Positions 1 through 64,000 of a stretch of 64,000 bases of DNA are shown one piece after another (within the stretch, counting starts at the first letter, position 1; every line of letters starts with the position of its first letter). Source of the DNA: Iphione sp. A-MEVVRFRX5 (Eukaryota); NCBI GenBank assembly GCA_976226885.1, contig OZ320319.1:36580001-36644000 (forward strand). Reading direction: 5' to 3'. Under the pieces are notes generated by a model that had not been told where the DNA came from, did not search any database, and saw only the letters and a list, made by a program, of their open reading frames with translations. Made by a program: the position numbers and the translations under genes.

Positions 1-2839
1 CCAAAGGAGATAAGCAGGTGTAGCAAAGGTGTTCGGATGCTGTCCCTTCTGAGGAGTTTGTGCAGATTTTCGCGATCAAGTGATGAATAATCCCTGCAAG
101 AAAGGTAGACGTGTATGTACATGTATATTTGCTGATCAAGTGGAGCAGAGACTGTAGGTTACAATAGTCTCACCGGAGGAGAGATTCGATAAAAAAACCT
201 TTGGTTGATAGGACCAGACACGATGGTGATCGTATTATGTTTTTATGAAGACTTCTAGCGGGCCGGAAGTGAATGGACACAGGGGAGGGGGGGATTTCGT
301 GATGCTCTTCATTCTTTCAGGTTACATGTATGCTATATTTCAAACGGAAGGGAAGAGATACATGTCTTCAGAATTTTTAAATGTAGTGTATCTCATTCAT
401 ATTCAGATTTTAGTATCATCCTGTTATATAAGTTCCCTATTTATGGACAAGTCGCACGCAAAGGTCTGACCTTACGAGCAGGTGAAGGACAAGGCTTCGG
501 CTTCCCTTGCTATAGCTGACATGAGAACTAATCGTTACGTACATGCATCCTCTCTTTTTTCATTTGGTAGTGTGGCAACCGTAGAGGTAAGCCGGTGAAA
601 CTAAGGGCGCTTGCTGAACGGTGATCTGATTTATGTTCCAAGGCAGTTTGATCAGTGCGACGGAAATTGGCCGAGACCTATATATAACTGCTAATTAGAC
701 GAACGACTTAACCTCAGGAGATGTAGAATTTGCTGTCTATAGGACAGCTAATTTGCTTAAAGACCTTACCTCCGAAGTCGTAGAATATAACTGCTGTATG
801 ACTGTTTATAAGCCTAAAGTATTTACAGAGGCAGCTGGACAAACAGTTGCACAGGTATAGGATTTAAATATGACATTTACACATACTACTTATTAGGCTA
901 AGAACATCACCTAAAGAGTTGTAAAAACTTGATCTCTAGATTACGTTGAAGATACAGTGTGAAGAATTAGAGTGTCCACATAATTGCCTTAAAACTGGTA
1001 ACCTTTTGGGCAAAGTCTTTTTTTGTGAATGCCATTTTATTTGTCAGTCCTTTTTGTACTTGTATTTCCCCATTATCTGCTTTATTCCTTGGTATTCGTG
1101 TTGACCTTGCCGTTGTCTGGTTCAGTGTAGTTTATGGGCCGACTTGAAGGTGTCCAGACTGATGCTAGGCCCCTTGTGAGTCCATGTTGCTGACCAGCCT
1201 GCGGAATGACCTACTTTTCATTTTTAATGATCCACAGGTGAAGCTATTTGCACCTGAAATGACATCTCGTAAACATAACCTCTTTTCAAAGATAATGCCA
1301 AAAGCAAAGGTTAGCCTACCGGACAAATGCCCATGCCTAGTTTTTGTAGTTAGCCTTCTGCTTATTGATTCCCAAATTACTCATCTGGAACTTCCGACTC
1401 ACTTGTATTCACCAACATGCTGTCCTGTCCACTTTCACACGCACTTTTGAGCATCTTCACCACTGTAACTGATCCTCTACCGCTACTGATGATTACATAT
1501 ACATGTATATATACGTATAGCAATTTGTATCTGTAGTGGATGCAGACACTGAAAGTTATACGGTAACTTTATGTTATGAACTGAAATGTGTCGTACGGAC
1601 AGGTATATGCATTCCATATTCACTGACGTCTATTTATACAGTATTTGAACCGGCACATATGCGAATACGAAACTTACTGTGTTGACATCTATAGTGATAC
1701 CTTCGCTGACGTCGAAATATGTTGTCATGGAATGAGGTTGGGTATTGTTTCACTGATTTCACTATGCGTGGCCCCATTTGAATCATATAAAGTTGCGCTG
1801 AAATGAATCAAGCGTGCCAGCGACCAAATGTGAGAGCCGCATCATCCGACTTGTTGAAGGTTTCCGTGGATATTTCGACACAACATTAAACGTTACAAGC
1901 AGGCGACCCCCTTTCTCCAGTCTTTAGCTTTAGGTGAATTATATCTCTTATATATCTCTACATTCTGACGGTAAGGTACTAAGTAACAGTCAGTTGATAT
2001 TGAGTTATTTTCTATATATGGGAATCCCTATCTTTCCATGAATAGAACTCATAGTATACTTGTGTATCGGATAGCTTTTGTCCGCAGGTTTCACAATTGT
2101 TGTTATAGCTCTTGAGAAAGGAGCGTTGTTTTGCGCAGGTCTGTGACCTTCTATACATACGAAGCAATGCGTTTTAACACAGTCAGTAGATGTACATCTC
2201 GTCTTCTAATAACAAGGCGACTTCACGAAGGATGACTGTAGAATGAAATGTCATGAGATCTTCCCGACGGGCATCGGTTTCGCTTTGTATAGATGATGAA
2301 TATATATAAAAAAAGAAAGATAATAAGGCAGCTCCAACTCCCGTCAGTTTCTTAGTACCGATATTAGCTTGAAAAAAATGGAAGAGATTCTTCTTTAAAT
2401 TACCTGTCAGTAAAAGGAAAACTACTGAAAGGCGGCACAAACTTTGGCAGGGCCTCTTCATCTTTAGCTGTCGAATGGGTAATAAGTCTGCTATGTCTAT
2501 TTTTGCGTGGCATTTATATTTCTGGCTTTTTGGTTTCTGCTTTTTGTGAAATACTATCAAATGGGATTATATTCCGTCCTAGTGTAGACATTTATATTGC
2601 GCTACAGGGATCATCATTGACAGTGCTTAATAACCAAAAAATGACTATATCTGTGCTGTAGAATTCCCTAAGGAAAATTTAAAAAAGAGCCATTTGAAAG
2701 GTGACCAGCTGTCACCCTGCTTAACTTTCCCCTTGAATATCTACACGCGCTGAAATAGGGTGTCGGTCTTTTCCGCAACCCTGTTTGCAGTGCAACCTGC
2801 TTGAAGCAAACCTCTTGCTCAAATGGCCTATTATACTAC

Positions 2840-2910
2840 CTCCCGCCTTTAGCATTGTTCTTGCGGAGCTGCAGATTAGCGGATCCCAAGACGCGCATGG
2901 CGCGCTCCAT
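2840..2910 (-). CDS. Candidate first coding exon of a minus-strand gene leaving the window (MERAMRVLGSANLQLRKNNAKGG...)
   Basis: ggcATGG start, donor GAG|GTAGTA at 2839 (phase 2), GC-rich context. The frame is also open further upstream through a poly-His-coding (CAC)n tract. Confidence 0.3.
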
Positions 2911-3047
2911 GCCCGACACGGACTTTGCCCGGCCGTCAGCGTGCTTGTGGCCGCCTATTTCGAGCGCCTCCTGACGTCCGCGTGCGGCACGACTGACGCC
3001 ACCACCCGTGAGGCGGCCGCAGCGGCGTTGTCGGCGTGGGGGATCGA

Positions 3048-3068
3048 GGTGATGGTGGTGGTAGTGGT

Positions 3069-3091
<23 letters not shown>
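3048..3091. repeat. (GGT)n microsatellite
   Basis: Near-perfect GGT run visible in the sequence. Confidence 0.9.
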
Positions 3092-3100
<9 letters not shown>

Positions 3101-3329
3101 GAGGGGAGCAAGCGTAAGGAGGAGCAGCGTGAGACAGGGGGATGTGGGCGGAGGAGGGGGTCGGGAGCAGCGTGCAGGGCCGTAAAGCGAGGCTGCCGCA
3201 TCTCTCGGTCCCGATCCCGACCAGGCAGCCGAGCGCGCAATGTGGAGCTGCTCGCTCTCTGTGCTAGGCGGACATTGAGACGGTTCAGACGTTCATACAA
3301 AGCCGCTCCTCACTTTATCTATACTCTAG

Positions 3330-3790
3330 ACAGGAGGAACGAGTGAAAGAGTGGAATAGAGAGGAAGACAGTGTGAAAAGCATACAGGAGCCAAGAGAGG
3401 CACAGAGGTAGGGAATAGAGAAAGGGAGGCGAAGAGAGAGGGAGGGAAGAGAAAGTGTATGAGTGTGTCAGTGAGTGAGACAGGTAGTCCGACAGAAGTC
3501 AAGAACAAGACTATAAAAAAGCAGTAGGGGTAACTGTCTAGTTCTAGGCATTGAGAAGAGAGGCTCATTAAAAGGAGGGGTTCCAAGGAGAAGTAGATAG
3601 GTAGGGAGAAGCGAGGCAAGAAAAGGAAAGAGAGCAAATAATAGTGTAGAGGACACGGGAGGGAAAGGAGGTTTAACGAGATATACAGTTCGAGAGGAGG
3701 AAAAAGGAGGAGTGCTTGAGACGTAAGAGTGAGGTAGATAGATACTGAATTAGAAGAAAGACGTAGATAGATAGAAAGAGAGAAAGAGAC
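3330..3790 (+). repeat. Long purine-rich (A/G) low-complexity tract
   Basis: About 450 bp dominated by GA/GGA/GAA runs on the plus strand. Confidence 0.8.
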
Positions 3791-4100
3791 GGACAGTTCG
3801 ACATTTAACCGACTGTAACGAGTAGCCTATAGTCGACGTGCACTGGAACGCAACTGCTGAAGGACAGCTTGCCTGGCGACATCAGGACTTTCTATTCCGG
3901 CTCCGCGTCTAGTTTGTCTTCTCGTCCCCTCACACAAACAGTACGGAGAACAGTGCTCTTATATCCACCGCTTCGAAACTGCTCGCCGTTGCATCTGCTG
4001 GTGTTAACTATATACCTCGCTCCCCCGTGAACCCCTTAGCCTAATCTGACTTTGGCGCTATTCTCTGTGGACGACATCCACGTCGTTGCAGTTGACGATC

Positions 4101-4166
4101 ATGGCGAGTCACCGTTTTCACCAACACCCCACACTGCTGATGTCTCTTCGACCTGACGATGACAAG
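4101..4166 (+). CDS. Candidate first coding exon of an unidentified host gene (MASHRFHQHPTLLMSLRPDDDK)
   Basis: atcATGG start, 22 open codons, consensus donor AAG|GTAAGC (phase 0), in a CpG-rich island. No homology recognised. Confidence 0.4.
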
Positions 4167-7100
4167 GTAAGCCGCAAACTAGTGTGATACGGTGGACAGG
4201 CGCAGCCCACCGAGATCAAGGATAAAGGAAGGACGCAGGTGGGAGAGGCAAGCGAGTAGTATAGACAGTCGGTGCTTTTTGCCAGGTATAACTTACGAGG
4301 CGCGCGGTCGGCGGGCTGCTGGCGTGGCCAACTTGGTGCTCCCCGGTTCTGCCGCCTGTCAGTTGCTGCAACCACCACCACCGCTGCCACCATCACCAAC
4401 ACCAACACCACCATCAGCAGTCATTCATTGTTCCTTTCGTTCTACCGCTACATCTAAACTCTATATTCGTCGAATTTCGATGGTTTCTCCCTCAAGCCGA
4501 AGCCGGTACCATTTCGAGCAACGAACGCTTTTTTAGGAGGTCCTTTTCTCGTAATAGTTCGTGTAGGGTTATACATACATAATATCCTCGGGCCCTCCCG
4601 GACATTGTTACCTCGAAAGTGTCTATCTCGCAACCTGGAGTCATCTCAAAGTCCCAGAGGGTGGGTGCCTGAACTACCAAAGGAAGAGAAAGGGCCTTGA
4701 AGTATTCATGGTCATCACCCCCGGCTTGCGCATTAATTACACATGAGTCGGTATACTCCTTTGGGGCGATGGTTCCTGCAAACAACCAGCCCCTTTTATG
4801 TGTTCTTACTGTTGCTTTCCGGCACCTAGTGGGGCGTATGTATACACGCGAAACTGGTTACCTTCCTTGCTGCACCGAGATTGCGTAGCCTTGGCGGCAT
4901 CGATCAGCGCCTGCTCAGATTCATCGGTTACCGCTGTACGTGGTCCTCTGAATGTTTTACGTTATTACCATCTAGGATTACCAATTTGTCGATCACTATT
5001 TCAGGAGCTTAAAGACCCCCTTGAACCGAGATTCCCATCATGGGGTGTAGCCAGTTCTGCCGCTCTGCGCAGTAGACACTACATGTGTTTTGTTTTTGCC
5101 AAGGCGCCCACTCGCTGATATAACTTAATCGCAGTTATTTTTACAACGAATTGGGCGGAAATGACGTAAAGCCTACGAAAAAGGCAAAACTGCTAAATTT
5201 TTGGAGATAATACGCGAGAAAGAGTCATGTGAGTGTGACAGGCGCAATTATACTCCTCGCTGACCAAGGTGCGTATGTACCTGAAGGGCACACGCGCCAC
5301 CATGTTGCTATAAAGTACAGTTGTACAAAAGTGTGTTTTTGATGTGATCGTTCCTAAGAAATCTGTATTGAAGAATTTACGCAGGCGCCTTTGCATCTTG
5401 AAGCCACGCCCTCGCCCCAGTAGTTTTTACATAGATTTCTTTTCGGGCATCAAGGCAGACTGTGTTGAAAGATATCAGGTAACAGCAGGTCCAAAATTAG
5501 GTATTGATTATTGACTAGTCAGCGAAATTTTAGAGTGGTTTCATCCTGGCCTAAACAGGGCTCATCGATATTAGTTGACTTACACGTCACATTCAGGCAT
5601 GTGGCCTTAATACACCTACCCCTTCGCATACCTGAAGATAACCTGAGAAGTACTCCCTTATATGGTGTCTCGATTATTGTCTTACTGGAATTTATTACGA
5701 CGTTCCCTTCTTCCTAACGAGTCAATGGGACGTTGTCATCTTGACTATCAGATGATACACACTACCGCTCTCAAGTACATTGCGGCAACCGAAAATGTGT
5801 GAATTTATTATCGTAAATATCATTTGTTTTCGTCGGAAGAACTCCACCGACAGAGACCAAAAAAAAACCCATTTGCATTCCAAATCTGTGTCCTGTTCAA
5901 GGAAATCCAATTGACTCTTGAAGTTTGCCGGTTTGGCTGTTTATACTTGTTTTTTCACTTTTACAGGTTTTGAGTCATTTCCAGTCAGCTTTTCCTGTCG
6001 TCGGTCTGTAATGAGTCCGATTTTTGAATCGCCAGTAACTCACAATACTATTCATTACAAACCTCTTAGGTCCGCTCCGATCCCTTTTTCGTCGGCCATC
6101 TTAGCATGGTTTTAGTGTCGATCCACTCCGTACATCCTAACAACGACACGTTTGATGTTGATGAGATCGGCAGATAAATACAACAAAGATGGGACGATTC
6201 CATCCAGCATTAACACGCTTTTATCATCCGCAAATTGCCACCTTCACCTGAAGTGTTGCGCTGGCCGCATCGAAGGACTGTTGTAATACAGTTCGTCTGA
6301 CAAGGTCCGCTTTTGCTGGCCTAACTTGAAAGGGAACTGCCCAATCTAGGTTTTCTCTTGTTATTTTGCGAGACAAGGGTGACGTTAAGCCTTCACCTCA
6401 TCATACAATCGACCACTTCTCTTGTCAGTTGATTATAGATGTGGTGAAGTGCCACTTCTGACAGTATTGTTAGCCTTTGAAGAACTGAAGCCCATTCATG
6501 ACCTCCGACCCCCGGGTCGGTACTGTTAGATAAGTTTTCTTTTTAACAAGTTTGGAATAAAACTAGTGCTTCTACAGAGAAAAACTAAGCACAGCGTGCC
6601 ATATCATGCTTCATGCGTTCGTTTGTCTTCATGAAAGAATGTTCTTTGATTTGATTGTTGTAACTATTGGGACTGGTCGAGTATACCAAACTGAAACGTA
6701 TCCTTGGCGTGGATGACCTTTATTTTCCCAGCCAAGGTTAAATTTCTGCAATGTAGTGTACATGTGTTCCCTTTTTATGACTTTTACCCATGTCAGTTGG
6801 CACTTTCCCAACGGTTATCCTGTTATTGTTCGATTGCCATTAAGATCATATCTGCGTTCAGTTAATGGGATATATTGATTTAGACAGCTCGTCTGAAAAG
6901 CAAATCTGGATCATCTTAATCTGGATGTCCTCATATGACATATATTTTACCTTTATTTCCTCGTTAACATACATATAAATACTTAATCAAAGTAACTAGT
7001 TTTCATCTCCTGGTACGGATTCTAACTTTGCACACTCCTCATCGTAAAACGTGCATATTTTTTCCGCGTTGTCTTTGGGAAAGAAGACTGCAGCAATTAG

Positions 7101-7374
7101 TAGAGGTCACCGGTAGGTGACCTTTACGTAGACTAAATGACTGTGTTTTCTCTCTGAACTTCGGGTATTCTGATGATTTGTTACATCATATGTGGGTAGA
7201 TTGTGGGTGGATGGTGGGTTGATGCCTTCCCTTAGGCTTTCGGTGATACTATCTCTTTTTAATAACAGTTTACTTTTAGTAGTCATCTGTTCATATCTCT
7301 GTATGAAAAACTCCGGCAGGAGGTACCCCCTCCGGTTCACTGGCAAGTGGTCCCAGATGTTCCGCTAACAGCTC

Positions 7375-7481
7375 TTCTCTCTCTGTCTCTGTCTGTCTGT
7401 CTGTCTCTGTCTGTCTGTCTGTCTCTCTCCCCTACCTCCCCTGCCTTCCCTCCCTCCCCTTCATTCTTGTACGTCTCTCTC

Positions 7482-7512
<31 letters not shown>

Positions 7513-7520
7513 ATCTCTCT
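7375..7520. repeat. Compound (CT)n/(TGTC)n microsatellite
   Basis: Visible in the sequence. Confidence 0.9.
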
Positions 7521-8798
7521 CGCCAGCAGCCTTCAGCACCCCTTAAACCTGCTGTCGATTGCAACAGTTTTCTTATCGTTAAAAAATTTATGGCAACTAA
7601 AGGTTTATAGCATAACTTCAAAATATTTTCAGTATCATTACCGTTCGGCCCCACGGTACTGACTTTTTACCTTCTTAGGTAGCTAAATGAGCAGTCAGAG
7701 GGGCTTTGATCGACCAGTGTACAAGTCCTAGTTTCACATTCATTGACATCTCGTCTCCTGAAATATATTTCAATAAATTAATCGTTATTGATAAACATTT
7801 AGTTACCTTCATATCAACTGTATGGTTTGATTGTTTTTTTAATGAGTACGAAAAAACGTCATCTTTTATGCTCTGTGGTACAATATGAGTTGCTTCTTGT
7901 GAAACGCGTCCTATACATTCTATTGTGCTAAAATATTTTCATCATCCCCCCTAGTTTTGCTCACTTTTGAGACGATGTTGAATTCGACTCAAAAAAGTAT
8001 CAAAGGTACATGCCAGGAAACTAATTTCAAGGATATTTTGTTTCACTCTGCTGCCTTGAAAAAAATAACAGTATACACGGACCTATATGGAAGAGAGTCC
8101 ATGTATTGGAGGTCTGACTACGAATAAACTCTCTCAGCCCAATGTAACAAGTCTCATTTACTGTATGTGGCAGCGAAGAAGCCTTTCAACAGACTGGTCA
8201 TTTCCAAATCTGCAGCTGTCTGTAAGCAGATACACTGCGCCCAAAATAGCCAACATGTGCGCCAACCCTTTTCTTACCTGTATCCACATCTATAGGTGGA
8301 CCTCTGGTAGCCGCTGCTGTCAGCATCTCCGACCAATTCTCGCACGTGCACCTTCTAGTCTGAGCATCCGTCTCAGCGAGGACCTGCGCTCGCTGCCCGA
8401 ACCGGTTTTATTTATCCACTAAAAGTACACCCGGAGCGACCAGAACCAGCCCGAACCATCGGTTGTCCGCATCTGCCCACCTACCCCCCCCCCCCACCAA
8501 CCCCCGGTTGCCAACTTCAGAATAACATAAGTATGATGAATTCAAGAAATAGTAATAGTTTTAAAAATAATATCTATTCAACCATATGGTGGAATAATTC
8601 ATACAGCGCCTCTAATTATGGAAATATAAATTCGGCAAAATGATTGGTTTTGTCAGAAATTGCTCTGAGGTAACATGTTAACGTTCGATCCGGCACAGGG
8701 GGTGGTCAAGGTACAACTTGGACTGGAGGAGCCAGCGTTCAACGACACCAAGGGTCAAGGACTAAACGGGAACTCGTCGAGCACCACATGTGCATGTA

Positions 8799-8976
8799 TA
8801 GTGGAAGGCCACCTTAGGGACACATCTCCAATAGGTACATGCCTCTAATGGGGACACATTGAGGAACAGATTCTGTTTGCCCCATATTATATGAAGTCAT
8901 TAATAGGGACACGTTTCAGTTAGGGACAGTTTTGGAAAGAACTAAGGGTGGTGTCCTGATTAGAGACTTTCTACTA
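8799..8976. mobile_element. MITE with imperfect terminal inverted repeats and TA target duplication (Tc1/mariner-type non-autonomous element)
   Basis: Left end TAGTGGAAGGCCACCTTAGGGACAC versus reverse complement of the right end TAGTAGAAAGTCTCTAATCAGGACAC. TA at 8797-8798 and 8977-8978. Internal repeated GGGACA motifs. Confidence 0.65.
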
Positions 8977-11900
8977 TACATGTGAACCCTCACTCGGTGA
9001 CAGCACGTACAGTCAGTGAAAACAGGCTACTCATCCTCTCGTTTGTTCTCTCGTTTTAACATTGAGGAAATTTTCCACCATGAACGTTCCTTTATGAAAG
9101 ACAACCCTTTGAACAACGGGATTGTCCGGTCAACTCTTAGTATTGAAAGTCATAAGACGAGGATCAGATGCTTGATTATTCTATATGTAAAACCATTTAG
9201 CCGTTTCCTCAAAGAGCCAAACCTTGTTTTCAAGCCGTCGATTTAGGCGCACGCACTAAATGCAAAAGCGAACGTATCGAGGTTGTCGAGTGGGTTTTTG
9301 GCGCTTTGCAACATAAAACATCATCCTGTCACAGTACTACTTGGGTAACGTGATTGTCGTCTAATGGCCTTTAAGTAACAGGGCCTCCGAAAAATAGCCT
9401 GAATACAGCCAGCCTGTGTTGTTTTGTAAGACACACCGCTGTGATCGTGTGCTTCCGATAGTTAGATATATCGATCCCAGGAGACTTTGGAGGTCTCTTC
9501 CAGACACGTTTGTCGAAGCATTGCTCACCGCGGCGGCCTTGTTTGTAGACTAACCACCACACAGAAGGTTCCGTCGCCAAGGTCGTCTCTTTGAACTGTC
9601 AGCAGTCCTGAATGTTTGACACTGTCATTGGATCAGATACAAGTAGCCAGCCCTTAAAAAAACAAAAAAATCCAGATCATCATCATCCTTCTCACCAGGA
9701 TTGGCTCTTTGAGGAAACAGTTAAATGGCCAGTTGTTCATCGTGGCAGCAGTTTGATATTTCATTATTTTGTAAAGATTCCTGTGAATAAGTCCATACAT
9801 ATAGTGGGAGATCAATTCAAGGAAACCGCTGCGCCGGGAATAACCGTACGGATTTCTAAATTTCTGAACGCGCAGGGGGGCACCCTCGAACAACACAATA
9901 TTAACGAAAGCAATCAGTGCGGGAAGGTGATTGTGTGACATCTGCCACCCCATCACCCCCCCTTGAAAATCAGGAAATGGGAGATTATTCCCTCGATCGG
10001 ACGCTGAATGAGAAGGCCGCATTCTTGTTTTAGCTTAGGTGTGCGTGTGGCTCCATGTCAGTACAACCGGGTCATTGGCAGAACAGTTCTCCAATTAGTG
10101 GCCAAACACGAGAAGGTACTCAGTGCGGCGCACGGGCCAGGTAACACTGCAACCACGGCTTGGTCATTTATTAGCCATCGCAGGGACCTCTGTCGTTATG
10201 CAGAACAAGAGTACCGGGCTCCACAGATTTCCCTTGCTTTGGAGAACTGATGATAACTAGTTATCTTTTGAATATCAATGTTGCTTGGTTATTTACTTTG
10301 AATCTTCGCTCTCTGTGTTCAGAGGGACGTAAAGTGGTATTTAGACGGTCCGTTCTCCTCGCCTCCTTAAAAATAGCAGGTCGCTTTGAATTGGTCTTTA
10401 GCATGGTTATGCGGAAAGGGATCAAGGAAGTCCCGTCCATCAAAATATTTGTTTTCATCTAGTGATTTGTTTGTGTTTTACTGCGTATTTTGCCATACAC
10501 ATTATGGACTGATGTGAACAGGCCACAATGCAATATCCTCAAAGATTCGAAGAGGGGTCCATGGTATGAGTCAATCTGGATCAGAAATGTTATCAATATA
10601 TTTTTACTTAATCCGGATCCGAAACACTTCAAAAATGCCTACAGGCATGATTGAATATTGATTTGTGTCTCCCTCGGGATATAGATCCGCGTGATAAGTA
10701 GATTGTAAAGGGAGCATTGTATTCACTACTTTAGCAGTAGAAATTGTACTATCTGGGATACTGAAAGTGTCAATATCCATACCTACATCCTTTAATCTTT
10801 CCTTTCAAAGATATGACTGTTAAATAGTTAAGCTTTTTGGGATAGGGGTATTGGAGTATTTTATACCGTTCCCTCCTCCCCCAAGGCCTCTGTTATCAGA
10901 CTGTTTTCCTATTCATTTGTAAGCCCACAGCAATGTGAACTTTTTTTTAGTGTAGGTGCCTAATGCATTGTTTTAGTTCTACATCTACTGCATTTGGAAG
11001 TAACGATATTCAAACATCAATATCGATGGAACACTTTTGCTAATATTGCAGTTGGTTTTATATTTGAGGATCTTGAGGTATTCCTCTTTGATTAAAGTGC
11101 TAAACAGAAGAGCAGTGTACTCTTGACTGTTTTACCATTGACTGTCTTTTTTACAGTAGGTACGTATTATCAAGATACATGTATAGTATGATACACATGC
11201 ACTTGTATTCTTTTCTTTAAAAAAATCTGTGCAATGTACGAAAAAGTTATCGCGTTTCACGATTTTCTTTCAAAAGGAGCAGTACTCATGAGAACTGGGT
11301 TATTTTATTTTCGTCAAATAGTAACGTGGGCGTCATATTTATTGCAAACCACGTGGGTCAACAAAAAGTGCCCAGACTCGACTTTTCTGTTGATGATAAT
11401 ATCCCTCATCTGCTGGTATTTGCCCCCGGACGGCAGTCAGTAAAATATTAGTCATTAAACTCGGCTTGCATTTCATACTTGTGACACGTATTCCTGCTCG
11501 AGATCAGAAATAAAGGCAATCCATATGAACGCAGGAGAATAAGGTCTCGCAAGCACGTGATCGATGGTGTGCGGGCGAGACCTGGCCCTGTCAGTGAGAG
11601 GCTGTATAACAAGTTGGAGGGCTGATTTATACACAGCCACAACGTTTTATCTCAGGGAAGGCCTAAATGACTCCTTTTTTTGATGGGAGAAAACGTGATC
11701 TTGAAGTGTCTGAGTACTTGAACAGTCCATCTTTAAGCGCAGGCACAGTTCATTCCTGGGAACGCGTACACACATGTGCCTAAGTAACCATCTAAAAAGT
11801 TACCCATGAAGAATCCTGTACTACTCCCGGCTGTGTCAGCAGAGGCCTTTGTTTTCCAACAGATCCTCCAATCTCTCTTCTGTCAATCTAATATGTTGCC

Positions 11901-12805
11901 AATACAATTTACAACTCGTTTTTTTTTAAAACCTAATAATTGCTCTCATTGATGCTGCGATTAATTAAAGAGGAACAGCGGTTTGGGTGTCAGGTCTACA
12001 TGTGGGGACCGACAGATAAATTAATTCATCAGCATGGCTGTAAGTTTCCGTAGCCGTGTGCGCTGAGTTCTGTTGTCGGGGTTCACAGCGGTGACGGCCG
12101 TGTACGGTGGCCGGTTAATAACCACGAGCCACTGTTTGATCTCCGTATAGCGAACCGGAGGTGGTTTTATCGTGGACTTCCCGCCGTCCCGGCGAATGAG
12201 CTTTCATGTCGAGTCTTAATCTAAAGAAGAATCCGCTGGCCAATAAGCCCGTCAGCCGCTCCTTTGAAGAACAGCCGCCTTACCCAGAAACCCTTTGTTG
12301 GTAATAAGAAGACCATTTCATTAAAAAAAAGCAACCAGCCGAAATAACACGGGAAGCAAAGCGGATAGGGAATGCAAACCAGTGTACGGGTATCACTTCT
12401 AGGATATGCGACCAAATGCCACACTATGATAGCGTCGGGTGCTATTTATGTTAGCGAAAAGAATGCTATGTGTATACCTAGGTGTGTCTGACATATCAAA
12501 GGCTGTGAGGACGTCAAGACCAGTTTTCTTCGTGATGTTTTTTTCCGTACGGAGATGGTCGATATTTTTTTTAGCAGAAAATGCGAGAGGGAACACCATA
12601 GCTTCGGCAAAGAGAAATCACAATATTTGAAGTGAATAGATATTGTTTTTGTACACCTTTTGTTTTTGATCCAAACGTTTTGTGGTCTGCTGTGTCAGTG
12701 TTTTGCTGTAAATACCTCTTAGTGCATTTGTCATGATTTTCAATAAGACGAATCTTCAAAGGCACCACCGTCTATCGTAATCTCAAATGTCATTCAACCG
12801 GATGC

Positions 12806-12893
12806 CTTTTGCAGCAAAGTAAACATTCAGTTATAGCGGAAATTATGTCTTTTGCAGCCAAGTAAACATTCAGTTATAGCGGAATTTATGTCT
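12806..12893. repeat. 43-bp tandem duplication (2 copies)
   Basis: cttttgcagcaaagtaaacattcagttatagcggaaattatgt at 12806 is repeated at 12849 with two substitutions. Confidence 0.9.
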
Positions 12894-13454
12894 AAATCGC
12901 TTTATAGAGTTCCTTCACGTTCAGTATGATATTGCAGAAAGAAGATTAATGTCAGGCGCACATATTCAAAAAGGTGAATACAACATCATTTACAAAATCG
13001 GTCTATTTGGTTCGTGTCACGGTGACTGATGTGGAATGGTGACAGTTACCTATAGCCCCGTTTTCGTCATTTGGTACCTGTACTGAAGAGAAAACACTGT
13101 GGCCGTAGCAAAACTGTAGTAAACCTCCACAGTGGAACCCAAACGTGTACATATACGTATCTATCTACGTATCTACACACATTGCACACATGTGCGTGTT
13201 GCATGCAGCCGTAACTCCACCGTGGCTGGTTCAAAAGCTGCCCGCCTTCCCCCGTTTCATCGCCAGCCACTAAAGATCAAAAGCACTGCCCAGGGTCTTT
13301 GCTACAATGCTGTTTGTTAGACCTCATGAAAGATAGCCAATAAAAACGTCTCAGCTCATTTGCTAGATGACAACGGTATCAGGCCTGGCCGTGATTTCCT
13401 ATTTTGTTGGAGAAGCAGGTCAATGCCAGACGTCCGGTCGAGCCCGCGAGAAGT

Positions 13455-13566
13455 GGGGAGGGAGATGGGAGGAGGAGGAGGAGGTGGTGGTGGTGGTGGT
13501 GGGGGGGGGGAGCCCGCCGAGGGTGGAAGGGAGGGAGTGGGTGTTGGGGGGGGGGGAGAGGAGGGG
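13455..13566 (+). repeat. G-rich tract: (GGA)n(GGT)n plus long G runs
   Basis: Visible in the sequence; multiple runs of three or more G. Confidence 0.85.
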
Positions 13567-15038
13567 AGCTACATTTGGCCTCATTAAGCATCCGTCTGTG
13601 CTCTCCACAGTTGTTTTTTTCTTCCTAGCTACCTGCATGTCTTAACATTTTCAATGACATTTCAACTCTCTACGATTAGAACGTGAAAATGCAGCCAATC
13701 GAGGTGGGCCTTTTTTCCCCTCCTTCCTCCTTACGGATCACCTTGGTTTTTGCGTCTCTCTATTGAGGAGAATCCCCTTGTTCATTGTACGATAGTGAAC
13801 CATATCTCCCCCCCCCCTCCCCTATGAATCGCTCGTGCTTCAGTACTGAGTCTATAATGTGACTTTTTTCATTGTTACTAAATTGACGTACATGTATATA
13901 ATAATACTCACTGTGTGCTCCCGTCTACCATCAGTTCTATTTTCTCTCGGCTGATTGATTTCAGATAGAGAATATTTTTAACTTCGTGTAGGTACGGAAA
14001 TATGGATAGAGGTGGCTCCAGAATTTGATAGATATTTGATGGGAGAGCTTTCCCTTCGCGCTTCACATATATTCCATCAGTCATAGCAAATACCTTGTGC
14101 CTCGATATATTGTTTCCATTATGTATTCACATATCCATGTGGCATATTTGTAACCCATACATTTATGCTTTCTTGTGTCATTCATGTTTTTAAAAAATGC
14201 TCATTGTCATATGCCTTGTCATCTTAGGGAAGCCATGCTGAGACAGAAGGTAAGGTTTTTACAGTATTGAATTGCTCAAGCTATCCTTCTTGAGAAAAGC
14301 TTCCCCCAAATAGCAGTCTAGCATTGCAGCTTAATATAACAAGGCTTTGGGGGATGAAGTACATGTGAAGCATGATGAGTCACCCCTGTTCAGCCTGTTC
14401 TACAAGCTTTCAAATTCTGCAGCAGAATTCAAGCGTGAAGCATGGCATCCTTCCCCCAGACAAGCCTCTCACAGGAGCTACTGAGATTACGAACGAGGAA
14501 TGCACCGCATTGTTCAGTTAACTGCCGTACTACAGAGATTGATGCCTGAGTTTGATGCGAACTCGATCTGCCTCGTAGTTCCTCTTCTGTATCCTGCTGC
14601 ATCCTGGACCGGTTCTGTTTTCTTAGGTGTGGCATTCAGCTCGATACGTCTTAAGCTGGTAACGTTTTCTCTGGGATAGATGTGGTCCCTCGTTAACAGA
14701 GAGGAGGGTTTTTTTGACACGGGACAATTCACCTTGTTCCTTTAGACTGCTATAATGCAACACTGACGCATAGTTCTGTTCTACTTAACCAACAGTCTTC
14801 GCTCTCAGCTTTTTGGTCCTACACTGACAACTGATTCTAAATGTGCATCACCCGTTAAATAATTTGCCAAGTGTGTAATACTTGTCAATATCATATACAT
14901 GTATGTGTACATCCATATGCATGTTATTTATACTTAATTACGAACGGAGGTGCTTAGTTATACCGATTTGGTACAAGCACAGTAGTACAACAATAAAGTG
15001 AAATGTTCATGTCAATCTATATGGGGCACAAACATTCG

Positions 15039-15150
15039 TTATTAGTCCCCCACTTCCATGAGGAGGAGGAGATTCTAGGACTGGTCCTGTCTGAGCGTCC
15101 GGCACCCCATCGTGAAACTGTCGGCCTTATAAGTTCCAAAATACGGTATC
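15039..15150 (+). mobile_element. Possible degenerate HINE/DINE-like 5' fragment
   Basis: TTATTAGTCCCC...GAGGAGGAGG, then gtctgagcgtccg and ggccttataag, echoing the 32.0 kb copy. Confidence 0.3.
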
Positions 15151-16352
15151 AAATGCATTCATTTTAACTGTAATGTTTTACTATGTGGATTCTTGCCAAT
15201 GTGTGAAGTTGATAGAGTTTCATCTAGTATATGATATAAAAGGAAGAAAAAAATAGAACAGATTTGTATTGTAGTACATGTAGAGAGAGCATGGAGCTGT
15301 CTTTGTCTGCTCACCCAGCCAAGACCAATTTGTTCCACTTCATTGCAGAGTTGGTTGGGGGACCACAGAACTTGTTGAATTTTTTGAAGTGCTTTCTGTG
15401 TTTTAAATACAGTATGGCACCATTTCCGATCATTTTCAAATATACAAAGGCTTTTGAATGAAAGCACAGGTTTATGCAGTGAAACTAAAGGTAGAGGTCA
15501 TTGCTCTTAAGGTCCATGGTATGCCACCAGGAAAGCAACCTTGACATGGTATAAGCTTTGTAGAGCCGATGTCATGGCTTGTAATACTTGACTAATCCGA
15601 AGGAAATCTCAATTATAAAATCAAAGGGGAGCAGTATTTCTAAATTTGGTGCTGTAAGTGAAGGGAAGGTTTTATTCTAATTCAACTGCTGTACTGTCAT
15701 TCAGGAGAAGCAAAACGTTGGCTCTCTCAGGTAGATGCTTTAAAAGGTTTCTTGTGTCATCTAGCAAGCCTGGTTATCGCCGATGGCTCCATCTGTACCG
15801 ATGGAACGCACGCTGCCTAAACGTTGCGATACTCTGGCTGATTGAACCACCCACCACCACCCAGCGCACCAACTCTCTACACGGAGATCCTCCGTGGCTG
15901 CCAGTTTAGTCATGGCGCCTTGCCCACGCCACTTCGTCAGTTGATCACGCCCTCAGCTCAGCTGTTCACGTAACATAGTACCCAGCCGCACAGATACCAA
16001 AGCCTTACCCGGCCTCTCCATCATCATCCTCATACTCTGAAACTGAATCCTTCCATCTCCGCGGTCATAAATGGAAGAGCAAAAATACTTAAACAATTAG
16101 TAAATTCCTGTTTTTTTAAATAAGGGTGACCATGATGCCACCTTGTAGCCATCAGCATTGTTTTTATGTCAGTCGATATGAAATAAACTGCTCGTTCAAC
16201 TAGACATTAGAGGAGATTACCCCAGACTTCGAATCTCGAGTCCAGATGAGCTGTACATATAAATACAGACCTTGTAAGTAACCAATGCCTACGCCTTTGT
16301 CTAAGTTAGCAGGGCAGTGGCAGGATGAGTGCCCACGTGCAGACGCACGCAT

Positions 16353-16382
16353 ACACACACACACACACACACGCACACACAC
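16353..16382. repeat. (CA)n microsatellite
   Basis: Visible in the sequence. Confidence 0.85.
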
Positions 16383-17600
16383 CGCGCGACGCAATAAGAC
16401 AGGTAGCAAGCACCCCATCACCTCGGGAGTACACAAGGGGTCGATAAAACCTTTGTTGTTTTGATGGGTGTACAACAGCAATGTGAATGGTATAAGAATA
16501 TTTGGTATAGTTTAGATGTAGGGTAGTCTGTAATTGAACCAGCACATTTCGTAAAGCCCACCTATATAGTCCCTGCGACGCTCTGGAAGGGACTACACCT
16601 TGATTGGCGGTAGCTGGGCTAATTTTACACAATTCCTCTGTTTCATTAAAAAAGAATCAATACAGAGAGAAGCGTCATACTTAGGTGCATAGACATAAAC
16701 AGCCTCTGCTGCAGGGAACTGCTACGGAACTACATCATTTATGAAACTGAATTAACATGCGTATTGTCTATGACCTCTGTATTTGAACCGTTTAAGCAGA
16801 TCAGTTTGCGTCATGTACTCGTGAGATCGTCGTAAAAATAATTTGTTCGTCGTCCTTGCCATATTCTGTGATAGATATTGATCTCCATGTTCACCTTTAC
16901 AAATGATAGGCACATCTAGACAATCTTTAAATTGTCCTTAGTCGTCTACTGTAATACAGAAGTAAGAGTAAAGGAAACTGTTCCGACCCGGTGGACAACT
17001 CGATATTTCTGTGGTTTCGTTCCCCGACGTTACCTACAGTTTGGAATGTGAGTAGAGGATGCTGTTTGCTGAAAAAGAAGAGGCAAACTGGAAAAAAACA
17101 GAAAGGGCTTCGTGCACATTGCGAGCGGGTATTGTCCTATATGTCTAATAACTGCCATCTCATATTAAGACTGATGCGGCTGCTGTCAAAGATGGAAATT
17201 GGCTTATCTTACCTCATACTAATGACCTTTCTGTATATTGGTATAGAACATGAACGCCCATAAACCGTTGCTATGACAACTGGAATCACTGTCCATCATG
17301 CGTTGTCACTGAACGAACGTCATATTGTCAGACTCCGCGTGGCAATCACCCCGACAGGAAGAGCCTGAGACACTGGCTGGCCATGGACTGAGTCTCCAAC
17401 GTTAATTTTGAAGCTATGGGCTTTCCTCTTTATCAAGGCTTAGTTTTTACTTACAGTTAATTAGATGTAGTGATCCTTTGGTAGAGCGCTCAGCTGTTTC
17501 CAAATCACAGTTAAAATAAGTTATTGGTCAAAAGTACATGTATTATATTTAATATTTTCATTCTTTCGGCTATCCTTCATGGTGTGTGGACGTGTTCTCT

Positions 17601-17609
17601 GAAGTGAGC
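17601..17609 (+). promoter_or_regulatory. Putative 5' splice donor in the LINE 5' UTR
   Basis: GAA|GTGAGC at 17604, 32 nt upstream of the ORF1 ATG. Confidence 0.4.
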
Positions 17610-17635
17610 GATTTCGCATGACTAATTAACCAATT

Positions 17636-19129
17636 ATGACAAGATCAAAAGCACTGAAACATACAGAAAAGGACAAAAAACTGCCAAAAAAGGGAACCGA
17701 ACCGAAAGAAAGTGAGAATGACGATGATATCCTACTAACAGAGGAAATTTCAAAGACAAATTTGAACCAAACGACACTACAGGATGGGGATACCGAGCGG
17801 AATCACCCAACATCGCCCAATCCAACGGGGGGACACGGCATCAGTGACCGGTCCCTGACCGCCGTGGACCGCACGGTCCAAGATCTTATTGACCACAACA
17901 CAGCAGCCCTAAAACTACACTCAGTGGCTTTGAACAACATTCTACAAACCGAACAACAAGTGTTGAATGAACTGAAGGGGCTTCGAGACGATTACCACAA
18001 GAACAGAAAAGTAAGTGAAACTCTGATTGAAAAACTGTCCAGGGAAAATAATCTCCTCAAGGAACAACTTGATGCGGCTATGGCTCGAATCAAGGCACTT
18101 GAAAATGCAAGAATCCCTCCACAACAGGAACAAATTGATTTAAACCCTGGCATTCCTCAGAACAATGAAATCAGGGGGGGAGTAGTCGATGAACTGTCGG
18201 AGGAGGTTAACGACAAGAGGTGGAATCTCATCGCCCAGGGAATCCCAGAAGATAAAGCCCTTGACTTGTACAGTGAAGTAAGTTCCCTACTGAACTATCT
18301 AGACCCATCGATTGAGGAAGAGGACATATTCAACATCGAACGTATAGGCACGTACAAGGAAGGCAGGGAACGAGCTATCCTCATTGGATTCAATGCTTCT
18401 CAGGTACGGGACACAATATACCGTAGGAGATTTCAATTAAAATCGAGTCACAAATTTCAAGGTGTCTATCTCCGGGAGGATATTCCTCAGAGTTGTCGAC
18501 AGATCTACCAAAATCTACAAAATATTGCTGCGTTAGGAAGGAAAAATGGCATGAAAACAAGTGTGTGTGGTCTAGTTCTACGGATTAATGGTCACCCATA
18601 CAAACACACCGAGCTTGATCAGCTACCGAAGGGATTATCCCTCGAGGCTGCAAACACTCAAGAATCCGACGACCTGGTGGCGTTTCGAGGAGCAAGCTGT
18701 AAACTGTCCATGACGTATCCCACAGAATTGGATTACGAGGGAGTAAGGTATACTAGCTGTGAACATGCCTTCCAATCGTCCAAGGCCCAAATGTGTGAGG
18801 ACGATGCAGCAGTAGAGAAACTGAAGAGCGTTTCAAATGGTCTAGCGGCTAGACGCGTCGGAAACCTCGTTACTCGCACAGCTAAATGGAACAAGAAGGA
18901 AAGTGCTACACTATATGAAATCCTCAAACTGAAATTTGTAAAAGACGAGTTCAAGGAGGCCTTGCTGGCTACTGACGATAAGGACCTCATAGAAGTAAGT
19001 ACTGACTCTATAATGGGAAGTGGTTGCCACTTATATGATGAGCGTCTCCATAATGGTCAATACCCCGGAAAAAATCTTGTTGGAATGGCCCTGATGTGGC
19101 TACGTGCTGAGCTCAGAGAATCCCACTGA
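17636..19129 (+). CDS. LINE ORF1 protein: disordered N-terminus, coiled coil (~aa 76-158), L1-ORF1p-like RRM/CTD (~aa 194-325), C-terminal NADAR/YbiA-like domain (~aa 347-494)
   Basis: 497 aa intact ORF. The RRM-like pattern KRWNLIAQGIPE...ERIG...RAILIGF...VRDTIY...VYLRED matches ORF1p motifs. NADAR pattern: FRG..LS..YP..EG.RY.SCEHAFQSSKA..ARRVG..W..LKLKF..LLAT..LIE..D..GSG..GKNLVGMALMWLRAEL. Confidence 0.88.
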   Translation: MTRSKALKHTEKDKKLPKKGTEPKESENDDDILLTEEISKTNLNQTTLQDGDTERNHPTSPNPTGGHGISDRSLTAVDRTVQDLIDHNTAALKLHSVALNNILQTEQQVLNELKGLRDDYHKNRKVSETLIEKLSRENNLLKEQLDAAMARIKALENARIPPQQEQIDLNPGIPQNNEIRGGVVDELSEEVNDKRWNLIAQGIPEDKALDLYSEVSSLLNYLDPSIEEEDIFNIERIGTYKEGRERAILIGFNASQVRDTIYRRRFQLKSSHKFQGVYLREDIPQSCRQIYQNLQNIAALGRKNGMKTSVCGLVLRINGHPYKHTELDQLPKGLSLEAANTQESDDLVAFRGASCKLSMTYPTELDYEGVRYTSCEHAFQSSKAQMCEDDAAVEKLKSVSNGLAARRVGNLVTRTAKWNKKESATLYEILKLKFVKDEFKEALLATDDKDLIEVSTDSIMGSGCHLYDERLHNGQYPGKNLVGMALMWLRAELRESH

Positions 19130-19240
19130 ATGTATATAGGATCGACCAATACTAACTCTGATACAGAATATCGACACCTATAGACATATTACTTGGAGAG
19201 ATTCTCTACTGTTTCCTGGGAAGTAATTAATGGTAAATGT

Positions 19241-19262
19241 ATTTATTTTCGGTCATTTACAG
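19241..19262 (+). promoter_or_regulatory. Putative 3' splice acceptor 2 nt upstream of the middle-ORF ATG
   Basis: atttattttcggtcatttacAG|aaATG. Confidence 0.55.
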
Positions 19263-19264
19263 AA

Positions 19265-19864
19265 ATGAATCCTATGGTCAGATATGTGGCGGATGAAACT
19301 GGTGTGGAATTAGCCTATCACCTACAAGAAACGTATGGTGATAGGATACTACTATCGTCTCATATATACCCAGGCCTAACCCCAGAATATCTTGCATCTC
19401 ACATCGCTACCTTCCCTGACGGCCCATTCAACATCACTGTAATCCGCCTAGGGCTGCATTCCTATGCCAGAGAAGATGACGGCCAATGGAGTTCCAGGTG
19501 TACTGACGACGACACAAACCTGGAGGCAAGCGTCCCGTCAACCCTGGTGTCAATCAACAATCACCTCAATGCAATGGGACACACTGTTATCTACCTACCT
19601 ATTAATGGGGTATCCTTGCTAACCACAGATAATGCTGAACAGGACCTGCTGAACGCCCAAATTTGCCACTTCAACTTGGCGGTAGCAGAAGTGAATCTGT
19701 TGGGTGGTCACACAACGCCTGAAACGGCCTGGCCACTGCATGACTTTACCAATGGGGATATCATATTCCGCCCCGAAGAACTGATTGGGGGTGTCAGAGT
19801 TAAACATCACATAGCCTACAACTGGGCTTGCAATGTAGGCGACTATGTTCTCGGACTACTATAA
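19265..19864 (+). CDS. Middle ORF (199 aa from first ATG), probable degenerate SGNH/GDSL esterase-like fold
   Basis: Open frame 19184-19864 with first ATG at 19265. Motif spacing resembles SGNH blocks: YVADE (for xxGDS), YPGLT, VIRLGLHS (for vihxGxND), GGVRV (for DGxH). Lies between ORF1 and ORF2 of a LINE group known to carry ORF1 esterases. Confidence 0.5.
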   Translation: MNPMVRYVADETGVELAYHLQETYGDRILLSSHIYPGLTPEYLASHIATFPDGPFNITVIRLGLHSYAREDDGQWSSRCTDDDTNLEASVPSTLVSINNHLNAMGHTVIYLPINGVSLLTTDNAEQDLLNAQICHFNLAVAEVNLLGGHTTPETAWPLHDFTNGDIIFRPEELIGGVRVKHHIAYNWACNVGDYVLGLL

Positions 19865-19941
19865 TTCTTCCCTCTGCCATTTAATCGTATTTTTTGTCTG
19901 AATTGTTTTCCTGTTTATATCTACTTTCTTCAATCGCGCAG
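19865..19941 (+). promoter_or_regulatory. Pyrimidine-rich spacer ending in a putative 3' splice acceptor 11 nt upstream of the ORF2 ATG
   Basis: ...ctactttcttcaatcgcgcAG|gtgttgaaataATG; the whole spacer is T/C-rich. Confidence 0.55.
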
Positions 19942-19952
19942 GTGTTGAAATA

Positions 19953-21875
19953 ATGAAGGGTCGTGGTATTATATTTTGGAATATCAGAAGCTTTATTCCC
20001 AAAATTGATGATGTGAGGTTACTACTAGATAACGTCGAACCTTATATCTGTTGTATCACTGAAACATGGTTATCACCCATTATGACTAATGACATACTAA
20101 ATCATGAAAATTACAAATTATTTCGCCAAGATAGGGTATCTTCCGTAAAAAAACGAGGTGGAGGTATACTTGTATATGTTAGGAAGACGGAGTCTATCAC
20201 TGAATTCCCAGACCTGTCGTGCAATTCAGATAGCTGTGAATCGATCAGCCTGTTACTCCATTCTCAACACCGTAAACCACTAGGGGTCACCGTTGTCTAT
20301 GCACCGCCATCTGGTTCCAAGAGTGATTTAATAAAATACCTGGAAACTAATACTACAGCATTGAAACACAAGGGGGCTAAAGATATCATTATAGGGGGGG
20401 ATATGAACATTGACTGGGCGAGAAAAAATCCAAACTCCTCCAATCTTGAAAAAACCTGTTCAAAATTTGGTCTGAAACAATACATTAATGAGCCCACAAT
20501 AATTCATGAATCAAGCAAATCAATAATCGATCTAATTTTCACCAATATGCAGAACATTACAGAGGTTGGGACTATTGATGTCAATGTAAGTGACCACAAG
20601 CCGGTTTTCATTCTGAATAAGAAAATCAGGGAAAGGAAGAAGAAATATTCCTATATAGGTAGAGACTGGAGCAAATATGACAAGAGTGCCCTACGAGACC
20701 ATCTCCAACCTGTAATTGACTATCATGAATCTTATAGTAACCTCCCACTAGCTGACAGGTGGGATACTCTCCAGAGTGCCGTTGTTGAAGCGGTTAAGGT
20801 CCTGTGTCCAGAGAAAGCTAAAACTAGAAAATCTGGAACTAATTGGATGACACCTGAACTCCTTGATGCAATTCGCAACCGTGATTATTTCCTAAAAAAA
20901 TACACCACAACCAAAAACATTGATGACCTTAGAATTTCAAAATTTTATAAATCAAAAGCCAAAAAACTTACCAAGCAAGCAAAAAGAGATTTCTACAGAA
21001 AAATCTTAGGAAATTGCACGACTGCGAAGGATTATTGGTCCTGTATTAACTCACATGTCCTAAACAAAGGTAAAGGTGCGACCAAAATCAATCTAGTTGA
21101 GAACGATGCTAGTCAATCAGATAAAGACATTCCCGAAATTTTTAATGCTATGTTTGTCTCTCAGGCAGAAAAACTTTGTCATGACATCACTCTGCCATAC
21201 CATGAAGGGGAACCTGAATGGGACCTCAGACCGGTGACTCATCAGTCTCTTGTAAAAAAGATACTCCAGGTTAAATCCAAAAAACCAAGTGGCATCGACG
21301 GTGTTCCAACCACTGTACTCAAGGATGCCCTACTAATAACCTCAGAATTCTTCCTAACCATTGTTAATGAAATAATCGTAACAGGTAACTACCCAGACCA
21401 ATGGAAGGTTGCACGGATTACCCCTCTTCACAAAAAGGGATCAAGGGAGAAAAAGGAAAACTTTCGACCGATTGCAATACTTCCTATAGTAGGGAAGCTA
21501 GTTGAGGCTATCGTTCATGAGCAGATGGTTGACTATCTGGAGATCAGTAGATTCTATTGTCGTGAGCAGCATGGATTCCGGCGCCATAGAGGGACGAGCA
21601 CAGCAATTGGAGTGTATTTAAGAGACATTTATTCAGCGATCGACGAAGACAGATATGTGGCCAGTATACTATTCGATTATTCTAAAGCTTTCGACGTAAT
21701 CAACCATGAGCTTATCATAAACTGCCTCAGACAATCTGGTATGGGTTCAAAGGCACTAGGCTGGGCATCCTCTTACTTAGAGGGGAGGAGCCAATTCGTT
21801 CGTTGTAATCATGTCAACTCAATTCCCCTGAGTGTTAAGCAAGGCGTTCCTCAGGGGAGCCTAATGGGCCCCTGA
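19953..21875 (+). CDS. LINE ORF2, 5' part: apurinic-type endonuclease and N-terminal part of reverse transcriptase
   Basis: APE motifs IIFWNIRS, CITETWL, RQDR..GGGILVYV, VYAPP, GGDMNID, IDLIF, SDHKPV. RT motifs WKVARITPLHKKG, NFRPIAILP, QHGFR, FDYSKAFD, QGVPQGS. Ends at a premature TGA caused by a frameshift. Confidence 0.95.
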   Translation: MKGRGIIFWNIRSFIPKIDDVRLLLDNVEPYICCITETWLSPIMTNDILNHENYKLFRQDRVSSVKKRGGGILVYVRKTESITEFPDLSCNSDSCESISLLLHSQHRKPLGVTVVYAPPSGSKSDLIKYLETNTTALKHKGAKDIIIGGDMNIDWARKNPNSSNLEKTCSKFGLKQYINEPTIIHESSKSIIDLIFTNMQNITEVGTIDVNVSDHKPVFILNKKIRERKKKYSYIGRDWSKYDKSALRDHLQPVIDYHESYSNLPLADRWDTLQSAVVEAVKVLCPEKAKTRKSGTNWMTPELLDAIRNRDYFLKKYTTTKNIDDLRISKFYKSKAKKLTKQAKRDFYRKILGNCTTAKDYWSCINSHVLNKGKGATKINLVENDASQSDKDIPEIFNAMFVSQAEKLCHDITLPYHEGEPEWDLRPVTHQSLVKKILQVKSKKPSGIDGVPTTVLKDALLITSEFFLTIVNEIIVTGNYPDQWKVARITPLHKKGSREKKENFRPIAILPIVGKLVEAIVHEQMVDYLEISRFYCREQHGFRRHRGTSTAIGVYLRDIYSAIDEDRYVASILFDYSKAFDVINHELIINCLRQSGMGSKALGWASSYLEGRSQFVRCNHVNSIPLSVKQGVPQGSLMGP

Positions 21876-22741
21876 TGTTCTCTATTGTTATTAATTCTCT
21901 CCCGAAAGCTTTATCTATAGCTAGCGCAGTGCTATACGCTGACGATCTAACGGTTACCTGTGTAGCGGCCAATGCACTAACACTGCGACTCAAGCTTCAG
22001 CGTACTATCAAGGATGTACAGACCTGGTCTCAGGCAAATGGCCTAACACTGAACACTGAAAAAACCCTGTACCTATCGTTTGGAAAAACTAACCAATTTG
22101 CCCTTGACCTATCCATTGACAACAAACCGATATCTAGGGTGACGAATTGCAAGCTACTAGGGTATATTGTTGATGACAAATTATCATGGAGGCCAATGGT
22201 GGAAAAGACCAGGCGACTAATCAGGCAAAGATCAATTGGTCTGTCAAAAATGGTAAAATTTGTTCCCTTCAGAGATAGACTCAGGCTATATCATGCATTT
22301 GTATTGCCCTGCCTTGACTATGGACTCCCATTTATTGTGAATGCTAGTAAATGTCTAGTGGATGATCTACAGGTTGAAATGAACCGTGCGAGCAAATTAG
22401 TCCTCTTAGGTAGTATGAAAACGATGATGTCAGCCAATACACTACGTCGAAAAGCACGGCTTGAAACAGTCAGTGAAAGGGGTAATAAGCAGCTACTTAT
22501 GTTAATTCACAGGCTTCAATGTATCACCGAATGCAAAATACGTCAACACGCAAAACATCTTAGGAGAAGCAGTTTTGGTAATATGCAATTAAAACAGCCA
22601 AAGAAGAGCCTGTATCAAAAGTCATTTTGGTATAAGGGCATTGCTGCTTGGAATATGGTCCCCTATCCAAGTAAATCAAAATTATCAGTGCAGGAATTCA
22701 GAAGAATTGTGTATAAACAGCACCACGTGCAATCACGCTAA
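21875..22741 (+). CDS. LINE ORF2, 3' part (RT catalytic YADD and C-terminal region), shifted out of frame by a 1-nt deletion
   Basis: Contains VLYADD, LNTEKT, LGYIVDDKLSW, FVLPCLDYG and a terminal W-N motif. Adding one C to the C4 run at 21869-21872 restores G-P-L-M-F and a continuous ORF of about 929 aa. Confidence 0.93.
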   Translation: MFSIVINSLPKALSIASAVLYADDLTVTCVAANALTLRLKLQRTIKDVQTWSQANGLTLNTEKTLYLSFGKTNQFALDLSIDNKPISRVTNCKLLGYIVDDKLSWRPMVEKTRRLIRQRSIGLSKMVKFVPFRDRLRLYHAFVLPCLDYGLPFIVNASKCLVDDLQVEMNRASKLVLLGSMKTMMSANTLRRKARLETVSERGNKQLLMLIHRLQCITECKIRQHAKHLRRSSFGNMQLKQPKKSLYQKSFWYKGIAAWNMVPYPSKSKLSVQEFRRIVYKQHHVQSR

Positions 22742-22911
22742 CTGCAAACTACCCTGTACTATGTAAATAATGTATATACTCATGTGTCATACTCCTGTGT
22801 CTATACAAAGTCGCTAAACTAGTCAAATGTACCCACTAATGGCCATTGTATTTATCAGTTCATTTTTTCTTTTTCCTAGTATTTCCTATTTCCATCTATT
22901 CACGGGAATAT

Positions 22912-22982
22912 CTCGATGTATTTCGCAGAATTGCATTGAGCAGTGAATAAATCATATTTCAATTCAATTCAATTCAATTCAA
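22912..22982 (+). terminator. LINE 3' end: stem-loop, AATAAA and (TTCAA)5 tail
   Basis: CTCGATGTATTTC-GCA-GAATTGCATTGAG (22912-22940) pairs as a 13-position stem with two G:U pairs and one mismatch. AATAAA at 22946 is followed by five TTCAA units. Confidence 0.75.
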
Positions 22983-25900
22983 TAATTAAACTCAGTTTTC
23001 TGCCTTACTCATGTAGTCATTCAAACTATTTATCAAAATCACTCTAGAACAATAACCTAATGGTTTGAGACGTGATTTCTCTCTAACGTCAAACACATGC
23101 TAAGTGCCAGGATAACGCACTGAGATTACTGCTCCTAAATTAATACAGAATGTTAAGTGCTGGTTGTGAAATTAAACTCAAAACTGATGATGTGTGTCTG
23201 TATTTGGGTACAAACGCTACCTTGATAATGGAAGAAAAAATTCTAGCTGCAACTGCCATTGCCATGGTGAGTCATGTGACTTCATTTGTTGTTGTAACAG
23301 ACTAAAAAGTCCATAGAAGTTGCTGACAACAAAAAAGCGAAATTAAACCTATATGTGAATTAAAGGAAGGAGAAAGCTGTTAAATGCAGTTGAGAACTGA
23401 TTTGGCTTTATTACAAACATAAAGAACACATGCTTAGTACGTTGCAACATGTCTTACACTAGTTTTCGGGAGGAACATAATTCCTTCATCAAATGTGCTT
23501 GTGTGGGATTGCAAATATCAAATGAGCTTTATATACTGGTGTCTTTCATTTTGAAGTGCTTTCTGTAAACAAAGTCAGCTAATCACGGGTGGGTTTACAG
23601 TTTGTAGTACTGCTCATGTGAGCAAGTGATCCGATTGCTTATAAATATACATTTGTAAACTTTGAGAATCCTAGAATAAAGTATGATGACAATATTCTAC
23701 CAAAGTTGAATTGTTATGATTTAAATTTTTTTAGCATAATTATAAGTGAATGGTTGTAAACCAAAGGTTCACATATGACCGTGCAGTCCGATAAAGTGTA
23801 AACCGAAATGTATATTCCCTGTCAAGGATAAGAATGCTATTACGGCCAGAGGCTTGCAAATTAATGGATGATGGCTTCACACCAAGTGCAATACAAAAGA
23901 AAATGTTGATGTATATGAAGTTCAAGGCTTTTAACAATATGATTTCTTGCATTTTATTTCCCAGTATTTGCTCAAGACCATACGCAGTATAATTAATAGC
24001 AGTTCGTGTATTAAGGTGTAACTGAAAACCTGTTGTTCCTACTGATACTATCTTGAACGTGTGAAGACAGACCCCGTCTAATTGTCATCGGCATGGCTTC
24101 TCAACTGATCCATTATAGCGCCATAGATGGTAATAGAGACTCCATAGTGAACCATCAATAATTGTTTCCGTATACATGTCTTCATGTGTGTCAAAATGAC
24201 CGGTTATAATTCGAAAGGTTTCCTCCATCTAGAGGGAGGTAAAAATAAATTCTGTTGAGTGTATTCAGTTGTAGGTGGGGTTTCACCGTATGTGGCTTAA
24301 GTGCGGCGTGTATACATGTGCACATGGTGCATCAGGCATCATTTACCAGACTGTGTGCGGCAATAGTTGATTTGATCTTTTTAAAACGTGGCAAGAACGT
24401 AAACGTAACGTGAAACTCCCCTACAACCAACAAACAACATACAACATATTAGATTTGACATTAGAACAATCATTGGTGTGGAGGGAGACTAGATGTACTA
24501 ACTCCAGCTGTGCGTTTCCCATTTGGAAGGAGGCGTTTCACAGGGGGATTCAAACGCAGATAGACTGCGTTATTGCGCTTTTTTGATCAACGGATTGCTG
24601 TCAACCCCTTCAGTACATCCATACCCTGTGGATGGAACCTGTCACTCTGCAATTTTTCTCTAGCAAAGCAAATGCAAATGGGTAACGCACTGTGGTGCTT
24701 CACTCAACTTGTTCCATTGTACGCTTAAAAAGATAAACAGCAAACGAACGTTCTCCTTTAAATGGCTTGTAGACCTGCTTGGTGTTCCTTTGACTTAAAG
24801 CAATAATGAGTTGCATTTTATCATCTCTCCATATCTTACCTCATGGGTCTATTAAAAACATTGCATGTCAGAAAAATAGCTGTAGACCATTAGCAACCCC
24901 CCCCCCAAAATAAAAATATATATTTGTGTTTCTGGTAACATGTTGAAAAAGGTGAGGGTCAGTAGATAGGTTGTTTTTCTTTCTTTTTTCAATGAAAATT
25001 CATACTGACAGGAACAGATGTGTATGATGATATCACTTCTCCTGTTTACATTTTAATGGAACTGGTGTTATGAAAGCTGGTGACGTAAGGAACAAAGTGG
25101 TGTATTCCTTGAGTATTCATTACCAAGATATTGGCAAAACAATACCGAAATAATATGTTCCATTGGTATCAAAATCAGGGTTTGTTGGGTTACCGGAAGT
25201 AGACCTTTTTGATACGCCTTATTCAACTGCAAACTCACGTGTAAACTACACTTCGGAAAGATTAGTTATCACTTAATTTCACTATTATCTACTTTGTGTC
25301 GGAGTACTGTGAAACTGACACTGAGAGCTATCTTTTAACTATTACAGGAAATGACATTACAGAATCTGTAATGCTGTATATGAATAGGATTCAAAATGAC
25401 AAACTTTGTTTAATCCCCACTTCAGAAATTTACAGTCTTCCCTCTGTAATTGACATCTTCTGTTGATGTTGATTTAGTCGGTTATATGGGATTGACAGTA
25501 GTTGAAGTATTTTGAGCTTGATTTGCATATTTGGTTTTCGCAAAAGTCAGTCCCTAAAGCGGTATCATCAGTCTTACAATCGCCAGTTACGTATGGCACC
25601 ACCGCAGTTGTCAATAAATTCCGTATTATGCAACGAATTCATACGAAAATAATGATTCTATACTATTGGGTATATATATACTTGTTTTATTCTTAACATA
25701 GATTATACACCTTGAGTAGGTTTTTTTCTACTATTTATGATATGCTTCACCAATTTTGTCCACTTGGACAGAGTGAACACCGCACATTCTGCAGTATCAT
25801 TGGAAATTACTCAGTGTTGTAGTCCCCCTTTGTATCACTGGTTTCCCCCTGATTACCACTCCTTAGAAACCATGAAACAGAGCAGGTCCTACTTTGAGGG

Positions 25901-26479
25901 TTGACTAAATAGAAAATATAGATAACAGAACAAAGGGTTTCCACATGGTCCAAAATGCTCCTAAATTATGCATCTCTAATAGTTGTATAACTTTTTTAAT
26001 CTCAACTTATCTATAAAAGGAAAGAATACTCATGTCAGAACCATGGTTAGATTTTTTTTATTTCACCTGGCAGCCCAACTGGTACCGGGGCTGAACTGTT
26101 CTACATAGGCTTTTCTGACTTTCTCTATACATGGTGGTATTTACATATTTTTAGATTGCTCTTTTGATAACAAGGAAGACATTTATTTTCCTGAAAGGTT
26201 GTCATGGTCAGCACAAAATGTCATGCAGTCGGCTGAATGCAGAATGTATACATCACTGTATATTTATGACTCATTTAGACATAAAATCTACTAGACACAT
26301 CTGATGGAAATTTAAAACTTGTAACATTGCCTTTCTGCAGATGTGCTGTGTAATATTTAAAGGGAACCTAGTAGACTGTACAAAAATAAACAAACTGCTT
26401 GTTGAACCAGGATCATGGAGGGCTTGTGCAAGTAGAATGTAACTACATGTACATACAGTGTTTTGCAGCAACGCCAATC

Positions 26480-27395
26480 CGAACTTGTGATCAGAGAATA
26501 CCTACGGGGTAGGAAGCGGAGGGTCAAAGTGAATGGGGGTCTTTCGGATATAATGAAAATAAGCTGCAGACTTCCTCAGGGAAGCCTGTTAGGACCTCTA
26601 TTGTTTTTAAATTACATAAATAATATAACAGAGGTAATCAGGAAAGGAGATATATTTTTATATGCAGATGATGCAGCCCTAGTGAATCAACAATGAAAAA
26701 GTCACAAGAGGCATTAAGAAAGGTACAAGGATGGTGTAATATAAATAGGCCAATGCTAAATACTGGGAAGACAAAATACATGATGTGCTTGCTAAAAAGA
26801 TCAGCGGTAGGATCAGACTAAGGGAAATTAGAACTTGAAGGGGAAACTATACATCAGGTAAGGCAGTACAGTTATTCAGGGATACTACTCGATGATAGAT
26901 TAACATTTCAAAATCCTAAGAACTACACCCTGAAAAAGATCAGCTATAAGGAATATATGTTGAAGAGAATAAGATCAAGGATGTCTGTGGAAACAGCATT
27001 ATTGATCATTCGAACAATGATAGAGCCTGTGCTCTCATATGACAAGCCGTAATGGGAATGGGGGTACTTCAGAGACAGAAAATAAATTAATGAAATTATA
27101 CAAAATCGCACTCAGAAGAAGCTCCAGAGGAGTAGCACACTACAAAAGACAACATAAGATACTACCAGTTGGTTTGTTTAGAACAAAATATGCCACAGTT
27201 CAAATACATAAGATTAATTGTGAAGGGAATGAAACAATAACTAGAAAGAAGAGGCAGGAGGGGTAGGCAAATATTGTTGCGAAGGGTAAAGAAAACAGCC
27301 TATAGAGATGGATAGAGTTACATGGGGGGAACTGGAACTCCTTACCTAATTATATCAGAGACCAAGAAAATCTGAGAAGGTTTAAATCTGAATGA
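26480..27395 (+). pseudogene. 5'-truncated, decayed CR1/L2-type LINE reverse transcriptase fragment
   Basis: EYLRGRKRRVKVNG, LPQGSLLGPLLF, FLYADD, later NTGKTKYM, GILLDDRLTF and terminal WNSLPN, with stops and frameshifts in between. Distinct in sequence from the 17.6-23 kb element. Confidence 0.88.
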
Positions 27396-30300
27396 CATGG
27401 GGAACTGTAGAATAAGTATGACATGGACAGTTGTCGTGTGCCTTGAAGAAATGGTGGAAATAATAACAAGATGGAGATGTGTACAATGACCAAGGACCTA
27501 CTTGCTATAATCACCATCATCTTCACCACCAATCATTATCATTAAACATTAGCATCATTATTACAAAACATGGGATAAATTCATATAATTACTTTATTGA
27601 GAGGTAGCCTAACAACAATAGATATGAAGATAATATAAATAAGAATAACAGGTAATCAAGTAGCACAAACAACGGCAACATATCAACTGTCTCCTTGTAT
27701 TCATACGTTAGGAAACGTACAAGACCATAGAAGGTGTTAATCTGTAATAAGAAAACAGAGAAGAGGTCTAGGGAAAGGTCTTGAGTCAGGCTATGTGCAG
27801 AGACCCTGTTTGTCATTAAACCGATTGATTGATCGTACGACAATATTACAGTAATAGAAATTTTTTTAAAAAAACTTGTTTTACACGTGGTAGCATATCA
27901 ACCCATTTAAAACGTGGTTTGGGGGGAGGTCATGATCTCCCGCGACCACAAGCACATTGTTTTGTTATAACTTTCCCCATGCAGGTTGGCCGACCACCCC
28001 AGATTCTTATACTACTAACGATTGGTTCTCAGGTTTAAGGGGAGATATTATTATGATACGTGGATGTCAATAACTCTGATTTTAACCTTTCGGCGTTAAT
28101 AAGGTGCATTTATGCACATTTGAACAAAAGGTGGTCAGATGTCAGGTAGGCATGGGCAAAGACGAGCATGCTAAAAATTTACCCCTTCCCTGTTGAAGAT
28201 TCACTGCTGGTGTGACATTTAAGTGGCGTCCGTGAAAATATTGTCACATATTCCTGAAAGAGGTACCAAGAGATTCGTTTGAAACCGTCACTGCTTGCGT
28301 TCAGGAAGGCTGTACAAAATATCGTACAGTGCACCCCCGGCATCATCTCTTCGACCCTGTATTCTTCATTTAACGTGTCAGGCATAATAGAAACAAAATC
28401 TGCCACTCAACGCTATACAGTTAGAAAGAGTCTCGTTCGTATGTGAAGAATGCGGAGTTAAATTTAGAACGATACAATCGCTGTTTTTTTTCCCTTCTGC
28501 CGGATCCATTACCTCAACATGCAGCGCATGGTCTGTTTGTTACTGGTCGATTCTCGCACAGTGCTGTTCATTGTGTGATACTCCGTTTCTTCCCGAGGCC
28601 TCAATTGCCGCCTTTCACCTGTAGTGACTCTTTGTTCGAGTTTGTCAAGTTCTAATCACGTGAATTGCCCTCTACAAATATAGACCATCGGGCCAGAAGT
28701 ACCACACATGAAGAAATAGTTACCGCTCACGTTTCCACACAGTAATCTGCCAACACGTCTTATTGTTCTGTAACTAAACACATACAGTGGGCAACATAAT
28801 GCTGATACAGTGTTATGTGGGACGAGGCCGGTCCACTGCTCAATGATCAAATGTCATCGTGCAGGGGATAAAACCAATGGTTCCTGCAATGGCATTTACA
28901 TGCATATTTGATCCACTTCATTCAGAAGACGGTACTTCCATGTTAGCTACAACCTGGAGGATAGGAAGAATTTTGAGAGAATAAAAGACGAATGTTCAGA
29001 ACAATTGGATGTCTTTGCTTTATGATTGATATTAGGGTTGAATTAAGTGATTGCGAGATGTAGTCAAGCCTTGCTACTGAGAAAATTTAAAACTTCGATT
29101 TCCTCAATATTTCGAACACATAGGATAACGGTAGCTTTATGATATCAGTCAGTACTGACGACTATTCATCACTTTAACCAAATCCTGCCAACGATAGAGA
29201 TTTGAAATATTGAGGTCTGACTGTATATTGATTGTTTAGAAAACAAAACATTTCTTGGCAGCCGTACCTCCGGAAGAACCTTAAAGAAAGGTTTAATTAA
29301 GGATTTGGTTCCTGTACCGAGATATATTTGTGCTCATTTTAAGCCAGTGGATCACGTTTTTTTCTATGTAGACGGCATGGTATGTGGCGTGAGTGATCAC
29401 TACCAACGCGACTTATGGCTCTGCGACATGTTGCGCTTGTCAGAGACAATTACCGTTCATATTGCCGTCCTTGGTGATGGAGTTACGATAACTACTTTCG
29501 GAAGAGCAAGTGTACCTACGCTGTATATATAACATTTCCAAGCGAATGAATACGTTTTCAAATCATACCGTTATCGATCACTTAAAAACGTTAAGCACGT
29601 TATATTGTACATTGTTATATGAATGGAAAAATACACGTGCGTATGATATACATTATTATCATCAAATACATGGATATCTGGGTGATTGGTTCGATATTAG
29701 AAATGCCACAGTCTTCCTGAGTCGACTAGATTAGGTGCCTTTCTCTGGATACTGTTACCTTTAAGGTTGGTGATGGGGTTGAGAGAGTACTCAGATTTCA
29801 CTCGGGGTCCCTCGGTGGTCTCTAAAGGAGACGGCGGGGGTCGACCTGCAAGGTCGGCGGAGGAGTCGGCCTCGTTAGGTTGCCGCCGTTCTCTCGTCCC
29901 TGTTCTGCAACCTCTGTGTCCCCCTAGGGAATTGAAGTTGGGTATGTTGAGGCCGAGTCAGACAACAGGCTGGAGCCGTGCCAGTTTTAGTGCTTCAGTC
30001 GGTTTTAGTGCCATTGTCAGGGGAGGAATAAACGAAGCTTATATTGTTTACATACATACGAGAACTCATATTGTAATGGGCGATTAATGATTTGTTTCGT
30101 TCGTGAGTCTACGAGCCACAATATCAGGGAAAAATGCACGACCAATCGCATAATTATCTCGTTTTATTTTTACACTTAATTACGATTATAATTAAAATTA
30201 TAATTACTGTTGTCCATAGTGACCACAAATGAGTATAATGACATTCTAAAATTGGAAGTGCTGTTTGAAAATACTTGGTGATTTTGCAAACGACGAGAGC

Positions 30301-31706
30301 GGAATTGAGAGAACGTTCCATATTGAGGAAATTACAAAAGCGTTTTGTTTTAAATATGCTTCCACCAAATTTATCCAAAACGAAACCAGAGTGAAGCCTG
30401 TCTCTTTAATTTGCTTGCTTTTTATCATTACAGGTAAGGACATCGTTTGAGTTCGGTTCTTTGCATGCAAGAATACAGTAAGTACGAAGTCGATTCATCT
30501 ACTTCACAGGACACTAATTTAAAATACACAGTTTCCCCTTTAAAATTGATACAAAGGAAATTTGCCTCATTTAGATTGTTAGGCTGGGATAACATTTGCC
30601 AGAGGTTTCACGTTGTTGTGAACTTTTATCCTTCGCTACTCCCTAATCGTCCGCTATTATCATTTGAAATATGTTTTAGACAGAAGCACTAAAAAGAAGT
30701 GCTCGTTAAAAGAGTGTCAGGAAATTGCTGACAGGGCATCTTTGATTCTCGAAATCCTTTCCGTAATTCCGTCTCTCTCGGCACAAACACATTTCTCGTG
30801 GCGCTTTTCTCTTTGTAGTTTCACAGATTTTCCTCTCCTCTAACCGGTACTGATCGCTCTCTTTTTATGATGATCCTTAGCTTCTAATACACGAGGTATT
30901 TTTTTGCCACACATCAAGGCGGCGATCAGTGTCACCAACATGCATTTGTAATTTTGAGGCGGGAGTCACTAAACTAAAAGTAAAAGATTAACCAAAAGAC
31001 AAAAACCGTTCCTGTTAACGTCTTTCATTGAAAACCCATCTTTCTAATATATCTATACGTGCCTACAGTTAGACTTGTTACTTCGGCTTTTTCGGTTTAC
31101 TGCAAAAGTCACTTCATCCAGTGAAACACTTCGTATGTTCGGCCAGTAGCTTTTGGCATACACTCACATAAAGTTCTATTTTTGCACCTCCAGTGATGCT
31201 TCAAACCCACACCCATCTTAGTAATTGAGGTGTTTAGCTAAACATTTTAAGTGAAGCTGCAGGGACTCAGCGCGGAGGCCAATAACCAGTATATTAGTTA
31301 ATGGGTGTTTATCGATTTTGGAGTTATGGGGTTTTCCCAGTGTAAACCAATATATTTTGTAACATTAGTTGAACCGAGACAAATCTGCGACAGCGGTGCT
31401 AAAAACAACACAGGAACCAACAAAAAATGCCCTACATTGTAACACATTGGTGTCCAAACTCAAGGCGCTAACATCCAATGAAATAACAAGTGTAAAGAGA
31501 AACAGTGTCATTGGTTTATTGCTGCAGGCATATAATGAGGTTTCCGAACTATTACGCTCCCCAAGTACCAAGGGCTAACTGTATGGATGTACATGTACCT
31601 TATCCAGTGCAAATTTGATATTTATATACCGGAACTTGCACATCAGTAAGAAGGGCTATGTTGGCGTATGTAATTAATATCTGAGCTACCAAAATGGGGC
31701 GTAATT

Positions 31707-31731
31707 AAATAGGGTGTGACACACCCTATTT
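31707..31731. repeat. Perfect palindrome, 12-bp arms with 1-nt centre
   Basis: AAATAGGGTGTG-A-CACACCCTATTT. Confidence 0.85.
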
Positions 31732-32009
31732 CAATAGATCCACCATTGTAATTTATCTGTTATTAATACCCTCATAACATCAGGCCCTCCCCCCACAACG
31801 TCCTTATCCTTTGTGCATGTCTAAAGATATGTTTAACACTCACTGTCGTACCTGAGTCTTAGGGTGTGGTTCTGCAATGGTTCATTGGCGCTCATTTAGG
31901 TTTTAGGTGCAGTATACTGGAGAGATTAATCATCTCAGTATGCCCCTTGCCACACCCTACCTTTGTTACAACTCCAGCCACATGTATTGAACACACCAGC
32001 CCAGCCAGT

Positions 32010-32158
32010 GTTTTGCCCGCCACATCATACGGGGGGTGGGGGGGGGGGGGGGCTTAAGAATGCTTCTCGCCGACTGTCGGACCTTCCGTCACACTCATGT
32101 GGGTCTTATAAGTCTACAACCCTTTAGTCAAGTGAATTGATTTTGATATTATACTTAT
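32010..32158 (+). mobile_element. Possible Helentron-associated (HINE/DINE-like) element 5' portion
   Basis: T-run start TTTTGCCCGCC, short C-rich/G-rich palindrome, CCGTC-like motif, then tgtgggtcttataag; layout similar to the fragments at 15.0 and 39.7 kb. Recognised by pattern only. Confidence 0.35.
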
Positions 32159-32321
32159 TTAAAGCACGGTGGCCATCTTTTTTTCCCAGCTAAATTTCGT
32201 CTCAGTTGCAACAGCTCTCTCACACCTCCAACCACTAATCCAAACAATGAAAATACGCAATATATTCGCACACTTCCTCATATAGGGCCAAAGAGAAAAA
32301 AAGATGGCCACCGTGCTTTAA
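32159..32321. mobile_element. MITE with perfect inverted termini bounded by TTAA (Kolobok-like)
   Basis: TTAAAGCACGGTGGCCATCTTTTTTTC (32159-32185) is the exact reverse complement of 32295-32321 (27 bp including TTAA). TTAA followed by purine-purine termini is the Kolobok pattern. Confidence 0.7.
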
Positions 32322-32458
32322 GTGAGATACATACCTCGTTTCACGTTGTATGCGATATATTGTCACAGAAGGGGTTAACTGCTTGGCTGCGCCTCGCAGT
32401 TAATCCCTTCTGTGACAATATATCGCATACAACGCTCTACTCGGTATGTATCTATCAC
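32322..32458. repeat. Foldback/hairpin element directly abutting the TTAA MITE
   Basis: Arms 32344-32382 and 32396-32434 pair over 39 bp with one G:T and a 13-nt loop. Outer arms GATACATACC/GGTATGTATC also pair. Confidence 0.8.
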
Positions 32459-34274
32459 GTATATGCCCTATGGCACTAGGAATTGATTTTTATATTATAC
32501 TTATGTATATGCCCTATGGCACTGTGTGATTTTGGTAGTAATTCAGTTATTTTACAGGTGAAATTGTCAATTTTACTCTTTTGCGAACATACCCACCAAT
32601 ATATATACCCTGTTTAGGGCTTTCTAGGTCTAACAATACCCTCATATGCACACACACAGTCACCAATATCCTCCCCCCTCCCCTCATAGCCAGCGCACTT
32701 GCCATTGAGGCAGGTCAAGCCCAATCATGCTATCAAAGCTGTTTGATTGCCACTTGCGGACGGGGGACAATGGACATTGATGGGAAAAAGTGCTAAAGGT
32801 AGCAATGTTGATGGGGAAAATCCTATATGTGGTGAATTTTAGGGGGGATTAGTGTTAAATGTAGTAAAATTGACGTGACAAATGTTAAAAGTGGTGAAAT
32901 TGATGGGGAAAGTACTGAAATAATGAATTTAAGGGGAAATGTGCAACAATGTGCAGCAATCCTGTTTTTTTTATTTCATCTAACAAAGGTTCATTGATAT
33001 TCCTGCCTGCTACAAAGGATTTCTGCTCTATCGTACTTGTGCATTGGTATCTGTTTCCTAAATTAATCCGACAGTGCCTGAAAATGAGACACAGGATGGC
33101 AACGGACACAAAGACATGGAAAGCCAAGCATCTAGTGGACACCTCCCATTGATTTTAACCTGTTCTAAAAATATGCACTGCAATGCGCTGCAACACACAC
33201 GAATTCCACCACAGATAGGGACTCTGGGCCAGAAGATGGCTTTCATGTTGGTCTATTCAAATATGTCTGTCTATGAATTTATATAAGATGATTTTGAATC
33301 CTTTTTCAATCAGAGTACCCCGTAATGCAGTAAATGACAACGGAAAAGAAACTTTCTAAAACAACTTCAAAACCGATAGCAGCGCATCCTTTGGCCACAT
33401 TTCTCAATAATTTATTTCGGACTGTGCTTATTTTGACTCGCCAGAAGCATTTTGGGACGAAATAAAACGAATTCTATTTTTTATATCTTTTTTTGGATGG
33501 ATTTTATTTAACTACGTGTAATTTCTCTCTGGATACCACACGAGTGGAATTTTGGGTAGGTTTCTCAAGGAAAGATCGTCACAACCTTGTGGCAGATATT
33601 AGGAAATGTCTATTTTTATACGGGTTTCTACCTCCCTTTGTGCCAGGATAATCAGCTTTCGTCTGAGTCCAGAAAAAAATCCGGAAAGCCTTTAATTAAT
33701 TGGAAAACTGCGGATTATGGCTGGCCATAGATAGCAGCTATATTTTTTTCCTGCCGCCTTGCGTAAAATCCTGATGCTCATGGTGCATGTACTTAACTGG
33801 CGGTGTACCTTTCGTGAAATAAAAAGAAACACGTATCCAAACTTAAACACCATATCATCCTACTCTGATTATAGACAAGCTCTGTGAAAAGTACATCTAA
33901 ATGTACATGTATGTCAGATACTATGCATGAACTAGGCCGGTGTTCTCTCAGTACCTGGGTCTGCTAAGTTTGGTTTTGGCCTGCCACCTGACGGCTGCTG
34001 CATTTATTTTGGCCGTGCATCGTGCTGGCTTAGACAATTAGTGGAACCGAAGACAGCATAAAAGTCGCTCTTCCTCTTTGGCACCAGGTCGCGCGCTGGT
34101 CTGCGGAGAAGGCGTCTGGGATGGACAAGGAATATGTCAGCTGATGGCCTGTTGCGCTATGAGTGGTCCCGGTTATAATTAAGACTGGTTATATGTATGC
34201 CCACTGCGAGGGCGCGCGTGTGTTATATTATATTATCTGCCCATTTTCAGCTATTGCTGAAAACACTCAGACCT

Positions 34275-34314
34275 AAATTCCGTATGGTTCATTATGATGA
34301 ACCATACGGAATTT
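34275..34314. repeat. Perfect palindrome, 18-bp arms with 4-nt loop
   Basis: AAATTCCGTATGGTTCAT-TATG-ATGAACCATACGGAATTT. Confidence 0.9.
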
Positions 34315-34469
34315 CAAAATGAAATATGTTCGCCTTTGCTTTGTATTGTTACATCGGAATTCCTTTTCAGTGGAAGCGGAGAGCATGTACACATGCTAGT
34401 GCCACCATGCATGTACATGTACAATTAATGTATGCAAAATAACATGTTTGTGTGATAAACAGATGCTCT

Positions 34470-34629
34470 TTCTGTTTGTCTGTTGTCTGTCTATCTGTCT
34501 TTCGATGTCTGTCTGTCTATCTGTCTGTCTTTCAGTCTATCCCTCTGTTTGTTCGTCCCGTTCCTCCTCCTCCTCCTCCTCCTCCTCCTCCTCCTCCTCC
34601 TCCTCCTCCTCCTCCTCCTCCTCCTCCTC
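34470..34629. repeat. Degenerate (TGTC)n followed by a perfect (CCT)n of about 22 units
   Basis: Visible in the sequence; the CCT run spans 34562-34629. Confidence 0.9.
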
Positions 34630-37600
34630 TCTCAATACTCATCATTTTCACTATTCGGGTTTCTTTTCGTTGCATCTGTCACTGACCAGATGGCCTGGAT
34701 TTCCTGTGGTGTGCGGTACAGATACTATTTTACTTCCTGTTCTGGCTTTAAATTCTGATCACCTCTTTCACTGTGGTTACCCCTGCCCTGCACCGTCATC
34801 ACTTTTGGAGAAGGAAGTGCATAGTTTTGGGGATCTTAGACGCCCACACCACATAATGGATCCTACCGCGTGTAGGTAGTCCTTCCCCCACGGACGCACC
34901 CAGCACGTCCTGCTGCTCATCACACAGGACTTTGCAAACACATTGCTCGCAACCTGTTGATTTCCTGCGTGACCTGGTTTGAATATTGTTGTGCAACCAC
35001 TCTGTTACCTCTGTGGTTGCCTTCATAGGGCCTGCAAGTCATTATACTTCCCTTGAATGCGGACGGGTTGGGTCCTCACAACTTTGGATTAGATTCATTT
35101 GAGCACAGAATGACGACTATGGTTCGCTTACTAACCGCACCAACACCTTGATCCTCTGCTTTTTTTCCCCTCTCTGAAATGTCACCGGCCGCCGACATAA
35201 AAGAATTTCGTTAAACCGGCGACGAGAATAAAGATGAAAGAAACGTGACCGGTACCTGTCATCAGCATGCCACGAAAAGAGAAAACGCAATAATGAATCC
35301 ATTTTCAAACACTAAATATGGGCACCTTGTGTTTATGGCGGTTCGTCCGTCAGCCACAAGGGGGGAGTTATTGTCAAGATGCACTCAGAGACTTTTTTTC
35401 AACACTAGGTGGTAGCACAGGAGCTGGCCATGGCCAGACTGTCTCACAGAAGTTGGACAAAAAATCGCAAGCATCATCGCTAGATATCATTAACAACAGC
35501 TGGCGGTAAATCCAAGCTCTGATCGTTCAGGGGAGAATAAGTAGCCGTGGGCCTGTTTTGATGTAGAAATACTTGACTAGTACATGTAGTTAAATACATA
35601 TCCTTCTGTTGTGCGCTACGGTTGGCGATGGATTTCTTTTTATTTCGTTGATAAATGCCACTCTTAAATGGTCCGTTTTATATCTTTACCATGTAAATAA
35701 GTTCGTGCGCCAGCGGTAGAAGATAATATTGTACATAACCTTTTTCCCCAGCAGCATAACTCAAAATACCCAGTCTGATAAACGGGTAGATCCGAACCTC
35801 AATTTCCCTCTCCGGCCTGAGGCTCGCATTAAACTCAGCTTACATTAGAGATATTGCCCGGACTCTCACCCCGCCCTCTCCCACTGCCTTCCACTCGGGT
35901 AATCCTGACACGATTTACTCGGTAGTGCCTTCAACAACACCAGGGGGCTCCGGTGCAGCTAATAAATTGCCACTAGGGGAAGATGGGGCGCTGTTGCATG
36001 CAGATAACCGTCCCGGACGCTCCATTGCTGGCGAGAAGTGAGCCGGGCTCGAGGCAGTTAGACGCTGTGTCCGAGAACTAAACGGTGATGGTATCGGTCA
36101 GGCCATCTGCACTGTGCAGTTCTCCTGCCTCCGGCTGTCACCTTCCTAACCGTTACAGCCGGTCATCAGCTACTGTGGCTTTTCAGACGGCCTTGGTTCT
36201 CCGATCATTCTCTAGCGGTTCCTCATGCTTTAGCTCCGGTTATACATGTAGTTACTTTGACGGGAGATGGGAAATGTTTGTCACATTGCTTGGACATAAA
36301 TTTCATCATGATGTAATAAATATACACTGGGTGCTGTATGTCAATATGGGTCTCTTTCTCCTTTCTTTCTGCAGATAGATTAGGACTGTTTTCTGTGATC
36401 CGACTCCCACTTTGTCTTCAGTGCTTATGGGCAAACGATTTTCTCTTTGTAGGACAAAGTAGAGCAGCCAGATTTTATATCGCATCTCGATGCTCATACA
36501 AAGAGTTCTTCCAGTGAAATTCAGCTTAAATCTGAAAAAAAGAGAATGAGAAAAATAAATCAAAATTAGAGAAAAAGATAAGGTATTCTCTTGGCCTTGT
36601 AAAGTCAATATCTTTAAAATTTGGGTACTGTGAATATTTCATTCCAATATGTCACTCCTATGTAGCAGAAAGGCCGTAGATACAGCATAGACGGTATTTC
36701 AAAAGTGGCAAAATGAATGCCTTAATTGAACATGTTCACTTTGTCATTGGGTGGAAGAATATCTGTAATTTTTTATTGAAAATGACCTCTTATCCTGCTC
36801 TTTCTCTAGTTTCATTTGTCATTGAAAGCCACCGTAATAAGGCATTTAAAGTACAGTACACTCCCAAACCTTGACTAGTTTCTTATCTCCACAGGTTAAG
36901 TCTAGTTCAAAGCGTTTGCTATTCCGAAAGGATATCTATACTATCTTACTTTCAGTCAACAGTAGACAATTCAGTCGGATATAAGATAACATAATAGAAG
37001 GGATTCCAATTTATGTCTTCTGTCCCTTTACCGATTGTAATAGGTCATTGAAGACTTCCTGCCTCGCCTTGTCGTATATAATAACGGACCTTTGTCAGGT
37101 CACTAAGTCTTGTCCACACTGCGTCGAAGGATATAGGAGCCGTCCACGTCTCAGGCCAGTTCACAAAAACAGACGAAGTTCTTAAAATATAACAGGAACA
37201 GCAGCATGCTCACTCATGGTGCACATCCATTAAAAGGAAGCTGTGAATAAAAGGTTCGCATACAAGGCGCTTTGCTTCGAAGTCATATCCGAGACTAGGA
37301 TAATCACGTGACTAAAAACATCGCCATTTATAATCTGTAACTCATAGAATTAGTCTTTCATACAGATTTCGATACAACTTCTCCCTTTTGAGTTTCTCCC
37401 ATTCCCAGCAATGTGTGTTTGTAAAAAGGTGCTGTGGTGGATGATAATTAGTCCATTGTTAACTTTCTTGCCATGATCTAGTATCAGATTTCCTTCTTGT
37501 ATCGCATGTCGTTTTAATCACACGCTGCACGTACTTTTTCTGTGCAAAGGCAAACGACTTTTCCCAAAAGGATGTACATACGTAGTTTTCAGCTAGATTT

Positions 37601-39699
37601 GAGACAAGAACATGGAAAAGATATTTTAAGGCTTTTCCTGTCTATTTCTAGGCTAAGTAGAGTAGATGTAGAGTCGTTACATGCCCAATAGATGCGGTTC
37701 AAACAAACTACATATAAATACAAATCGACTTTACGGACAAAGTTGAAATTCACTGGGGCCCGATTGGACGCCGATAGTTCATTAATTTACCCAACCCTTC
37801 CAAACTACTCTTTTATCATGGATAATGTAGTTAACTACTCAGGGCGTGGAGCCTAATTACCAAAGACTTAAAGATCATGACAATCATTAGGCTGTAATTC
37901 AAGATGTTTGATATTGTCGCAAACATTGAGCGACGTTTCAAAGCTATAAATGACGCTTTATGGCAGCCAACTTCACTGGGGACGAAATTGATGGCAGGCG
38001 GTAGGGACGGTCAATGGAATTGTTAGTGTCTAAAGTCCTTGGTTTCGAAAGTCCTTGGATTCGAACCATCCGCCCCAAGCATTGGAGCCTCCGGCTATTG
38101 ATTTATCAGATCCCAATGATGCCTGCAGGCATGCATACATGAGATGGCTAATTTGACTTCTGTAATTAATGCCATCAAGCATGCTTTGGACTTGGTACTT
38201 ACATGTATACCATTGGCCGTTCAATTGAAACGCCACTTGCAGCAATCACAGACCATGTCCTGATCAGCTGGTATTCTGGAGAAATATTTATGTTGATATA
38301 CACGTATATCTAATGTTTTCCTGAAGGAACAACCTTTGCCCGACAATATTGATTATCTGCTGGATGTGATTTTATCAACACAAAGACAAAGTGCCATCTT
38401 CTATGCTTATCTGCATGTATTCGATTTTCGTATCTTATGAACTCATTCTTGCTCCAGGGAATGCAACGCATGAGCTAATAACAAGAACAAAAGCCCCAAA
38501 GCTACTATTTCTGTAATACTTAAATGGTAGATCAATTTTCAAAGCGGCACGGAGTAAGAGAAGACAATGATTTCTTTCAATGATGAAAAAAGAGAGCAGA
38601 TTTTCTTCGGAATCCAGTACTATGGCAAACTTTGTACAATGCACAAGCCTCCAAGATAATGTTGCTGCCTGTATTTTTACGAGAAACGAAACGCTCTAAT
38701 GTATCAAGAGTTTCCTACTGCTAGCGCCTTGATGCATCACACAGACGAAGGCGGAATGTTGTCTCCGAGGATAATGATTAAAGCAGTAACATGGGAGAAA
38801 GCTGACCGATTTCACTGCCTTTGTAAATCTGATAGAAGAACCATCCAACCAGAAGAGAAAAAGGGACAGCCGTCTAACAGCCAGACCAAGATAACGGAAA
38901 CGAGCGTCACCCCTATCCATCATGTTGTACGGTCCTTCTGCTGAAAATAATTGAGCAGAAAACCCATATACCAGGATATTGAAGTATCTTGCTTTCGTTG
39001 AAGAAGAAGACATGATATGTAATTCCTTTCTTACTGTCTGAAACAGAAATGATTTTCTTTAACTTACCAGGAAAGCCACTATGTCTCCGGATTTACGAAA
39101 ATACTGATCGCCGTCGCATACTAATTACGTTTTTTAGTATTTAAAATGGAATTACATGTAATGAAGATTTTCAGTAGTCAGGCTGAAAAACATAATTTTG
39201 AAAGGGGCAGATGTGTCCATCGATACGGGGAAAGGGTGGACAAAAATGAGACAAGGACAGGCAGATACGTTTATAAATACACGGTAGATGGATAGAGACC
39301 GCGATCCATATCCCTCAATAGATTTTCGTGTAAGACTTAACAGTCAATAGTTGCACATTCTCAGGCACTACCGTTTGAACACCATATATCTAGATGACAG
39401 TACATAAATGTAGCATTTAAGAATAGCCAACTTACCTTTTCGTTTAGTCGGCACTAATAATGAATAAAAGCTTATTTGAATAGGCTTATATTTATGGTCA
39501 TTTATAATATTGACGATGCCAGTTATATCTAATGTACAGTTATAGCTAAATGTACATCCTCCAGAAAAGATTTCTATTTAGACGGTCTCAACTGGAATAG
39601 TTAATGCAGGCAGGGTTGGTTTGTCTCATTAGTTTGCTACTCATTTTTGCTGGACGGGCAACAATAGTTGCGATTTAGATCTAGTAAAAGCAAAGATAC

Positions 39700-39815
39700 T
39701 TTTTTGTCCTCCACCCGTTAGAGGGGGGAAGCTATGGAAATATTCCGACCGACCGTTTGACCGTTTGACCCTCCATCACGATCTTGTGGGTCTACCTCCT
39801 CCTGAATCATTGTAT
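39700..39815 (+). mobile_element. Possible HINE/DINE-like 5' fragment
   Basis: TTTTTTGTCCTCC...GAGGGGGG-GCTATGGAAAT, then degenerate CCGA/CCGT repeats and cttgtgggtct..ctcctcctgaa. Confidence 0.4.
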
Positions 39816-42800
39816 TAAATGCTATGATGTTGTACTACATGTATTATGTTTTCCCATATGGCCTCTTGCTACTGTCTTATTCTTTCTATAATTCTGAATG
39901 ATTTAAATGTGAAATTAATGTGTTTGAATGTGTGGTTACACACACAGACACACACAATGTCAGGACATGAAGCTACATCATTGCATTCATTATCTAATTT
40001 AATAACCAAGTAAAACTTTTAAATACTTTTGTAATTCGTTTATCAAGCGGATCCCTCACCGTTCATGCATGATCTGTACGACTCACCCAGGAGACTCGAA
40101 CGTTTCTCCCAAAGGAGATGCAGTTTATAGTCAGCCATCGCAAAACAGACAAGAACAACATAATAGTATAGGCATGCTCAGATAATAGAGAGGATCGATG
40201 AAAGCAACTATGGATTAGTTCACCAGTACGCCTCTACACGGCTAGGAGGGCCGGTAGTCGTAAGCTGCAGAAAGTTTACGTTCTATCCGGTCCGAACCAC
40301 ACCCGGAATCCCCCCATCAGGACTAAATCGAACACGGATCGCCTAATCTTCTAGTCCTCTTTCCGCGTTTGTGGTTTTAGGGTGGTGGATTCAATAATCT
40401 CCAATCCCATAACTTTCTCCTGGTGGGGGAGTTCCTGTTTTCACCATATCCAGGATATATCTCGATGACATCAATCTTCCCTTCTCACTCTACTGATCGC
40501 TAGCAAACTGGCTGCCTTCTTATATGACCTGCCACTTTAAAAATACACTCTCCCTCATTCTACAAGGCCGTCATACATTTCGCAATCAAGGAGAATTCGG
40601 ATGCTGGTGCTTATTTGGCTCCCGGGTAACATTAATGTGGCAAAAAACACATACCGTTAGCATTGAAAAGAATTGAAACGTGTCGTAATATATGCACATG
40701 TAGCGTATTAAATTTCGGCTGAATCCATACCCAGTGAGAAATAAGCCTAGCATGGCCCGGATCTATTGCTATTAGAAAGACCTGGACGAGAAGGAAATAA
40801 TATTTAGTAGGTTGCTAAAAATGGGTGATGGATGCGCCTGCTATTATAGAAGGAAGGGAGCTATTTACAATGCAAAAGCTACATTTCCGCCTATCAAAGC
40901 ATATCTCCCGTTTCCTTCGTCAAAGTAACAGTAGTCTTTTCAGGTGGAGGTGGACTTTGTTCCCGTAATACTGGCAAAGGATAGATCTGCAGTACTATGA
41001 GTCGTATTTTTTCTGCGTAAAGATTGCGTTAGCCGTGAAGTCTACATAGGATACATCGATGACAGTATTCTAAGTATACCAGAACTGAAATAAAAATTGT
41101 GAATAAATAGGAAACTCCAAGGTGGTAGCTGTGGGATTCAGCATTCATGGCTGTGAATGGTCGACATATATTGACAAAGTCTCAAATGGACGCCGTCCCC
41201 AGAGACTTGAGACAATTTCATGCATGCACAGGCCACGTGTTTGTATTCCGGTCTAGGCAAGGGACGATGGGGTGGCTGCTGCTGCCTGTCTGTCGGGGAA
41301 AACCATGGCATGCCCAGCCGTGCCCCACCGGCCGCTGTTCTATACAGATTCATTCATACACACTGCAGCCAATCGCCTGCATCAGCTAGCCTCCTTCCTT
41401 CTCCCCCTCCCCCCACACAGGGAGCTCAATATACACCGTATATTCTACACATTCTTCTAGACTGTACAGCTGTGCAGAAGTGCCAGTATATTTGGCGGTT
41501 GTCGATATTGAAATCCACCAATTAACCTTACGACAAAAGTAAACTTGGATAAATGCCTGGTCGTTGCACCTGTAGTCGAGACAGTCCTTTGTAGGTTGGA
41601 GTCAGACAGTGAGTGTGCGTAGTCTGTCTATGGCCTAGGGTCTATCTTTAAGGCTTTGATTGCCATATTATATATCTACAGGGTTCTTTGCAAGACTCGC
41701 TACAAATGTATTTGGATATACATGGAGCACCCAGTTCCTCAAGCACTGACAGATTATTCAGGACATCTTTTGGATCCAGTCGCACCTTGAACCAGCCGAC
41801 CAGAAATTTAGCGGTGAAATGACGTGTTGACAGCCGCCAGTGTATCAAGCAGGAAGGTAACCGGACCTAGGGAAACCAAGTCTCTGCGCCCGTTGTCCAA
41901 GGACAGTGGTCCGTCTCTGACCTCACTGCCCCTGACTGCACCCATTGCTTTGTGCCCATGGTTGACGGGTAATGACGTTCATCATATCGATAGTAATGAA
42001 GCCGGTAGTAATGATGGATATAATGACGGCAATGTCGATTGTAGATAATTACGCTTCCAGGGATGATAGATGGCAGCATTGGGGCCTTCAATTTGCTTTC
42101 ATTACTGCAGCACTGTTCAACGACCAGCATCAAGGACTGTGCAGCGTATGCTGAATGGTTCCTGCTCGTCATCGTAGTATTTGCCAACCCATAACTTAAC
42201 ATCTCTAAAAACCCAGGGGAATTGCAGTGCCTGACCTTGCTGGAACAGACCCAGGAATGTATCTTCAGCGGTAAAAAGACCCCTGAAGCCTATGCCTTAA
42301 AGGCTTAGCATAGCATACTCAGTATAGAACATGCCCTCCATACCCAGTACCACCCAAATACCGAGCTGCGCGGCTGAAGCCCACCGCTGGCCGCTGCGAA
42401 TGAATGCTGTACCGAGTTCCAACTTGGGTCGCTGCTTGGCGCCACTGAGTCCTCCTCAGCAGTACGGGCAGCTGCTTTGGGTGTATGCTGGTCGCGGCCT
42501 TGCCGTTCTATCGGCGTGTTGTGCTGCTGTTTCTTCTGCTGCTTGTACAGGCGAGCGCTGCTGCGCCTGACGCCGCTGCTGCTACAGCTATTGCTGCCAC
42601 TGGCGCCACCACCGCCGCTGGTGTGGAAGTGATGAGCTAGGCCGGAGCTGGTGGCGGCCGCTAACGCAATCGGTATCGGGCCTTCGAGACGAGAACACCT
42701 TTCCTACGCCCACAAGAGCGGCCGTCGCGGCTGACCCAGCTGGACCACCAAGGTGACCTGACCACCACCTACCGACCGGACAGACACTGATATCTACCGG

Positions 42801-45727
42801 GCACGCAGGTCCGGGGCCCGGCCCCCGTCCACCTCTCCCTCTCTCTCCTTCTCCTCTGCTCTCTCCCATCTTCCCTTCTTTTCCACCGAGCCGGGACCAA
42901 GTATTTGTGTACATCACTTGACCGAACATACGCACACGGGGGCCGGCCACAATGAGGTTCGATTGGACTCGACTTTAGGCCATCGCTGCCAGGCCTTTTT
43001 GTCGGGCCCGTCCTGCTCGCCGACTGGGACCGTCGCCAGCCGCGGCACCCGCCGGGAGCAGCGGCGGGAAGGTCCGGCAACACGGGCTTCCCGCTCTCCA
43101 CCTCCACCAGCCAGAGCAGGAGACTCACCAATACAGCCTGTCCGGATCGTTAAGGGCAGATTGTACCAGGCGTCGAGCTGCTCGCATAACCTGCTCATTA
43201 GAGACGGTGTGGGACCATAGTCACTGTGGCATCAAGACAGCGATGGTAGGCATTGCGGGAGCCTGAAGATCATAATCACCGACCAGGTGCAACACAACCA
43301 AGGGTACAGCACACTGACAGAACATCACCCATGCTTAGAGTCGATCTCCTAGGGACCAGAATACAAGGAGCCGCGTGTTGTACAGCCAGCGCCGCATACA
43401 CCCACGCCGCAAGCCTGCAGCCAGATAACCGGGAGCTTCTAACCATCGTAATCTAGCCTGGTAATACTCAACGAGAGGAGAACAATTCCATTCTAAGGGG
43501 CGTATTGTCGCAACGCGAAGGCATCCTCAAATGTTTGTGTAATCAACGGAAGGAGAGGAGGGAACACGCACTATTCGTCATCGAAAAGACAGGTACATAA
43601 GAACAGTGTGCACTTTAATATAGGAACGCTTTCAAGCCCTTGCGAGGTCAAAGATGTAACGACGCTGGGAGGGACAGGCCATAAATTCTGTTTAGTGCTA
43701 CTAAGCCTACCGTAGGGTTGCTGTCTGTCCTGGCTGTCGGAGCAGACAACACGTCGTGGGAAGCAGTCACAGCCGGTGCTCCCCTCAGGAAGGGAGAGAG
43801 TCGTCATCTCCAGGACGTGTATACCGTTCCCAGTCTAACAGCTGATCGGTCACAGAGTGAGCAACTCGAGGGTGTATGCCAGCCGTGAGAGCAGAACGGT
43901 GAAGTGCACAAATATCCATCAATACATTCGATGAGGAATATAAGCGACACAGGCCCTCTGTTTACTATATCAAGCAAATATCAGAAGAATATATTGGAGG
44001 AAGTAAATGAAGATCAAGAAGTATTCACATCCAAAAAGAGAGCAAGTAGTTACATCCACTCAAAGTCCCTATTCGCTTTAGAAATTAGCTGCTCAGCTAG
44101 TTTCAGGCCTGCCATTCAGCAAGTCCGGAGGCTTAGCTAACTTGATCCACTGAGGAGATCAGCGATAGGAAGCAAACAGGGCAGACCCATGAAGTCCCTA
44201 GGGGATAATCCAGAAACTCTCCACTAACACGCAGGGATCGAGTCATCGACCAGCTCCACATAAGCATATTAACTGTAATCCAAAACGACTGCCATTGTCA
44301 CGAATGGTAGAGTTGGAGTGAACAGCGAAGACCTATACCATCAGAAGCATTTAACCTGCAACCAAGGAGGAGGAGGAACCAGGAAGCAAGACGCCTTTCA
44401 TTGAAGAGGTGCTCATCAAGGAGTGCTACATTTCACAGCGTATGGTCAGTGTAAAGAATGTCGGAATTGTCTGTGTGTCTTAACTGTCACGTTGCTCGAT
44501 TTGTCAACTTTGCCTCCAAGGAGAAGATTTTATGTCATGATCATCATAACTAATGAACAGACTACGCAACTTCTTATACGAAGGCCCTCGTTTAGCTGAT
44601 CGTTTTGCAGCTGCTATATTAAGAGAAAAGATGCAGGCTGTCAGACACTGAAGTATGTGGCTGCAATAGGCCATATTTATTATATTTGTAAGGCTTCTTT
44701 GTTAACTCGCAGACACGTCCTGCAGAAGACTGTGTATTTACTCGCTACCAAGGCATGCAATAATCTAACGAAGATGCTAACATAAGTAACGACCGGGTAA
44801 AGAAGACGGGAATTTCACCATTGAGTTCAGCACGCAACTGCGGCCTCAGATAAGATATATTTTTGATACCGAACACCGAGAGGGCAGAAACCAGAAATGC
44901 ATTAAAGTCTCAACTCTTTCAAGAGACAGTATCTGCTGGGCACGAAATAACCAAAGCAAACGACTTAACAAACAACCTTTCAGAGAGGGAGTGAAAGGCA
45001 ACGACAACTATATCAGCTATTGGGAAGATTGTTGCAGTTGTTTGCTGATATTGTGTTGTTATGCAGACGATCTGAAAAGAGGTGGACCAAAGAAATCGCA
45101 TCACTCTAAGGAAAACAAGAAAGACCCACAGATTCTCAACGTAAAATTCTTTACCAAGAAGAAGGCCAACGGGCCAGGTGGTCAGTAGCCGCGACAGGTG
45201 TTTTTGCCGAAAGCTGTATGAGCACTGAAGGAAGACAACCGGCCTCTTGGGTAGAACCGAGAAGGGCAGTAGAGTTAAGCAGTCGCATCTAATCACTGAC
45301 AGGTGCACGCGGCACGGTCAGGAGCAGCAGGAGTACACTACAAAGCAAGCGACTGCCAGGGGATCAAACACAAAGGGGCAAACATACCAAACGGGACGGA
45401 GCACCAAAAAACCCACAGGGTTAGTGGTTGCTCAGTGTTACGGTTCAAACATATCAGGGGGGATAGTCGAACTATTCATTTATTAAAGGGGTAATTGTAC
45501 TACATAGAGACCAATGGTAAACGGGTGGCCTTTCCCTTCATGTGGATTGGTCCACCGGTAGCCCATCTATCGCCAAGATAGACCGGCTAGTGCGCACGGG
45601 GTTGTACACCAAACTTCTTCTCACGCCGAGCACGCACACAGCACCAGTCAAGCTGGGGCTCACCAGCTCCGCGTCCGAGACGGGGGACAGTGACGACGGG
45701 CGCCAGGGGACCACCACCAGCACCGCC

Positions 45728-45769
45728 ATGAGCATGATGCCATGTCTGCGCTGGAAGCGACGGGACGAG
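45728..45769 (+). CDS. Candidate alternative first coding exon (MSMMPCLRWKRRDE)
   Basis: accgccATG start, 14 codons, donor GAG|GTAAGC (phase 0), in a GC-rich island. No homology recognised. Confidence 0.35.
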
Positions 45770-48700
45770 GTAAGCTATCTCCGCACCCCTCCACCACACG
45801 CACCCTAACGCGCGCTGAATTCAGAGCACTCCAGTACTCTGTCCGTGGTACAGTGACCCTCCCGTACTCCCCGCGAGAGGGGAAAGGAAGGAGAAGGGGG
45901 GGGGGATTGGATGGATAGGTGAGGTTCTTTGATGATGTACTCGCGGTAGTCTGTCCGCGAATAGACAAGCTTGCCAAAGCATGTTGATCTGAAAGCGACC
46001 TGTATGGGCGTATTTACTAGAACGGCGCCCCATCGTTAGGTACAGGTACATATACTTTAGATAAATGAAAGGGTGTCTCCTTGCTGAACGTTATCTGCAC
46101 CTATACTTAGAGATGTATACATCATATGTTTCTATTGCATTCAGTACGATTAATGAAGGATTCTTGTAACCTAACCGCCAAATAGACGACCACACCATTT
46201 TAGGAACATGCCATTTTATTGGTGACCGCAGTAGGTGGTGCCCTGACTTTGATAAAAACAAGTGGTACATTTTAAGCTCACTCACATGTAGCCTACTGAA
46301 GTGTGCTCTCTGAGGAAGGATTAAATGTATAAAGGCGCTTAGTATCTTGTTTTAAGAAAAGAAATGTAATTTGCAGTCCAGGAGTAGGAAATTACTGATG
46401 AATTGCTCAGCAAGACACAGTAGAAGAGATTTCCAAAGCAGCTCTTTTTATTTCAAATTGATCCATGCCTTAACTCGATTGCTCAAGGTGGCAGATTCGT
46501 ATGTCACAGAATAACTCGTCTGTAGGATTTAGCAGACAGTCGGTATAAGTATCATTGGAGAGTGTTAGATGGCATAAGACCGAAGACTGTCTACAACTTA
46601 GAAGTACATGTACAATACTTTGCTAACGATGTCCTCAGGTGAATGGTGATTGGTAGTAAATAACATTTTATAACAGTTGTTAAATAGTGATTAGATTGAG
46701 CTGTTACCGTGGTAGTCGTTTATACAGGCATGGAATAATAACTGCTCCAGCAGAACTAATTTGCAAGCAGAAGCATTCACTAAACTCTCTCGGGAATTGG
46801 CTATAGACAGACAGTCATGTATTCCATCAGGAACGCCCTCGGGGGTAGCCCCGTACCGTTAGTGGTAGACAGTCTAATTGCACCTGCTCCTTAGCTGCTG
46901 CCCTCGTCCGTTATACCCAGTTAGTTGGTACTTGGCGCCAGGCACAACTATTTACACCACACTTTAGCAGCCCATTGTTATTGGTTATATGTCGCCATAA
47001 GGCTTCACGTCCGTCGTGATAACGGCGTTAGGACCCACTGTCTAGTCGTATTTCTTAACCAAGTTGAGTCGGGGCCATCCTACGAGCAGTTGCAGGACTG
47101 ACCCCTGTGGTCATGGCGAGGACTGCAGGGCGAGCCGGGCCCGGTCGTAAAGCCGCTGAGTAAATCAGCCACAGGCAAGATTGTAGCAGTGATTTGATGG
47201 CGGAATCAAGGATAGTTAGTATACCAGGCGACTGAGCGCTGCTCTGAATGTCCTGTCCGGCGGACGCGTACAAGAGAAACACTTCTCCGCAGGATTAATT
47301 CTGTTTTCTGTGTCCTGCACGCGAAGGGAATGCCGGAGTTTTATTCGCGGCAAAATGGCGATGTCCATGTATGTGGTACGATATATCGCACCTGATCCGA
47401 AGGACATTTGCTTTGTTGTTTTAATCAGGTGTGCAATTCGAACGAATACCATTTGGGATTCCCCATGCAGCCTAGGCAATCCCACTAATTGACATTTTGT
47501 AACGAGAATTTGCCACGGGCCGGCTGAGCAATCAAGTTAACCCATCGATGAGCAGCATTACTAAGAAACTAGACCCACTGGAGGTGCTCTTTGGCTGTTA
47601 ATCAGTCCCAGTGTGCGGTGTTGTGGAGGTTTTATAAGGTCAGAGGCAAATTTTTAAGTAGGGCGTTCTAGATGTTTACATTTCCCATGTTCCAGTATCC
47701 GCCTCGTTACGTGTACATGTATATCTTTGTCAGATCTTTGAATGATCTCACTCATGCTGCTTCGAAACGCAACTTTGACGGCAGCATCTTGACCTTGCTT
47801 TAAGATATTTGTTTTTATTATTATGTTGTATCTGGGTCCGTGAGCCGTGGGTATGTGACTCGCTTAACGAAACAATGTACCTGTGTCCAAATGTTTCTTA
47901 ATAAACGCAGGAGTTCTGCCTCTAGATACAGTAAATAGCGACATTTTACGGGTTATTTTTAGAAGTATGCTGGTCAGCCCGGAGTAGGAATGGCCCTCAA
48001 GGAAATGGCACGATCAAATACCATACATTCGTTATGCTGTATTAACGATCCACCGTCTCGCCCATAGCTTCCAGGGCCCTCCTCTTAAGACCTTTCTTGA
48101 AGGTGGTTCTTCTGAGGCGGCCACCACAAAGGCCAATTAGTAAACCAGGATGGGATGCCTCTTAGAAATCGAAGTGACCGCTTGCAACTAGACACCATCG
48201 TTTGAGATGTTCAAAACACGGCTGAGCAAGCGGTGAGATCTGACTTGGGCACAAAATGTCACGCTGGCCTTTGATATCAGCGACGAGACTGCCGGACAGC
48301 AAGAAGGCTCTCCTTGCTCTAAGCACGCCCTTCTCTGTAAGTAGGCTGCCAGCAACCGCTGGACAGGGCCGAGGTTAATCGACCTCCTGGCTTCATCAGG
48401 AAGTGTATTTTATTCGATAGGACGCCGACCAAGGAGGACCTGTCCAGCCGCTGCATCAGAATTTCCATTTGTTACTTTCCCAGGCAAGTCCGCCTGCTGG
48501 AATGGCCGCCAGGCCATATGACTCAGCGACATCTGACGGTGGTGGTAATTTCCGGAAGTATACATATAATCTGGAAAAAAAGGGTATAAAAACACGAATG
48601 GTTGATATCTTGGATAAAGCACAAACCTAAACAACAAGCAATTACAGAGTGTCATTTCCAATCTTGCTTGGTTCAAAACCGGCTCATGGGTCCGTCCCAT

Positions 48701-51700
48701 TGGTCAGCATTTTTATCACGCTGTAATGAATATGTAGAGGTGACTGCTTAGTTATCCAACGCGCAGAGAATGGCAACGACTAAAATACAGGCAGGGCGTC
48801 GGCGGAGGACTGCCAGCTACAAATAACCAAGTCCCCAGTGGAATCGGCAAGCAGTACGGGAGGTGTTGACCTGTACTCCGTATGAGGCGTTTTGAATTTT
48901 TTTTTTATCTGGGTTGTACTGTGTAATGCGAATACTGAACATAATCCAACTTGTTTTTGTTATCTCAGTGGGAAGGAACGGACCAACAAGAAGATTGATT
49001 GCAGTGTCGTATGACAAGATAGGCTGACAATCTTATAGACAACGATATTCAGACAAGGCTTTCCTTTTTAATGGAACGTGGATATATTATTAGTGTAAGC
49101 ATATTTCAGTAAAGGACATAAATAAGTAACCATGGTCTTATATTAACATAAAAATGTTTTAATGCTCGTTGAAGAGCTCAGTAGAATATTTTACCATAAC
49201 GTCCACCGTTTTAACTGTGTGTTTATTCTTGCTCAACAAACTTCTCATGTATAATTTTAAACGAATCCTCAGCCTCACATATTATCCCTACGTCTTTCAT
49301 ACGTGTTTCCTTTGGATGTTGTTAAAATTGCGCCATTCCTCATTATAAGGAGTATCAATAGGCTGAACAGAGGAGTAATGTTTGAAGGTGATTGCAAGAA
49401 AAGGGTTAAATTATTAGCCATGACACCGAGTGCGACACCTTTCTTCCGTAACGTACGGGCCGAGCCGGAGACTATGTGGGATGATGAGGGCCGGATGGCG
49501 AGGTGCATTGATAAGAAAAGGTCACAAGATAAGAAAGGAGTTTCTCATGACACCGATGCAGCCGTCGTTGTGCGAGTTCTGCTGACGGAGCAAATAACAT
49601 AGTACCACTGGCTTCGCCCACCCCCACACATTTCCACGTTGTGGTCGGCTTTGAAGTCTTTCAGGTCGGCACAAAGGGCTGAAGGGCGGGAAAAAGAAAT
49701 ATTCTAGTCTAATGATATATCATCTTCTATAGAAACTTATATCTGGGCATATCGCGGATCCACACAGATGTGACATATGGCTGTATTTCCAACGAGATTT
49801 TAGAAAAAGATATTAAGTGTGTGATGAGCAATATTTACAGGTCGTGTCTTTGTTTTACCTCTCCTGCCGACAGTATCGCTCGTGTCCTATTGTGGGTTCA
49901 AAATACTGTTTATATAACATTGTGGTCGACCTTTTGCCTCGCTTTCACTGCATATTACTTGGTCACCGGGCGCCTGCCCGAGCTGGATGTTATCCAGTCC
50001 ACACTGCCACTTCTCTCCATTCGCACACACCGTCGTGGCTGTAAAACAAGGGGGGATTGGTGGCACCAATTAAAATTAATTAATCAGGCGATGCAGGCAC
50101 TTCCGTCAAATGAGTCATTTTGTACATTATTGAAGGCAGTCGGGTCACTTCGCTAGCACTCCGACCGTCAGTCTCTTCACAACAACAGTTGTCAGCATGA
50201 CATTGCGTTCACCCACGACGCCATAAAATATTGTTTATAGCCAAGCGGTGAAGCGACCGAAACTTGCTGACGAATTTGAATATTCCTAGCTTAAAACAAT
50301 GGTCAGGTTCCTATGCTGAATGATGGTGGGACTGAACATATATTATTTTATGGAGACGCCCTCCGAATTGGTCGCGAAGGATAGAACATAACGGACAGCC
50401 ATTTTCCGAGGCGACGTTTTTGGGAGAATGACTGCCGCTTGGGTCACTGAGGAGGAAAAACGAAATTCAATAAAAAAAATCGACCCTAGAATAGAATTTA
50501 GCTGGCCCGGCATTTCACACTATGGATGCCTCATCTAACCTCCAACAGAGGTTCCACATTTCAGCACACATCTCCCATTCAGCTTAATATGCGCGGGGCT
50601 TTTTTTTCCACATAAGAATGCCAAAGGCATTTAAACCACTTTTCCATATGCCATTTACATATTAATGCTGCAAGGGTGGAGGTAAGGTTCCCCCTAAAGG
50701 TTTGCCAACAGTATCCTGCTAAGAAAGCTAAGTGTTATTTTTTTAAATGTAAACGGCCAATGATCACGATATGCGTAGGTGAGGCGAGAAAGGCGATGGA
50801 TAGTAGCGTTAGAGTTGGACGGTGGCAGCTTGTGTGGCCGATCCGTCCTTTTAGTAGGGAGTCACTTGGCGTTCAGGAACATGCCGGGTTCTTGCCCTCC
50901 ATATCGTTGTGTCAGGCTTCAGTAACCAGCAGTCGACGTGGCCAAACGCTGCTATTATTTGGAACTTTTAGCCTGTCCAGGGTAAGAGGATCTAGTTCTG
51001 ACGGCGCCTGCGCTGTCACTGGTGTATGCCAACGCCCTCTATTCCAGTCAGCATTTAGAGCAGGGCGACACAAAACTGCTCGTTGCAGGCACGAATACAA
51101 ACCGATATGGCTTCTGAACTTTGCACATCTACACTTTACGGGGAAGAAATTTTCTTATTTTTCCAGATGTAATACAAGCTAAATTTTACATCTACTTGCA
51201 TTTATGGAGGGTTCTTTTTTTATTACAATCTTATTCAGTAACGAAGTCCCTGCCTGACGGCCCATCAGCAAGACTTAGTCCATACCTTGGTAAGGTATAA
51301 GTAGCTCCAGGGTTCAATAAAACAGAGCAGCTTGGCCCAGTCCCAGATAAGAACCTCGATCTCTTTTTTTCTCATTAAAACATTTAATGCTGATATGACA
51401 TCCAAGCAAGTAGAATTTCTCATTCTCATCCAAGTGACTATTTTAGGACCAATAGTTAAAATGATACACATTTTTGCTGTGGCAGTGTTACAACACCCGA
51501 AATACTTGCTCGATTTGTCTTCGTGTGAAGGGCTTAATCTCTTGCTAGCCGGAGTGTTATACACATTCTTTCGCATATCGTCATCTCCATGATGCTGTTT
51601 TTAAACATAAATGGAGGAACACCTCTGTGGTTAGGGAACTGGGATTCCAATCCACGTAGGTGACCGCTGGATTAGATTTACCGTTGCCTTTTAAACGGTT

Positions 51701-54700
51701 TCTCCATTGCAGATCATTTGTTCATGCTAATGATCATCGATTAACACGATAGACAGAGAACGGGTGCAGGTTGGAGTCAAACAGACGGGATATAGGGTTT
51801 CCTGGCCTCGGGATGTCGACAACCCTTGCATAAGCAGATATCGACTTTTGATGTCATATTATATAATCTGCTGCCCTCCCCCAGTCCAGTCAAATGCTAA
51901 AAATCGAAGATTCCCGGTGTCTTGGAATGTGAGCCGGAGCTCCACTGTTAAACGACCACAGGCAAGTGTATCTGGCGTATTTGACTTGGTATGGTCGAAA
52001 TAGTAGAGTGGAATGTCGTAGTTATTTCTCTGGCCATGGTAGACGTCAGGTATGCGTATTATTCGTAGTGAATTCAGTTAGGTAACATATGAAGGAACGA
52101 AGTGAGAGGGATAACATAATAATTGGCGGACTCTCTTGTACGTACGCCATCCTTGTCCTTCTGCACATTATGTATACGGTATGACTTCCTCTGTAAACTT
52201 TAGAATTCGTTTCTATGGAGCCATAAGGAAATCATTATAGATTCATGGAAGACACATGCGTTGCTATCCGCTTCTCACTGCGATCATAAAATATAAAATC
52301 ACTCCTCGTTAAACAGGCCATAAAGGCGTCAGGTTAGTGCGCCAGGCTCTCCGCCTTGCTGCAAACATGAAACAAACCACTGCTATAAATTGCCTCGCGG
52401 ATAGTATCAATGCCACCATTTAGCTGATGAAGCTGAATCTTTTAGGACGATGTCATTCGAGACAAAAACGTTTCAAAAAAGTTTGTTTGCTGAGCTGTCA
52501 CTGTATCGAAATCCCACGCAATGCGGCGAGGTAGCCTGCTCTTGTCATTTTGCTATTGTCTGTACCTGACGTGAACGCCAGTGACAAACCTGCAGTTACC
52601 GGCTGCGTGGGGTGGGTGGGAGGAATTTGTGTATGGAAAGTGGGGAGGAGGAGGGGGGGGGGGGGAGATTGTTGCCGAAACTTGCATTTTGTGAAGAGTT
52701 GATGTATCGGACAGTTTGCTGATCTAAGATGTAACAACGCGGGTCCTAAGCTGGAAGGCTTGGCCGGGCCCGGCGTGAGTGGACTTTGGCAGTCGCGGGT
52801 TTCTTCTGCGCGCTGCTTGACATTTCCCTCCTGCTCGCGCCGCGTCCACAGTCAGAGGCCGCCCCTGATGTTTAGATGGGCAGGAATTCGACGGAAAAGG
52901 TCAGGAAATTAGACCGAATAGACACCGAGTGCCTTTATCCGTGAGCTGACATTTTGCGTTTTGCGAAAGTAGCCCGAGAGGAAAGGAGGAAACCTACATT
53001 GGCGCGCCGAAAAACAAGTTGATTATTTCGGCAACAGGGAGACAAATGTGAGCTTTATTTTTCCACACCGTAATCCTGACGGCGACTCGGTTACATTCCG
53101 ATGTATTTTCTACCCATACCCAAAATCGCCTTATCGTGCCGGATTCCTTCAGGCTGGAGTAAAGTTTTGGTTTTATGTGGCATTCATCATTGGCATAGCT
53201 TTTTGGAGAAGTCGTTGTTTTTTGACCTTCTGTCATTCCATGTTTTAGTCGTCGCGACACGACGTTGTGATTTAAACATAATGGCTCATAAAGTCTGTCT
53301 TTTAGTTATTTATAAAGAATACGGCCTCAGCGTAGAGTCCACGGATAGTAAATCTCGGTACATCATAACACTACAGGACATTGCTTATTTATTGATCCTG
53401 ACTGATGCTTATGATGTAAAAATATAAATAGGCGAGATATTTTACATGTGAAGAAACGCCACATATTTCATACAAGGGGAGGCATAAATCCCGTGGGAAT
53501 AGATAACAAATGTTTCCTTTTTAAATAGCTGACTTCCAAGAGCCCAGAGGCGTGCCAATATGATACGCCACAATGATATTTACATAGAGATTAATGGCTG
53601 CAGAGTTATTTTTTCCCATCTGTACTTATGTTAATTTTAGTTCAGCGAAAATAAAATACAGTGGTTGGTAATGAGACACATGGGCACAGAACGTCCTGGT
53701 GGCAGACAACACCGGCTGTCTCTGTTCGTCACCTTTGTGGTCATTCCCGGCCGCAAATTGAATAGCTATCTATATTGCGAAGAACGTCACGGTGGGGGAC
53801 ACCAAAAACGGCACATCCTTAGACGTGGGACACTTTTGGCGGGAATAACACCATATTGTGGCTATACATGGAACGGTCGAGGGTTCCCAGTTGTGAGGAT
53901 CTACTGTATATACCTCTTCCTGTATGCTCATTTCTAGCAGGTAGCCAAAATGTGCCCTTCAGTGCCCTCATAGATGTGCTTTTATTCGGAAAAGGATGAC
54001 TTTTGTCCTGTTTCTGTTAGACGATGCTCTCGCAGAATTGTGAAAGCAAGCATTTTTTATTTCATTTTTTCCCTAACATAGATGTGTTGATTTAATGAGA
54101 TATGTTATTTGCGGTCGAGACGCACGGAAAAGTTTGCTTTATGTCTCCGAACGGAGCATAATAAGGTATTGAAATTCATTTGACGCCGTTCCTGGTTACC
54201 ACAAAATAATTCAATAACGGATTGTCCAGCGCTTGAAAAATAGTTCGCCATAAATCAGCGGAGGCGCCTACCAGAAAAACATGCGATGCGCTCTATGAAT
54301 AAACAAAAGTGATATCGGTGAACAGGAACATATATGGCTCATACGTGTAGCTCTATGCTGACCCTTGAAATCTATTTAGAGCAACGTGTAGGAGAAGCTG
54401 GTAGCGTGGCCAGCTGCTCACTGAAGCTGATCACATCAATCATTGCAAAACCAGAGGAGCCACTCCCCTATAGACTAGCCCCTCACTCCCCCTCCCCCGT
54501 CCCTTGTTGAAAGTGTCTGCGCTATAAAGCTAATGGCTTCGTAGTGCACTGGCCGCCATGGAAAGGTGGAAAGTAGAAAACAAAATGTAGATTCACTCTT
54601 AGAGTTAAGTAGTACCCCACGCTGTCGGTGCGTGTACATGTATATCGATTCTATCTCAATCTTTGTATTTTTGGCGTAGTATTGGCCTCCTGTAGGCCGA

Positions 54701-57700
54701 ACTGATATGCCTATATAAAATGCGAACCGTCTATTAAGTGCATCTACAGGAAACTTTCCTGTGACAGAGGAGCGTAACGCCGACAGAAGCGAGAAGTATG
54801 GAGAAAGCGCGTTTTGAATCAGGCTTTATTCCCTGTCAGTAGTATATGGAAAGTCTCCATATTCACGGGCATCTTCGCCAGTCAGAGGTTTTCATTCACC
54901 GAGTGCTATACATGTACTACTAACATTCTCGCCTGTGTTCCTCTCACAGTCGATTTGTGGTCGAGGTCTACCTCCATCGTGTGCATTTTTAATTGTCACT
55001 CCGCAGTATTAACTGGTATCTATTTTGGGAAGCTATTAGTAATATTGAAAGCACACTTTGTGAGTTGAGCTAAAACAGGGTGGGGGGGTGATGTAAAGGG
55101 GGGAAGACTGGATGCGTCGGTCGAGAGAAATCACCTATCATTGACTCGGTGTTAATGAAGTAAAACTGCAGCCCAGGAAGGCCCGGCCTAGTCTAGTCTA
55201 TTAATAACACTCCTCTGATTCCCCGCTGACCCCACCCGCCTGCCTCCTCCTACCAAACCTGTCCCCGACCTTTGCAGGTCCCTAAGGTGTCAGCATCGCT
55301 CTTCTCCAGAGGGTAATGAAGTAAGATGACATTCTAAGGATTCCGCTGGCATCTCTTTTAAATGCAAAAAGTTATAAATTTCGTCGTTCTGAGTGCAGAG
55401 TGGTCAGTTTCATATTTCAGACACTGCTAAATTTTCTGTCGTTTTGGACATTTATTTCTTCAAAAAGCTAAAGGGTGACCACACACATACACACATATGA
55501 TACATAGCAGTCGACATAGAAAAGTTTCAATTTCATACCATACACCTGCCAAAGTAGCTATTTTACTTTGGCTATAACGATCATCTGTGGCCTTTTTCAA
55601 TGTGGTAATAAACCTTTTGGTAGACAATAAGACTCTCCCGTATGGGAAGCTCTGCTGTTCCTGAAGTGGAATCGGTGGGGTGCGCTGTTGAAAATGGCCG
55701 CCATTTGATACATAATTTAGCTCTAGGAGTCATAGGCTCATTTAGCATGGCATTTATCTTAAACAATAGTCGAAACAGGCTGTTCTATTAGAAAAGACTC
55801 TGCGTAACTAATTACTATACTCAGGCAGTACATATTACACTAATGCCCCTACTGGAGTTTGTATTGATCTGACTGTGAAAATGTCGCCACCTAACGCAAG
55901 GGGTAATTACTTTGCCAGACAACATCGACCAGATGCGCCATTTGGATACAACGGTGTCATTCACCACTCGACTCTAAAATAATGTTACGTAGTTACTACA
56001 GTCCTTTCTTCTGCCGAAGTAGGTGAGTAATGTCTTTTGAGGGTATGTCTTCATAGAGTACAGGTCAGTTTTGGCGTTGTGTTACTGTCGCCCCGACAAA
56101 TCCCGCAGCATTTTTGGTTCGATGCCATGGGTACTTAGCCGAACAAAATATTCTACAGAACAAATGGCTAGTTCGAAGCACCATAGCGGGACCTGTAAAT
56201 CATCACATTAATGGGGCCCCCCGACATGGCCTGAATAAATCATGAGTGAGATATTTAATATGAGCTGTCTTAGTAGCCTTTTGCCATTGGAGGGCCCGCT
56301 GTATCAAAGGCCCTACACTATGCTGGTGAGTCCCCAGCGGCGGCCTGATAGCGGCACTCCAAGCATCCTTGCTGACATTGATAGCTAAGGCAGCTTGGCA
56401 GATTAAAGCGATGGCTCATTGCGCTGGGAAATATGGACCTACTTCATTTTTTTCGTGAAACTTAATTATTTAGTGAGTCTTGGTGTGAGATGTATTACTT
56501 TTGCAGGCCTCTCTGCATGACAGATTGATTCTTTTCCATGGTTTTTGTGCGCCCTACGACACTAACAAGATGGACGCTAAAGGAACGGTCTCTCTTTCAT
56601 CAACGGCACATTGTGATCATTTTTTTCCGATTAAAAATATAGCACTGTCGTTGAACCGTAATCGGTCTAATGTCGCTGTTGATTGTTTCTCCCGTAGTAG
56701 GATATTTTCGTTTGCACCTACCGGAATCCTAAATACCGTTATGAAAACGGACAGGTCCTGACAGAGTCAAACAAACTGTGACTAAGCCCATGACCCCTTG
56801 GTAACATTTGTTATAGATACATAGTCCACCAGGCCGTATTGACGTGGACTGGGTGAAAGCACTTTGTAACTCTCCTCGGACACAATAGCTCATTGCTTAA
56901 TGGCGACACCAACCCTAGATTGGTCCACCCTAGCCCTCAGGCAACCTTTTAACTGCGAGCCATGTTCACGCATGTTACGTTTGTGGTACTGGCCATCATT
57001 GTCTCCTATCGATTAATGAGAGTGCTCTGTGCGTCACGGTGTTGACACCAGGCTTCTCAGCACTAGCCGTTATGCAGGCAGCGGTCCTGGCCGTTGCTAA
57101 GTGTTTTGCGCCGTTAGCTGTTGATTGTTTTCTCACTCGAACTGAACCGGCGCGCCGGCCGACTGCATGCTTGTTGCGGTATCGCCCCGGCGAACGACGG
57201 CAACCAGACAATGTCTCTACCTGGTCCGGCCGGCGGCCGCCCTTCCCGTCCGCCCCCGCAGATTCCAGCGTTCGCCCGGCGGACGTTACGTCATCCACCT
57301 GGCAGTTGCACGCGTCGATTTGCTCAGCCAATCGTCGTGACTAAACGCCTTGACGTAATCAGCAGCTCTGGCCAGCCACAGCTGCTGCAGTTGGGGGGGG
57401 GGCACGGGGTCGGAGACGGGACGCAACGGAGGTTGATGGCCTTCTGTTTGAATGGCTAAGCTATTGTTAAGGGGGGGGGGGGTTTATAAATCCGCATATG
57501 ATTAGAAAACAATAATGCCAGGATCTTCATTAGTGGCGGCACTTCGCACGACGGATAACTGTATGTTTGAAACAGGCTATCTTTACCCCATGCCGTGATA
57601 TTAGCGCGGTGAATAATGCGTCACTGGCGAATAAGCGGTTTGTTTATCGGCAGTACTCTTGTCGATCCTTTAGCAACCAGAGGAACCCCTTGTAGGATGC

Positions 57701-60700
57701 GACGGTGGCGTCCTCTCCCCGCCGGCGTGTGTCCACTCATTAGCAAGCAAACATTGACCCTCAGTCAACACTCTGGCCTCCTGACCGTGACACCTCCTCA
57801 GCTCCCCTTCATTCTTGCATCCTTACAACTGGCTTTTCCCTTTGATGTGTTCACTTAGCAGTATTCCAGGCGAGCCAGTGTCAGGAGACTGTACCGTGTT
57901 GCTGTAGGTAAAAAGACGCACTATGACAAAGGCTTCAGGATAGGAATACTGTACTGTGATTGCCCTTTGAAAGGCCGATCAAAAATTACTATTTCCATCA
58001 AAGGATTTTGGTTTATGATGTGAAGTTCCTAATATGCATTGATATGTCTGTTGCTTAAAGGTGCGATCCGCTGAATGGTAAAACCCTTTTGCTGATGAAG
58101 GCAAAACATTTTCCCACCACCCGCTTACAGTGGATTACAGCACGCACTATCTAGCGGGCATTCTTTAAATGCTGCAAGCATTTATTTAACTGTACATGTA
58201 CAAATCTTTGTCATATAGAGATGCATGGAATGTGGACATTAGGGTTTGGCTCAGTCTGGTTTCCATTTTATTGGTTGTGTTATAAAAGGTAATATTTATG
58301 TAATTTACACAGTTAAACATTTTGTTACAGGCAGGGCAGTATGCCATTATATTTGCCTATTTTGGAAATCAGTGAAACCGCAGTAGTGCGCCACCCAGAA
58401 TAAAGCTGGTCTCCTGAATTGATGCAAAATTCGCCGGAACACCTCTTTTATACCGTAAAATGCCGCTTTGTGACCATACCATTTTGTGACCAAACCCACC
58501 AATTGCGCTCAGAACAGAACTGTTATCTCTGTTAACATGAACAGTCGAATGCTGCTTTGCAACCATACTGTTTAGTGACCAAACCAGCCTGCGACTAGAT
58601 GTCTTAGGGTCATTTCTATTAGACCTGAGTATCAGTTAGCGAGTGTGACAGTGACACTTCAGAAGTCCTGCTACCTCTCTAATCTTACGTATCTTACTGT
58701 AGGTAACCATCTAGTTGTCTACATGTGACCAGAGGTGTGAGATGTCCATTCATAGAAAATTTGCTACTTTCCGGACTTTTGCTTGTTGAACTCGCTGCTT
58801 TTGGGACTTTGAGATATAAGGCATGCATTTGTCACTTTATTCCAATGACGTCGAGGTTTTGACTGATATGCAACCCAAACCACTAATGCAACCACTTGAG
58901 CTCAGAATAGATGGGTTGTTGCAGACCGGCATTCAACTGCACCAGTCTGTATCTTGGAAAATCATTTGAAAATTGTATATATTAAGCGAGCGGAAATCGA
59001 CCATTTACATCCTCTACATACTTATACAGATACATGTATGTATGTGTATGGTGTGTATGTGTGTGCATGTGTGTTTGCATGTGGGTATATACATGTATGC
59101 TTCACGATACAGCAGACGATTGTCTCCTATTTCTTTTTTTGGTGGGAAATACGTGAATAACACAGGCCATCCGATTACTGCGAGTGTTACCTACTAATCC
59201 CCTACAGCCAATCCCCAAAGGGAATGAAAGGTAGTACGCTGGCAGCAGAGAACCTAGAATACCGGCTCATCGTCATTCTCTTCTCCTATTCCCTGTATAT
59301 ATGTACACGAGTGTCCCGGGGAGAATTTCCAGCGTTACCTTTCTAGGATGTACGATCAGACCTAACATCCAATGACCTGAGGGGTATATAGTGACTGAGA
59401 TGGTAACCGAAGAACCTGATTACCTAGTCTATTAACCCTGGCCATTACTCTTCACACAGTGACAGGGTTTTTACTGAACTGATAGCAGTACCATTTGAGG
59501 CTAGATTGTACGACTAAATTACAAAAAAGAAAAGAGACGGAAGATAAAACCAGTCTGAAATACGAATGCAATCATCTGTCTAATGATATTGTTGATTCAG
59601 ATATTTTCAAGGCTTTTTGCCAATGATTAAAATTACTTATTATATCTGTTGACGGGCGACTTTTAGAATCTATACTTTTGCTTGAGCCGTTGGTGAAAGC
59701 CCAACACTGTTTCGTGTGCAGCTTGTTAGTGTAAACCCTAAAAGGATAGTGCATACCATCGATAGGGGACTTCTCTGTCTCCATTTGCTTCATGTTGGGC
59801 TTTTCTAAAAGGAAGTACAATCTTCAGGTACATTTTTTCAGAATGAAGATACCTTGCAAGGTCTTTGTCGTTGTACATGTTAATTAACGAAACGCTGTAA
59901 TGTTTCGAAGTGTCGTGTATGGTCTCGGTTGGTGCCATTTTATTTGATAGGCACAATAAGATGAACACGTGTTCTTCGACATTTTAGTGTACGTGAACAT
60001 TTTTACATATGCATGCCCGGATACCCAAATAATACACGATCAGTTGTGTTTTCGTAAGAAAATATTCAGTGTGATGTTCACGATTATTATAGCAATTTCT
60101 GTCTGTTCCTTTTGCTGTATTTCATTGTAGCAGTTAGAATTTGCCATTCTGTTTCATTACAAATTATCAATCGGTATGGGTTCCGTTCCTCAGCGAACAA
60201 ATGGTTTCCTAAATAGTTTACTGGCTTTGTTTTCCCTTTTACGCTGAGATTTAATTGGTACAAATACAACGATAAAATGACCGAATGTCACTTTTAGGAA
60301 TCTAAAAACAGTGGGACACCAGCCGATGAGGGATGAGGGTGAAATGTGATGCATCAGAAACTCTTCATTCATCATTACCGGTGAGCAATCTTGCCGAATC
60401 AATGAGATGTAAATAGCAATGCGGCCAGACTCGGTTATAGCATTAGTTCTGTGCTTGTCACATTAGTTAAGACGGATAACTAGGTCGCCTCCATTGCTTT
60501 AGCCATTGGGATGGCGATGGGGAGGCCTTGGATCACGTTTTGCTAGAGACTGGTATTTTGTGCGACGCCCTTCATTCCTTCACCCTAAACACACCCTTCC
60601 TCCTCCTCCCCCCCTGCTCATTGATGGAGGAGCCGCTAGAGACCGGGCGGCCATCAATTGTTTGCAAGCTTCGATGTTACCCGTTATCAGGGCCGGTCTT

Positions 60701-63700
60701 GTCGCGCCAAGCGACCGGGCCTGAGGGGCGCCCGGTCCAGGCTCCGGCGGGGCGACCTGGGCGTCGGGAATGACAGCGGTGGGGACGGAGTTGAGGCTTC
60801 ATCGGGGTCGCCTGCGCCAAATGTGGTCCGACCAGTGGTCGCCTGGCGGCAGTCTGAGACCAGGGTGGGAGGGCTGGTGGGGGCTGGTGGGGGCACGGTC
60901 ACAAGGGACCGGTTGGTAGGCCATCAGCAGTATTTCTGGTTTGGAGCTGATCCTCTCTGCTTGCACTTAGCCATTTCATCAGAGCAAGGTTATGGTTGAG
61001 TAGGCAAGTAGGAATCTGCGGTTCTTTTTTCTTCAAGCAGCCTAACGTGGTAATTAAATCTCACAGGGAATAAGACCAACTCTTTGTAAACAGCCTCACG
61101 AAACTTAGTTTTTAAGAAAATAATATCATACGTAAAAAGTTGAACTCTCGGTCATCATTTTGGCTTTATTCGTTGGATTGGCCTCGACCTAAGTGATTCA
61201 CTAATCCGTTAAAAGGTTCATAATAGAATGTATTTTCCGTGTACAGTTTGTATATCTTTGCAGTTTAAACTTAAGTGGGAGTAGCGTTGAAACAAACCAA
61301 GCAGTATTCCGCAGGCAGTCTAGCGAAGAAAATTTCCCTTGAGATGTAAGCAGCAGACCCTGCTGGCACCCTTAGCTTGGCTGGGTGAACCTTGGAGAAG
61401 GAGAGGCCGCGTCAAGTCGGCTCTAACAAGCCTGCGATTTATGCCTTGGTTAATGGCCCACTTATCCTGTTCCGTCCACTTCACTGTACTGACCAAAGGA
61501 AATCTCGTAAGAAATAGGATGCATCACAGTGCCCCCGGCTATGAATGGTACCAGTGCTTACTATTATCATTTTCAGCCTTGAACTGCGCTGACATATCCG
61601 CAGAGGAAACGGCTTGGCTTTCCCTACAAACGATTCTCTTGCGAGGAAACGACGGCATAAAAAAAGAGCTTACGGGCTTATCGTTATTTCTCCTGCTTTC
61701 TTTGCCTTGTCCTTTCTCCAAGTTTATACACAAAGTAGAGGCTTTTTTTTCGTGAACGGACCCATTATGTTTATCTCTGTTTGATGGACATACGAAGGGC
61801 TACGGAGGGGGGATATTACAGGCTGTCCCAGGTCGCGGAGAACTCTGACTAAGGGGACGCTGTTTCGGGAAGGACATCCGAATATTTCTCCCGTGGTGCC
61901 TTGCGCGTGCAGGGCTCCCAGGCGGGCTGGCCATTGCGAATGGAGCCGGGCCAGAAGAAGCTTTACTGCGAGAGGCAATGTTTGTGGCGTGGCTGCCAAT
62001 AAGTCGGTGATGAGCGGATTGATCTATCTGTTCCTGATCAATATCCCTCGCAGTGCCAAAGGTAGCCGGGGGGGGTGGGAGCGGGTGGGGGATAGTCCGA
62101 CCTGAAGCCATGGCGCCGCAAGCTGCAGTGTGAGTGGTACATTCGGTTTTTCCTTAGGATGTGGGTTACCGTCTAGCCCCCCCCCCCTCAGCTACCTTAC
62201 CCTTTCAGCTCGCCACGCCCTCTGTTCCCTTCTCTATCACTGCAAGCCCTACTTGGTCCACTGTATATTATTACTGCCCGCCTGCAATCTGAGACCGAAG
62301 TCTGTCTATTCTGACTTCCCATTAATAATCTGCTAGACGAGTTAAGGCTGCTTACACAGTGTCTGTCTTCCTCTATTTGACCTTTGCTATCTAGACGATG
62401 TAAATATGATCTATACCTTTATTGCTTGTAGCTGTGTGTCACATATGAGCTGAAACGTATGGATTTCTTATCACAGTGATCCACTTTTTCCAATCATTTG
62501 AGTGGATTAATTCCAGAAAATATATTACACGAAAGGGAAAACCCACATTCGAAACATTATTAGCTCTTTAGATCGTATTTTTGTTTGTTTAATTTCTACT
62601 TAAAAGTGGTAGGACATGGGTGAATCTACGTTTGTGGGTCTATCGATGTGTATTGCTATGTTAATTACACTGGCCAGTCTCGACGCATGTGTGAGTAAGT
62701 ATTAATAAACATAGTGAAAAACAACGAGTTCAATAAGAGCACATTACCACCTTGGAACACGTCCCATTCTCCTTTCTGCTAGGCTACGACCTTTTCCAAA
62801 ACCTAAATGACAAAGGCTAACCAAGTGTGCTTTCGCTAAGTTCCATGGGAATAGGGAAGGCACTCTTGCTTTGTACATGGTGAAGTTGATGAGTAGACCA
62901 CACAAGAGTGCCTGGGAGTTTTAGCAGGCAGTGGCGGACCAGAGAAAGGAAGCCAATGCTAGGGTCTGATCTAAGTCAGTATTGAGCCGGCCATCTGTAT
63001 TCGAGCCACGACAAGCCGATAGTTAGCGCAGGCCCTGCCTCGACTTGCCTCACGCCCCGTCCGGCCAGCACTTGATATTGCAACTCTCGATTGAGTAAAC
63101 TTAATAAATTAGCGAGCCAAAGGTTCACAAGGCGTCATGAGGTGGAATTTATTAGGGACCTTAAATGGGACTGCCATTCAGAGGGATTGATTGTAGCTGT
63201 GTTGATTTGTGATGAGTTAGTGCATAGCTGTAGTCGTTTCACGATGTACCAACATCCAACACTCTGACTGGGTATGTCCTTGGCTTTGGTTGCCCTGCTG
63301 AAATCCCCGCATATTAAAAGGTTCTTTTCTGCAATTCATGGTCTAAAGCAAGATAAACAGGTAAACCATTAACTATCTCTGTTTTTCCCCTTTACAGCGA
63401 GAGGGATTGGGTTGGGTAGTGAAGGTGAGTGGATACACTGAGCAGTAAACGGAGAAAGAAATGTACTGGTCTTATCTCTCTCTGCTTCGTTAGGCTCTTG
63501 CCAGCAGAGAGTTTCGTCCACCCATTGGGGCGATACATGGGAACAGCTCTCCGTGATTCTATTTATAGACAGACATTGATCACCAGCCACCGTGTATGTG
63601 ATAGCTTAATTAATGAACAATGTTCGGACGATTCTCATACTTCCTGCAAGGGGGCACAAAGCCAAGAGAATCTCGCCTTGGTGCCCGATCTCTTTCACCT

Positions 63701-64000
63701 TAGCCAACCCTTCCTGTTCGTGTTCATTCGCCGGGCTGAATTGGAGATTAAATAGACATACGCAGAGAGAATATTTGAAACTGTGCACAATGCTCAACTC
63801 TTAGATGGCAAAGTGGAAGATGAGCCGTGTCCCTTTTATCATGGTAATTTCTTTTTCAACTTCGAGCAGGCAGATTTTAAAACAGTACTTCTCCATTGGA
63901 TATCTTTTCGTTTCCGTGTATTTTGTCAAGGAATATAGTAGTATTACTCTTCTCACGTAGCTATATTCTCAGGGTTGCAGCAGCATATATATTTAGAGCG

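What the first reader, a model, noticed from the sequence alone, without database searches (positions are those of the whole stretch)
17636..19129. Retrotransposon ORF1 fused to a NADAR (YbiA-like) domain: a LINE that may carry its own ADP-ribosylation eraser
Seen: an intact 497-aa ORF1 in which the coiled-coil/RRM/CTD module runs in frame into a ~150-aa C-terminal domain (nt ~18674-19117) with the NADAR signature (SCEHAFQSSKA; E376-H377, Q380, K383; LIE453; D457; GKNLVG..LM.LR). Established: NADAR proteins are N-glycosidases. E. coli YbiA hydrolyses reactive riboflavin-pathway intermediates, and NADAR antitoxins reverse DarT1-mediated ADP-ribosylation of guanine in DNA; the domain also occurs in phages and some large RNA viruses. 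The accessory ORF1 domains I know for CR1/L2 elements are esterase, PHD and zinc knuckles; I am not aware of NADAR among them, but could not search. Inference: ORF1p coats the element RNA, so the domain would sit on the RNP or nascent cDNA and could strip ADP-ribose added by a host nucleic-acid ADP-ribosyltransferase, acting as a transposon-encoded counter-defence. Caveat: the usually conserved Trp in D-x-x-W-G is Met here (DSIMG), so activity may be altered.
Basis: partly seen in the sequence, partly recalled or inferred. Interest (0 to 1): 0.93.

Follow-up and report, generated by a model that had tools for sequence, protein, structure and literature searches.

The report
LINE retrotransposon ORF1 carrying a NADAR enzyme
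A jumping gene (LINE) in this animal-type genome has fused an enzyme domain that, in its characterised relatives, strips ADP-ribose off DNA and RNA bases onto its own RNA-coating protein; the fusion is real, old, widespread and conserved, has been mentioned only once in passing in the literature, and has never been tested for function.

Summary
ORF 17636-19129 (497 aa) is intact. Residues 345-497 are a NADAR domain (Pfam 79.7 bits, cut-off 35.1) whose model matches solved NADAR/YbiA structures. The N-terminal part is an L1-type coiled-coil/RRM/CTD ORF1p.

The catalytic Glu/Lys/Glu (E376, K383, E453) are present. The fusion is not private to this copy. An exhaustive search gave 902 clusters at E<=1e-10, and nearly all of the best 150 span RRM/CTD plus NADAR. 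In 151 aligned sequences the catalytic glutamates are kept in 97-98%, and NADAR is better conserved than the RNA-binding core. Six other elements link ORF1-NADAR to EN/RT, and one family has seven near-identical intact copies.

The element looks CR1-group, not L1/Tx1. Between ORF1 and ORF2 lies an SGNH-esterase-fold ORF that has lost its catalytic residues here. This copy has an ORF2 frame break and unusual Met at two conserved NADAR positions.

Prior art exists: a 2025 paper notes NADAR in ORF1 of oyster LINEs. The counter-defence idea is plausible and untested. NADARs erase G/C-ADP-ribose on ssDNA and ssRNA, and CARP-1-type writers exist in marine invertebrates.

The parts
17636..19129 (+). 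ORF1 (497 aa, intact): disordered N-terminus, coiled coil, RRM, CTD and NADAR
   Evidence: ORF listing; family profile against PDB; AF2 model and Foldseek
17873..18109 (+). Coiled-coil helix of ORF1p (aa 80-158)
   Evidence: One continuous helix 80-158 in the AF2 model. The profile aligns to the coiled coil of the human L1 ORF1p trimer 2YKP and 6FIA.
18218..18667 (+). RRM (aa ~195-283) and CTD (aa ~284-344) of L1-type (type II) ORF1p
   Evidence: Profile match to 2YKP/2YKO 1.2e-16, 2LDY 9e-10, 2W7A 1e-5; Foldseek 2YKP TM 0.61, 2W7A TM 0.65
18668..19126 (+). NADAR domain, YbiA subtype (aa 345-497). Catalytic E376, K383 and E453 are present. N359M and W460M are unusual.
   Evidence: Pfam 79.7 bits; TIGR02464; 8BAU/2B3W by sequence and fold; residue mapping to E43/K50/E125 of P. 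nicotianae NADAR; family residue counts
19265..19864 (+). Middle ORF (open frame from 19193, first ATG at 19265): SGNH/GDSL-hydrolase fold, with the Ser/Asp/His catalytic positions substituted in this copy
   Evidence: AF2 pLDDT 71.8, pTM 0.73; 97 PDB SGNH/GDSL matches at E<=1e-3; hhalign to esterase ORFs of related elements E 3-5e-5, probability 67-72%; alignment of the motif positions; no Pfam hit
19953..21875 (+). ORF2 first part: apurinic-type endonuclease (aa 9-218) and N-terminal half of the RT
   Evidence: Pfam Exo_endo_phos, Exo_endo_phos_2 and RVT_1
21875..22741 (+). ORF2 second part in another frame: rest of the RT (YADD present) and a C-terminal domain with a KS..Y.G...WN..P motif. 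One frame break sits in a C-run at about 21865-21875.
   Evidence: Pfam RVT_1, profile positions 129-204; translation across the junction and the C-terminal sequences
22742..22984 (+). 3' UTR ending in a (TTCAA/CAATT)n short tandem repeat (about 22958-22984), with no poly(A)
   Evidence: Read directly from the sequence

Best explanation
The feature is a young, nearly intact copy of a CR1-group-like LINE with three ORFs. ORF1p is an L1-type RNA-coating chaperone (coiled-coil trimeriser, RRM, CTD) whose C-terminus is a YbiA-type NADAR N-glycosidase. This much is shown: the domain is real, it has the NADAR fold and catalytic residues, and selection has kept it in hundreds of LINE lineages, some of them recently mobile. 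The mechanism is inferred. ORF1p binds the element's own RNA at high density and travels with it, so the NADAR domain would sit on single-stranded RNA, and possibly on the nascent cDNA or the target-site flap. There it would hydrolyse base-linked ADP-ribose (N2-guanine, cytosine), which would otherwise block translation, reverse transcription or second-strand synthesis. On this view it is a built-in eraser of nucleic-acid ADP-ribosylation, comparable to phage NADARs that neutralise DarT1. The likely writers are host pierisin/CARP-1-type ADP-ribosyltransferases, or ones from microbes. In this particular copy activity may be weakened by Met at two conserved NADAR positions, and ORF2 is interrupted.
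For: The domain and fold are established. The catalytic E43/K50/E125 of P. nicotianae NADAR (PMC11543638) align with E376/K383/E453. Glu at the last-strand position marks the YbiA family (PMC11125620). Family size: 3704 hits, 902 at E<=1e-10, and nearly all of the best 150 span RRM/CTD plus NADAR at 23-34% identity. In 151 aligned sequences E376 is kept in 148, E453 in 147, and K/R383 in 137. NADAR mean pairwise identity is 32.5% against 27.2% for RRM+CTD, with 23 against 8 highly conserved columns. ORF1-NADAR is linked to EN/RT in L001/L002, L003, L004, L005, L012 and L013. Seven copies at least 99.7% identical, with both ORFs intact, lie at different sites. Biochemistry: NADARs of all families remove G- and C-linked ADP-ribose from ssDNA and ssRNA, and CARP-1 homologues occur mainly in Bivalvia and also in Cnidaria, Porifera and other Bilateria (PMC12945103; PMC11209040). 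Parallel acquisitions are known in phage anti-DarT1 NADARs (PMC11825919), invertebrate nidoviruses (PMC11848433 and PMC12377751; Foldseek viral hits) and a Gypsy lineage.
Against: No substrate, writer enzyme or effect on mobility has been shown for any LINE NADAR. The host of this window is unidentified, so the presence of CARP-1-like enzymes there is unknown. E. coli YbiA also acts on small-molecule riboflavin intermediates, so N-glycosidase chemistry does not by itself imply a nucleic-acid substrate. The window copy has Met in place of the pyrophosphate-contacting Trp (W133 equivalent), and Met in place of an Asn that is 92% conserved. It deviates at 10 of 41 conserved columns against a family median of 5. 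The CR1-group assignment rests on hallmarks, not on an RT phylogeny with reference sequences.
Confidence: 0.5

Rival explanations
1. The NADAR domain is a functional N-glycosidase that works on something other than base-ADP-ribosylated nucleic acid. Candidates are NAD- or ADP-ribose-derived RNA end or cap structures (an RNA-processing role, as suggested in PMC12477816), or reactive small-molecule N-glycosides, as for E. coli YbiA.
For: TIGR02464, the riboflavin-intermediate N-glycosidase model, is matched just above its cut-off. The only published comment on LINE/Gypsy NADARs proposes processing of the RNA intermediate. Catalytic residues are conserved, which fits any hydrolytic role.
Against: Every NADAR tested so far, including YbiA-type and eukaryotic ones, removes G- or C-linked ADP-ribose from ssDNA/ssRNA. 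Phosphate-linked ADP-ribose caps are reported as macrodomain, PARG or ARH3 substrates, not NADAR substrates (table in PMC12945103). A metabolite-cleaning role gives no reason for a fusion to an RNA-coating protein kept in more than 100 diverged lineages.
Confidence: 0.2
2. The domain is non-catalytic in LINEs. It would be an ADP-ribose or nucleotide reader, or a structural module. For example it might steer the RNP to PARylated DNA breaks, or help RNP assembly.
For: The junction with the CTD is conserved and confidently modelled as a compact unit (L330/P331/F350 at least 90% conserved; pLDDT 96-97 across the junction). The window copy carries substitutions at ligand-contact positions.
Against: The two catalytic glutamates are kept in 97-98% of 151 diverged sequences, and the Lys position as K/R in 91%. 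That pattern is what selection on catalysis produces. Binding alone would not be expected to give it.
Confidence: 0.1
3. In this particular copy nothing works any more. It is a recently dead insertion whose NADAR, esterase-like ORF and ORF2 are all compromised, so the locus has no present function. This is compatible with the family-level explanation.
For: ORF2 has a frame break. The middle ORF lacks the Ser/Asp/His positions that four relatives retain. M359 and M460 are atypical. No second copy lies in the window, and no close relative is in any searched collection.
Against: ORF1 (497 codons) and the 223-codon middle frame are still open, and the RT keeps YADD. The frame break lies in a homopolymer run, where assembly errors are common. 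Each Met substitution needs two nucleotide changes, which looks more like lineage divergence than fresh decay.
Confidence: 0.4
4. The NADAR part is a host exon or gene fragment captured by a single element copy, or an assembly chimera.
For: None beyond the fact that only one copy is present in the window.
Against: The same RRM/CTD-NADAR architecture recurs in at least 145 clusters less than 50% identical to one another. It also recurs in six other elements next to EN/RT.
Confidence: 0.01

Closest known systems
NADAR-containing ORF1 proteins of LINE families from Crassostrea gigas in Repbase (there labelled Tx1), noted in PMC12477816 (Genome Biol 2025)
   Same: A YbiA-family NADAR domain inside a LINE ORF1 protein, with the role in retrotransposition unknown.
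   Different: The window element and all six sampled relatives look CR1-group rather than Tx1/L1. They have short tandem-repeat tails and no poly(A). ORF2 has no C-terminal CCHC. ORF2 matches R2 better than human L1 ORF2p. Insertion sites are not specific in the one family where seven copies could be compared (L004). Most of them carry an SGNH esterase ORF. I could not obtain the Repbase sequences to compare directly.
Human/mouse L1 ORF1p (type II ORF1p, Transposase_22; PDB 2YKP, 2LDY)
   Same: Coiled coil, RRM and CTD in the same order, homologous by profile (1.2e-16) and by fold.
   Different: L1 ORF1p ends after the CTD. Here a 150-aa enzyme domain follows in frame, and the partner ORF2 is not of the L1 clade.
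P. nicotianae NADAR (8BAU) and E. coli YbiA (2B3W)
   Same: Same fold (TM 0.70/0.71), the same catalytic Glu/Lys/Glu, and Glu at the position that marks the YbiA subtype.
   Different: Those are free-standing proteins. Here the domain is the C-terminal module of an RNA-binding transposon protein. The pyrophosphate-contacting Trp is Met in this copy.
Phage and DarTG1 NADAR antitoxins (anti-DarT1 counter-defence; PMC11825919, PMC11543638)
   Same: A mobile genetic parasite carries a NADAR that could undo guanine ADP-ribosylation of its own nucleic acid.
   Different: Those use Asp (BC4488/DarG1) or His (phage gp30.3) at the last-strand catalytic position. They are stand-alone and have a known cognate writer, DarT1. 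No writer is known here.
Esterase-type (type IV) ORF1 of CR1/L2 elements such as ZfL2-1 (PMC3905857, PMC4120745)
   Same: An SGNH-fold protein is encoded upstream of EN/RT in a CR1-group LINE.
   Different: Here it is a separate middle ORF that co-exists with a type II ORF1-NADAR. In the window copy it lacks the catalytic Ser/Asp/His. A survey of 448 Jockey-superfamily ORF1s found esterases only in vertebrate subgroups and reported no NADAR.
NADAR (often with macrodomain) insertions in invertebrate nidovirus polyproteins (PMC11848433, PMC12377751) and NADAR at the N-terminus of Pol in an Ectocarpus Gypsy lineage (PMC12477816)
   Same: Independent capture of NADAR by RNA-based genetic parasites, several of them in aquatic invertebrates.
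   Different: The carrier protein differs: replicase or Pol polyprotein there, nucleic-acid chaperone here.

Membership tests
NADAR superfamily (Pfam PF08719) | Profile match above the curated threshold | tested here: met
   79.7 bits against a cut-off of 35.1. The family profile matches 8BAU at 1.6e-34.
NADAR superfamily (Pfam PF08719) | [quoted passage not shown] | tested here: met
   The AF2 model (pLDDT above 90 in the domain) gives 8BAU TM 0.70 over 184 columns and 2B3W TM 0.71.
NADAR superfamily (Pfam PF08719) | Catalytic Glu and Lys of the first helix (E43, K50 in P. nicotianae) | tested here: met
   E376 and K383 align to them. They are kept in 148/151 sequences and as K/R in 137/151.
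NADAR superfamily (Pfam PF08719) | ADP-ribose pyrophosphate contacts (W89, D130, W133 and basic residues) | tested here: inconclusive
   W418 and D457 are present. The W133 equivalent is M460, the only Met among 151 sequences. The R79 and R93 equivalents are N410 and E422, at positions that vary across the family.
NADAR superfamily (Pfam PF08719) | Hydrolysis of guanine/cytosine-linked ADP-ribose | not testable with these tools
   Needs a biochemical assay.
YbiA subfamily of NADAR | Glutamate (not Asp or His) at the catalytic position of the last strand | tested here: met
   E453 in LIE aligns to E125 of 8BAU. The criterion comes from PMC11125620. TIGR02464 scores 74.3 against 73.7.
DarTG1 antitoxin NADAR (BC4488 family) | Aspartate at the last-strand position and a neighbouring DarT1 toxin gene | tested here: not met
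   The position holds Glu, not Asp. The neighbours are LINE ORFs.
Type II (L1-type) ORF1p | Coiled coil, then RRM, then CTD, homologous to Transposase_22 / PDB 2YKO | tested here: met
   Profile against 2YKP/2YKO 1.2e-16 over the coiled coil, RRM and CTD; Foldseek TM 0.61; helix 80-158. The single sequence alone does not reach Pfam Transposase_22.
CR1-group (Jockey-superfamily) LINE | ORF2 with an apurinic-type endonuclease followed by an RT | tested here: met
   Exo_endo_phos, Exo_endo_phos_2 and RVT_1.
CR1-group (Jockey-superfamily) LINE | 3' end made of short tandem repeats rather than poly(A) (within the group only Zenon has poly(A); PMC13343379) | tested here: met
   (CAATT)n at about 22958-22984. 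The related L004 family ends in GGCCTTGATAT plus (TA)/(TGATA)n.
CR1-group (Jockey-superfamily) LINE | RT placed inside the CR1 group in a phylogeny with reference elements | not tested
   No reference RT set (Repbase/Dfam) was available. Indirect evidence: the named distant hits are fish RTs with ALKBH8_N and Amphiura PHD-EN-RT proteins. I take the ALKBH8_N hits to be L2-type from memory, not from a test. PDB matches are R2 at 3.6e-12 against human L1 ORF2p at 6e-7.
Tx1 / L1-group LINE | C-terminal CCHC motif in ORF2, A-rich tail, site-specific insertion (criteria from my own knowledge of the clade) | tested here: not met
   No conserved CCHC is present, and the C-terminus carries KS..Y.G...WN..P instead. 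The tails are tandem repeats. Seven L004-family copies have unrelated flanks. L004 ORF2 has no match to L1 ORF2p at E<=1e-3.
SGNH/GDSL esterase (type IV ORF1-like), middle ORF | SGNH alpha/beta/alpha fold | tested here: met
   The model has pLDDT 71.8 and pTM 0.73. It gives 97 PDB matches at E<=1e-3, essentially all SGNH/GDSL enzymes. Caveat: the 4-row alignment used for the model included three esterase ORFs.
SGNH/GDSL esterase (type IV ORF1-like), middle ORF | Catalytic Ser (block I GDS) and Asp-x-x-His (block V) | tested here: not met
   The window reads V-A-D-E-T and G-G-V-R-V where L001, L003, L012 and L013 read (G/T/A)-D-S-R (block I: L001, L003, L013; L012 lacks that part of the alignment) and D-G-(L/V/C)-H-P (block V: all four).

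The most novel reading that the evidence does not exclude
Base ADP-ribosylation of RNA or single-stranded DNA, for instance by CARP-1/pierisin-type transferases, is an unrecognised restriction system against retroelements and RNA viruses in marine invertebrates and other eukaryotes. LINEs, a Gypsy lineage and giant nidoviruses would then each have captured a NADAR eraser as a counter-measure, a eukaryotic analogue of the bacterial DarT1 / phage-NADAR conflict. The LINE version would be delivered by fusion to the RNA-coating ORF1p, so that the RNP cleans itself.
Probability: 0.3. Interest if true: 0.9.

Novelty: new variant of a known kind. Interest (0 to 1): 0.62.

Why it matters
LINE ORF1 proteins are regarded as RNA chaperones with a few known accessory modules (zinc knuckle, PHD, esterase). 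A conserved nucleic-acid de-ADP-ribosylating enzyme on ORF1p would add an enzymatic repair or counter-defence activity to the LINE particle. It would also be indirect evidence that nucleic-acid base ADP-ribosylation acts on mobile elements in animals, where its physiological role is still open (PMC11125620 and PMC12945103 both say so).

The family found here offers a directly testable system. It has hundreds of diverged lineages, catalytic residues that are almost invariant, and a naturally intact and very recently active member. It also warns that some 'animal NADARs' in databases may be transposon ORF1 proteins.

Tried and rejected
1. The word-indexed protein search with ORF1, and again with the 64-sequence alignment, returned only one relative because candidate lists saturated. 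The exhaustive HMMER search was needed.

2. There is no second copy in the window, no exact or close relative on record and none in JGI metagenomes. On the only reachable set of close copies (the L004 family, 7 copies) divergence is 0-0.3% with no differences in NADAR, so the ratio is uninformative. Long-range residue conservation was used instead.

3. Taxonomic origin of the window and its relatives: cluster look-ups gave no names or accessions. Rfam found nothing. The ten largest other ORFs of the window have no Pfam domain. The host therefore remains unknown.

4. No target-site duplication or 5' boundary could be defined for the window element. The sigma-70 promoter scan is irrelevant to a eukaryote.

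5. The long C-terminal tails of a third of the relatives were tested as possible fused esterases. They show no similarity to the esterase ORFs and have no Pfam domain.

6. The esterase ORFs do not reach significance against the PDB by sequence profile or against Pfam (L005 has a sub-threshold Lipase_GDSL_2 hit at 0.008). Only the fold comparison was decisive.

7. Capture of a host exon by a single copy was rejected.
Full report
OBSERVATION. Pfam NADAR (PF08719) matches residues 362-494 at 76.3 bits for the whole ORF. The excised C-terminal 153 residues score 79.7 bits against a curated cut-off of 35.1. NCBIfam TIGR02464, the YbiA-type N-glycosidase domain, is matched at 74.3 bits against a cut-off of 73.7. 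Downstream lie a 223-codon ORF (19193-19864) with no Pfam or NCBIfam match, then an ORF2 with apurinic-type endonuclease and reverse transcriptase. ORF2 is split into two frames at about 21875.

STRUCTURE OF ORF1p. A 64-sequence family alignment (A1), used as a profile against all PDB sequences, gives three informative matches:
- P. nicotianae NADAR 8BAU at 1.6e-34;
- E. coli YbiA 2B3W at 1.8e-28;
- the human LINE-1 ORF1p trimer 2YKP/2YKO at 1.2e-16, covering coiled coil, RRM and CTD.

The AlphaFold model built on A1 has mean pLDDT 83.6 and is above 90 for residues ~190-497. It shows a disordered N-terminus (1-79), one long helix (80-158), an RRM (~195-283), a CTD (~284-344) and the NADAR fold (345-497). 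Foldseek against the PDB ranks 8BAU first (TM 0.70 on the target, 184 columns). YbiA comes next (0.71), followed by the L1 ORF1p trimer (0.61). ORF1p is therefore a type II (L1-type) ORF1p with a complete NADAR domain added in frame. The junction itself is conserved (L330, P331 and F350 at least 90%) and confidently modelled.

ACTIVE SITE. Schuller et al. (PMC11543638) define E43, K50 and E125 of P. nicotianae NADAR, or their equivalents in E. coli C7 NADAR, as the residues needed for hydrolysis of guanine-linked ADP-ribose. In the pairwise alignment to 8BAU these are E376, K383 and E453 of the window protein. Glu at the last-strand position is what separates the YbiA family from the DarT1-associated (Asp) and phage (His) families (PMC11125620), so this is a YbiA-type NADAR.

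The same paper lists W89, D130 and W133 among the pyrophosphate contacts. Here W418 and D457 are kept, but the W133 position is M460. Among 151 aligned family sequences that position is W 117, F 24, Y 9 and M 1, and the single Met is the window copy. N359 of the LSNFYP motif, Asn in 92% of the family, is also Met. Overall the window protein departs from the consensus at 10 of 41 highly conserved columns, against a family median of 5 and a 90th percentile of 9.

NOT A ONE-OFF. The exhaustive HMMER search of 1.84 billion cluster representatives with the whole ORF1p found 3704 proteins at E<=1e-3 and 902 at E<=1e-10. Nearly all of the 150 best align from about residue 190 to 495, that is across RRM, CTD and NADAR, at only 23-34% identity. 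Of 157 sequences held (query included), 151 cover both parts.

Across those 151 sequences:
- E376 is Glu in 148 and E453 in 147;
- position 383 is Lys in 109 and Arg in 28;
- G461, G463, G478, N480 and G483 are nearly fixed.

The NADAR part is more conserved than the RNA-binding core that retrotransposition is known to need. Mean pairwise identity is 32.5% against 27.2%, and 23 against 8 columns have at least 80% of one residue. This is the signature of long-term purifying selection on catalysis.

LINKAGE TO LINE MACHINERY. Genomic context was recovered for several diverged relatives. L001/L002 and L013 come from one Logan sample, L003 and L005 from one ENA assembly, L004 from another, and L012 from a third. 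In every case an EN/RT ORF follows ORF1-NADAR on the same strand.

The L004 family is instructive. Seven copies (L004, L006-L011) lie in unrelated flanks. They are 99.7-100% identical over ~5.3 kb and start at the same nucleotide. Each has an intact ORF1-NADAR of 423-428 aa and an intact ORF2 of 1042 aa (1025 in L011). LINEs with a NADAR ORF1p are therefore mobile now, or were very recently. The copies are too similar for dN/dS (no differences in NADAR).

THE MIDDLE ORF. In L001, L003, L005, L012 and L013 an ORF of about 160-220 aa sits between ORF1-NADAR and ORF2. It carries the SGNH-hydrolase motifs: (G/T/A)DSR near the start, GG(I/V)C in the middle and DG(L/V/C)HP near the end. The window's 223-codon ORF is in the same position.

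The evidence that the window ORF is homologous to these is as follows:
- hhalign to the esterase profiles gives E 3-5e-5 at 67-72% probability;
- its AlphaFold model (pLDDT 71.8, pTM 0.73; only four rows in the alignment, three of them those esterases) has an alpha/beta/alpha layout;
- the model gives 97 PDB matches at E<=1e-3, essentially all SGNH/GDSL esterases or acyltransferases.

At the catalytic positions, however, the window reads ADE-T and GGVR in place of (G/A/T)DS and DGxH. It is an SGNH-fold protein that cannot be a serine esterase.

The element is therefore tricistronic: type II ORF1p-NADAR, then an SGNH-like protein, then EN/RT. I found no description of that combination. A survey of 448 Jockey-superfamily ORF1s lists coiled coil, RRM, CTD, CCHC, PHD, zinc finger/leucine zipper and esterase, with no NADAR, and found esterases only in vertebrate subgroups (PMC4120745).

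WHICH KIND OF LINE. The window element ends in (CAATT)n at about 22958-22984 with no poly(A). The L004 family ends in ...GGCCTTGATAT followed by variable (TA)/(TGATA) repeats. Within the CR1 group only Zenon has poly(A) (PMC13343379).

Several other features point the same way:
- ORF2 has no conserved C-terminal CCHC and carries a KS..Y.G...WN..P motif shared by the window, L003, L004 and L012.
- Against the PDB, the window ORF2 matches R2 proteins at 3.6e-12 and human L1 ORF2p only at 6e-7. L004 ORF2 does not match L1 ORF2p at all at 1e-3.
- The few named distant ORF2 relatives are fish RTs with the ALKBH8_N domain and brittle-star PHD-EN-RT proteins.
- Type II ORF1p is documented in CR1 and L2 clades as well as in L1 (PMC4120745).

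I could not run a reference RT phylogeny, so this is an inference from hallmarks.

STATE OF THIS COPY. ORF1 is intact. The middle frame is open. The RT keeps YADD. ORF2 has one frame break in a run of C at about 21865-21875. No second copy is in the window, no target-site duplication was found, and the 5' end is undefined. No protein above 34% identity exists in the collections searched. I therefore cannot say whether the Met substitutions, the esterase substitutions and the frame break are private to this copy or typical of its family.

PRIOR KNOWLEDGE. Full-text searches for NADAR, YbiA or DUF1768 together with retrotransposon, ORF1 or non-LTR terms found one relevant paper. PMC12477816 (Genome Biol 2025) describes a Gypsy lineage of Ectocarpus with NADAR at the N-terminus of Pol. 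[quoted passage not shown] The bare fact 'LINE ORF1 with NADAR' is therefore published, in one sentence. In the library searched I did not find any of the following:
- the size and age of the family;
- the conservation of its active site;
- its association with CR1-group machinery and an SGNH ORF;
- the existence of currently active members;
- any functional test.

MECHANISM. What is shown: a NADAR domain with a complete catalytic set is covalently tied to a trimeric RNA-coating protein and has been kept by selection in mobile LINEs.

What is established elsewhere:
- NADARs of all four families, including a eukaryotic one and YbiA types, hydrolyse ADP-ribose linked to guanine N2 and to cytosine on ssDNA and ssRNA (PMC11543638, PMC11125620, PMC12945103).
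- Phages use orphan NADARs to defeat DarT1 (PMC11825919).
- Guanine-specific DNA ADP-ribosyltransferases of the CARP-1 type are exclusively eukaryotic. They occur mainly in bivalves and also in Cnidaria, Porifera and other Bilateria (PMC12945103; PMC11209040).
- Invertebrate nidoviruses, including one from the Pacific oyster, carry NADAR, often with a macrodomain. The viral fold library also returns nidovirus and other RNA-virus polyproteins, phages and giant viruses.

What is inferred: on the RNP the domain removes base-linked ADP-ribose from the LINE RNA, the nascent cDNA or the exposed target strand. That would keep them readable by ribosome and RT. I put about 0.85 on 'a catalytically active domain that benefits retrotransposition' and about 0.5 on 'the substrate is ADP-ribosylated nucleic acid and the role is repair or counter-defence'.

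The rivals are another N-glycosidic substrate (RNA end or cap structures, or metabolites; 0.2) and a non-catalytic reader or structural role (0.1, disfavoured by the conserved glutamates). For this copy only, functional death is also possible (0.4, and compatible with the family-level explanation). Capture of a host exon by a single copy is excluded.

VERDICT. I rate it a new variant of a known, barely described kind, with interest 0.62. No contig handled here was taken for human. No N runs occur in the window.

Noticed in passing
window 19193-19864: An ORF between ORF1 and ORF2 has an SGNH-hydrolase fold, but its catalytic Ser/Asp/His positions are substituted. It lies in the same frame as ORF1, separated from it by two stop codons (19127 and about 19181).
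   Followed up: yes
L004 7818-13110; L006 4317-9610; L007, L008, L009, L010, L011: A related two-ORF LINE family has seven full-length copies, 99.7-100% identical, in unrelated flanks. All have intact ORF1-NADAR and ORF2, so the family was active very recently. The 3' end is GGCCTTGATAT plus variable (TA)/(TGATA) repeats.
   Followed up: yes
P0085, P0098, P0074, P0088, P0026, P0127, P0080, P0111, P0028, P0032 (residues after the NADAR domain): About a third of ORF1-NADAR relatives (48 of 151) continue for 100-400 residues beyond NADAR. These tails are acidic and Ser/Thr-rich, of low complexity, and share a short motif of the form DG.LDL.KI..W.LP.L. They have no Pfam domain and no similarity to the esterase ORFs.
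   Followed up: partly
L013 282-3346 (minus strand) and 3887-9097: A three-ORF NADAR LINE lies next to exons of a CLC-type chloride-channel gene on the opposite strand, probably within the gene.
   Followed up: no
P0144 (617 aa): This protein has three tandem NADAR domains and no ORF1p part. It is one of the few non-transposon-like hits among the best 150.
   Followed up: no
window 21865-21875: The only frame break of ORF2 lies in a homopolymer run within the conserved GVPQGS..GP motif region of the RT. It could be a real mutation or an assembly error.
   Followed up: partly
window 12802-12893 and 39520-39556: A 43-bp tandem duplication sits at 12802-12893. A 17-bp repeat at 39520-39556 shares the core CAGTTATAGC with it, which may mark a small dispersed repeat family elsewhere in the window.
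   Followed up: no
L003 9439-10086 and 10087-11468: In this relative more than 1 kb of non-coding, proline-rich-translating sequence separates the esterase ORF from ORF2. This suggests an insertion or decay within that copy.
   Followed up: no
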